Position numbers and translations under genes: made by a program
NCBI GenBank assembly: GCA_043228905.1
Contig: JBHGNT010000005.1
Location: forward strand, 186,001-250,000
Length of the DNA stretch: 64,000 nt
Direction: 5' to 3'
DNA from: Azolla caroliniana
Taxonomy: Eukaryota > Plantae > Polypodiophyta
The notes under the pieces: generated by a model
Seen by the model: only the letters and a program-made list of their open reading frames with translations
Databases searched by the model: none
Told to the model about the DNA's origin: nothing
In this document: positions 1 through 64,000 of the stretch, piece by piece
Position numbering within the stretch: position 1 is the stretch's first letter
Layout: every line of letters starts with the position of its first letter

Positions 1-501
1 AAATTATTATGACATATAAGTAGATTGTTTATCACCAGTGAAAATAACATGAATAAATACAATATTTATGAATTCGAGAAAATCCTGAATTTTCTCTTAG
101 ACATTGCTAACTCGAACGGATTCAAAGCGTAGAAAACTGAACACAGAAAAGAGAAGACAAAAGGAGACAAGAGAGAGAGAGAGAGAGAAGCACCTGATGG
201 ACATCATTATTCCTTGCTTGGTAGCTGCGGAAACAAAAGAAAAAGAACACTCAGAGGCGCATCTTTTGTTCTCTTCGTCTATTAGAACGAACAAAGTCCT
301 GCAGAGTCGACGCTATAGAATCTCGGCCTCTGTCTCGATCGATGGACTTGCTATGCAATCATCTATGGATGTGTGTGATATGTTTGTATGTATGTGTATG
401 GCATGTATGTATGTATATGGTATACATACATACATACATATATGTACATGCATTTATCGTTATATTTGGAAGTGTTTGCAATTCAAACTCCCCCTTCCTC
501 A

Positions 502-1110
502 TAGGAATCGGCAACGGCTCGGCTCAAGCCTAAACCGGTTTTAACGGCTTAGCGGCTCGGTTTAGGCGTGAGCCTACCTAAACGGTTTGACCTCGGCTCG
601 ACTTGGCTTGAGCCTTGCGAAACCGGCTCAAGCCGTTCAGAATTTTAGGGTTTAGAAAGTTAGAACTTGAAAGTTGACAAAGAGAATGACACGAAGCCGT
701 AGGCAAGATACTATTGAGTGACGAGAGAGGGAGAGAGAGCTTGCATAGTGGACGATCAAGGACCTCCTTGTTGTTCAGTGCTATATACATTCTTTGGAGA
801 AGGATTGGATTACCAAGAGTAATAGGTCGTCATAGCCTCGGGCCTCGTGGTTCGGGTGGTGGGAGGCAGGGGATTCATGGATGTCAGCCGACCAATCATA
901 GTAGTCTACAAAGAGGGAGTCGTGGAGGTGGGACTTGGAGTTGAGTTTGACTCATCATTGGTAAGGCCGAGGGGGTGGGAGTTATGAGGAAGAGAAGAAG
1001 AGTAGGAGGAAGTAGTAGTGGTGGGGGTGGGGGTGTTTTTTGGGTATCTTCAGCTTTTTTGTCCCAACCTGGTTCACAAACCAGTTTAGGCCAAACCGGT
1101 TAAGCTTAAA
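502..1110. mobile_element. Truncated non-autonomous hAT-like element (MITE-type); only one terminus recognisable
   Basis: Begins TAGGAATCGGCAACGG, resembling the TAGGGATG... termini of plant hAT elements. Dense subterminal AAACCGGTT / GGCTCGGC / GAGCC motifs at 515-635 and 1065-1110. No matching right TIR or TSD seen. Confidence 0.4.
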
Positions 1111-1176
1111 CGAATAATGGGGAATGCCTAGTGTGTGAGGAAGTTCCTCACACACTAGGCATTGCCCCATTATTCG
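1111..1176. repeat. Near-perfect 66-bp palindrome
   Basis: CGAATAATGGGG-AATGCCTAGTGTGTGAGGAA G TTCCTCACACACTAGGCATTGCCCCATTATTCG: 32 paired bases, 1-nt centre, one bulged base. Confidence 0.95.
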
Positions 1177-3824
1177 TGACCTAAAGGTGTGGCGAATCGG
1201 CCTAGCCTTTAACCAAGAATGAATTCACTCCCCCTTTGGCCGCTCAATCAAATGATAGTTATCTTTATATAAGTGCTTGTCCCATATCTCTCTTTTGTCA
1301 TGCATTAAAAATTAAATGTAGCTCATCTTACTTCAAGACTAGATTTGAACCAAGTGGAGGAGGATATTTTTTCATTATCTTACCTAGGCTTTGTCAGTGA
1401 TCTCTCCCCATCCTTATGTTTGAATTTCGGTTGTACTCACACTTTTGTCACTCTCTCTTTTGGTTCAAATGTGTCAATATGAAAACTGAGTTGAGGTCTC
1501 AGTGTCATCGACTCATGCTCTTCATTCGTTCTTTTTGTGTTCGCTATGATGATACCTTTCACATGAAGTAGATTTGTCAGTTGTCATTCCATAGCGTCTT
1601 CAAAGAAAGATATATTTGTTTGTCGTCATTGCTTAGTTTCTTGTGCTCTCAGGGATACTTTAGAATGAACCTTGTACATAAATCACACTTGTGTTTAGTT
1701 AGTTGCTTCAAACATTCCTACATCAAAGACATAAAGGTGATAATATGTAAATGCATCCGTCGAACATACCTAAATGCATCCATTTTAGAGACCATTCCTC
1801 TAATCTCATGAGCAGTTACATCAAAAATATTGGAATGGGGATTTTCTAATCAATTATTGTCACCCTATTCAATATTAGTGGCAAACAACCTTCACACTAT
1901 TTTTAGCAATGCTTGTCTAAAAAGTTGAAGGGGTCTATTACGCTGAAACTTCTAGTTTGAAAATTTTGTTTAAAACTGAAAATTCATGCTGAGAAATAAT
2001 TGCTGACTAAATATAGCTTAATGCTTTGTAAAAAATGGTTGGAACTTATGCTAAAAGTTATTTCAGAACCAATCAATACATTCACAAATAAGTGGCAAGG
2101 GATTACAATATAGGCAATGTCCAAAAGTAAGAAAAAATTGTAATTGGCTACGATGTTGGAATGATATGGATGAAGTGAAGACCACTTTAAAGCATTGTTA
2201 CAAAATCAAACAAAAGAAAACATATGTTAAGGTTGCTTCTAGCCCACCCTTACTTAAGGTTGTGTTTGCTTACAACCAACTTAAAACATTTGTATTTTGC
2301 GAACATAAACATTAAATAGAAAACATGAAACAATTCATTGACTCCATTAATATGTGACCCTTCACTTAATCCATTTATCAATCCAACTATTACCATTCAT
2401 CATTTAAACCAATATACCATTTAACAAAAAGAAATACAAGAATCAGACCAAGCCATACCATTATAATACTAATGTGATGGCTGGTGTATCTCAATTGGAT
2501 GAGTTGGCATTTCACCATACCACATGATGAATGAGAAAATAATCTAAATGACGATAATGAATGGGTTTGTAAGGACCTTTCACTGCCACACTTATACATG
2601 ATGCCTGTTCTAGCATAATTCTAGTGAACTTAGCTCTGAGGTTTGGCCAAATGTAGTGAAGAAATCTTTTCATCTAAGTGATTTAGAAGCGCACACACTC
2701 ATGCTATACTTGCCAAAGCTTCTTCCTTTTCATGACGCTAACTCAGCAATGACAAATAAGGAAATCAAAATGCATTGCTATGTGTTTTATAAATGCATAT
2801 ATATGGAGCAAGAAATGGTGAATAAATCAATTCCATTTCAGTGATGATGTGTATATTTATGTTTGACACTAAGGGATAGACCAAGGTTTATGCAAGACTT
2901 CTGAAATTATGAGATAGACTAGTCACCAGCCATCACATTGTATTAAAGAATATCAATGCCTTGGAAGAATCATCTCATTCTCAAAAGCTTACACTAACAG
3001 TAACTAAGCCTTCTCTTTAGAACCATTATCTGAAATTCCTTCTCAATTGGGACAACTTTCAAAAGTCATGGTTAAATTCCCGTGATAAACAGCTCCTACT
3101 TTGTTTCCTATGGCTACCAAAGGAACGCTATACCCACAACATGCATATTACTTGACCCCCTAGAGCCCTGCCCAAGAGAAGGTTTACAAGTGTTAACATC
3201 TTCCATGGGATCCACACATGACCATGACAATATACATATATTGGATTTAAAGTTTTAAAAGTATGTAACAGCATTAAGATGCTTTGTTCAAAACTCTACC
3301 ATCACATGGCAAATGGATTATCTACTCATGCTCATATCTGGACTTCATATAATTTCTTAACCTATTGAATATTTTGTTATTTGCAAAATGGATTATCTAC
3401 TATCTTTAAACCTAGATAATCAACAAGTTACTCTTCATTCCGATCCAGTTAAAATTGGCACCCAAAGTGACAAAATCACTATTTCAAAACACAATTTTCT
3501 TCAGACAGATGAGCACATAATATTACTTATAAATTCATATCAAACTTCTTGTTCATTGACATTTCTTTCTCTATTCTGTGTGACAGTATAATTCAACTTA
3601 AGACACTTATCAGGCGCATAATTTGAATCCCATAAAGAGGCACACTATACTTTGAATGCTTTGGCAGTAGTTACACATAGCAACCAGTGTCAATGGTACC
3701 AATCTGATAAAGTATTAAGCATTATATAGAGATGGCACAGATAGTGAACCTTTAACCAAAACCCAAGCAATTCTGGAAACATTTGGTAGCAAACTTGCAT
3801 CTAATCACAACAATACTATTAGAC

Positions 3825-3904
3825 CTATCAGAACCTTGATCTCTTTTCAGAGTGACAAATGCCATTTGATCTATCGGAACTTGGATCTCTTTTCAGAGTG
3901 ACAA
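3825..3904. repeat. Tandem duplication, 46-bp period
   Basis: CTATC(A/G)GAAC..GATCTCTTTTCAGAGTGACAA starts at 3825 and again at 3871. Confidence 0.85.
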
Positions 3905-4637
3905 TTTGTCTTCAACTTCATTTCTACATATGTACAAAAATCTAGAAGCAAACTATAAAATTAGAACAAGCAACTATTTTCAACAACAGCATTCTCCCCT
4001 GCGCTGCACGATTTAAATTAGACAACTTTTATCTGGATAACAAAAGAAGGCTGCATGATTTGAAGTATGGGCACAGGAAAACAAAACCATACAAGTATAA
4101 GGGATGGGTGCTCGGTATCTATAAAACCAGCGTGAATACACTGGCAATAACAAACTAATATAATAAAATTTGGAACATTAACAAACCCCCCAACAAAACT
4201 ATCGCGATAGTGATAGATTCAATCAGCATCAGCGTGAATAAAATGTCAACTACAGCAATCATACCCATCACCATTGCCACAATGACAAACAGCATCAGTA
4301 ACATTGACACCATCGTAGAGCAACAACATATTGACAATGAAATCACCAACCAACGACATTCTCGAATCATGATATCATCAATAATGAAATCATCTAATGA
4401 CGACATCATTGAAGACAAAATCAATAATGACATAACTGATGACAAATTCGACAGCAACAGCAATATCATTGACCATGACATGAAAAATTGAATCAGTGAC
4501 AACAAATGAACGACGACATCATAGACGAACAACAACATTGTTGAGAACAAAAGCCAACTATATGGGGATGTGAGGGTGGACATTTACTATGATTATGAAG
4601 ATGGTCCATTGAAGAGGAGATGCAAGATGAACCTTAG

Positions 4638-5195
4638 CTATTGAGTTTTATCAATGCCAGAATTGTAGAGCTTTCTTCGTGCCAGGAATCGGGCAACAGG
4701 AGGAGTTAGGGCAAACGTCAGAGGAACTCGAACCGGAAACATGGCCTTATTGCATAGGATTGCAAGCACCAGAGCACTCCCTCCGGATATCAACGCACTT
4801 TTCTTCACATTACTGTTCTTATCACTATCACCATCATCATCAACAACAACATCCTCTTTCTTCATCGATTCTTCATTTTTTCCCCTCACATCGCCATCGC
4901 CATCAAAACCACCATACCTATAGTGTTCAGTTTTCATGGCTTCTCGAGGGTTGCGAACATCATCGGATTTCTCGACCTCCGATGGTTCCCGGTGGGCAGC
5001 TCCTTCTATTTCATCTTTCCCAAGGAGACCTATTCGGTTGAGGACTCCTTCTACATCGACGTTGTTCTTGATGGCGACGTAGAAGGCAGAGATGGAGATA
5101 CCTGAGACAGAGAGGTGGACAGCGATGGCGACTTTCCCATATTTAGCGAAGAGTTCACGGATCCGACCACCTGCAGAGAAGAATCCGCCAGCCAT
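4638..5195 (-). CDS. DUF1279 / FAM210-like protein, single exon, 185 aa
   Basis: Motifs ELFAKYGKVAIAVHLSVS..YVAIKNNVDV and LAILCNKAMFPVRVPLTFALTPPVARFL are typical of plant DUF1279 proteins, separated by an acidic insertion. Confidence 0.85.
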   Translation of the reverse strand: MAGGFFSAGGRIRELFAKYGKVAIAVHLSVSGISISAFYVAIKNNVDVEGVLNRIGLLGKDEIEGAAHREPSEVEKSDDVRNPREAMKTEHYRYGGFDGDGDVRGKNEESMKKEDVVVDDDGDSDKNSNVKKSALISGGSALVLAILCNKAMFPVRVPLTFALTPPVARFLARRKLYNSGIDKTQ

Positions 5196-6543
5196 AGAGC
5201 GCCCCTGTTCCCTCGACCCGCCTCTCTCTCTCTCACCTCCCCCCCCTAAACCCTTCCAGAACCCTAATTTCCTACTTCTCAGCCATCTCTCTCTTACATA
5301 TACATATTCAAGTCAATCATGACAATAGCTACTCTAATGTTTTGGAAATTGCAAGCGTACCCCTATACCTTTGGCTGCTCAAGACATACACACACATTGA
5401 CATTCCCCACATGGACTCATTCTTTTCCCAGAATTCGCCCACTCATGGGGGACCCAAAGTATCTAAAGTTAGACTGACCCTGTCATTTATCCTCGACCGT
5501 CCATAATGAGTCCAAGGCACTGAAACGAACATATAATAACTTGGTAGGCTGTATATGATCTAGTGAGGCGAAGCACCAACAGGGCATCTAGAATGTTGAG
5601 TGAATCCATTCGCCAAATTCCCATCAATCCATTCTCAAAGCAATGTCTTACTAGCATAAGATAAGTTGGGTTACAAAGAGAAGAGAAAGAAGAAACCAAT
5701 TGGCAAATCTCTTTTCTTATATTGATGTACGATGGTTTTGTGTACCATTATACTAACCAACCTAAAAATTCCCAAGTCATTTGCATCATTTGCAAATATG
5801 TTGTGGATTGCTCGATCAAAAGCTCGCACAACCTCGAATAAAAACAATCATCACTCTTCATGCTTGCATAACTCAAAATACCAATGTAGGATGCATGTAT
5901 CCAAATATCCCACATGTTTCAAGGTTTCATATTGGTGTGCCCACGCGAGCAAAATAAATTATAGTAATCTAATGCGGCTAGGGAGGAGCCATGACCTATG
6001 TTGTGTGCAAATGGTAACTCCAAATTAACAGACAATTGGAAAATCAAAGCACATGTATTATACACAATACTAGATAATGGAACCACATTAATTACCAAAT
6101 GAATTTATGTATACATAAATCGAAACAATTTGTCTGTCAACTTCATTTCAAAATCCAAAAATATCCAGTATGTACAAGATACCTCAAATTGGTATACTAT
6201 TTCTCATCACTTACATCAAGATACATCAATGGGGTATGTTTCAATATTCTGTTTCCTTCAATACAATGAGCTACATTTGGTGAAGTGCTTCAGATAAATC
6301 ATTTGGTGCTCTCAACAGTGAGCTTAACAAGCAAGGTCTTGACGTTATTCTTGCTCCTATCTCCTCATGGTGAATGTACATACCGGATGTGCATGTCTCG
6401 ACAGTAGGATGCCATTAGCAATAATCAATTGCAGAGTAAGAACATTTCCATTCATTTCAAGAGGTAGATAACATGAGCCATGAACTTGCATTCGCTCTCA
6501 CTTAATAATATGTGCAACCATGACTATATATAGCAAACATAAG

Positions 6544-9500
6544 TTATCCTTCGTATACCCCATGTGGTCTGAAAATTGCAGTCAATGGCGCATGGTCTGA
6601 TAAAGAATAATCTTCAGGCCATAAACCTTGTTCAACCTCAGGAGGATAGAGAAACGCTTCATGAATATCAAAGCCTGACGCATTGCCCGAAACAGGTTTT
6701 TCTAATGAGTCTTGGAACCTAGTCAACTTTTCTCTCTCTTTCAAGTTATTCGACCAGCTTTCCTCATCGTCTGACTCGATCATGCCCTAATATAGATTGC
6801 ACATTGTTAACCATCAGTCAATTTTTGAAATACTGTGAAATATTTCAGTTTTTCTTTATTTGCCCAAATGCCCCTAAGCTTTTATTACTTCACCAAATCC
6901 CCTTGCTCAACCGCAATTATATGTGGCATTTAGCAAAGTCTTACGGCCAATACAAACTTTTCATTATTTTAAATATTGAGCAATCATATAATCAATCCAT
7001 CCCCTTTTTCTCTTTCAGGGTTGACACCATTTGGGGAAAGAACAGAAACTTGGGAATTTTTTGAGGAAATAAAGAGAAAGAAAAATTCCAGAGGTATTCA
7101 GGGATTTTTTTCTTAAAACAAATTTGCTATTTTCATCAATGTACAAAATGAGGCTTTACCTCCGAAAAGAACCAACTTACTTCTTTGCCTGTTATGTCAG
7201 TTCGTTCATCTTCACCAATACTTAGGTTGACCAGCATATACTTGATTTCTTCCATATCAAGCTCTTCACGTTTGGTCACACCAAGCTAGCGTATACATAT
7301 ACATGAATCTTTGAACAAGATACTCTCACTTGAAAACATTGAAATTGGAAACAAGAGAATTAACACAATCACACAGTCAATCCAGAGTTTCTTTGGTATA
7401 CCTGTCTCAATCGTGTTTTAAACTTGTCAGGAGACAGCATAACACCATTTTCTTGAATGAAACAAATAGTATCCATACCCACCTCATCCAGTTTGGCCTG
7501 CAAGATCTCAATTATTAAAAGAAATTTGACAGAACATAAATCCTTAACACTAAACATAACACAAAAAGATGAAAATCAAAACATATTCCTACCTTTATTA
7601 TGCCAAGAACAGCTTCTTTCCAGCTTATGGAGAGAGGTTTTCTATGCTTGTTTGGATTGTAAAGCCATATGAAATCAACTCCACAGATGTTGCCTCGATG
7701 GTTACGATGGCTAACCCACTGCAGTAGAACATTGATGAAAAAATGCAATTTTGTATGCAACAATGCAAACACTATGTTACTCTCTTAACCTCCTTTCAAT
7801 TATAAGTTGTGAAAATAATAAATGGTTATTATTACCTTATGGGTGTATTCATGGAGGATATCATATGAAGATTCAAAGCCTTGAGATCGAAGAAACTTAT
7901 ACACCTGTCCACGTTTGCTTCCATTCCAATCCCTAAATTTAAGAAAAAGATACACAATTCAGAACCACTCTTGATCTTTCCTAAAGTAAATATTTGATTT
8001 TTGGTGAGCTCTTTTGTTTTCCTTTGTAATTTGTTCTGTTTTTCTCAAGGTAAAAGCTATGATTTTCAGGTCTGACATCTGCAATAACATGAATCATAAA
8101 GGTGTAAAAAGAAATGGCTTAACCATTTTTGTTTTCAGAAAAAAACACTTACCAAAAACTACATGACGGAAAAAAAGCTTATCAGGCCAAACACACTACA
8201 TAAACTATCTTGTATTTGAGCTGAAAGAAATACTAACCCACAAAGGATGACGGGAATTGAAGACAAACTATGCTCCGCCTTAAATTGTTCCAAATACTCA
8301 ATAATTCTGTATACCTGCTTGCTAGCATAAACAACTTGAATATATTAGAAAGAGAAGAGCTACCAAATGAAAAGTTCAAAAAAGGTTTCTCAAGGATACC
8401 TGTCGTAATCTAACAATGCAATAACTGAAATCATGAGGAAAGATTAGGTGTGTATTCACAACCAACAACTCTTGTTCAATACTCTGATTTCTCTTATAGA
8501 AGGGTGCTTTGAAGCGGAGATGGAAAATCTGGGCAACTCGGTCCCCACAGCCAAAGAACGGTAGTTCTTTATAATTCAAGACTCGCAATCGATCACCTTT
8601 TATTGCAGTGAAAAGTCCTGGAGAAAATAAAATACAGCGAATTAAATTAAAAGGACATTTTGCATCTGTTGTGTACACACATCGCCTTGATTACGGTACT
8701 AAGAGTAGAGACGAAACCCATTAGAATGTCAACGATGGCAGTCTGGGGATACAAAACTTGTGTTTGTTTAGGATTGAAATTAAGGCTAGAAAAAAGGAAA
8801 GAAATAAAGCTTTATTGACATTGCACAAGCAGAGCTTGGGTATGAGACAATGGTGGTATGATGGCGAGTAAAAATCGTGTACCATGACAAAAAATAAAAT
8901 GTAGTAATATGTAGGATAGTAGATAGCTCCATTTACATGAAACATAAGGGGTTAAATCATATTGCAAATAGTGGCTGAGGTCTGATGAACCCCTAAAAAT
9001 GATCTTTGGATGAGAGTTCATGTATGTCACTCTCTTTCTGATGCTCTGGGGTTGCCAAGTGCAGAGATCTTGAATCTCTCAATCAACTAATCATTGTGTC
9101 CAGTACCCCTGACATGCAAGGTTGCCTAAGCGCTCTGTTTGCCTCTGCCTTCTGGGGTATTATTCTAGGTGCTGCTCGGTTAAGGGGGAATGTTGATATC
9201 CTTGAGAAGGGAAATCAACTCACAAAATGTTGGGTGAGCCAAAGCTGATGCACTATCTGTGATGACCCTGCTCGTAGAAGGGCCTCTCTACGACTGTGGA
9301 TCCCTATCAGGACTTGCCTTATTTGCGTTTGGGATTACACTCTATGATCTGTCCAAGGGGAATATCCCAGGCACCACACATTCATATCTTCAAATGCAGC
9401 GCATCTATAAACACAATGCTCCTCAACTCTCCACTTCTCCCTAACCAACCTCAATTCCTAGCTGATGTGAAGAAACACTAGGCTGGAAAATCACTATTCT

Positions 9501-11320
9501 TAGTATGATGTGGTATGTAGACATCCATGTAGTGAGGTCACTCAATGAAATCCTGAGCTCAGTTAAGAAAATGCTCGTTGCAGCACATCTTAGAGTGGCA
9601 ATGGCTGTTTTGGACTAATCCATATCTCTCAGATGTAAGTGTGCTTATCAACCTATTTCTATTAATAATAGGAGGTCAAATAGCATGTCTGAGAAATTAA
9701 CCACGATGGTAAACAGTCGATGTCTACGTCATGCTCTGAAAGCCACTGATGTGTGGTTCAGACAGATCAACTTCTCCAACATCAGCTAAATCTTGACAGT
9801 ACAGGAAAGTCTTCTAGTATCCATGTTGGCTAAATCTACATAGGAATATGAAAGTTTGGAAGAGGGCCTTAATAAACATGGTGGTGTAGCAAACTTTGAT
9901 GAAACAAATGGGCTTTCCTTTTGCTTTTCCCATAAGTGTTATGGTTGGTGTTAATGTTCCTCACTACATCCTACACAGCGCAGCCTCTCTTCTTCTCTTG
10001 CAAGTTTTAGCAATTTCCAGTCCTTGTGCACAAAAGTCCACACTGGCCCACGACAATGCCAATATGATTGTTGTTGTGAACACATATAGTGATTTTTGAC
10101 ATAAACATATATGGCACAAAGGGCAGAATTTTTCCTTTAATTTTCTCTTTCAGGTTAACCAATTGTAAGCATTCTATTCTTCCATACTTCCACCATCTTC
10201 AAAGGTGCCCGTTAAGACTACACATCAAGCTTTACAATGTCTTTTGCAGATTGAATATTATCTACGTTTTAAGCTATATATACGCTCTGGTATAGTGTCA
10301 CAAATTAATATTTCGATTAACTGTGGTATACTTCGGCATATTTTACATTATACATGTTGACCCCAAATTTCCCATTTAAAGTGTCGGTAGTTATGGTCTA
10401 GATATGTGGGTGCACACATCCTGGAACAATAAAAGATAATGAACACATATGGATACACTCACCGTCTCCTTTATTATTAGTTCTTGGTAGCTTGAATGTG
10501 TGATAACCTGCCTGAATAAGAGTTTCCTCATAGAGCTGAACAAGCTCCTCATTTCCAAGCCACAATTCCTGTTTCAACCAAGAAAGTAATTCGATTAGCT
10601 TAGTCATCAAAGATGCACAACGTTCATTCGTTCTCAAAGCCCCAAACTAACCTGCAAGCATATAATCGATGAAGCATTGCGCAACAGCATGTCCAAAATC
10701 TTTTTGTTCCTTGTGAACCATGCCTCGTGAAATTCGCTCTCTCGGGAACTCTGCAAGAATCAGTGACTAAAATTTATGGTGGGAGCAATGATTTATGACC
10801 TTTCTTCGTCAAGCACAATAGTGGTTGTCAGATCACTATTGTATGATAGGATCAAAATGAAGGGTCACTCTGAAACTATTGCACCAGATGCGTTATTGCA
10901 AGAGAAAGTAATAAACAAGAAAATTGCATAAGCGAGAAAAAGATGGAGACGCTACACCCTGTGTGTGTAAATATTTGAGAAGGAAACCATCCATTATCTT
11001 TAGCCTTAGGCATTTGAAAGAGACACATAGAGAAACAGATTGTAAATTGACGAACAAAAAAGACGAATTTTTTTTATAAACCAGAGAAGAAATCCGAGTG
11101 ATAATAATTCAAATACCTCGTCTCCGATTCGTTTGTATATAGGGGCTAAAATGTTAAACGTGGTACAAGTGATGGAATTCTCTGCAGAAATCGAAGTTAT
11201 GGAAGATAAAGAAGCAGAGAAATCTTCTCTATAGCAAACGGGTTTCGCTGGAGAAGGTCCTGACATGGATCGATGGGAAGTTCTTCCATTCTTGAAGAAG
11301 CGATCAGGCAAGGGATTCAT
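6544..11320 (-). CDS. Endonuclease/exonuclease/phosphatase (EEP, DNase I-like) family protein, At1g02270-like, 10 exons, about 456 aa
   Basis: GT-AG exons 11117-11320, 10652-10750, 10463-10568, 8400-8617, 8238-8314, 7836-7932, 7593-7718, 7402-7497, 7181-7285 and 6544-6786 join in frame (1371 nt). Motifs: CTTFNILAPIYKR, IICLQE, VNTHLIFPHD, ILCGDWNGSKRG, WVSHRNHRGNICGVDFIW, YSLSDHAPL. Confidence 0.9.
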
Positions 11321-11432
11321 GGCGAGGAGGAAGAGGAAGAAGAAGTTCTGTGAGGGGGGGAGGAATGCGGGGGAGAAGAGAGGGTATTGATGCTGGGGAG
11401 AGAGGGCGCGTGGAAGGGAAAGGGAAAGGAAA

Positions 11433-11474
11433 TTAGGGTTAGGGTTAGGGTTAGTGTGAGGGTGAGGGTGAGGG
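11433..11474. repeat. (TTAGGG)3-TTAGTG-(TGAGGG)3 hexamer array in the EEP gene leader/promoter
   Basis: Read directly from the sequence; about 115 bp upstream of the EEP ATG. Confidence 0.85.
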
Positions 11475-12849
11475 CGAGAAGAGCTCAAAGGAAGGAACAT
11501 GACTTAGACGAGCAGAAAGATGCGAGATGTATAAATATGTATGTACATACGCGCGCGCATACACACACAAAACAATACATATATTGTTTTTTTTTTATCA
11601 TTCTGTACATATTTGTGTCTATTTATGTGCATAATTGTTTATTACAATTATTTATTTATTCTAGTTGTGTGATGGTTTTGCGCAGCTTATCATCATCATC
11701 TCTACCTTTTGCTTCCTTCCGTCCTTCCTACCTAAGTTCCTTCCTTCATAAGTTCCTTCCTTCCTTTCTTTCTTTAAGCGCGTATTCGTGTGTGCGTGTG
11801 TGTGTGGCTCTTATCCTATTATCGCTGTCCACCTCATCTGTGTGGTTGTATCATCACTCGATGATGACTCCTCTTGTGTGCCTCTCTCTCTCTCTCTCTC
11901 TCTCGGCTTTTGCTTGTGGCCTGGGGCCTCCCTCCTTGTCATCGTCATCATCATCATCGGATCTTTGATCCCCACCCCCACGTGCTCTTGGCCACATCAT
12001 CGAAAATAAACCTCAACTATCAACTAATCCATGCTCTTCTCTGCTTTTCTTCCCTGACCTCACATACATGTGCCCATCCATTGCTATGCTCGATTCACTC
12101 ATCTTGGGTGTTAGTTTGAATGATGGTGATTGCTACAACAAACAAATGATTTTTTTTACTCTTATGACCCACCAGCGAGGGTCGTGACAATCCTGACTTG
12201 CTAGCGTATGTTTGGTTTGCCAGCGCATTGGCCCGGATAACCTTTGTTTCATGGTATAGTTATTGTATTGGACACATTCTCACAATGGAATGTCTAATAT
12301 AGTTGCAATATGTTGTGGGAATGATTAATTTAGCGAGTAGTTATCCCATATTTGGTCATTATTAGTAGTAAGTTGACTAGTGTAGAAGTATCGTGTATAT
12401 ACTAGAAAGCATCTACATATATATAGTGTTTTATGTTATTCCTCACATCCTCCACGTTTTGATTGGCCCAAGCAGGCTATAAAAGGGTGTCAATTCTAAG
12501 AAGAGGATTCAAGAGCCTTCATTAACATAGAATCCTCTTTTATGTGTCTCTTCTCCCATCCCAATGGTAGGTGGTGGAGGGCTTCATATCTCCACCATAC
12601 AACAATAGGCATGAGCTCATCCATACATGAAGGTTGATTGTGTGATATTTTACCTAGCTATTTCCATAAACACATCGGTACAGATGATGACACTTTTTTT
12701 GCAAGTTTTTGGACCTAAACTCAATCAAAGCATGAAATAACACACGTGTTTGCCTATTGTTTTTGCCATAATTCAATAATAAATTCTTATTATTGTCAAA
12801 AGTTTTTTGTATATCAAATTTTTTAATGCTAAATAGAAGGAGCCAATGC

Positions 12850-13470
12850 ATATTTATCCATTGTGTCCATGTCCTTTATTGTTTATGGTTGTGACCCCAT
12901 GTATGAATGGCTATAATTATGCGAATAGGTATGACTCTTCAAGCATCAAGGTTCTTTCTTTTTATCAAATATTCAATATTCTCCGTCATTTGGAAGAGAA
13001 AGTAGATTTAATATTGTCCTTGACTTTGTTGTTGTCAACTTGCTTTATGTGTCTTTCGTAAATCTTTGGAGCGTTGAAGCCTTTTACATGTTACAAGTTT
13101 TTTGTGTCCATGGTGATCATGGGCATGGGAGCCGAGGGATTTCTTCTTTATTATTTTGTGATTGGAATCTAATCAAGTTATGCATGCATGAAGTCATGTT
13201 CTCTCTTTTTTCTTGTTTTTCCACCATGACATGTCGTTTTCAATTTTTTCATCTCACCTTCCTTGGCTTTGTAACAAGCTTCTTGATAGCAGCGAATCTT
13301 CTTTCAAATACATAGTCATGTCTACTTTGCAAGAAGGAGAAAATGCAAGCAATATGTAAGCATAAGTGAAGAGCGTCAATACAAACACTAATGGTAGCAT
13401 GATTTGGATGAGCTTGTTAACAAATGAGGATGTGGGAGACACTCTTAACATGGTTCCAACTTAGATACCA
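12850..13470 (-). mobile_element. Heavily degraded LTR-retrotransposon internal fragment
   Basis: PBS(Met)-like TGGTATC on the minus strand near 13463-13470, and weak integrase-like traces around 12890-13050. No intact ORF. Confidence 0.3.
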
Positions 13471-13508
13471 TTAATTAGAATGAATTTAAGATTAAATGGT
13501 GCACATTA

Positions 13509-14075
13509 TGGCGGGCGGGGGGTTGGCCGCTTGTTGCAATTATGCCAGGTGCAAGGCTCAATCAAGTGGGGAAATATATGTTGTGGCTATCATGGCAAAC
13601 CGCAATTGGCAAATACGAGCATCAGGAGGAGGGGATGACTTTGGTGATAAAAGCACAAGAGGTCTTTTTCTCCTCCAGCGGCAATGTCCACTCCACTCCT
13701 CTTAATGACAAATCTCAAGAGGTGTTGGAATTGGTCAACCGAATAACTCATTGGATTCTATGGAAACAACGATGTAGGTGAGTCTTTTGCAACCAAACCG
13801 CACATCCAACAAGGTTATTGCAAGAAATATGGAGGGAAATTGTAGCCACTATGAAGAGCCAATATGATGGCCTTAAGGGCGGCTCTGAGGGAGTTGAAAG
13901 ACAACGAATAGCCTTCATCCAACAATGGTCGTCCTCTCCCTTTCTTGAGTCAGTGGGCATCCACATAAGATGGAACTATCGCGTCCCTTCAGGGATTTGT
14001 ACATAATCGTCTCTTTTGTTAAATTTTATAACTAATGGAAGGAGTTTTTGTTTGGAATTAAAAAAAAAAAAAAAA
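13509..14075 (+). mobile_element. 5'-truncated LINE (ORF2 C-terminus, 3' UTR, poly(A))
   Basis: Decayed ORF with THWILWKQRCR*VF, matching the W-x-x-W-x-x-R-[NC]-x-x-x-F pattern of L1-type ORF2 tails. A16 tail at 14060-14075. Probable 15-bp TSD AAATGGTGCACATTA (13494-13508) / AAAAGGCACACATTA (14072-14086). Confidence 0.75.
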
Positions 14076-16971
14076 GGCACACATTAGAAATTCAATGGAA
14101 GCAATTAGAAGACTACAGTCCTAGTGAATGATATCATGTTCTAGGAATACAAGTATATTTGCATAAACTAGGTGCTCATTATAAACACTTAATTGTACTA
14201 TATTTTATTATGTTAGACAAATTGAGTTTAGATATTTTGTTCGTGTCCTTTCTTATGAATGATTATATTGTTTTTATTTTGGGGTCTACTATTTCCCTAC
14301 AATTCCAAATGTTTTAGATTCATTTTATTGTGAGACGTGACATAACGTATATATTGTCAAAATAAGGAATCCAATGAACACTAAGAGTAATATTCCATAG
14401 GCATTCACGAATCGCATCCAAGCAATAAGGTGTTGTGCCAATCAATTTGAAATGGATTAAACCCCATCATTAGAAGCACCCCCTACAATGTTAAATAAAT
14501 ATGTCATTTGTAGAATTTATATTACCCCCTATAGAATATATGTTCACATGAAAATCAAAGGCTTTTTTTTTCCAAAAAAGAAAATCAAAGTTTCATTTAT
14601 GCCTACAAGGATTCAAGTCAATATATGTTTTAGTCTGATTTACACCCGATGCATTTAAGTATTCTTCACAACTTCCTATGTTCCAACATGGAATGTATTT
14701 AAAACTTGCCAAGTGAGGACACGATGTTATAGACAACCCACATCTTAGTTTCATGCACGTTATCTCAGTGCCTTCTTCACATGATCTTCTATATAGTGCT
14801 CATGTGCAAGGAATCATGTGCTTTTGGACGATTGAATTCTTATGCGATTGCCTAGTGCTATAATATTTTATCATATATGTATTATTGATTACAAAACAAT
14901 TATTCTTTGATGTAGAAAAGTGTCTCGTAAAACCAGGGGCTCGTAAAACAAAAGACTCCCCTTGAGAGGCGAATTTATCAAAATATTGTGATGTTTACAT
15001 TTTTCTTCTCATAAATATAAAAATTGTGGATTATGTAGGCACACCTATAATCTCTTTATGCAATTGGGGGCTGCCATGAAAATGATAATAATTGGCATGG
15101 GTGCATGAAGTTTGAATCGTTGATATAAGTTAAAACAACAAGTTGTCTCTCTCACAGTAAGGCTAAGAATATATGTGGTGATTATATTTTTCTCAAAAAA
15201 GCATTTTGGACTACATGAAGTTGAAGCAATGCAATGGCCGAGGATGCTACTGATAGCTTTTTTTATAATCAATATTGGAGACTAGCACGTCATTTCACAT
15301 TATAGAGGCCCGAGGGCATGATATGTGTTCCACTAAGTTATGTAATTGAGTCATGTTTAAATGAACCATATATTTCTCATGTGGAGAATTTCTTAAAAGA
15401 ATGTTGCATATTTTTATGAAAAGAAGGAATGTCACATCAAGAACAAAACATGAGATATAAGAATTTATTGTTAAGGTATTTATACACATTCAGGGGATAA
15501 TATGTTCTCATGCAAGGGGCACCCCTCAAATTTTGACATATTTAAAGACCTAGAGTAAATCGTCGGTTCTTGTGTTCAAAATACAAACGGAAAACTAAAG
15601 TCATATTTTTTTGCAAGAGATGTGTTGTCAATGTTATCCTCAAAAGTGGGAAATTCGCATCATAGTATTTGAAATGTAACACCTACATCCACGAAGTTTA
15701 TTCTCTATTCGACTATCTTTTTCTCGGTAAACACATTGTTGCCCCTATATTATCATCATATGTAGATGTTATATTGTTTCTACATTGGCGAGTTGATTCA
15801 ACCCCACATGCGATAATCTCTAGCGTAGCATCCACGTACAATAGGTAGTCAATATTACCATTGTATTAGAGTAAAGCACACCATATGTGGATGACTCTAA
15901 AGGACAAATATCATGACAGAACCATCACTTACACCATAAATACATTCAATTCAAAGTTCCTTCAGCTATTACCGATAATATTATAGCCACTCATTTTCAT
16001 TAACTTTTGCTATCGGGATTGTTCCGCCATATTTGTGCAACCCATTAATCAAGTGGTGGATCCCCAATATATCATTAACCTCACCATATGTTTTTTTTCC
16101 CAAAAAACTCACCATATGTTTTTGTTTTCTAGACCAACAAGATGACAAAATAATTATGTTCTAATTTTCCTTCGCTTTTAAGATTGAAATATTTAAGAGT
16201 CTTAAAATGGTACAATGCTCTAAATAATAATGTAATGTTATATGGGGCATGTTAAGATCATGATCACTCAATTGCTAACATTTCTCTCCTCTCTTTGCCC
16301 ATTCTTATTTTATTATGTAAGTTTATCTGAGTTTTTAGTTGTTTTGAGAGTAACGTGGCTCTCAACAAAAAAATTACAGCTCTTGCAATGAGGCAATGGT
16401 GAGAGAATCATAGCAAACCCAATGTGAGATTTGAATTACAAGGAACTTCCTAATGTTGTTTTCCTTGAGAATACCTTCATCATCAGTTGCAATGAAATAT
16501 AAATTGTGCCATTCACCCTTTCAACCATTTGCAGTACCAATTATTCGAATAAATAATTCATCAATCCCACTTTGGAATACTAAAACTACTATTGCAGTAC
16601 TGCTCATCAATAGCTTAACACTAACCCACCCACTGTATCACATTGGAGTTATAGTATACGCAACATTACTCATCAATAGGCTAAAACTAGCATATGTTGT
16701 GATAGTAAACCAAAGTCAGGTTCCCTATTGTAGTAGAACTCTTGGCTACTTTGAGTAAACACATAAAATAAAAGATTATTTAATGGAGTCGGAAGATATT
16801 ACAATACTTCAGAAGCAATACCAGAGAGAGAGTTGTATAAACCTAGAGCTCAAATAAGGTTAGCACATCCTCTTGGAAGTTCTCTTTCACCATAAGGTAA
16901 AACAATGTTTCAAGCTCCCAAAATCATTTAACAAGCAATAAAGATTCTCTTTTGGCAAATTGGAGCTTTTC

Positions 16972-19558
16972 TCAGTATGTGTAGCCAGCCACAAACATGC
17001 CTTTCTTGGCTTCCTCGCTCTCGCCCTCTGCAGAGTATTTCCCCAATTGAGCAAGAGAATTGGCCTTGGCTCTCACAAGTAGGCCTTTCTGGGCAGCCTC
17101 CACATTTTCAGGGAGCCCACCCCATGTCTTAAGCACGGTGTTTTGCAACGCTCGGGCATACGAGAAGGACACGTGCCATGGGTTGGGGGATTGGTTCATC
17201 GCGTTCAAATTCAAGGTTGCTTCAACCTCAGATTGGCCACCAGATAAGAACTGGGATCAAACAAGAAATGAACACATGCTTAGACGTGAGTTGATAACTG
17301 TATGAAGAGCAAATAAAACACAAACAAATGTAAAACATGACAATTGTTGCATCCACACCTTCACTCTGATTCTGGTAGCTAATTAGCCTACTCTACCCAT
17401 AGTTATCCCCTATTTCTAACAGCCTTAATTAACAAGTCTACTGTACTGCTAAAAAATGTAGTTAACGTTGTACGCTCATAAAATGACTCTTGTTGAGATC
17501 TAGACAAATTATAGGAGAACTTCATTCATGAAAGATTTTGACGTGTTTATATCTCACACTCAATAAACCATCGTCACTTACCATGATGCCAGGCACAGCA
17601 GGGGGAACTCTCCTCTTGAGGAGGTTGAGGGTATACTGAGCAACTTCCTCTGGTGTTGCCCTCACTTTGCACTCTGCACCAGGTGTCACCATGCTTGGCT
17701 TCAACAAGATACCCTCATATACCACGTTGTTCTTGGCGAGGAAATAGAACACCTCGTTCCACACCTTCTCAGCCACCACTGAGGTTCTTTCAATGCCATG
17801 TTCACCATCCAAAAGGACCTCGGGCTCCACAATAGGAACCAAGCCATTTTCCTATACAGACATGCTTATTAGTGCCAAGATTTAGATCTAACATCGGTAC
17901 CTAAGGTGAATAGATCTTCCAAGGCAAAATGAGGCTAATTATGAGCTGGTTTGTCCAAATGTCCCATATATCACATTTACCTGAGAAATGGAGGCATATC
18001 TTGCAAGACCCCATGCAGCTTCCTGGATCGCCAACTCAGATGGTCCGTTGGGAATGCTGATGACAGTTCTCCTGCATTGCAAATCAGGTCATGTTATATT
18101 ATTCATCAGACCATGTTTGATATAGTACATATTAGACATCAAGTGCGATCAATATATAAACCATGACAGCATGATCAACACACATTCATGAAACAAAGAC
18201 ATACGAATACATGCAAAATTATATGCATCCTAACCATGCTAAGCATGCTCTATGTATCATATACAAAGCGAGCTTTATGACAGAATACTGGGAAAAATAA
18301 GCGAATACCATTTGGCAAAGCGAGCTCCCTGCTTATAGTATTCAGCAGACCGGGAGGCCAATCCATCAAGTCCTTGGCACCATGATTCATCGTTGGAACC
18401 AGACAAAGGAACAAGACCCTTTATTTTTTAACAAGCAAAAGTAGTTGGAATAAGTTTCACAGAGAAAAAAAATGAAATCTTAATGTAATTATAGATGGGG
18501 TACAATCAAACACACCTTATCAACTTTGATACCGGGGGCAATTCCTTGATCCTTCAGGCAGTCAACAAACTTCTTGCCATCAAGGGTAGATTGGTATAGG
18601 GTCTCTTCGAAGAGGATAGCTCCAGAGATGTAGCTTCCAAGGCCAGGGGTGGTGACAAGGAGCTGGCGGTAGGCTTGGCGGTTAGCCTCAGTGTTCTCCA
18701 AACCAATGGATGCGAGACGCTTGCCACATGTAGCATTCGACTCATCCATAGCCAAGATACCGCGGCCAGGTGAAGCAATGGATTTCTACAGTGGAAAAGT
18801 TCATCATTGTACATAAGTGCACATGTACACATACTTCATATTTCACATATGGGTGTAATGTGGATATATAAGAGCACATCATCCAAAATGCTTTGCATTA
18901 CATATATAGCACCTAATCCAAACAACTTCTCTTTACCTACACACATACATCATGTTGAGCATGAAAGTGCGTACTTACTTAAGGAGCCAAGGCACATCAT
19001 CCAAACGATTTCTTTACAAATTTATATGACAAACATATTATATACAAGGGAACACATAATCCAAACGACTTCTCTACATACACCAGAATGTTCTAAATAA
19101 GAAACGTACATGCAGCATACGTCGTTATGTTCAACATAAGAAATAGCTTATCTGCATACACATCATGTTCTGCATAAGAAGTGAATTTCGTATATAAATA
19201 AAATGTCCCACATGATGGCACATCATCCGAACAAGTTCTGTTACATGTACATACACCATGTCTGTACTCACACCCATACATACACATGTTTAAAACACAA
19301 CTTCTGTACACACATACATGCTTGGATAAAGCACAGAAAGCTTAATACGCTCACGAAAGAGAGCAAAAGAAGGGAACGATGATTGCATCGAAAGCTTACC
19401 GCGGTCTTGATGAGCTCCTCGGTGTAAGCTCCAGCCCTGATGGGCAGAGGAGAGAAGGTAGCAGAGGATGAGGAATTCACTGAAGCAGCAGGCTTCAGGG
19501 ACTGCCCAAGGAACTGGGAAGATGTGAGAGAAACAGCGGGCTTCATCAAGGCAGCCAT
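16972..19558 (-). CDS. FBA: Fructose-bisphosphate aldolase class I, plastid, 6 exons, about 392 aa
   Basis: Exons 19400-19558, 18516-18785, 18309-18418, 17981-18071, 17582-17851 and 16972-17250 (1179 nt, in frame). Ser-rich transit peptide; motifs [56 protein letters not shown]; C-terminal GYTY. Confidence 0.97.
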
Positions 19559-19667
19559 GGCTTGAGGAACACACGGGCTCTCTGTTTCTACTCTGTTCTT
19601 CTTCTTCTTCTTCTTCTCTGGTGCGTTGGGAGGGTGAGAGTGAGAGAGTTGTGTGTTTTTGTGGAGA

Positions 19668-19772
19668 TATATATATATATAGCTGCAATGGAAACCATTG
19701 AAATGTTTGGATGGCTCTCCTTTAGCCCCTTCCGGCTTTTGCATTGTGTGGCTTTTAGACTAACTAGATAAG
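19668..19772 (-). promoter_or_regulatory. Aldolase core promoter: TA-repeat TATA element and I-box-like GATAAG
   Basis: (TA)n at about 19668-19681, roughly 110 bp upstream of the ATG. GATAAG at 19767-19772 is common in light-regulated promoters. Motif match only. Confidence 0.45.
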
Positions 19773-22247
19773 AGGAACAGGGCCTCCCCTGGGTCCCCCC
19801 CTCCCCTCTTGTTATCCCTACCTTTCTCTCCCTCTGCCTCTCCATTCTCTCGGCTCGATTCACCACTCAAGTTGTGGCCACTAACCTTTCAGAAGCTCAC
19901 GCTCATCGTGACCCTTTTTCACACTCTCAGGGATCGCCCCACATTCCACATGGATCCGATTTTATCCTGTATATGGGAGCACTCATGTATGCTGGAACCG
20001 CACAATCAAGTTCGAAGTGGCCCGCCTCTCGTGCTTAGCTCGCTTTTCACGCCGTCGACCCTTGCACTAGGTTCATGTGATGTCGTGGCAATAGACAAGG
20101 TTTGCCAATCCAATCTATATGCATGCTACACACGCAATGGTTACATTGATATGAATCTACAAATAGGCCCATTTGCACATGGATAGCATTGCTCACGCAT
20201 ACTTCAGACATTTATGTCTAGAGCATAAGATCTATTGGCAATGTTAGGCACTTGATGCAATGCGTGATGCCTTATGTGTCAAGTCCGAGTAGATTATGTG
20301 CATGATGGTTATCTCCTACATTGTTCATACTCTCTCAGACATGCACTATAGCAAAAATCCCTCCATTGCGTTTTGGTGCACAATGGTGTGCTTGACTATC
20401 ATCGAGAGAGTATGTTAGACGCAATCCATCAATCATGTAGCCTTGTCCTTGTTATGTTCATCATCAAAGATTTTGCATGGATCTGATAAACAAAAATGGG
20501 AACATGTAAAGGAATATTCTTACTACATTCTCTCATACGTAAAAAAGAGAGAGGAGGGACTAGGTTTTAGGGTCGCCCTCATTTTTATTTACAACCAAAT
20601 TTATTACATTTTTACATGACTGTTTTTATCATTGTGAAGGGTTAAACTAATGGTATAGATATTCCCTTTATGCAAAATATGTAAATTGTTGGTTTGAACA
20701 TGATATCCTTGGAAGTAAACCTCATTTTTTAACCCAACTATGTCGAGCGATGCACATCTATTTTGCACCACATCCCATTTAAGCCTCATGGTTGCATCTA
20801 TATTAGTGGAGTTGAAATTGGACCTATATTTAGATTCATATGATTGCGTTAATATCGGCCCACTTTGGGCTCATAATACATATCCATGTTTATATATCAC
20901 AAGCAATCAAAGCCTAGCAACGGTAAAGACGTCAATTATTGTAAACAAAGAAAGTGCAACCTAAAATGAAGCCTTTTCCATGATTTTGAGGTAGAAAATA
21001 TGTACTTGAATTCCTCGAGACTTCCCATGCTGGGTAGGTGCAACGATAGAACGTATCCACATTCGAAAGTGTGTTGAAGAGTTTAAGTTTACAATGGTTA
21101 TAATAAAGTTTATTTTCATATCTCCAAAATTGTAGCAGTGGTAATATTATTTCATTGCGTTATTAATGGTTCAAAAGAACCAACAATAATCCATAGTGTA
21201 TAAAAGAGACAGTGACTTTGTGATGACAAATGTTAGGAGATAAGATATTGACCAACTTCTACCATTAACATTAGAAATTAATTTGGTTGGGAATGTTTTC
21301 CATTACAAAAACGGCTTGGAAGATTTTTGGGATTAGGAGTGTGAAAGTCAAGAGCATAAGGTCGGGTTTAAACCATTAGACCGATTTCTCAACTTATTAG
21401 ATTGTTTAGATTTGTATTGAAAATTTTGTGACGAGGATGTTGTACACATGAGATCCATGAAGTAAACGGGTTACTTGATTATTGGTTCCTTGCGTGTTTA
21501 ATACTTAATTCAAAACATTGTTATGTGTATGTGATAACACCATTTGCTTTTTTGTGCTTGATGGAAGGAATGTAAGACTAATAAATCCATGTATATGTAT
21601 ACAAATATAAATTTTATGATTGCGGATCGTCAGCGCTGCACGAGGTAGAGGCTACAATGTAATGTAAGGAGACGTCAATTTTTTAGAGGAATTGCACTTA
21701 CATACTTACCTATAAAAGACTTCATTATAAAAAGAACAACATGTATATACGTCATTAGCCACACGAGGCGCAATGAGATTGGGACTACGATAAATCACAC
21801 ATGGCATGCTTTCCTTGATCGTATATTGAAACATAAAATCAATTCAACGCCGAGACATCGGAAAAAGAAGCACATATATTTACCATCAATGGAATTGTGC
21901 GACAACAATTGGTACACAAATCATATCATGTAGCCGGGAATTTGCGCAACAACATTACGGGATGGAGTTATGCTGGATAAACCATACGCGAAGTTTATTT
22001 CTATGGTGAAAGACGAATTTGTGCCATTTTTTTCCGAGGTGTAATGCTGGACACATCAATGTAGATTTGGGGCATGGTGGCCACATGAGACTCTATCTAT
22101 CTATCTAAGTTCTAACTTCTAACATATGCCGGATTCTTCCATCCACCCATACCCATGTGGGAGGGGGGCACATTTTGATAGGTGACACTTCTCTCTCTCT
22201 CTCATGAGGAGAACGACTTTGGAACAGATAACTTCCCAATCCCAGGA

Positions 22248-25013
22248 ATGAACACAGTCAGTGGACATCCGTGGATCCATGCCATATCAGTATCAGATGA
22301 AAAGTCTCAGAAGCTCTATCAGCTTCCCAGCTCTGCATCTACTGTAAATCTGAATTCATTCCATCTAAGAGCACCAGAAATACATGGAAATGGGCAGCTG
22401 TCTATGGATCACAGAGGATCTCTAGGCCTCGTAGAGTTGATACCACCGTCAGTAGAAAGTCTCATAGAAACACTACAAGAATGTCAAGGGAAGAAAGATC
22501 TCATCTATGTCTATATAATTCTATGTAGCCATGGTTTGGAAGGTTGTAAAGCTATTGGAAACTACCTGATTCCTCTGTTCCTAGAGTATGGAAACGTATT
22601 GGGTGCACATCAAATCTTCAGTAGGTTGGTTTATAAGAACGAATATACTTGGACTTGTCTCATACAAGGATATGCACAAAGTGGAGATGTAAACCATGCA
22701 TTTTGCTTGTTTACAAGCATGTGGGAAGATGACGTTCAGCCTTCTGTGCATACATATACAGCTTTATTGAATGGTTTTGCGAAGCAAGGGTGCATAGAAA
22801 GTGGTCAAATTATTCATACTGAAGTTGTTTGCAAAGGTTTCGATGGTGATGGATTCATCTTGAATAGTTTGGTGGGCATTTACACAAAATGTGGACTATT
22901 TCAAGATGCCAAACAAGTGTTTAGTCAGATTCAGTATCCAGATGTGGTTTCGTGGAATGCATTAGTGTCGGGACTCATTGAGCACGGCCTCAATGAAGAA
23001 GCTCTTGAATGTGTGGATCAAATGAAGCTCAATGAGGTCACTCTCAATGCAATCACGTATGTATGTAGCTTAAAAGCATGTAGTAGTATGAGAGCCTTAT
23101 GTAAGGGCCAAGCAATGCATGATGATGTGATCAAAGGAGGATTTGAAAATAATACTTTTATATGCAATGCTCTCATTGACATGTATGTGAAATGTAATGC
23201 AGTTGTCGAAGCAAGAGAAGTGTTGGATGCGATGAAAACTTGTGATATAGTTTCATGGAATTCTCTTATGGGAGGATATGCTGAACAGAGTCAAGCTGAG
23301 GAAGCATTACAATGCTTGAAAGAGATGGCATTAACGGGAAGATCGGAAAACAATGTTACTTTCCTTTTGGCTTTGAAGGCTTGTAGTAGTGCTGGAAATA
23401 TAACAAAATCCCTGGAATTACACATGGAGATTAGCAAAAAGGGATTTGAAAATGATCTCTATATTGGTACTGCTTTAATAGCCAATTATAGCAAATGTGG
23501 TTCGCTTATTGATGCATGTAATGTATTCTATGGCTTATATGAACGTAGTATTGTGGCATGGAACACACTGATATCAGGATATGTAGACAATGGGTATGGT
23601 GAAGAAGCACTTCTCTGTTTTGAAGAAATGTTAAATGAAGGCGTTGATCCTAGTGTCACTACCTATGTTTGTGCTTTAAAAGCATGTGGGATCATAAGAG
23701 ACAATGACAAAGGGTATCGATTGCATGCTCGTATTGTGAGAGAGAAATTGGAATCCGACCCTTTTGTCGGTAGTGCTTTAGTTTATATGTATATGAAATG
23801 TGCCTTATATTCGGATACATTAGATGTCTTTGAAGACCTTCCAATTAAAGACATTGTCTCATGGAATACGTTGATCAACGGATATGCTGAGCATGGTCTT
23901 GGAAAGGAAGCTTTAGAGCATTCCAAAAGTATGCAACTTAAGACTGTGATTCCAAATGCTATCACTTTTGTCGGCATTTTGAAAGCGTGTGGGAACATCA
24001 AAGATATAGTCAATGGTCATGAAAACCATAGTGAAATTATTAGAAAAGGGTTTGATGATAATATACTAATTGAAAATGCTTTGCTGAACATGTATGCAAA
24101 GTGTGGAGCACTTGTTGAAGCACAATATGTGTTTGATATGATGCAAATCCAAGATGCAACATCACAAACCACTTTGCCTGAGGGTTATGCTAAAAATGGA
24201 TCATTGCTCAATGGACAAGAAATGGTCAACAAGCTTTCAGCTCAAGGCATTGTGTGTGCATGCACATCACTTATTTCAGGTTATGTTGAATATGGCTTCA
24301 CTGAAGAAGCAATGATCAATATAGAGAGGATGCAAGTGGAAGGTTTGTGTTTGGATGCTGCAATGTTGGTCTTCATTTTAAAGTCTTGTGGCAAGGAAGG
24401 GGCCATTGAGGCAGGAAGAGAGATACATACAATGATTATCAAACGAGGGCTTGAAAGGGAGGTCTTTGTTGGTAACACTTTAGTGGATATGTATGCTAAG
24501 CATAGCCTACTTTCAGAAGCATTGGTTGTCTTTGATGGAATAATGGAAAGAACTGTAGTCTCATGGAATGCTTTGATTTCAGGTTATGTGCGCCTTGGAG
24601 AAAGTGAACATGTTTTTATGTTGTTTGAAATGATGCTAAAAGAAGGTATAAAGCCGAGCCGAGCATCGTTTCTTAACGTTCTCACCACTTGTAGTCATAT
24701 GGGCCTAGTAGAAATGGGCTATCGATACTTAGAATTGATGAAGCACTATGGTGTTGCACCCACTACAGAAGTTCACAATTGTATGATCAACCTTCTTAGT
24801 CGTGCGGGACGGTTGGGTGAGGCCTTTTCATCATTCAATCAAATGGATACTCAACCTGATCTTATCACATGGAAAACACTTATGGCCGGTTGCCAAAAAT
24901 GGAGCAACATAGAGCTTGGGAAGGAAGTGTTCAATCATGTGTTGGGCTCAGAGTTTGACCATCCAGCTACATTTATCTTGATGTCCAATACCTATGTTGA
25001 TGCATGCATTTGA
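22248..25013 (+). CDS. PLS-class pentatricopeptide repeat protein ending in a partial E region, no DYW
   Basis: Intronless ORF (first in-frame ATG at 22248) with repeated P-L-S triplets (VVSWNALI..Y, TYVCALKAC, GNALIDMYxKCG). Then L2/S2 (VLTTCSHMGLVEMG, NCMINLLSRAG) and E1 (PDLITWKTLMAGCQ), stopping at FILMSNTYVDACI*. Confidence 0.93.
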   Translation: MNTVSGHPWIHAISVSDEKSQKLYQLPSSASTVNLNSFHLRAPEIHGNGQLSMDHRGSLGLVELIPPSVESLIETLQECQGKKDLIYVYIILCSHGLEGCKAIGNYLIPLFLEYGNVLGAHQIFSRLVYKNEYTWTCLIQGYAQSGDVNHAFCLFTSMWEDDVQPSVHTYTALLNGFAKQGCIESGQIIHTEVVCKGFDGDGFILNSLVGIYTKCGLFQDAKQVFSQIQYPDVVSWNALVSGLIEHGLNEEALECVDQMKLNEVTLNAITYVCSLKACSSMRALCKGQAMHDDVIKGGFENNTFICNALIDMYVKCNAVVEAREVLDAMKTCDIVSWNSLMGGYAEQSQAEEALQCLKEMALTGRSENNVTFLLALKACSSAGNITKSLELHMEISKKGFENDLYIGTALIANYSKCGSLIDACNVFYGLYERSIVAWNTLISGYVDNGYGEEALLCFEEMLNEGVDPSVTTYVCALKACGIIRDNDKGYRLHARIVREKLESDPFVGSALVYMYMKCALYSDTLDVFEDLPIKDIVSWNTLINGYAEHGLGKEALEHSKSMQLKTVIPNAITFVGILKACGNIKDIVNGHENHSEIIRKGFDDNILIENALLNMYAKCGALVEAQYVFDMMQIQDATSQTTLPEGYAKNGSLLNGQEMVNKLSAQGIVCACTSLISGYVEYGFTEEAMINIERMQVEGLCLDAAMLVFILKSCGKEGAIEAGREIHTMIIKRGLEREVFVGNTLVDMYAKHSLLSEALVVFDGIMERTVVSWNALISGYVRLGESEHVFMLFEMMLKEGIKPSRASFLNVLTTCSHMGLVEMGYRYLELMKHYGVAPTTEVHNCMINLLSRAGRLGEAFSSFNQMDTQPDLITWKTLMAGCQKWSNIELGKEVFNHVLGSEFDHPATFILMSNTYVDACI

Positions 25014-25278
25014 ATATTTATTTTGAAACTTCTACTGTTCATGCCTTGAATATAAGGGGATGTCTAGTGTTGTGAAGCCAAATAGTTAAAACCAAATACA
25101 CATAAAACAAACGAAGTGCAAAACACGCCAAAATTGTACAAGAAGTAAAGTAGAGTTTGCATGTTATTCGATAACGGGCAAATAATTGTGGAACAATAAA
25201 TGTAGAGTTACGATCATATACATGTAATCGATGGTGGAGTTGATGACGATGGTGTGAGGTATAATCGTATATACTATG

Positions 25279-28200
25279 TGTTAATAATTAGGTAATTAAC
25301 TAGGGTTAATTAGTGACTAATTATGTGAGTAGTTAATGTTACGGGCATGACCATATAATATCCTGTAGTGAGAATTTACTGTAGTATTCTATACATGTGG
25401 ATAAGTGTGAGGGTTAAACGAGAGTGTAAAGAAGGGGAGGATTACTTTTAATCCTCGGGATTGAGACAACCCATTAGGCCAAGTGTGAACTTGCTTGGGG
25501 GCCTTGGGTCTTGCTATAAATATGAGGCCTAATTACCCTCATTGGATCATCTTTTGACTATGTCGAGATTCTGACGTTGTGGTGGGTCAATTCTTGTAGC
25601 GAGCGCGCCAACACTAGGTATAACTCGACACCACGACGGTGGTATGGGACGCCGATCGAGGCTCGAGCCCATCTCGATCCCTTCGCTTACTCTCAAATGT
25701 TATTGGTTTACCATCTTGATATAAGACAACACCTATAGCATAATCACTTGCATCGGTTTCAACTTCAAAAGGTTTTGAAGGATTAGGTAAAATAAGCGAA
25801 GGAGCCTTGCACACCAGGTCCTTGAGTTCCTTAAAGACGAGGTCTAGTGTAGCATTCCACACAATAGGTTTTGTAGACTTACGCACTTGACCTTTTAGAA
25901 GATCAGTAAACGATGTTGTCAATTGGGAGTAATTATGAAGAGATTTTCGTAAAAACCCAACAAAACCAAGGAATGATTGAACTTCTCAAATATTACGAAG
26001 AGTGGGCCAAAGTTTGACTTTCTCGATGCGAGAAGGATCAATTTCAACTCCTCATTTGGTTATGAGATGTCCAAGATTAGTAATTGATTTCTTGAAGAGC
26101 TTGCATTTTGAGATCTTCGCGTAGAATTGCTTGTCGCGCAATGTTTGTAAAACAAAGTGGAAATGTTTAGCATGTTCTTCTAATGTTCGGCTATAAACTA
26201 AAATATCATCCAAGAAAATAATGACGAATTTTCCAAGTTGTTCTCGGAAAATGTCATTCATTTCTTGTTGAAATGTGGTTGGAGCATTGGTCAAACCAAA
26301 AGGCATAACCAAAAACTCATAATGGCCATAACGTGTACAAATTGTTGTTTTAGGAGCATTGTCCTCACTTATACGAATTTGATGGTAGCCCATACGTAGA
26401 TCAAGTTTCGTAAAATACCATGCTCCTTGGAGATGGTCAATTAGATCGTCAGTCTGAGGCAATGGATATCAATTCTTGATCGTCACTTTATTCAAGCGTC
26501 AATAATTAATACACATAGGCCATGTGCCTTCTTTCTTTTTTACCAAGAGAACAGGTGCACCCCATGAAGATTTACTATAACGTATAAAACCCATTCATAA
26601 ATAGTCCTTCGGTTGCTTAGATACCTCATCCTCTTCGGATCGACTTAAGTAATAAGGTGGTATACTTATTGGTGCAACGCTAGGTACAATATATATACGA
26701 TGGTCTATATTACGTTTAGGAGGTAACCCATGCGGTAGTTCACTCGGAAAAACATCATGAAAATCATTTAAGATTTTATCGAGTTGTTGTTGTTCAAAAT
26801 ATGTCAATTGACTCGAGACGTGATCAATATTATAAACGTAAATGTTCGGATCAAGTACACAATAAAATAAAGACGAACAAGACAACTCATATATTGATGG
26901 AGAAGAAACAATCAAAAGGGATTGTTTATTTACACATTGAATAAAATGAGTACAATCGTTTAGTACAAAGGAAATGGAATTATTTGCAGTTATACATGCG
27001 CTCAAAACATGGCGCCATTATCTTTATGGAAATTGTTTTGTGGTAACTATGGACCACGAGTCCTTGAAATATTTTTGTGACCAACAAGACTTGAAAGGTC
27101 GTAAGGCACGATGGGCTAATCTTATCTAGGACTTTGATTTTTCCATATGATATCGTAAAGGTTCCATGAATACTATTGTTGATGCACTAAGTCACATCTG
27201 TGAAGTTAACATGCTAGGTTCACTGAAATAACATCAGATCTTTATGATCACCTTCGAGGAAAGTATCCTGATGGCAATTATTTTGCGAAATATTGGGCAA
27301 GAGTTGAGTTTGGGACAGACACCACCACATCCTCGAAGGAATCCTTCCACATTGCTAACGATCTGCTCTACCATAATGGGAAGGTTTGTGTTCCAGATTT
27401 GCCTGAGGTCAAAAAGAGAATTCTTTTTTAATGCCATGATGCACTCTCAACAAGGCACCCTGGAATACATTGTACACTCGTTCTCATCTCCACTCATCTC
27501 CACTCAATTCTATTGGCCTAAGATACATCCTAACATACATAACTATGTGACTAAATATCACTAATGCCAAGTTAAAAAAGCCGAGCGACTTAAGGCCGCA
27601 GGACTTTTACATCCCTTGGACATTCTCAATAATAAGTGGGAAAGTATATCCATGGATTTTATTGTTAGCCTTCGTTGCACCCAAAAAGGCCATGATGCCA
27701 TCTAGGTTGTGGTTGATAGAGTAACTAAAATGGCCAGATTTATTGCTATTAAAACCACTGTAACAACTCCTGAATATTTCGTTGACGAGTTATTTCATTT
27801 TTATGGGTTACCGATGGATATCGTGAGTGATCAAGATCCAAAGTTTACTAGTGACTTCTGGACGCAAGTCTTTAAGAAGTTAGAAACTACGTTGAGCATG
27901 AGCTCCACAGATCATCCTCAATCCGATGGACAGACAGAATGAGTAAATCAAATTATCGAGGACATGCTTCGAGCATACGTTGGTGCAAAACCAACAAAAT
28001 GGGAACGTTATCTCCCAATTTTGGAGTTTGTTTATAACAGCTCCAAGCATACGTCGACGAGATATAGTCCTTTTATGTTGATGTATGGTTTTCAGCCACG
28101 AGCCCCAATTGATGTTAATATACATCACGATGAGTTGCGAAGTACGCAAAACTTTCTTCGGGATATGCAAGATATGTTGCATATTGCACGAGATAATATA

Positions 28201-29574
28201 AAAACAGCTCAAGATAGAGCGCGTTTTTACGTCGATCATAATAGGCAACCTCGTGTATTCAACCCTAGACAGAAGGTATTTTTACGTGTACCTCACAAAT
28301 ACTAAGACATTGTCTACGGGTAAGTGCGCTAAGTTACCCCCACGGTTTTGTGGACCTTTTCAAGTCCTCAAATGCATCGGTTCATTAGCCTATCGTCTCG
28401 CTCTTCCCAATGGCGTTGAAATTCATCCAATCTTCCATGTAAGTCGTCTAAAAGAACTTCTAGGTTCAAGCAACAATACAGTTACAACTAAAACTCTGGT
28501 TACTTCTGAAGAATTATCTTCTAAACCACATGTACCAGAAAGAATTCTCGATGTTAAAACAAAAAAATTGCGTACTAAAATAATCCAAGAATTTAAAATT
28601 AAATGGATGGATAAATCTCTCAAAGATGCCACATGGGAACGTGAAAATACTCTTAGAACTAACTTCCCTAACTTTTCATTGCAAGAGTGCAATGTTTTAA
28701 AGAGAGGGAGTATGTTACGGGCATGACCATATAATATCCCGTGGTGAGAATTTACCGTATTATTCTATACACATGGGCAAGTGTGAGGGTTAAACGAAAG
28801 TGTAAAGAAGGGGAGGATTACTTTTAATCCTCAGGATTGAGACAACCCATTAGGCCAAGTGTGAACTTGCCTGGGGGCCTTGGGTCTTGCTATAAATAGG
28901 AGGCCTAACTACCCTCATTGGATCATCTTTTTGACTACTTCGAGATTCTAACGTTGTGGTGGGTCAACTCTTGTAGCGAGCGTGCTAGCACCAGGTACGA
29001 CTCGACGCCACGGCGGTGGTATGGGACGCTAATCGAGGCTTGGGTCTGTCTTGATCCCTTCGCTCGGGGGTGGTCTGGTGGATCAACACCCTTCTTTCTC
29101 TCCCTCTTTTCTATCTATCTATCTTTTATCCTCATCATATGCTTACGTTAGACCATAACTATAACAATTAAGTAGTGGAAGATTATGTGATATGTGTGCG
29201 TATGTGTGTGAGAGGAAGAGAGAGAGGAAGTTACACTTATGAACAATAATATAAATGGGGGATGATTAACAAGAGTGTAGCTAAAGACCTTTCCTCTATA
29301 TTAATAAGCATCAAAATACAAAGATATCCTCAATGAGGTATATCTATATCTCATGTGCAAAGGTGCACATGTGTGAGGAGAATATAGGTACAAATGTATA
29401 AGTCCTATATTAAATGAACCTGTCAGTGGAGGATCTAGAATGTATCTCACTTACGTACAAAATCCTATTTAAAGCTTTAAGGTCAACACACCAATTAGAT
29501 TCTATCTAGGTAACTATTAAGTTACGTGGTTAACTAAATGGCTAAACTAAGTTTAGCTTGTCAATATCTCAACA
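25279..29574 (-). mobile_element. Solo LTR split by the nested gypsy element (parts 25279-25336 and 29167-29574)
   Basis: TGTTAA...TCAACA termini, 5-bp TSD CTATG/CTTTG. The rejoined halves are colinear with the solo LTR at 43011-43465. Orientation is inferred from a TATA-like TTAAATAGG on the minus strand. Confidence 0.8.
25337..29166 (+). mobile_element. Chromovirus-type Ty3/gypsy LTR retrotransposon, defective, with internal deletion and inversion
   Basis: TGTTA...TAACA ends, TSD GTTAA/ATTAA. 5' LTR 25337-25687 (truncated), 3' LTR 28713-29166, PPT AAAGAGAGGGAG at 28699-28710. RT (LDLRMGYHQI, MPFGLTNAP, FLDDILVYS) and RNase H N-part (ETDASDYAIG) on the minus strand. RNase H C-part (ALKTWRHYL), integrase (HPQSDGQTE, GPF) and chromodomain (PERILD..IKW...DATWE) on the plus strand. 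Stops and frameshifts throughout. Confidence 0.93.
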
Positions 29575-30683
29575 CTTTGTGAACTATAACATGTTGAATG
29601 TATTGCGTGATGAGAAATTTCACAACATGTGGCTTCATGCTAATTTGAATGTAAGAATGATCATAGGACACAAACGTATACATGGCTCTTGGATAAATGG
29701 GAAAGAAAATTTTGGTCAAGAGAAAATAAAATCCCATACCATGGACACAAATACCTTTTCAGAATCATTGAAACCTATTCGCGAGATAAACAAGAAGTAT
29801 AGAGTCATCATCCTGATATTGTGAATCCAATGGTAGCAAACCAATAGCCAAAGTACAACTAGAAAAGCTCCTCACATGATGGCTTGTCAGGAACAAAGAA
29901 CGATAAATGTTGAGGCTCATACGTGCTTATGATAGAATGGCTTGGTGGTTCCCTATGCTATTAAGCTTGTTGAGTTGAATGAAAAACCTAATGGCATCGA
30001 CTAAGAATTGTGAATCAAAAGATCATCACATGAAGCTCAAACATGTATCGTTATGAGTACAAGTCTAGCATGTTAATCACTTGAACTAATTACCTCATAC
30101 TTCATTAGGTACATGTGTTACTATTATAGAGATATTAGGGATAACTCTAGAAATTGCAATAATGTGTAATACATGCAAGACAACACGTGAATACATGCCA
30201 GTTGATCTCAACCATCAGAATGGTGTAATTTGGGCCATTGCTTGTAAGTAATAGTCTCTATAAATTGAAGCTTCTACGAGGTTCACCTTTGAACGTAAGA
30301 TCACCTTCGGAGTTCATTATTGAGGTCACACATGAGCCGTTCTCAAGAACCTCAATAAATTTTTGAAGGCCACCATGTTGATGCACGAGGTACCCTATCT
30401 GCTCCTCAATATTCCATGCCACCAACCATCCCACCTCCACTTCCTCCCAAAACCTATAAAACTCAAATAATTTGTTCTTCTCCAAGTTGTTCACTTACCC
30501 ACTTTGGACCTTGTTAAGTATTTCTCAAGACATCTCAACGTTGATGCCATGGACTAGATACCCTCCAAAGTGTGAAAGGGATATACATGTAATATAGTTA
30601 AATAAACAGTAACTACAAACGTGAAACTATAAACCATTTGTGAGAGTTCTTTCTCATTTACATTCTCCCAAAAGCTAAAGCTT

Positions 30684-30685
<2 letters not shown>

Positions 30686-30738
<53 letters not shown>
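30686..30738. repeat. (CT)n microsatellite
   Basis: About 26 uninterrupted CT units. Confidence 0.95.
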
Positions 30739-30743
<5 letters not shown>

Positions 30744-31383
30744 AATCATTTCCTTAATTATAAGTTATGAGCTTAATCTTCATAGTAGTCATAAACTTGT
30801 CATTATCCTAAGAATAGATTAATGGAAGTTAAGCGTGTTGGTGATTTCTTGCGTTGTCACTCTTCGATCGAGTGATGTGATAAAATCTCACATGAATTAG
30901 TGTTTATATGACCTTGTGAGTGATTAAATCATAGAGTCACAATAGCGTTTCTTTTATAGTCACCATATGCATAAGTATCATGGGAACTATTGATACCCGG
31001 CCTCGCTCATCTCACCAACAAAAGGGTAAATCGTGGTATGTACTTACACCCCAACCTCAAATAATACCAGAGTAAGCAGTAACTTTCACTAAGGACACTC
31101 GATCAGATTCTGCTCTATCTTGCACAAACAATATTAACATTAAGTGCTTTATTAATTATTCTATTTGTTCTTATTTGCCACTTGAACATCTTTTGGGTAT
31201 TCTCATAATTGAGTCTTTACTATATAGGAATTTGAATCTTAGTTAAAGAATCATCGTGAGAGAGGTTGATAGAGTTCAACTTAGTGATTAATATTATTGT
31301 TGATCACGAATGAATGAATAATGTTGCTACTCGTGTTTCTAGCAGTACTATAGACGATGATATGGTCCCACGACATGAAATTG

Positions 31384-31570
31384 TTAAGAGGGCATAACTA
31401 TTGTCAAGTTTACGATGTGTGTTCAATGGTGCACACCTTGAGCCAACATGGGGTATCTTCTTTGCCCAACTATGTATCTCGAAAAGTTCAACACACGACC
31501 TTGGTAAGAGGGCATGACTCTAGCTAGTATTAAGATGTGTGTTTAATGTTGCAATCCTTGAGCCAACACA
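31384..31570. repeat. Diverged tandem duplication, about 120-bp period
   Basis: TAAGAGGGCAT...GATGTGTGTT.AATG.TGCA..CCTTGAGCCAACA occurs twice. Confidence 0.7.
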
Positions 31571-34500
31571 AGGTAATTGTCACTTAACCATGTATATTTA
31601 GCAAGTCCATGTTATTCCTTTTTCTTCAACGATAAGAAATCCCAATGTTATAAAGTGATTGTTCATGACTCAAGTAGTGTTATATGTGATCTCAAAAGAA
31701 GTGTTTTCATATTGACCATAACAATCAACCCACTGCTTTCCTCAAACCATCATCTTATAAAGATGAGTTGGGAAAAATATTTTGTATGTTGTTGTTATGA
31801 CTTTTCTAAAAACTAATGGAAGGATATGTTCTTTTGAAAAAAAAAAAAAAAAAACAATCAACCCATTACTAGATACTTGAATCCACAACCTTAATGTTTC
31901 AAAGACAAACGGTTTTTACCACACAAACAATCAATTTTCCTACATTTGGAAGTTTGTATGATCTTCAAAGGCTCGTATATAATGTACAAATGTAATGTTT
32001 TCACATTATGCTAGCCCATAATATTCCTTGTTAGTATTACATTTTAAAGTGTGTTGACTCTTTTTGCTATAGCAAAATTGTCAATGTCAATGAAGGAAGG
32101 AGCATACTCTTGTTGTGCTTGATATCGTACTAGGATTTTCAAGTTTGTTTATATTGATGCAATTAGCTCAAATTTAAATTATGACGAGTTTAATAATGCT
32201 ACAACATCAAATCTATCATTCTTGTGCTTGATCTCGTGTCGGGATTGTGAAGAATTTTTGTAATAATGGAAGATCATTCTGAAGGAGAATGTGTTAAGCA
32301 TCTTATAGAATGTTATCTTATTTGAGAAATGAACATTAACAAACCCATGTCGACGCACCTAAAAGCCCTATTGGATGCATTCAATGATCCCAATCAATGC
32401 TCCAAGTGATGATTCTTACCCGTTGGAGAGGGTGTCTCATTCTTGTCCTAGGTGATATTGGGCATCTCCTATCCCCTAAGTTTTCAACTCTCTACTAACT
32501 CTTCTATTTAGATGAGCCCATTTCCCTCTTCCAAACTCTACTATATTTGGGCTTGAGTGGGTTGTGGAGCAAATGGAGGTGGCAAGTTATGGAAATTTGC
32601 CTAAGGCGTTAAGACGAGAGTGAACTTAGAGTAGCAAACATAAGGAGTGAAATCAAAGAAACAAATCAAAACATGATAGAAGATATATAATGATACAAAA
32701 CACTATAAAGTCAATAGATAACAAAAATAATATACATATGTATGTATATGATCATACCCAAAATCAATTAGCAAATACACGAAATCTTTAAACAAGAAAA
32801 TAGACAAGACAATGTGTTGATATTTGCATTCAACATAATATCTTATTCGATCAAATCTCAATTTTTTTACTAAAGAATATGATTGCAACAAGTGGTGCAA
32901 ACAATAACGAGGAGATGCTCATATTCATAATAATGATCGCTAGATAAATGTTAACAAGGGGAACCTAGTCACTATCCCATGAAGGCTCTTAATTGGCCCA
33001 AGCTTCAGGACATATGGCACGTAAATAGTTATGAATTGCAAACCTTCTCCTTGCTTGGTATTTCAAACCCTAGAGATATTTTAGTCACAAAAAATGTGTA
33101 TTCCACGCACACACATAGAACTTGTACTTGTGCCATTGATTTTCATATCACGAGGTATATTACTCGTTTGCACTATAAATTTCTATTTCGTGTGAACAAT
33201 AATGGACGTATGTGTTGAACACATGGCAATTCATAGGGGGCCAAAAGCTTCGTGTGGTGATACCCTTGACCTGCATGCCCCGTGTATTTTTGTCTTTATC
33301 TTTAATTACAAGGCAATTGCCCACAACAAATTTGGCAATTGAGGGTGGAAGATCAAGGAGGCAAGGACGACTCTTGGCACATGAAACTCATCATTTGTTG
33401 AGATTTGTTCTTTGAGTGCATATTATGCTAACTGTTATCCATGCTAGTTAAATAGACTTAGCAAATAACTCATTCTTCCAATTTACAATTTGTTTTCATA
33501 CCTAGAAGTATGTGCACAATATTCTTGTTTGGAAAATATAATCTTAAGTAATGAGTACATATCAATTAGAGAGGAATTGTCCCACTTTTTCGATAAAACG
33601 AAAGTAACGATGGCTATAGTCAATTTAATTGATCTCCTTTTGGCATTCAAAGAATCCAATACCATCAATCATCTAGATATCCAATGAGGCCATTCTATTA
33701 TTTAAGAGATCCTAGTAGGATTTCAAGTGTGACTTCTTCGCATGATGAGGTTGTCTAATAATTCAATGCTATTATTGTGTTGTATGTTTGGATTTTCTTT
33801 ACTCATAAGCTTAGTGAAGGCTACATGTTTTTTCGACTTTAGAACATGAAGGTAATATTCGGAAAGAGGGGACATAAAATGAATGTCCTTCAATTCTCAC
33901 GAGTAATAATACAAGGTCACATGGGAACATGTGGTTATATGGAACACAGTCAAACAATTGTACATTGCACTACTCCATGCCCTATTGTGGAACTAGTAGC
34001 ATCTAGTGATGTTAGCAAGCTTCTCCATGTGTGCAACAATATGCCTCCTACTAGGTCGGCAATAAATCAAAGGGAAAGTTTTTCAAAATGCCACTTTTTA
34101 TTGCATCGTATTTTACAATAGGTAGCACGTTTTGTTTTTTTTTGCTTTGATCAAAATGCCACTTAGTACGTAGCCACTCTTTCTTCTTCCTATTTTAAGA
34201 CGTTTGTGTAGTCTAGGACAATATTGAATGAACATGAGGCAAAATTTCACATAGAAGAATAACCCCAATTTCGACAATAATACTAGTATAATGAGAAAAA
34301 ATATCCGTCCTATGGCTTCCTAGTATGACTAGTGTACTCTGGGTAGACTCTCGAGGACCATTCATTCAGAGAACAACGAATGGGTAAGTAAGGTCATTGT
34401 GAGATGCAATTTTTCATAGAATAATGGTTGATTCCTTGGCATAAGAAGACATGGGAATGCTCACCGGTGCACCCCAAGTAAGAACAACACTCCACGACAA

Positions 34501-34715
34501 ACATTGACTAGTCTGAAGCTATGATATGAAATAATAACTGGATTCCTAGAGTAAGAGGACACACTTGTGATAAGCTCCGTGATAGAATAAGTGATATATA
34601 CCATAGAATTGAAGGGGGGGGGGAAACCCCACTTTGCAAGTGGTAAAAAAAAGATAACATCATAAAATTATGCCTTCAAAGTCGATCCAGAATAATGAAT
34701 AATAAATAATAAAAA

Positions 34716-34870
34716 CTATGAATTATGAATTGTGAATTATGAATTGTGAATTATAAATTGCAAATTATGAATTATGAATTGTAAATTATGAATTATAAAT
34801 TGTAAATTGTAAATTGTAAATTATAAATTATAAATTATAGATGATAGATTAGAAATTAGAAATTGTAAAT
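34716..34870. repeat. 7-bp AT-rich minisatellite (AATTATG / AATTGTG / AATTGTA variants)
   Basis: About 20 heptamer units immediately upstream of the probable first non-coding exon of the endosulfine gene. Confidence 0.9.
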
Positions 34871-36484
34871 AAGCTTTTGTTTTTTTCCTCCTCATTCTCG
34901 TTCTATCACCATATAAAATGAATACAATGCATTTGTCTCTGTTGCGCTGTTCTCCTTGACGCTCTCTGTGCCTCTGTGTGCAGCCGGTAAGTCTCTTTTC
35001 CATCAGAGCATTTCTTGATTCACATTTGATTGATTGGGAGCTTTCACCTTGGTTGATGCTACTAGGATCTATGTGAATGAATGAGTGAGTTGGTGAACTG
35101 ATGATGGTATATTACGATCTATATGAATGAATACGAGAGAAAGAAGAGCAGGGAGGTCCTGATTCTTAGTATAGTTTAGATGGCAATGTGTTAACCGTTT
35201 GGAGACTGTGCGTTATGTTGTTAGTTTGATATGCTGATATAGCATGTGGTTTAGGATAAATGTTATATAGTGTAACAAAAATACCCAAAAGTAGGGATTT
35301 GCATCCACATACTTGTGTTAATCAATTAATAGCTTTCCCTTCGTGTAAGTCCATTAGATCAGTAGAGGTGTGTGTGGTGTAAATGGGACGGAGAAATGTG
35401 TAGGTGGAAGCAATTTGGACAGCGTTTTAGGTAGAAAGAAAATACATATGTGCGCGTGAGACAGATGCATAGGCTGAAACTAGAAATTAGAGGGGGAATT
35501 TATAGCAAGGATAAATTGAGTCAATCAAAATGACCCCCTCACTCCTGTTATAGTTTGTTTTCTAGTGGTGTCGTTGTGTGAAATGAAACTTGTCAGCTTG
35601 GTAAAATGGCTCTAGTATGTGTAGCTTGGCGGCAGCTAAACTGAGCAACATTCAGAGGAAAAAGCAAAAAGACTACATTTAGTAGAGCTTCATTAATGGA
35701 TCATCATTGTGACCATAAATGATCAACGGATTTGCATCTGATACTCAAACAATAAGTTTGTTGCTACAACAAATGACGTAAGTTAGATCAAGGAGTGTTT
35801 TTCAGTGAAGTTCAATCATGAGGGAAAACGTTTGATCACAGTAATGATTCTCCTTCTCAGATTTCCCGTTGATACAGGAGAAAGACCCAATGGACCTTGA
35901 TTGTAAATGAAAAAGCTGGACCACAAGGATTCTATTTCTTGAGTTGACCCTATTTCAACAAGCTTTATCAAGAGACACGAATAGATGACAATGACGATAT
36001 TTTTAATTTCCTTGAAAAGCTAATAAATAGAACTCATTCTGGAAGAATGGGCATAAATACATGTATATACATATTCCAAATGCATAATAGGACTGAGAAT
36101 AGATTCCTTTCCATATCTAATACAAGGTGTGGACTTAAGCACAATGTGAAAGCATTATGTCCACTAGAAATTATATATTACAAAAAGATATGTAATGCAA
36201 TGTTGTAGCCGTAAATTTTGATCTTTACCACTGCTCTATTGTGCATTCAAGAGGTCTAATATTACCAATGTTAACAAGATGAAAATATGAATTTGGTTGG
36301 TACCGACATCTTTCCACAACCTAGAATGCCAAAATTTTCTACAGTCAGGCTTAATGAGGTTTAAATTGAAAATAGCGATGGATTATTTTCAAGTTAGTGG
36401 TTTCTTTAGTTTTTATAAGTCATGGTGCCAAGTAATGCTTAATTATATTAGAATATTTTGAAATGGTTAGGGAAAACTGCACTG

Positions 36485-37541
36485 ATGGCTGAGACAGATG
36501 TAACAAAGTTGGATTATGGTGAGGATTACATTGAACAAGCTACACAACCTGAACATTCAATGCCCTCACCAGAGGAGCAGGTAATCCATTCATGTTTTTG
36601 TCTCTTAGTGTGTGAAAATTTCATTAATATTATTTAAATGAATCTCAATCTTAACATTTGTAGCTATTGTTTAATTTACATGTAGGCAAGGGCAATCAAG
36701 AAGAAATATGGCGGTCTCTTGCCAAGGAAGCCACCACTGATTTCTAAAGTAAGTTATTGCAAGGGAAGTGCTTTCATTGTTAGTGGAAGTGAAAAGGAAT
36801 ATGGTTCCTTTTTGCTAAGTTTGTTTTTCTCATATATAGGACCATGAACGAGCTTATTTCGACTCGGCTGACTGGGCTTTAGGGAAGGTTAGGCTGATAC
36901 AAAGTTTCAGAGCAAATAGTTTAATCAATTTTGGTTATAGCTCATTGCCATAAAGTTTTATGCTATTTTTTGCTTTTAAAACCCTTAGAAACAGGGAGAG
37001 CCACCTGGTCAGAAACCCAAGTCTTTGGCTGATGTGCTTAGGCCAAAACTTCAGGTACCATACTTTCTGGTTAAAGAAATTGGAATAAAGATTTTGGTTT
37101 TCTAAATATTTCTCTTTGCTGGTTAACGCTTGGAATGAAAAGAGAATAAATTGTAAGTTAAAATTGTATAAAGGAATTTCATGAAAAATATGTTTTCTAG
37201 AAACTATTTCTTTTGTCGGCTAACCACTAGAATGAAAAGGGATCAATCATAAAGATTAGGAATTTCATACCAGCTCTCTTTTTTAATTTTTCTTGTCTTT
37301 ATGCAGCCTACACCTCATCAACCTCTTCCTGCAAGACGAGCTTCGTACGAAAACTCTGAGAATGAAGGTATGCATTGTAAAGAAATATTTGCATTTAAAA
37401 TTGAGGTTTGTTATTCATGTAAATACCCTCAATGTACTAAGTCGTTTCTTTTGCGCTTATGAGGACATAGATGGAGTTGAGGGTGAAATTGCTGTTGATG
37501 GGGCATTAACCACCAAAGAAGAAAACTTGCGAAGTTTTTAG
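36485..37541 (+). CDS. Endosulfine / cAMP-regulated phosphoprotein 19 (ARPP19/ENSA)-related protein, 6 coding exons; missed by the ORF track
   Basis: Exons 36485-36580, 36686-36748, 36840-36887, 36989 or 36995-37054, 37307-37367 and 37471-37541 join in frame. Motifs KKKYGGLLPRKPPLISKDHERAYFDSADWAL and LRPKLQPTPHQ. Probable 5'-UTR intron from the CCG|GTAAGT donor at 34987 to about 36470. Confidence 0.92.
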
Positions 37542-38039
37542 GAAATCTCCCATTTCGCCCTCAAAGAAGGGTGGTCAGTAATTTTTAGATCAATAAGAAA
37601 TACATGCTTGATTTGCATTGGGGCTTATGCAATAGGCTTGAGTTGTATATAGTATTTTGAGGATGATCAATTTGGTGCAAAAAAGTAGTTGAGAGATTAA
37701 AAGCTTTGCTCTTGCCCCCATTCTCAATTTTCTCAAAGGGCAATTATGTTATGCTCTCATCCCAATCTCAAGGCCAGATTTATTCTGGCAATTGAGATTA
37801 TAAGAGCTAACTACTCACTAAACTTCTTACACTTCTTTTGTTGACAGGGAAGGTCTTCTTCAACTTGAACAAATAAATCAATGCATATGTTAACATATTA
37901 GTGTGATTCATCTTGTAAAGTTGTTGAATATTTAAGAGTTTTCAACTATTTTAGCATGAGTTATCTTATTATAAGGGTTGTCAATTACGTACATATCAGG
38001 AATAATCTGGATAGTAAATTCATAACCTCAACCATTATG

Positions 38040-38180
38040 GGCAACTCGGAAAGACAAAATTGTTTGTTGATTTCCAAAGGTTCCAAGTGATTACTACAAT
38101 GCATGGCCTTGATGGGCAAGCATAAATGCCAAGACCCATATGACACGGTGGCGACGTTATGATGTGGTGAACTTTCTAGG
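38040..38180 (-). mobile_element. Small LINE ORF2 C-terminal remnant
   Basis: The minus strand reads VITWNLWKSTNNFVF, the WxLWKxRNxxxF motif. Confidence 0.4.
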
Positions 38181-38191
38181 TTGATCAACCG

Positions 38192-38347
38192 TAGACAATA
38201 GAAATAAGCCTATGATTATAAGCAAAATTAGAGACATGCATAAGACTTGTTGTGAGCATAAACAAGCCTTAGACAATAGAAATAAGCCTATGATTATAAG
38301 AAAATTTAGAGACATGCATAAGACTTGATGTGAGCATAAACAAGCCC
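38192..38347. repeat. Tandem duplication, 78-bp unit x2
   Basis: TAGACAATAGAAATAAGCCTATG...CATAAACAAGCC starts at 38192 and 38270 with few mismatches. Confidence 0.92.
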
Positions 38348-38753
38348 CATATGCACATCAATAGGCCTCATATTGTTGTGTTAACAATAACAATACCATA
38401 TTGATATAAGATGTGACAATTGTTAAGAGGGATCACACAATGAGCTTTGCGAAGAGGAGAACAAAGGAAGGCATGTTCATGCTCACTCTTGATACCATAA
38501 GGGTAAGATGATACTCTCCTTGTTAAATCATGAATGTTATGTTTCTATAGACATTCATGACCATTCAGTCTAAAACCTTTTTTTAATTGATTTAAGACAA
38601 AAACACATCTCATCAATAGAATAATTGTCATACTCATAGTAAACTTTTAATAACGGTCATTGTTATTTGAAATATGCTCATGCCTAGCTATTAATCATGG
38701 CTCATCATCAATGATTAGCCATGCTCGTAATAGTTATTGATCATGCTCATAAT

Positions 38754-39215
38754 TAGCAATGGGCACGGTTCGGTTTGGTTTCAAGGCAAAGAAACCGAAC
38801 CGAACCGTTTATATAAAACAAAAACCAAACCAAACCATTTATGAACTCTCAAGTATTTAAACCAAACCATTTAAACCCAAACCGTTTAGGGAAAAGTTGA
38901 AACCAATCCAAACCATTTAAGTCAAACTAATTAAATATATCTAAATAAATAAAAATACATTAAATTAAATAAGCATTTAAGTGAAAGTTATTAAATTAAT
39001 AAAAAACCATTAAATTAATAATTTATTAAGGTAAAAATAAAGATAACCAAAAACCTATAAACCTTTAAATCAAACCATTTAAACCTATAAACCTGAGTTT
39101 TAGAACCGAACCGTTTATTGAAAATCCAAACCATTGATTTTTTTAGAACCAATAAACTGTTAAATCATGGCTTAATGGTCCGGTTCGGTTTGAGCCGAAA
39201 CCGTGCCCATTGCTA
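38754..39215. mobile_element. hAT-superfamily MITE (462 bp)
   Basis: Perfect 17-bp TIR TAGCAATGGGCACGGTT / AACCGTGCCCATTGCTA, 8-bp TSD CTCATAAT / CTTGTAAT, subterminal AACCG/AACCA arrays, AT-rich core. Confidence 0.92.
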
Positions 39216-40032
39216 CTTGTAATTAAGGTTTATTATGCGGTAATTAGTCAAATTTCAATAGAACTAAGGATGCTGACTTTTTGAAAATACTATAATAATG
39301 TCTTGGTGTTTATTTCGAGTTTGCTGAAATCTGTAAAGGGAGAAAATTGCATCGAGTCAAAAGAATCTTGTATCTCATGAATATGATAGTACGACCTTGT
39401 ACCATCCATGTTTTGGAGCTCTTCTCCCTGACATACCTGATAGTAAATTTTGTATCATCAAGCGTGTTGTTCGAGGTCTGTGATCTCATATGCATTGAAT
39501 TCATCACATTCTTGCATCAAATTTGTTCATTCAAATCCCCCACATTTGTCATTCCAACGAACACTCTTTTATCATTTCAAATATCCCATTTATGACTTCC
39601 TTTCCATGAGAATCACATGTCTTCTAGGTCATGTACATCGAAATCCTCAAATTCTTGCCTTGAATTCTCCATTCACCCCCTTTCCCCTTCACTATTGCTT
39701 GCACACTCTTTATCATCTCAATTCTCACATGCAAAACTCTTTATGTAACCATCACGTGTCTTTTGAGTTCCTTCTATCCCATGGACATGGGCCAAACATG
39801 TGCTTTGAATTCCTTCACTCAAACCACCTATTTCTCATTCTATTTACTAGTTACATTCTTACATCCAGAAATCTTTACATGATCATTCGGCTGTTGTTTA
39901 AGCTCTACTATCTTGGTACATTGTATCTCTCGGCACCAAATTCATCAATTCAAACATATCCATATTCGTCATTGCAATAAAAACTATTTCACCCTTTCAA
40001 GTCTCTCCTTCACAACTCGTTTTCCATGAGCA

Positions 40033-41481
40033 TCACTTATCTCTTGAGGATTCTGCGTATACCCACATTGAATATCTTGATTCAAACCCCTTACATTTTG
40101 TCAATCTTGTATCTGTCGTGTTTAAAAAAACATTTACAGACATTGCCTGTTTTCGGAGCTCTTCTATCTCATGTACGTGTTCCCACAACCCTGCATCAGC
40201 ATATATGCTGGACATGAGCACATATCCGGATCCATACCTAGGATTGATCTCAATTGCATTATCAAAACACTTCCTCCCCAGCTCTACATTGCCATGTTTT
40301 CTGCAAGAAGTGAGTAACGTTGTCCACCCTGCATCATGATTAACACGTTTGCTTGAAAGCAATTGTTCCGCTTTGCCTAACTCGCCTGACCTCGCAAGTA
40401 AGTCCACCATGCATATAATGTGATCCTCCGAAGCTATAATACCATAATGTCGCTCCATTAACTCAAAATAATATTGGCCCTCGATGAATAACCCTGCATG
40501 ACTACAAGCATTCAACAGACACTTGAAAGTTGTTCCATCTGGCTTCACACGTTCCCTTTGCATTTCCTCAAAGCACCTAATGGCCATCTCCCAATCATTA
40601 ACACTTCCATGTGCATTCATCATTGCTGTCCAAGACACCATATCTCTCTCCGATAAGCTATGGAACACTTGTTTACCCTCGTGAAGGAAGCCATGTTTGC
40701 CATACATGTCAATCAGTGCATTTCCGACAAACAAGTTCATATTGCATCCAACTTTCACCATCAAGGAATGGATTCTCTTACCTTCTTCTACTGCATTCTC
40801 ACATGCACATACCTTAAATAGACCAGAAAATGTGTGGGTATCTGGCAAGATGCCCTCAGTAAGCATTTCGTCAAAGAGAAATAGGGCTGCTTTATCAAAC
40901 CCATGTTGTGAATACCCTGTAATCATAGCATTCCATACGACCACATCTTTCACACTCATTTGATCAAACACGTCATTAGCCTCTGTCACACATCCACATT
41001 TCATGTACATGCCAAGCAACATACTACCGATATGCAAACTCATGTCAATTCCATATATGATGATGTCATTGTGGATTACTCTGCCATGCTGGAGCATCAA
41101 ATTAGTGCTACTAGCGCAGCAAGCCTTGAGAGAAGCCACATAGATGTGGTCATTTAGCTCCACATTGTTCATAGACCTTAAGCGATGGTATAGATCAATT
41201 GCTTCTTCACTCTTTCCACATCTTATATGCCCTGACATATATGCTTCCCAAGCATATATATCCGGATTACATGTTGTCAAGAAGACTTGTTTTCCTTCTC
41301 TTAAGCTCCCACAAATTGAGAACGCTCGGATGAGACCATTCCTGAGTATAGATTTTGAATACGAGCCAGAGTAGATGATCAACCTATGAAGCTTCCTAGC
41401 CATAGCTAAGTCTTTTTTTTTTATACAGTCTTGTAAGAGAGAGGAGAAGAAGACCTCCTCATTTCCATGCTCGTACATCAT
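40033..41481 (-). CDS. PLS-class PPR protein with E1/E2, no DYW, 482 aa
   Basis: Intronless ORF with P-L-S motifs (DVVVWNAMITGY, GNALIDMYGKHG, LLNACSHAGL, CMVDLLARSG), E1 (WTTLLTSCRKHGNVELG) and E2 (YVLMSSIYADAGLW), followed by a non-PPR tail. An upstream exon cannot be excluded. Confidence 0.9.
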   Translation of the reverse strand: MMYEHGNEEVFFSSLLQDCIKKKDLAMARKLHRLIIYSGSYSKSILRNGLIRAFSICGSLREGKQVFLTTCNPDIYAWEAYMSGHIRCGKSEEAIDLYHRLRSMNNVELNDHIYVASLKACCASSTNLMLQHGRVIHNDIIIYGIDMSLHIGSMLLGMYMKCGCVTEANDVFDQMSVKDVVVWNAMITGYSQHGFDKAALFLFDEMLTEGILPDTHTFSGLFKVCACENAVEEGKRIHSLMVKVGCNMNLFVGNALIDMYGKHGFLHEGKQVFHSLSERDMVSWTAMMNAHGSVNDWEMAIRCFEEMQRERVKPDGTTFKCLLNACSHAGLFIEGQYYFELMERHYGIIASEDHIICMVDLLARSGELGKAEQLLSSKRVNHDAGWTTLLTSCRKHGNVELGRKCFDNAIEINPRYGSGYVLMSSIYADAGLWEHVHEIEELRKQAMSVNVFLNTTDTRLTKCKGFESRYSMWVYAESSRDK

Positions 41482-43010
41482 GTCCTGAGGTCCTCTATTT
41501 CATCATCACAGCTCCTGATTTGATTGAATCACATTTCCTACAGATTCCCTTCTGAAACTACAATCACAACAATATTACCAGAGAATGATTTTACGATTGA
41601 TGAGATGTTACTCCATGATAATGAGATAAATGAACCTTGGCCTTTAAATTCCCCCCATAACACATATGGAATGGATGTGCTACAACATATCTGTCATTTG
41701 GGAGCGGGAAAGAGAATCTATTATTGCATTAGAGAATACATACAATGATTGGAGAAATTAAGTGCAGGGTCCTCGAGAAAGACCTTTCGGAGACTTCAGT
41801 AATACCGCTGCTTCTGTGTGGGGTGAATGTATATGTGAATAGCATCCCTATGTTGGCTTCCAAAGAGTAAGAAAATGTCCATAACCGTTTTCTTACAAAA
41901 TTGATCTTAAGTCTACAAACAAACTGCTTGGACGGGGCGAGATCACTTCGTATTGAGATCATGGTCACGGAAAAGGGTTGTTCAGTATATGCTTGAAGTT
42001 CAAACAAGTCCCTCGCATCGATTTTCTCCTGTAATGGCCTTCAGGAAACCCAAAATAGACACATAAAGGCAAAAGAGTTGTGTTTTGGCTGGATACAAAA
42101 TACGATAAAATGTTTTCGAATATGGGATGCATCACACTTATTTTTGAATACATCACTAAACTCCATTGAGAACAATACCTTTTCGTAATACCAAATTATA
42201 ATGACAGAAGAAATTTTGGAGGTTCACACTTCATATAATATACTACATTTGTTGCACCTCCCTACAAACCCATATTGTTCAACAGATGAGGAATTTAGCC
42301 CATGCATTGTTACATGTTAGAGTTCATCCCATTGCTTGCCATATGAACCATTGCTTCATTAGAACATAGTTTCATACTCACATCAATGTGATGTAGGATG
42401 TTGGGGCACAAGTGATGAGACTAGTTGATTATGCACACAAGTTATCATACTATGGTACAATGTTTCGCCGTTTATCACATTTAACTACGCTTACTGCACA
42501 TTTTCAACCCACCCCAACCCATGCACAAATTTCTCTCACAATCACAATGTGCATTCACTAGATGCAACATTTGTCAATAAAGTTCTTGATCATATAGAGA
42601 CACTCCTCACTTTGAGAATTTGTGGTATGGGACATGTTGTTTTCACAGTGGAAAGCATATGTCCCATATGAAGTGTGTCCGTACCCAGTTGGAGGCCACC
42701 ACTGTAAATCTAACCCACTTAAGAAACCTTTAATGTTACCTGCCACAAAGACCACCTTCACTATGACTCCGTCACAAAAACACTTCACCATAAACCTGTC
42801 ACAAAATCATCGATGCACATAATGGAAAGCCCACACTCTTGATGCCACTGTCTTCCATAACCCATAAGGTTATATAATTCACAAACAAAGAAAAATGTGA
42901 AACAAGGAGCCATCATAAATCTTCCAATTTGGATTAGGGTTTCCTGTGCCAATGTCTTTTCTTCATGTGTGACACAAAGTCAATGTTGTTAAAATACATG
43001 TTAAATCAAC

Positions 43011-43115
43011 TGTTAAGAATTAGGTAAGTAATTAAGCAAGGATTAATTAGTACCTAATTATATGATTAGTTGATAAGCGGAAGATTAAGTGATATGTGTG
43101 TGTATGTGTGAGAGA

Positions 43116-43157
<42 letters not shown>

Positions 43158-43465
43158 CAACACAATATGGGGGATGAGTAAGTATATTAAATTAGCATTA
43201 TCATCATCAAATACAAAAATACCCACAATGAGGTATATATACATCTCATGTGCAAAGGTGCACATGTGTGAGTAGAATATAGGTATCAATGTGTAAGTCC
43301 TATATTAAATGTACTTAGGAGTGGAGGATCTAGAATATCCCACTCAAGTACAAGGTCCTATTTAAGGTGTTATAGTCAACACTTCTCACTAGATTCTATT
43401 TAGGTAACTACAAAGTTACATGGTTGACTAACTAACTAAACTAAGTTGAGCTTGATCTCTCAACA
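43011..43465 (-). mobile_element. Solo LTR (same family as 25279-29574)
   Basis: TGTTAAGA...TCTCAACA ends, TSD TCAAC/TTAAC, shares blocks such as TCTCATGTGCAAAGGTGCACATGTGTGAG with 29350-29380, and contains an expanded (GA)n. Confidence 0.85.
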
Positions 43466-43472
43466 TTAACAT

Positions 43473-44053
43473 ATGAGATTGAGCCAGTTTCTGTAGGAGA
43501 ATTGAAGAAAAGCAGATGGGATGCCAAAGAGAAACTAGTTGAGTCTGTGATGAATACCCAATTGTTTTCAAGGGAAAGAAGGAGGTGGCGGTATTATGGG
43601 CTTTCATTATGGGTTTTGCTGTGTTCTATGGCTGTTTGATTTGTTCTATGGTTGCCTCATCGAGATGTCTCCAAAACATCGTACATTTTCAACATATGAT
43701 CCCATGGAATATAAATCAATGGTAGTGGCAAAGAAGTTAAATGGCAGAGAATGGTTCTAGTTGGACAATGTCCCACATGTTCAAGCAAAGGTGAATGGAA
43801 AAGAGGTGATAAAGAGGCTTATTCGTGCTAAAGTGGAGGCCTTCTCAAGGTTTATATGTGGTCTTATAGCTCGACGTAGCAATGGAATTTTCTCAAGGTT
43901 TATATGTGCTCTGCTAGCAAAGGTGTTATTGGCAACAATGTAGTTTTTTTGATAATATGTATTTGTGCAGAGGAAACAGTATTATGTACTATTTGTATAT
44001 TGCCTTTGGCTTTTTATTAATACTAATGGAGCATTTTTTATGGAAAAAAAAAA
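43473..44053 (+). mobile_element. 5'-truncated LINE-like retroposed fragment with poly(A)
   Basis: Perfect 11-bp TSD AACATTAACAT (43462-43472 / 44052-44062), A-tail at 44044-44053, and a 3' end (ACTAATGGA...) resembling that of the LINE ending at 14075. Confidence 0.7.
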
Positions 44054-45247
44054 CATTAACATTTAGCTTTTGACATTCAAACTTGTCATATCTATTTTCA
44101 TACTTAAGAACAAATAAGTCTTCATCAATGTTGATCTTCTCTAGAATTGGTTTACATATGTTGTTGTATTAGAGTTTCGTGCTTTGAGATGTTCAATGAT
44201 TTGATGTTAATGGAGATTATGTAAATTTTGTTTATATTAATGATCTTTGTATATGTTATTTGTGTTTGTTCGTTAATGTTAATGATAAGTATGTGTTTAG
44301 AATTGGGATGGGTATGTTAATGATGCATCATTAGCATATAATGCATGGGTGATATATTGGTCATGGAAAAAACAAACTATTAAAAGTTAGCCAATCCCAA
44401 TCACAATGCTCACCAACACATACGGATGTGTACCACTTGGATTAAGTTCACCTACGACTTGGTCACAAAATGTTACACTTATCTTCACATGTACATAGGT
44501 TGAAGGGAGAATTTAAGGAATTGACACTCTTTATTTCCATTTTGAGCAAAGCTCTTTGTTTAGAGAGTAGGGATTGCCGTTAGATTCAAGACTAATGAGG
44601 GTCCAGATCAACAATTGGTAATCAATTTTTTTTTAATGCATACTTCAATCGGAAGATAACACCCACCAATTCATAGAATGTCAAGTTGCTCTAAAGACTC
44701 ATGATTATATTTTCAGGATTTGGTGAAGTCTTTCGAGAGAAAACCCGACTTCAAAGATGGAGGTAATCTTTCTCTTGCAAGGATGATATTGGGGGCTAAC
44801 GACACGAGTAGGACATGCATTGTGCTTCCATATTCGAGTAATCAAGTTTGTTCGGAGCAAGTAGGGGTTTGCTCTACAGATGTAAATGGGAATGGAGCCT
44901 GGGGAGATCCAGATGGATATGGACGTGGAACTTGGGAAGAACAAAGGTGTATGAAAAGTGTATAAGAGACACACACCGCAAAAAAGACTTAAAACCCTCA
45001 TCCTCTAAAGGCCTTGACCCTCACTCAGTTTTTAGAAATTTACACAGCATGCCCCTCCCATCCCTTCCTTCGTGGCGACTCCCCAATTAAAAAAAAGCCA
45101 AACGTGTTATAGGGTAGGGGTATTTTTCTTGCTCTTCAAAGGCATATTTTATAAATCTCTCTCCCTCTCTCTCTCTCTCTCTCTGTGTCTTCCAATTTCT
45201 GTAACCCTAATTTCTCTGTGCGTGTATTCGGCAAATTTTTTTTGGAC

Positions 45248-48200
45248 ATGGCGCTCGACGTCGCCTCTGCGCCCCGTAAGCGACGCAGAGTAGAACGGGA
45301 TGATCGCAAACTGTCTCGTTATTCCTTAAAGAAGGTTAGAATAAAAAACAGATCTTCTGCAGATTTAGTAACGGTGCCTGTTTCCACTTGCTTCTTCATC
45401 ATCTTCTTCACTGATTGTTCTTGTGACAAAGAGTGGTCAACGCATGTCTGTTTTCTCTATTAATTTATATATAAGAAGGATGCATGCTTTTGTCTGTTTC
45501 GCTTTCTTCAGACATTCTGTTGTTAAAATTAGCAGACCTTGAGGATTATTTCCGTTGTAGAGAGATTTTGAGTACTATTTCAGTTTTCTTGGTTTCGTCA
45601 GAAACCTTTGTCAGATAAGGAATGTCATGTTGTGGTTATTTGAACATTTCTTTTTTTTTTCTTAAGAAATTGTGGTAAGTTCAACACTGATCAGGAAGAT
45701 ATGCGAATGATTATAGTATATTCTCTCTTCATCAAGAGATCTTTTATAAGGCCAAGAGTATTCTCATTAAAAGTGGTGGTGAAACACTACACAGATGATC
45801 TGAACATGCACCGAATTACCTTTTTCTCGATTCTTTCGGAGATTTAATGTAAGCCAGGAGGGAATCGCCTCTGTTTAACGTGCTTTGTATGATCACGGGA
45901 GGTTGTTGAAGATTTGCAAATGCTTTCTGTTTCTCATGGTGGAACTCGTAGTTAAGATTGATACAGGCAGTATAGGTATGCAAATTGCTTCTGTTGACAT
46001 CGTTTATGAGATCAGCAGACAAATTTGCCAGTTCCAGAGATCGTTGAAAGTTTCCAACGGTGCACAGATACGAGCATGGTCATATTTTTGTTTCTTTATC
46101 TTATTTAGAGATTTATTATAAAATGAGGATATTTCTGTGTCTTGTGGTAGATATTCTCGTAAAGTCAACAAATTATGTAGATATAGGAGTGATCTCTGTT
46201 TCTTGCTTCGGAAATGATTGGTGTAAGATGAACGTAAAAATATTTGTTGTCAGTAAGTGTTTGCGGATTATCAACTACTTGGTAAATGTTTCTTGTTTGT
46301 TCATGATGGTTTTAATATCAACAGGTCGTGTAGATCCTTTGGAATTTTCTCGTTTTTTTGTTCTGTTTTCTGGTGCCTTCAGACATGATTGTAATGGCAA
46401 TCCATGATTCCTTTATCTTGCTTACTCAGAATAGTGTAAATATATAAATGGTTTTTTCCCCCTATTTCCTTGTTTCTTTATGTAGTTGTAAGATCGGCAT
46501 ATTTGATTTTGGTTTGATCAGATAATAGTTTTTATACATCTCTTGTGCTTCTCACTTCGTTCCAGATAGTTATAAGATCAGCAAATTCTTTTTCCTTTCA
46601 TCATCAGAAAATTGTGCGCTTTTCAGGTCTACCATGGTGTGGATGTAAGGGATAATAGTAGTGGATTTTACTCTGGCCAGGAGAAAGTTTGCACACGAGA
46701 ACACATTGCTTTGTCACCGCGGTGGTTGGATGATGATACTGATGGGCACTTCAACTTTGATCTTGGAGACAGCTTAACCTTGCGATGTACAGTATTATCT
46801 CAATTTATAGTATTTTGCTTATGTAATCGCCAAAACATTTTCTCTGAATTTTATAAACGAATTCTCTGAATTTTTGTTTGAGAGATGCCTATAGTACCTT
46901 ATTTGAGAATACTACAGAGATTGCATGTTTGGCAGATGAAATTGAGAAGCCATATTGCTCTGAATTGATGAAAAGAATCATGTATCTCTTCATTGATGAA
47001 GAAACTATGACATATTATCTAACTTTGTCAATATAACTTTTCATTTTGATTTACTAAATTATGAACGGGTTTATGGTTTCCTTGCATAAAATGAAGAAAG
47101 CATTGAAAACTGATATAGAAACTCACAGAATTTAGAAATAGAACAGGGATATATCATGTGGAAGTTGGTGAAGAGACGTTCATGTTGTTTCCTTGAATGT
47201 TAGGATATGTTTGGGAATGGGATTACAGTTTGTATCTTAGGATGCATGTCATCTCATTGTCAAAAAAATTTGGGAAATTGGTGAAAAGACATTTGGAAAG
47301 ATTCACAATTTCTAATAGGTTTAATTTTAACATTATACAAACCTTTCAAGTTATAACTTTGGAGAATCATGAAGGAATTTTCCCCTTGTTCTTAAATGTT
47401 ACTTTGGGTCTGGGTTTTGATAGCACCTTTATTGTAGGATAAAGAAGGGGTAAGACTTGTACTTGCCTTTGTAGTTTTCTGAAGAGTTAATGTGCATATC
47501 TTGTTTCAGACAAAATTATTCGGAAAATTGGTGAAGGGACATTTGGACGTGTCCTCGAATGTTGGGATAGGGATTGCCAAGAGCATGTTGCTATCAAGGT
47601 CATTCGGAGTGCTGAAAAATATCGAGAAGCTGCAATGATCGAAATCGACGTGCTGCATACACTTGGTGAGAAGGACCGGATGGGTTCACGGTAAGTCATC
47701 AATTTTTCCTCTTTTCTTCTAATGTGGATGATGAATTAAGCTTCCGGCATAGTCTGGTTATAAGATAATGAACTGATAGGATTTTCACTCTCACCTCAGA
47801 GGTTGTGTTCAGATCAGGAGATGGTTTGATTATCGTAACCATATTTGTATTGTAAGTAATTAATTCATGAAAAATTGGTATTATTACAAATAAATTTAAA
47901 ATTGCTAGTGGTTGGACCTCACATTGGGCTTTGTCAACTATTTCTTGAATCATCCCAAAAGTTGTGATATATGGCATGCATTCTGCATTTATGCTGGGTG
48001 CATAACAGGTTTTTGAGAGGCTTGGACCAAGCTTGTTTGATTTCTTACGAACAAATGAATATCGTCCATTCCCTGTGGATCTTGTCCGGGATTTTGGAAG
48101 GCAGCTTTTGGAATCTGTGGCATGTTTGTTCTAGCACCTGAAACTTCCTCTAGTTTTGTAGTCTTTGTAAATCTGTACGGTGAAATGAGTCGGAGACTTC

Positions 48201-50064
48201 AATAAAAGTGTTAAAGTGATGATTATTTACTGATAACTGCAGACATGCATGGCATGAGTCTTATTCATACTGATTTAAAACCAGAGAATGTTCTACTGGT
48301 GTCTTCTGAATACTCGAAGGTCGTTGACCGGAAGGTACTAGTTAAATTGAAGCATATTAGATGATGCAAGTAATTGGCACATGTTTTGTCTTGCACTTTT
48401 TTGAATTTCCTATGGGATTGACATTGAAAACAGAATACCACAAAGCATTCACTTCAAATGAAACGTGTTCCGAAATCATCTAGCATAAAGCTTATCGATT
48501 TTGGTAGCACAATGATTAATAAAGAGTCAAATCATTCAGTCATCTCAACAAGGCACTATCGCGCCCCTGAAGTGATTTTAGGTTTGTAATAAATGTCCTT
48601 GCATGATAAATTAGGTGGCCATGTGCAAACGTGGCAATTGTTTTTGTTATCTTGTATTTGTCACACGAATACTAGAGTGATATATCCAGGTTTTGGGTGG
48701 AGCTATCCTTGTGATATCTGGAGCGTCGGTTGTATTATGGTTGAACTTTGCTCGGTATTAGTTCATTTTGTCATTAACCTCTATAGTTATTTCTTGTGTG
48801 GCATGTAAAGTGTTGTACTATGTATCTAGTCAAGACACACGAGATTAATGGTGATTATATTGATGTTCTTGTTGTAGGGTGAAGTTCTATTCCAAACACA
48901 TGAAAATCTAGAGCATCTTGCCATGATGGAACGTGTTCTTGGACCCATGCCCTCCCACATAATCAAACACTCGACGTGAGTATGCAAGGTTATCTGGGTA
49001 TATTAATCATTGTGAGCTCAAAGTTTGTTTTGATGTATGAATTTTCACTGTCTTTATGATTGGTATTGACCAATTTCACGGTTTTTATGAATTTTCAGTC
49101 TTGAGAATATTTGATAACTCTTAAGTGTTTACCGTTGGTAGCTATTTTTATTTTTATTCCTCTTTGATATGCTACTAAAATTTATGTCTTCTATTTACTG
49201 TCACTAGTATCAATATTTTGCTCATAGATTTCAATCTCTTTTTTTTGGTGTTACTCCTGTTTACGTTTATTTATTTATCGTTTTTCGTTGATGTTTAATT
49301 ATTTTTATATTTTCTTCTCACTATAACAAATTTTATTTATTTATTATCGTCTTTGGTTGATGTTTAATTTTTTTTATATTTTCCTGTCTATAACAAAAAA
49401 ATTATCTCTATTTTTTCTGGATTTCTGGACAATATCATGCTATTGTAATAAGTTTTATTTATATTAGTTAAAGACAATACAATAGTTCACTTTTCGTTTA
49501 TTGCTGTTATTTATTTATTTATATTCTAATTATCTAGTATTTTGGCTTGATCATCATCTTAGTTTAATGGGAAACTCTTATTTTCCATATATACTTTAAT
49601 TTGGATAAAAAGTAGCATTAATTCATGGTTGAATTATTCATCTGTTCTTCATTTTCTAACCACTGAACCTGTACACTCTCAATGATTCACTAAAATTTTA
49701 TTGTGATGTTTATACTTTAGGAGTGCAACTCACAAATATTTCAAGCATGGTAAATCGTTGAGTTGGCCTGATCGGTCAACTACAAGTGAGAGTATCCGAG
49801 CTGTGCATAAATTACCCCGTCTTAGGGTAAAGCATATTGATTGCATCAAAGAAATCTGTTGTTTTAAATCGTTGATTATATGGGCGCTTAAGTCTTTTAC
49901 ATTTTGTTTTTTTCAAGGACCTTGTAATGGAAAATGTGGAGAACTCTGCTAGTTCACTTGTTGATCTATTGGAGCAGCTACTGAAATATGATCCTTCTGA
50001 GAGGCCTACAGCTAAGGAGGCTTTAAATCATCGCTTTTTTCAAAGCTCTCTAAGGGATCAATAG
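45248..50064 (+). CDS. AFC: LAMMER dual-specificity kinase (AFC/CLK family), 11 exons, about 416 aa
   Basis: Exons 45248-45334, 46627-46786, 47510-47690, 47800-47851, 48009-48123, 48243-48334, 48434-48581, 48690-48754, 48878-48975, 49721-49826 and 49918-50064 (1251 nt, in frame). Motifs [31 protein letters not shown] and the signature [12 protein letters not shown]-terminal NLS PRKRRR. Confidence 0.95.
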
Positions 50065-50650
50065 ATTTTACATAGCTTGTGCTTCAAATGTACATAACTC
50101 CTATTTTACTTGAAGTATGTATCAATATAATATTTACCTCCCTCATCTGTTTCTTTCTAATTGCTAGGAAATCATATAATGTGTGTTCTTATTGTTTGTT
50201 AAAGACTCTCAATGCTCACATGTGCCTTCAAGTGAGCAATATAGCTTGCTTGAGAGAAATTGTTCAAGAAGTTGCGAGTCTTTGTTGCCTTTGGAGATTC
50301 TGAAAGTACATTGCTAAAGCTTTCATGATATGCAGATATGTTACTATCTGTTTGAGTGTGAGAGTTGTAAGGGCTAAATTCATTAATTTAGGATGATCTG
50401 GGGAAGCAAAAAGTTAATGAGCAAGTTAAGTACTCGATTGATTGTGGAGCAGCCTTGAGAGTTATTTAACTATAGGATCGCAATTAGAAGATTTGGGGAG
50501 TATTCATTTAGCTGTCTGCTATTGAGACAGATTGTATAATTGCTGCCTTTGAATATGTTTCTGTAAGAATGCTGCCTTGTGAAGCAGTCTGGTCTCCAGT
50601 TTGTTGAACCTAATCTAGGTACGCACTTGAATGTGGTACACAGGACTAGT

Positions 50651-50875
50651 AGAGGATTTAGGTTGAGGGGGTTTTCTGGTAAGGAAGAATTAACTTCTTT
50701 TGGGGAACAAAGTGGCTTTATGAATGGGGTATAATTGGACATTTCTCATTAATTAAATGAGTTGAAGCTAATACTTGAATATGGTACGTAGGAACAACAA
50801 AAGATTTAGGTAGAGGGGATTTTTTGATAAGAAAGTGTAACTTCTTCTGGGGAACAAAGTGGCTTTATGAATGGA
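50651..50875. repeat. Diverged tandem duplication, about 147-bp period
   Basis: TAACTTCTT(T/C)TGGGGAACAAAGTGGCTTTATGAATGG at 50691 and 50838; the upstream flanks also align. Confidence 0.85.
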
Positions 50876-51335
50876 TACAGCTGAATAATGTGGCTTCCTT
50901 TAATTTAACTAGAGAAGGGTCTAATATATCTTGTGATCTCAGAAGAATTATGTGGTTTTGACAGATCTTTTGGGCTATTATCACATGATCATTGGCACCT
51001 TTTAACTAAGTATATTGATAGATGTGGTTTCCAACCTTGTGATTGGTTTGAGGTGTTGTAACCATGAACTTAATGTAATGTTGCAAAGGATATTGCCTAT
51101 GGGTTTTATATAGGGAGAATAAGACATCCAATTCCAGGAGTAGTGTTGTGTATACTATCACTCAAGATGACAAAGGCAATTGCAACAAAGTATACACCAA
51201 CATGAGGACTAAAATATGTAATAAAAAATAGGACTAGGACTACATGTTGAATCCAAACTAAGACTACATGTCGAAACTTTATGTGGAGGCCATACGTCTC
51301 CACTTAGCAATGGGGTTCAATACTCTACAACCTTC

Positions 51336-51502
51336 AATATTGAGAAGTTAGTACAATATAAGTTCACTACCTTGAAAGGCTCTATGTTGAAATTTTATAT
51401 AGAAGCCCCATGTCTGTATTGGTTGTGGCGTTTGATACTGTACAACTTACTTGATGTTATATTATTAAATATTGAGAAGTAAGTACAATATAAGTTTACC
51501 AC
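51336..51502. repeat. Direct repeat, 132-bp spacing
   Basis: AATATTGAGAAGT(T/A)AGTACAATATAAGTT at 51336 and 51468. Confidence 0.8.
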
Positions 51503-53252
51503 TTTGAGAGAGATAGATTGTTAAATTGATATTGATGTTCATGGGAAATTGCAATTTGTGGAAATGTGTTTTTTCGGGTTTTATGACCTATAATGCTATA
51601 GTATGAACTTACAAGCCATGGTAAACTCACAAACAGGAGAAAGCTTAAGGGAGAGATTACAAGCCAATCTGTGTGAGAGGCATAACCAAGTGTACTAGGA
51701 GCGGGATTAAAGTGGTATATAAATTTTGTTAGGGTTTTCATGTCGGGATGGAAAGCCTCTAATTACGAGAAGCTTCATGTGATATATGACGTGAAAATTG
51801 AAGCACCCTGGCCCATTAGTCAGGTTTCGAACTTATAAGCAATATAGTACTATAGAAGTATGGGGTTTCCAAGTTTTTAAGGAGACATGGTACTAGGCAT
51901 GGTATTGGGGGGGGGGGGGGGGGGCTCAACTTGTTCTTGTTCAAGCAATATGGTACAAGAGAAGTGTGTCTACTAGATTTATCAAAGTGTACTCAATAGA
52001 GTGATCTATAAGAGAAGAGAAGAGAAGAAGTTATGATGAAAAGACATGTCAGAATTAGAGAAGCAAGTTACATATTAGTAATTAAAATTATAGCATGGAA
52101 ATGTATTTAAGGGCTTCTTTTATTTTCTTTTATATTATAGACACATGCTTTATAATGATTTTGAGTCACCTTTTTTATTTGTACACAACCTTATTACACA
52201 ATCTAAGCCCAAAATTCTTGAAGTACCTTTTCTTGAAGAATTTTTTTACATTTGTTTGATTGACTTATTCTTTCTACTTTAAATTGCATGATATGATTAC
52301 TGTCATACATGTGTGTGTGCGCGTGTGTGCGCACTAATGAATGAATGATTATCACAGAGAGTTTTGAATAATGCATCCAATTATGAGTGATTGACAATGA
52401 GTTTGTACTCATTGCCAAAATGAAGGGGGAATGTACCTATAATTATGTGCTAGAGATTGAAAAACTTAAGGCCCTTGTATTGGGCCTCGAGCTTAATGCT
52501 TCCTTCATGGGCCATAGTTACGTTATCCTAATTCAAAACAATTCGATTTCAGAGTGTGATGTGTGAATTTGGCACACGATGGGCGAATAACTAATAGCCG
52601 AGTAGTGGCACCATAACAAGTTATGTTGGTCCAACTATATAAACCTTTGTAAGAGGTTTTGTGTGCCACATCTACAAAGTTCGGAGCATGTTTCTTACCT
52701 TGGCAATTAGAAACAATTGCGATGAGCAACAACATGGGAGGACGATATCAATTTTTAAGCAATGATATACATAATTGGGTTTGGGGGTTGCATAGACCCT
52801 TGCATAAGTAAATGCTAGAATGTTTTTCAATTTGGCAAGCCTCATACACGATAGCATGTAAAATGACAAGGTGTTGTTCATATAACTTCAAAGTGACTCC
52901 AATATGGTTTGAGATATATACCAAGAGTGTGACCAATGTTAGAATTGTATGCCCATTACCAAAGACTACTAACTAAGATCTAGACTAGTGGGTTCAGGAG
53001 TGTACAAGTTTCAAACCAATGCCATGAAAGTAGGTAGGACACACTCCGTCCTTATCACTCAAAATTTTTGTGTCTTGTCGAGAGTTTTCACAAATATCAC
53101 AATAATACTCTTTGATGGCATTGGAGACAAGTGTTGGTTCATAGCTATTGTGATTGTTATAAGAATGAGCGCGACCCTCGAAAATGCCATATGAGACAAG
53201 TTGTGTCAAGTCACATGCATGACTCGCTAGGTGGTGTCAAAGATTTGTTGCC

Positions 53253-53259
53253 TATATAA
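53253..53259 (+). promoter_or_regulatory. TATA box of the MIRNA transcription unit
   Basis: CCTATATAAG about 135 bp upstream of the hairpin, followed by a pyrimidine-rich and (CA)n leader. Confidence 0.6.
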
Positions 53260-53393
53260 GGCTCGGAGCACCTCTCTTCTATGTAAATTGATCTCTTCAT
53301 ACTTGTAAATCCATCTGCCATATAGATATAGCATATACATATACACACATATTTACACACACACACACACACACAAGTTCTTATATTGATGTA

Positions 53394-53639
53394 GTGGAGC
53401 TTCCTTGCTATCCAACGGTGGATGGAGGGGGAGGGGGTGATGGGTTGCTGCCATCTCGGCCGTCCAATTGCCTCGATCTCCACATGACTCAATAATCTAT
53501 GTATCTGCCATTGATGAGAGCAGAACAATACTTGTAAGCGAGGCATTTGATCGGTTGAGGTGGGAGCTATCCGACCCACCCTTCATTGTTCTTGAAAGAA
53601 ATCATTCATATTCCTCCCTTGGAAAGAAGGGAGCTCCAC
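53394..53639 (+). ncRNA. MIR319: MIR159/319-family microRNA precursor with a variant mature sequence
   Basis: 3' arm TTGGAAAGAAGGGAGCTCCAC (53619-53639) pairs with 5' arm GTGGAGCTTCCTTGCTATCCAA (53394-53415). A second, loop-proximal duplex (GCTGCCATCTCGGCCG..TGCCTCG / CGAGGCA..CGGTTGAGGTGGGAGC) gives the two-duplex long-foldback architecture diagnostic of MIR159/319. Confidence 0.9.
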
Positions 53640-56600
53640 AATTTTTCTTTTTCATTTCAATGCTTTTCTATGTTCAACTCCTTAACCCCTATTCGGGTTT
53701 AACATTAACATGATTAGGGCTTTATATATATGATCTCGTTTTCTTTTGTTTGCTTTAAAATGTAGTCTTGAAGTTAATTGGTAGTGATGGTTAATCGGTT
53801 AATAAATATGGGAATATGTATATATAAATATTAACCAATGATCCGCGGAAATGTACTTGATTTTGCAGCATTTCCTCAGAAGGGCAGGGAAATTCTGGTT
53901 TCTCGGCACTTCCATAATGTTTGGATATTCCAGGAATACCTCAAAACAATAGCATTTAAGTTTCATTATCACACGAGTAATTTGTTTCAATGTTCTTTAG
54001 GGTTTACTATGCTACTAACACATTTGAGTTTAATAAATTTAAAAACTTTATCACAGAAATACCTCAAACCAATAGCTTTAGGGTTTCATTATCACATGAA
54101 TAATGTGTTGCAATATTCTTTGAGTTTAATCAAAGTTAAAAAATTAAATCTTAAACTTCAGAGGGTTTTTATTAGGATAACTAGCATTGGACGCAGGCTT
54201 GTTCGATCCAGACGAGGGACACACAATACTGAAATAGGTAGGGTTTCATGATTCACATTTCGGGTGTTTGATGTCTACAAAGTTTGCTCCTATATTGATG
54301 TCTTGATAACTTCTAGTGAGGGTTTCAAAATTTGCAATCATCGGTTAGGTTTTAGCTGTTTTGGCTTGTAAGGTTGATTGGGTTAACATTTTGACTAGCT
54401 AAATGCAATGGTTGGAATCTTGGATTGTCAACCCATGACTCAAATGTTGGTCACGTTTTATATCTGCATATAATTGTAATTTTAATAACATCACATGCAA
54501 ATATTATAATGTCAAATTGATTCACATTTTCTACTTTGCAGCTCGAGAGTATGTGACAGAGTGAGTGGCACCGCGAGTAGTGAGTGTGGAACCTTCCGAT
54601 TGCGGCCTGAGCTAATGAAAATCAGCTACAAACTGTTGAAGCAAAGCTGCTGGATTAACTCCACCAATTAATTGGGGATTTACCTGGAGTTAATTATCAT
54701 TAACAACCTTTTAGTGGGCAATTTGCATTCCATTTAACACCACTTAGGAGACGTGGTTGAGCATTTCTATCCAAAGTATAATATATGATCCATATATGCA
54801 TAGTAGTAATCCCTTCTTTTGTAGAAATGCATATTTCCAACTCTGTCCGTGGGACAATATTGAAATCTTTCTACTTGGCAATATGAAACCCTTCTTGTTA
54901 AAAGACATAAATGTATCTTATACTCTAGTTTTTCGTGGATTTGAACTTAAGTTATTGACATAATATGGCAGTAGCACTAATTGTCATGACGAATGCCTCT
55001 CAATTGCTTTGACATTTGATCGTTTATGACTTTATGTGGTGGGCTGAGACAAGACGATCCGATGCTAAATGCCCTAAACCCTAAAGCCTCCACCCAAAAT
55101 AGTTGTAATGCTAAACATCACATTAGAACATTATCTATAAGATACTATGTCTTTATCATAATGCACTTTCTTTTTTCCCTTAACAAATTTGATAGTAAGA
55201 ATATTTGCACTTAGAAAGGTACAGTAGATTTTTGGAAAAAAAGAAAAGAAAAGAAAGAAAGGTACAATAGATCAATTGGGATCTCGTGGATGCTACCTCA
55301 CTGGATCACAATTGTCTCGAGATCGTATCCGCATGGCTTGCATCTTGATTACCAAGCATGGGCTATATTGGTTGTGAATTTCATCTCTAGAGACATGTTT
55401 GTCGAGATTGTCCCATGGCACGATATATCTCTTCTTGTTCTATGTTGAGGCTCATACAATACAAGGTTAGGTACCATTTGGTTGCTAGGGAGTTCCATCT
55501 TCCATTATAGCTACATAATCTCCTTAGGTGCAACCTATTATTCCATGTCGATTCAACTATAATTTAGTCCATCCAAGAAACGTGGGTACATTGGGAATCT
55601 CATATTGAGGTCTATACCGAGGCAACCTAGAAATTCTTGTTTGCAGTCGTACTTTGGATTGGCATCATAACCATTTTTGCTTTCTCCTTGAAGCACAGGG
55701 AGACAAATAGTTTTATGCGAATCTAGTGTTACATGAGCTATGTAAATTTTTGGTATGAGATGGGCATTGATTCATGTTCCACCAATGTTTCCTGATTAAG
55801 GAATATGAAGAGGTTTCACCTCACCCAATCCCATGTGGGCAATCATATATGAAGAGAGATGATGTTGAGCAATGTCCTAATTATTAGTAATTCCTCTAGT
55901 AGAACTCTAACTCGCCCAGGAGGAGCGTATGGATTTCTAAATGCTTATTCCCTCCTTTTCCAAATATGCTATATGATGAACCCCATGGTGGTAGAGGTAT
56001 TTACGAAGATAGATACCCTATCTCGAGAAAGGGAAGTAACCTTTCTTTCCCCAAAATATCCAACTATTTTATTAAGCTGATTTTGGAGTAAATGGCATTC
56101 AATGTGTGGTTGAGTGATCATTTTTGGATTATATTTGAATAATACATTATAGACCTCCCTTTGTCATTTGCACCATGATTTTATTGGATTAAGCATCATG
56201 ATTTAGGACTATACTATAGACTGCGAATAATGCAACATTGCAATATGTTTGATGAGATACCGAATTAGTTAACCATGGAAGGTGTGTGGAAAAACATGAT
56301 AACAATGATCAATTTGTCTGTATGGTCTCATCCACACATGGTCAAAATATCATCAACAAGCTAATAACCCAAGGACTTGGATGTGACATAACATCCCATT
56401 TCTCTTCATGTCGTTTAACTTTGTAGTTTTTCATGTTAGCCTACATCCTCCTATAAATGTGTAATGAATCAACATTCACGTGTTGTAAATGGCATTTTGC
56501 AAGGTAGCCATTTTCCTCATGTGGGGTTGCATGCACTTATCTCTTTCATAAGAGAGAGATACCACTAATCAATAAGTGAGGGCTTTCCAATATCTATTTA

Positions 56601-57869
56601 TACTAAAACAATTTCCTATTGAATAAAATTTGAAGATTCTTTAAAAGGTATATGCAAGACTTTTGACATACGTGTGTATGATGTATATTTTTTAGAACAC
56701 AATGTCAGAAGGTCGTATTGTTGAAGATGTGCCTTATGCTTAATACGTATATGTTCATATAGTCTGTGCACACATGGATGGGGAAATAATATTCAACAAA
56801 GTAAAGTATATATAATATACTTATTGCAAGTAATACAAAGGAGTATTTCTTCAAATTTTCCAAAAGGACAATACTTTGACAAGCATAATGTGTAGCTAGA
56901 TAGATGTACAATAGAGCTATTGCATCGAATCTCGCTAAAAAACAAAACCATAATGGCTGCTTTCATTGGTTAAAGTAGAAACACTGCATAAAAAAAAATC
57001 ATGTTCCATGATGATTATCTTGTTGCACATAAGCATGCATGAGTGTAAAACACAATTCTAAATTGAATGAATGTGAATATGTTCTTATTGTTTGAAACTT
57101 TAACTTGCGTGATGTAAATGATTATCTCAAGAACATTTATGTTCATTCTTAGATCTTGATGAGTCATAAGGTTAAGGAGAACATGTGGTTCTTATTGGGA
57201 CACATTAAACGTATCGATCAAGAAATCTTTTAGCCGAATTCTTTCAAGATATGCATACCACAAAGGTATGATGAAAACCAACATGGATTCAAAAGGTCTC
57301 TGACTTATTTTTAATGTTGTGCTTTATTCGTGGAATACATATTACGTTGAAAAGGTGAGATATGTGTTTGGTTTCTGCAATATGCGCATTCATAGTGCTC
57401 TCAAGATTGGGTGGGTAAAAATAAGAAGTTATACTGATGGGTATATGCGAACAATCATTGTGATTTATTGATTAAGCAGGCACGAAATATGAAAGATGCA
57501 ATGTATGAGGAACGAAGATGGCTATATTAGGTAGGACATGCTTGTTAACGTTGTGAAATTGAGTTTTGACTCTAACAAAACGTGATCATACAACATAGAC
57601 TTATGAGAGTGGGGGGGGGGGGGGAGTTAAACAACCCCCCCTTCCACCCTTCCCTTCTCTCCTCCTTTCGCTACAAGGAGCTTTATTCTATGGAGGTGGT
57701 TAAAGTTTTGATAAAAGCTGCTTTCATAAAGTCATACACTTCCTCATTTGGTTTCGCGCGAGTGAGATTCCCCATGATTAACATGAGAAACATATAAGGC
57801 CAATCATTGGTCGAGAAGCAAATGAGTTCACACGACATGGTCGGTTACAATATTTGCAGCTTGGAAAAG

Positions 57870-57871
<2 letters not shown>

Positions 57872-57948
<77 letters not shown>

Positions 57949-57965
57949 AGAATTAGAATTAGAAT
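57872..57965. repeat. (GA)n microsatellite followed by (ATTAGA)n
   Basis: About 36 GA units upstream of the HGGG-repeat gene, with a second (GA)n at 58120-58151. Confidence 0.95.
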
Positions 57966-58118
57966 TTTTATCGTCCATAAAGAGGCCAGTTTTGTCCTAT
58001 GGGACCATAGTATACATGAGTTATTGATATGTGTCTCCTTCCTAAGAAGGGGTATTCATACATTGAAGCACAAAGTCTCTATGCGTGAATAAAGCATACA
58101 CATATGAGCTTAACCTTC

Positions 58119-58153
<35 letters not shown>

Positions 58154-58672
58154 TTTTTTTCTCTTCGTACGCAAAACAAAGGCTTGAGAGAGAAGACAAA
58201 AAATTGTCGAACAAAAGACGGGAGGGAGGACTCAGGAGCCCTTTTGTTATCTTCATATGCGGAAGGTTGAACCCGCGGAATGAAGAGATGATGGAGATAG
58301 AAGAGGAGAGGAGAGGAGAGGAGAGGGGGATGAAAGACTTTGTTTCTTCACATCTTTTTTCGTCCTTGTGGAAGGGACTCAAGAATCAGAAGAGAATCTC
58401 ATGGGATGGATGATGGGCTACAAAAGTAAATAAGTATGGAATGAAATGCTTCACAATCATTCACAATTTGCTTATATAAATGAAAAAGCATGTCCTCTCA
58501 TGCTTATTGCTCTGTTTATCTCACTGTGCCTCTTTTTCTCTCCTCTGTTTCTTCTCCTTCCTCTTCTGTTGTAGAAACATAGACAGACAGAGCCACCAAT
58601 TCTCAGCGACTGAATGAAGTAAGTGAAAGACAAAGAAAGGATCTCCACACACCTCCAAACACCTTCCTGCAT

Positions 58673-59375
58673 ATGTGTCAGGTATGGCTCTCCATGACAA
58701 AACAGAGCCTTTTTTTCTCTTCTTGTGTTGGATCTTCATTTTTAAGGTTTGGATCTTTCTTCACAGACAAAAAAAAACCATTTCAATCTGTGCGTATTCT
58801 CCTCATAGCTTCTGTTTGATGAAATTTGCCTCTAACTCTGAAAAATAGGCTATGGGGTTCAACGTATTACGTTTAGGGTTAAGCTGTGTCCTACTTTGAT
58901 GTTATTGTTTCACTCGTCAATTTTGGATATTGAGTTTTACGTTTCCTTTTCTGCTTGAAATATGAAGGAGAACTAGCTCTAGCACGCTCACATATATTTA
59001 TGGTTTTTTCTGTTATACATGTATACATATATTCATATCTGCAATATTTCAAAAGTTTCCAATTTTTAGCTTTGTTTTGGCAATTATGATTCGTAATTTC
59101 TTATTTTATCGTGAAATTTTGTGAATCTTTTAAGAACCTTGTCATAATACTGAAAATACTTGAGTAAGCCCCTAATCTTTTTCGGAATGTACATATATGC
59201 AATACACATAGACCCACATATTACACATGCATGCAATGCATACATACCCCTACTCACAAGCTATGTTGCTAACAAGCATCAATATTGGATGTGGCAGGAT
59301 CCCATAACCAAGGCTGCATGCAGAGAGTGTTATAAAACCTTTTACCGTGTGGACCCTTCTAACAAGCTGAACTAG
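58673..59375 (+). other. Intron-split upstream ORF, 28 aa: MCQDPITKAACRECYKTFYRVDPSNKLN
   Basis: ATGTGTCAG|GTATGG donor (58681/58682), CTAAC branch-like site near 59270, GCAG|GAT acceptor (59297/59298). The spliced frame is open to TAG at 59373-59375, upstream of the main ORF. Confidence 0.7.
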
Positions 59376-59636
59376 CAAACTGCCAGTTTAACCTTAGAAA
59401 GAGCTACCTTTATGGATGTTGTGAGGGTACATCCTGGAACATCAAGCTTGAATACTCCATTTATAAGATGGTATTTAGAAGTGTTAACTGAGTGTAATGG
59501 GGTGAAATATATAACAAATATGGATGATAAAAAGGTCATTCTGATTGAAAGAGGTATGCTTCTCTTTTTTTAGTACTTAATTAGACAAGACACATCACTT
59601 GTTCCGGTATTAGAATTGTCACACATTCTTGCCATT

Positions 59637-61784
59637 ATGGAGCTAGATTCATGTCATTCCACCTGTGATAATAGTATTATCTCCGCTATAAGGACACTGC
59701 ATAATGGCAAGGACATAAGCACACCGGATATATGCTTATATCCATGGGTTGATTTGGAAAGGCATGGATCAATCAAGCAGACCATGACTATGCAGGAGCT
59801 ATATGCATTATATAACTCCTATGATCGAAGGGAAGGCAACGAATGGTTGAGTTCTAGTAATGGATCTCAAGAATCCACTGTCTCTGACGATGACTTGAGT
59901 TTAACATTGGGTTTAAGAAACTTATCTAAGCCTTCGGAAGGGAAGGAACACTCATCTGTGACAATACAAATGGAAGGTACAAAGAAAGGATTTGTGTCTA
60001 TGGATTTGGGACTAGGCTTGATGATATCCACTGTAGGCCCTGGTTTGATGATGAAAAAGCCAACATTGGTAGAGAACTCCTTTCTAGAAGCTTCCTCATC
60101 TTTGAGTGAGGCTTGGTGTTTGGGTGAAGTTATGAGAAGACAACAAAATAATGATGATGATTCACATCCCAAGAATTCACAATGCTCAGAAGGAATGGAG
60201 GTTTATAGTGTGAAAGAACCTCTTGATAGTGTACATGGTGAAGACGATTCTGAGATTGATCTTCAACTTGGTTTATCAGGCTCTTTGGGATCAAATGGTT
60301 TCACACCACCAGAATCAAATGGATTTGCACTTGGTTGTACTGCTAGCAGTAGAGATGCGCCTCCACTGTCAGTGTCAGGGATGGGTTTCCAACCTTATGA
60401 GCATACTCCAATTGTGGATGAAGGTTCAACATCTGCCAAGGCAGTGAAGTCTGGAGGAGCATTTGTGAGAACTTCATCGCAAACTGCAAAAAGTTCTCTA
60501 AGAAAAATGTCAAAGAGTCGACTAGATGCATCTGAGTCAGGTAATATGGTTTATGAGGGGATGAACATTGCCTCCTCACATGGGGGAGTTTGGTCTTCTA
60601 TCAACAATTTGATGTTTGATGAAGCATTTTGTTCATCAAACAACTTCAGCCACAAAGAAATGCATATACATGATGAAAGTTTTGGTTCTTCTAACAATCA
60701 TTTAATCCAAAAAGCTATTCTATTGCATGATGAAGCTTTTGGGGTAATGTCAAGTGAGAGGGCCCCAAAGGCATGCAAGTTCGAAGGATGTGGAAAAGGT
60801 GCCCGAGGTGCTTCAGGTCTTTGCATTGCACATGGAGGTGGAAAGCGTTGCCAACGATCTGATTGCAATAAGGGTGCCGAAGGTCGAACCATGTTTTGCA
60901 AAGCACATGGGGGTGGTAGAAGGTGTCAAAACTTGGGATGTATCAAAAGTGCTGATGGTAAGACTGACTTTTGCATTGCACATGGTGGAGGCAAAAGATG
61001 CATACAAGAAGGATGTGGTAAAGCGGCCAGGGGGAAGTCAGGACTATGTATACGTCATGGAGGTGGTAAGAGATGCCAGAGAGAGGGATGTAATCGTAGT
61101 GCTGAGGGATTCTCAGGTCTATGCATTTCACATGGAGGTGGACGTCGGTGCCAATATCCCCAATGCGGGAAAGGTGCTCAAGGAAGCACCAAGTTTTGTA
61201 AAGCACATGGTGGGGGTAGGAGGTGTGAGTTCCTAGGGTGTACCAAAGGTGCCGAAGGAAGTACCCCATTGTGCAAAGCTCATGGTGGTGGCAAAAGATG
61301 TTCCTTTGGAGGAGGTACATGTTCCAAGAGTGTTCACGGGGGTACATTATTTTGTGTGGCACATGGGGGCGGGAAGCGTTGCATGGTGCCAGCATGTACC
61401 AAGAGCGCCAGAGGAAGAACAGAGTATTGTGTGAGGCATGGAGGTGGCAAAAGGTGCATGTTCAATTCTTGCACTAAGAGTGCCCAAGGTAGTACTGACT
61501 ATTGTAAAGCACATGGAGGAGGGAAGAGGTGCCAAAGGGAGAGTAAAAAAGAAGGATCTAGTCTTTGTGGGTATAAAGTGGGTTCCTCTGGGGTTTGTTG
61601 CTCAACATATGGTATTCTGGAAGAGAGGTTTGGTACTAATAATTGTGGACATCATAGTTTAAATACCTTTGCGGCCTCTAGCCTGAATACTGTAGTGTAT
61701 GATGAGATTTCGTCGACTGGTCTTGAAGAAAGAGTTCATGGCGGAGGGCATTTTATGGCACTCCTTGACGAGCAAGGATGCTAA
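59637..61784 (+). CDS. Cys/His-rich repeat protein (WRKY19-like zinc-finger repeats; At1g64140/At5g09670/At5g64550-like 'loricrin/hornerin-like' family)
   Basis: Ten tandem C-x4(6)-C-x-K-x-A-x-G-x4-C-x2-HGGG-[KR]R repeats, the conserved VDEGSTSA box, LxLxL motifs and C-terminal ERVHGG. First in-frame ATG at 59637; a spliced start at 59412 is possible. Confidence 0.9.
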   Translation: MELDSCHSTCDNSIISAIRTLHNGKDISTPDICLYPWVDLERHGSIKQTMTMQELYALYNSYDRREGNEWLSSSNGSQESTVSDDDLSLTLGLRNLSKPSEGKEHSSVTIQMEGTKKGFVSMDLGLGLMISTVGPGLMMKKPTLVENSFLEASSSLSEAWCLGEVMRRQQNNDDDSHPKNSQCSEGMEVYSVKEPLDSVHGEDDSEIDLQLGLSGSLGSNGFTPPESNGFALGCTASSRDAPPLSVSGMGFQPYEHTPIVDEGSTSAKAVKSGGAFVRTSSQTAKSSLRKMSKSRLDASESGNMVYEGMNIASSHGGVWSSINNLMFDEAFCSSNNFSHKEMHIHDESFGSSNNHLIQKAILLHDEAFGVMSSERAPKACKFEGCGKGARGASGLCIAHGGGKRCQRSDCNKGAEGRTMFCKAHGGGRRCQNLGCIKSADGKTDFCIAHGGGKRCIQEGCGKAARGKSGLCIRHGGGKRCQREGCNRSAEGFSGLCISHGGGRRCQYPQCGKGAQGSTKFCKAHGGGRRCEFLGCTKGAEGSTPLCKAHGGGKRCSFGGGTCSKSVHGGTLFCVAHGGGKRCMVPACTKSARGRTEYCVRHGGGKRCMFNSCTKSAQGSTDYCKAHGGGKRCQRESKKEGSSLCGYKVGSSGVCCSTYGILEERFGTNNCGHHSLNTFAASSLNTVVYDEISSTGLEERVHGGGHFMALLDEQGC

Positions 61785-62859
61785 CACATTGACATACCTA
61801 TTAGGTAACATTAATTGGTTTAAGGTCCTTGTATACCTATGATAGAGTATGGCTGCATTCATGGATTTGGATTTCCTTATGTACAGTTCAATAAATTGCT
61901 TCGCATTGATGCTTCAATGACATCACAGACTATCATGTGTTGAGGATATGTGAATATCCTCGGCAAATTTATCACAGTAGTAAAATGAATTTAAAGATTT
62001 GTCTGGAATCTCTCGTCAAATTAAAGAAATCATAATAAAAGGAACGTTCCCTCAATCCAAAGGTAACCAATTTGCAATTATCAAATCCTCCAATGTAACC
62101 TCCTCCCTATTTGAAGTCATCATTATTTTTCTTGTACAAGTAACCAATCAATTAATATTAAGGAATGTTTGAAAGATGGCCTTGGTTGTGAGATTAATAA
62201 AATATTGAAGTAACATGGTTAAAATGGTTGATGGTGGTTAACAATGTGATAATGATAAGTGGAAGATGCAAATGGTTTAGTTATGTTATTAATGCACAAT
62301 GTTAGGGTGGTGTTTATAATGTGGCATTCAGTAATGGAAGGTGCTAGTATTTAGATGTTTAGTTATGCTATTATTGTATGATGTTATGGTGGTGTCAATC
62401 ATGTAATAATCAATAGTGTAAAGTGCTCATGATTTAGATGTTTAGATGGTATTAGTGCACAATTGTTTAGATGTAGCCTGTAATTGGTATCTTTGTATGA
62501 TAGGAGAATTTTTTGATGTATTTTCAACATTATTTTGATACAATGCTTATATTATACACTTTTTATTTGCTATACACAATACTTGGAGACATTCCTGTCA
62601 TAATCAGAACGTGCACTCTAAACGGCAAGGATCATCGATAAATTCTTGAACATCCTAAATCATTAATTTCTAAATATACTAGATTAAGATGTTTTTACCC
62701 TTGGCCTCATAGGTCATACTTGACCATGAAGGACAACTCCCTCCCTCCCTCCCTCCCTCCCTCTCTCTCTCTCTCTCTCTATTGAAAACACACAACTATC
62801 TTAATAAATGTGTGTGACAAACACTACTTGCAATAGGTGTCACAATGAAGTATGGTCAC

Positions 62860-63350
62860 CCATTATCTATATGGGTAGTGGAACATGTTGAATTGACAAT
62901 AGGGAAGACGAACACTCCATTGAGGAAGGAATTTCCACTTGTTCCAATAAAGAAAATTGCCACATTAGTACTTTTAAATATGCTTTAACTCTATGCCCAT
63001 TGCCTACCATCAAATACAAAAGCATTGCACATATCCCAATTATGCGCAATCCCCAATACCACAAAAATAGGAAAATGATCTTCATCTCTAATTTTCGGTC
63101 AACTTGTGTGAATTGTGCATACACCCATTGTCTAGGCGTCAAATAACATCGTTATAAAACTTACCAAATTTGAGAAATGTAACTCCAAATTTAACAAGTA
63201 ATCGAACATTGTATGAAACGATGAGTACTCTCTTCCATTTGAACAGTACAAAAGAAGCAATTGCCCGTTGCTAGCCCACGTCGCTTTAGAGCTAATCCCA
63301 AAGGTAAACCCCCAATCAACATTGTCCAAATAATGAAGACCTTTGCTACA
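62860..63350 (-). mobile_element. Degraded LINE reverse-transcriptase remnant
   Basis: DNVDWGF resembles the YDRVxW motif and is followed by NG and RQ traces in the expected order. Many frameshifts. Confidence 0.35.
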
Positions 63351-64000
63351 AATGAAGATCTTTAAATATGTGAATTAGAAATTGGACATCATAAGTGATA
63401 GAATGGTTGAGAAAATGGTATTATGTACTAAATTATGTCAAAGCCAAAGTATATGTGATTAAATATACAATTGATAGGATGACATTATGTACATAATTGT
63501 AGAGAGGGAATTGTGCATACTAGGATAATCCTATGACAACAATGAAAATTGTGCTAGTTGTACATAGATCTATACATCATGTGGGGCAAAATGGGGTGGT
63601 GTGCGATTTATTGCAAACAATGAAATGATGTGATAACTAGATAGGACAAATAGGAGGGTGATTGCTGCCAAATCCATAACCCATAACCCACATCAACTTG
63701 CAACATGTTAACATTGAAAGTTCAGAGAGAATGATGATATTTTAACATCCTCCATGGCCACAAACTCTCGACTTGTCTATTGCTAAGTACACTTTCTAGT
63801 GGGGTACAATCCACAAAGTCAAAATTGATGTAGAAAATATATATATATTCCAGTGGGGGAGTCATGCACATTTATAACTAAAGTTGTCGCCATTAAAAAA
63901 CCATGTGCTTCTAGGCTAACCTATCTTAGGAATGAGGGTTCAAACTACAACCTCTCCCAAACGATATGCTAGATTTCCATAACATTGCTAAGAAATGCAC

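What the first reader, a model, noticed from the sequence alone, without database searches (positions are those of the whole stretch)
53394..53639. MIR159/319-family locus with a rewired 5' region: UUGGAAAGAAGGGAGCUCC
Seen: a 246-nt foldback with a TATA box upstream and the family's two stacked duplexes. The predicted mature arm differs from canonical miR319 (UUGGACUGAAGGGAGCUCC) at positions 6-7 (CU to AA). The star arm also differs from the canonical ..CUUCAGUCCA and still pairs (one bulge, one A-A mismatch), which suggests selection rather than decay. Known: position 6 varies across miR159/319, but the U at position 7 is nearly invariant and pairs with the Ser TCA wobble base of the GAMYB site GAGCTCCCTTCA.TCCAA (ELPSxQ). 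Inference: this variant is perfectly complementary to GGAGCTCCCTTCTTTCCAA, still E-L-P-S-F-Q but using a TCT codon. It could be a miRNA co-evolved with one GAMYB or TCP paralogue, or redirected to new targets, giving a lineage-specific regulatory module.
Basis: partly seen in the sequence, partly recalled or inferred. Interest (0 to 1): 0.82.

Follow-up and report, generated by a model that had tools for sequence, protein, structure and literature searches.

The report
Fern miR159 retuned to SPOROCYTELESS-like genes
This fern gene encodes a variant of the ancient plant microRNA miR159/319 that was already sequenced in many ferns, and its two changed letters are predicted to shift its aim from the usual MYB genes to SPOROCYTELESS/NOZZLE-like repressors, which would give ferns a dedicated switch on relatives of a gene that starts spore formation in flowering plants.

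Summary
The hairpin is real (fold z -4.55; Rfam MIR159 E 1.6e-9, below the gathering score) and the AA is not an assembly error: the mature arm is unchanged in 8 of 8 runs laid, from five organism labels. The window is a fern (inferred). The exact 21-mer (53618-53638) is already listed in the supplement of You et al. 2017 for 10 of 25 species; AA-type forms occur in 15 of 17 leptosporangiate ferns, mostly at thousands of reads. So it is fern-wide, not a local novelty. The best target is not GAMYB or TCP: the matching site encodes E-L-S-S-F-Q, found in 8 of 8 fern and 7 of 7 lycophyte NOZZLE/SPEAR proteins retrieved. The variant scores 1-2 penalty points there, canonical miR159/319 5-6.5; on a Lygodium MYB site the order reverses (5 against 1). 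The site is older than the variant, so the miRNA likely adapted to it. The same supplement assigns a NOZZLE cleavage to this variant in Selaginella. I found no main text that states the specialisation; cleavage in a fern is untested. The scan had not noted this before.

The parts
53253..53259 (+). TATA box (TATATAA), likely Pol II core promoter of the pri-miRNA
   Evidence: sequence; 141 nt before hairpin base; no difference listed in the two runs covering it; start site untested
53394..53639 (+). MIR159/319-type bi-duplex precursor hairpin, 246 nt
53397..53418 (+). predicted miRNA* (22 nt, assuming 2-nt 3' overhangs); U53409 pairs with the new A8 of the mature arm
   Evidence: pair table; no substitution in the 6 runs that cover it; ends inferred
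53445..53466 (+). loop-proximal conserved arm, 5' side (ACR5)
   Evidence: Rfam alignment; one substitution among relatives, G:U to A:U at 53458
53477..53545 (+). variable terminal loop region
   Evidence: 12 variable positions in 69 nt plus many insertions among relatives
53550..53571 (+). loop-proximal conserved arm, 3' side (ACR3)
   Evidence: one substitution, G:U to A:U at 53560
53618..53638 (+). mature miRNA, 21 nt, CUUGGAAAGAAGGGAGCUCCA, AA at positions 7-8
   Evidence: identical to sequenced small RNAs in You et al. 2017 supplement; unchanged in 8 of 8 runs

Best explanation
This is a fern MIR159/319 gene whose 21-nt product, already sequenced in many leptosporangiate ferns, likely serves mainly to silence SPOROCYTELESS/NOZZLE-like (SPEAR) repressor mRNAs rather than GAMYB. 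Shown here: hairpin anatomy, conservation of the arms, identity with published reads, and near-perfect pairing to a coding site that reads E-L-S-S-F-Q in NOZZLE-family genes. From family knowledge: Pol II transcript, loop-to-base dicing through the inner duplex, AGO loading and cleavage opposite positions 10-11. Inferred: A7 reads the first base of the Phe codon (NOZZLE-like) where GAMYB-type sites have Val, and A8 reads the TCT wobble base; together they remove two seed mismatches on the NOZZLE-like site and add one or two on GAMYB-type sites. The site is older than the variant, so a duplicated MIR159/319 gene was probably retuned to an ancient secondary target near the base of the ferns, leaving canonical paralogues for GAMYB/RKD.
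For: Exact 21-mer in 10 of 25 species of You et al. 2017, e.g. 56,927, 23,306, 13,686, 11,181, 8,957, 7,594 reads; AA-type forms in 15 of 17 leptosporangiates and 0 of 4 other ferns in the 2 of 12 file parts read. 24 of the 36 target rows seen (43 exist) carry the E-L-S-S-F-Q site, in 9 of 9 species seen. Scan for the complement gave 27 loci; 9 have the SPL motif 0.6-1.2 kb upstream on the same strand; both exons tested hit Pfam NOZZLE PF08744 at or above its cut-off. ELSSFQ in 8/8 fern, 7/7 lycophyte, 7/10 bryophyte (+1 ELPSFQ), 1/4 gymnosperm, 0/14 angiosperm named NOZZLE/SPEAR proteins. Penalty: variant 1-2 vs canonical 5-6.5 on 4 NOZZLE-like sites; 5 vs 1 on the Lygodium MYB site; 4 vs 2 on an Azolla ELPSVQ site. 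Further fern forms have A at position 13, which perfects the NOZZLE-like pairing and would mismatch the Pro codon of GAMYB-type sites. Table S6 assigns a degradome cleavage in a Selaginella NOZZLE-domain gene to the same variant (3' U form). miR159 cleavage of NOZZLE/SPEAR mRNAs is validated in Arabidopsis and maize.
Against: No cleavage data from any fern. The Selaginella reads (47) did not map to that genome and equal sequences abundant in other libraries, so they may be library bleed and the cleavage may come from a canonical miRNA (inference). One Azolla ELPSVQ site with TCT is matched equally by variant and miR319 (2 vs 2), and canonical-type reads in Azolla caroliniana are few (253 and 26 vs 7,594), so the variant may also be the main GAMYB regulator there. 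Dijkhuizen et al. list only MYB targets for Azolla miR319. Table S5 transcripts are unannotated; their NOZZLE or GAMYB identity is inferred from the encoded peptide. The Pleopeltis study lists no AA form. Only one annotated fern MYB site was available, from Lygodium, where no AA-type mature was seen. The nucleotide sites were found with the pattern itself (ascertainment). Targets from the window's own genome could not be searched.
Confidence: 0.7

Rival explanations
1. The variant is the general-purpose miR159/319 of most ferns: it silences both NOZZLE-like and GAMYB mRNAs, and some GAMYB sites have drifted to TCT to stay in reach.
For: It is the most abundant miR159/319-3p form seen in Azolla caroliniana, Salvinia cucullata and Pteris vittata; an ELPSVQ site with TCT has only one internal mismatch; Azolla GAMYB mRNAs rise when 'miR319/miR159' fall.
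Against: Other ELPSVQ/DLPSVQ sites have two seed mismatches to it; canonical forms persist in ferns; position-13 A forms fit only the NOZZLE-like site.
Confidence: 0.2
2. One reading: the miRNA co-evolved with one GAMYB or TCP paralogue that carries a perfectly complementary ELPSFQ site.
For: TCT does occur in one Azolla GAMYB-type site.
Against: No perfectly complementary site among the 36 target rows seen; the only ELPSFQ protein found is a Marchantia NOZZLE-like protein; MYB-type sites keep Val after Ser.
Confidence: 0.05
3. An AA-type gene is older than ferns (present in the vascular or land-plant ancestor) and was lost in seed plants; the Selaginella reads are genuine.
For: The identical 20-nt site stands in moss loci and Selaginella transcripts; You et al. 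call the Selaginella read authentic.
Against: Unmappable, 47 reads, same sequence as abundant reads of other libraries; 0 of 4 eusporangiate ferns/horsetail show AA, 3 of 4 show only A7; no moss-like hairpin among the 27 loci.
Confidence: 0.1
4. Neutral drift or a decaying paralogue.
For: Rfam score is below the gathering threshold.
Against: 0 of 23 variable positions fall in the 45 nt of mature and star arms (p about 0.015); compensatory U in the star; high read counts in many fern orders.
Confidence: 0.02

Closest known systems
Fern miR159-3p isoforms of You et al. 2017 (PMC5569507; e.g. Aca-miR159-3p.29, Scu-miR159-3p.2176)
   Same: Identical 21-nt sequence; predicted sites listed in Table S5; a NOZZLE-domain cleavage assigned to the 3'-U form in Selaginella (Table S6).
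   Different: Listed only in supplements; the main text has no NOZZLE, SPOROCYTELESS or MYB mention and says only that miR159-3p is less conserved. No genomic hairpin or target shift is discussed in the sections read.
MIR159/319 type 1 bi-duplex precursors (Rfam RF00638; Li et al. 2011, PMC3118147)
   Same: miR*, ACR5, ACR3, miR partitions on one long stem; interior loop in the miR duplex.
   Different: AA at 7-8; longer loop and spacer; score below gathering.
miR159-NOZZLE/SPEAR module of angiosperms (Arabidopsis, PMC3467045; maize, PMC9804894; tomato, Buxdorf 2010, seen only as cited)
   Same: Same miRNA family and same target family.
   Different: There it is a secondary target of canonical miR159, described in a review as acquired in tomato; here a separate isoform fits it better than it fits MYB sites, and the site is fixed as ELSSFQ in seed-free plants.
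miR159 (GAMYB) versus miR319 (TCP) specialisation in Arabidopsis (as reviewed in PMC6724108)
   Same: Target choice split between paralogues by a few 5' bases.
   Different: A third branch, in ferns, pointing at NOZZLE/SPEAR.

Membership tests
MIR159/319 (RF00638) | Full-length match to the family model | tested here: inconclusive
   Model 1-196 matched, E 1.6e-9, but 48.9 bits is below gathering 74
MIR159/319 (RF00638) | Long stem with two conserved duplexes (miR/miR* and ACR5/ACR3) | tested here: met
   both ACR substitutions among relatives keep the pair
MIR159/319 (RF00638) | Mature arm on the 3' side, within a few bases of miR159/319 | tested here: met
   Differs from Pleopeltis miR319_v1 at positions 7, 8 and 21
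Plant miRNA | Precise, abundant 21-nt reads of the mature arm | tested here: met
   Identical reads published for 10 species; not from this locus or this organism directly
Plant miRNA | miRNA* reads with 2-nt overhangs in replicate libraries; loop-to-base processing | not testable with these tools
   Only contigs were available
GAMYB-regulating miR159/319 | Good seed pairing to the GAMYB site | tested here: inconclusive
   Penalty 5 on Lygodium MYB, 4 and 2 on two unannotated Azolla ELPSVQ sites
TCP-regulating miR319 | Pairing to TCP sites | not tested
   No fern TCP site was in hand
NOZZLE/SPEAR-regulating miR159 | Complementary site in genes with the NOZZLE domain | tested here: met
NOZZLE/SPEAR-regulating miR159 | Cleavage at the site in vivo | not testable with these tools
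   One published Selaginella row, of doubtful attribution; none for ferns

The most novel reading that the evidence does not exclude
Ferns evolved a third branch of the miR159/319 family, dominant in many species, that was retuned in steps (A7 first, then A8, in some lineages A13) away from GAMYB and onto an ancient site in SPOROCYTELESS/NOZZLE-like repressors, and this module gates the switch from sterile to spore-bearing growth.
Probability: 0.3. Interest if true: 0.75.

Novelty: new variant of a known kind. Interest (0 to 1): 0.5.

Why it matters
It suggests that the miR159-NOZZLE link, treated as a minor or acquired target in angiosperms, is ancient and became the main job of one paralogue in ferns. 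SPOROCYTELESS/NOZZLE starts sporogenesis in Arabidopsis, and what controls sporangium initiation in ferns is poorly known; a named miRNA, site and target family make that directly testable in Ceratopteris or Azolla. It also warns that fern studies that label these reads miR159/319 and assume MYB targets may be reading the wrong module.

Tried and rejected
No whole genome is held, so no scan for paralogues or targets in the same organism. No RNA holder listed; runs X16 and X19 are only guessed to be RNA, so their cover of the hairpin is not counted as expression. Main-text searches for the mature sequence found 0 papers and two unrelated papers; searches pairing fern, NOZZLE/SPOROCYTELESS and miR159/319 showed no listing that states the specialisation; only listings and the passages named were seen. 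miRBase and PmiREN could not be searched. Dijkhuizen supplements hold no mature sequence as text; Fig S8 there and Fig S8c of You et al. are pictures and were not seen, and may bear on which isoform they call miR319. PMC9122828 and PMC13434465 gave nothing. No target site with penalty up to 5 in the window apart from the arm's own complement. The L020 upstream ORF gave no Pfam hit and no match to a fern SPEAR protein; L015, L016 and L020 are not counted among the 9 SPL-motif loci. 14 of 27 scan loci look unrelated and were dropped as likely chance matches. The Rfam mir-297 hit is a CA repeat. The sigma-70 scan is irrelevant to a plant. Earlier findings of the scan: nothing relevant. Assembly error rejected.

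Full report
Observation. The window at 53394-53639 folds into a 246-nt hairpin of -107.4 kcal/mol; the 281-nt stretch around it beats 200 of 200 shuffles, z -4.55. Rfam gives no gathering-level hit in the window, but RF00638 MIR159 aligns over its whole length at 53385-53650, E 1.6e-9, 48.9 bits against a threshold of 74. The outer duplex has a bulged G53407, an A-A mismatch at 53624/53410, one G:U and an unpaired first C; the new A8 pairs with U53409. A second duplex lies near the loop. TATATAA starts at 53253. It is the only such arm in the window.

Not an error, and under selection. Of 23 runs listed I laid 8, from organism labels A-E (one may include relatives only, and the likely source sample was left out). 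The mature arm is unchanged in 8 of 8; the star in the 6 that cover it. Of 23 variable positions in 53386-53666, none falls in the 45 nt of the two outer arms (p about 0.015), 12 fall in the loop and 7 in the 3' flank; the two in the inner duplex both turn G:U into A:U. A metagenome locus, L007, carries the same arm and 2.5 kb of downstream DNA at 79% identity.

Organism. No genome is held. A window protein is closest to Adiantum among named hits (53%), ahead of Ginkgo (48%) and angiosperms (at most 46%), so the window is a fern (inferred).

Already sequenced. You et al. 2017 (PMC5569507; I saw passages, sections 13 and 16, parts 2 and 5 of 12 of supplement file 4, part 5 of 139 and row searches of file 1) list the exact 21-mer 53618-53638 in 10 of 25 species: Scu 56,927, Pvi 23,306, Des 13,686, Asp 11,181, Ani 8,957, Aca 7,594, Mpl 4,242, Cfo 873, Sml 207, Ova 39 reads. 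Forms with other 3' ends occur in Dpe, Hch, Sch, Cba, Pcu and, at 47 reads, Selaginella. Reading the codes against their Table 1 (the grouping of species is from my knowledge), AA-type forms are in 15 of 17 leptosporangiates (not seen for Lygodium and Vandenboschia in the parts read), 0 of 4 other ferns, 1 of 4 lycophytes. Psilotum (12,939 reads), Ophioglossum (734) and Equisetum (35) have A7 without A8. Low counts may be bleed between libraries: Selaginella and Azolla also carry small numbers of reads that are very abundant in Hch and Dpe (inference). The Pleopeltis study (PMC5426797; passages, tables, S2 Fig text, search of 12 supplements) lists only canonical forms.

Target. Table S5 has 43 rows for the exact 21-mer; I saw 36, and 24 share one site that reads E-L-S-S-F-Q, in 9 of 9 species seen. 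The transcripts are unannotated. Scanning metagenome contigs for the arm's complement, with one ambiguous base, gave 27 loci. One is the MIR arm (L007). Nine carry the motif PQRGLGVAQLEK 0.6-1.2 kb upstream of the site on the same strand: L002 and eight moss loci (L003 matches Sphagnum proteins at 98-99%). The two exons tested match Pfam NOZZLE PF08744 at 21.3 and 22.5 bits, cut-off 21.3. Three more (L015, L016, L020) have a fern-like site context but no such motif on the contig; 14 were dropped as unrelated. Among named full-length homologues, ELSSFQ stands in 8 of 8 fern, 7 of 7 lycophyte, 7 of 10 bryophyte (one more has ELPSFQ), 1 of 4 gymnosperm and 0 of 14 angiosperm proteins, most ending in an EAR-like LDLxL (the EAR label is recalled). 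Table S6 assigns a degradome cleavage in Smo10655, domain NOZZLE, to the 3'-U form of this variant, though those reads did not map to the Selaginella genome.

Fit. With a simple penalty (mismatch 1, G:U 0.5, doubled at 2-13, position 1 ignored), the variant scores 1-2 on four NOZZLE-like sites, where Pleopeltis miR319 and miR159 score 5-6.5. On the Lygodium MYB site the variant scores 5, miR319 1. On two unannotated Azolla ELPSVQ sites it scores 2 against 2 and 4 against 2. Forms with A13 in Osmunda (691), Ophioglossum (734), Hch and Dpe pair perfectly with the Ser codon of ELSS and would mismatch the Pro codon of ELPS. The same 20 bases stand in moss and fern-like loci; they were found by the pattern, but a six-codon peptide with 1,728 possible spellings would rarely match by chance, so the site is probably constrained as RNA and predates the variant.

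Mechanism. Shown: structure, conservation, identity with published reads, complementarity. From family knowledge: bi-duplex, loop-first processing (PMC3118147, passages). Inferred: one MIR159/319 paralogue was retuned in ferns to silence NOZZLE/SPEAR repressors, with GAMYB left mainly to canonical paralogues (0.7). The main rival is a dual regulator of both families (0.2): canonical reads are scarce in Azolla caroliniana (253 and 26), and Dijkhuizen et al. (PMC8386757; passages, section 23, part 1 of 10 of the PDF supplement) name only MYB targets for Azolla miR319 without giving the sequence as text.

Known context and novelty. miR159 cleavage of NOZZLE is validated in Arabidopsis (PMC3467045, passages) and of SPEAR1/2 in maize (PMC9804894, passages); a review calls GAMYB the only conserved target and the tomato NOZZLE-like target acquired (PMC6724108, passages and section 5); a preprint lists NOZZLE as a secondary family (10.1101/2022.09.07.507021, passages). 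The main text of You et al. never names NOZZLE. Nine searches showed no paper stating a fern isoform specialised for it; subscription journals, figures, unread supplements, miRBase and PmiREN were out of reach. The sequence is known; the reading is a new variant of a known module. Interest 0.5.

Noticed in passing
L007:2520-2612 versus window 53540-53610: L007 matches the window from the arm downstream but is unlike it 5' of 53611, while relatives' contigs keep that part; likely an assembly join to a second MIR paralogue with the same mature arm.
   Followed up: partly
L002, L015, L016, L020 at the site: L016 and L020 have the 5' flank of L015 and the 3' flank of L002, joined at an identical 21-nt site: probable assembly chimeras of two NOZZLE-like paralogues.
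   Followed up: partly
You et al. Table S5: Acam26605, Aspm9403, Aspm9406: A second predicted site for the variant recurs with the same sequence at about position 1,900-2,000 in Azolla and Alsophila transcripts; gene unknown, a candidate second conserved target.
   Followed up: no
You et al. file 4, part 5: Gleicheniales ferns carry further abundant miR159/319 variants (one at 726,135 reads in Hch, others above 15,000 in Dpe), so the family radiated more than once in ferns.
   Followed up: no
window 22182-25013 (+), 40033-41499 (-): Two long PPR genes, the second with an E motif.
   Followed up: no
window 59574-61784 (+): 736-aa ORF with nine WRKY19-type zinc-finger repeats, the nearest clear gene downstream of the MIR.
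   Followed up: no
window 25600-28800: Fragmented chromodomain-bearing LTR retrotransposon remains, with RT on the minus strand and SH3/chromo on the plus strand.
   Followed up: no
window 4638-5312 (-), 17522-19759 (-): FAM210-domain gene and exons of a class I fructose-bisphosphate aldolase.
   Followed up: partly
window 53320-53382: TA/CA microsatellite between the TATA box and the hairpin; length differs in another run of the same organism label.
   Followed up: no
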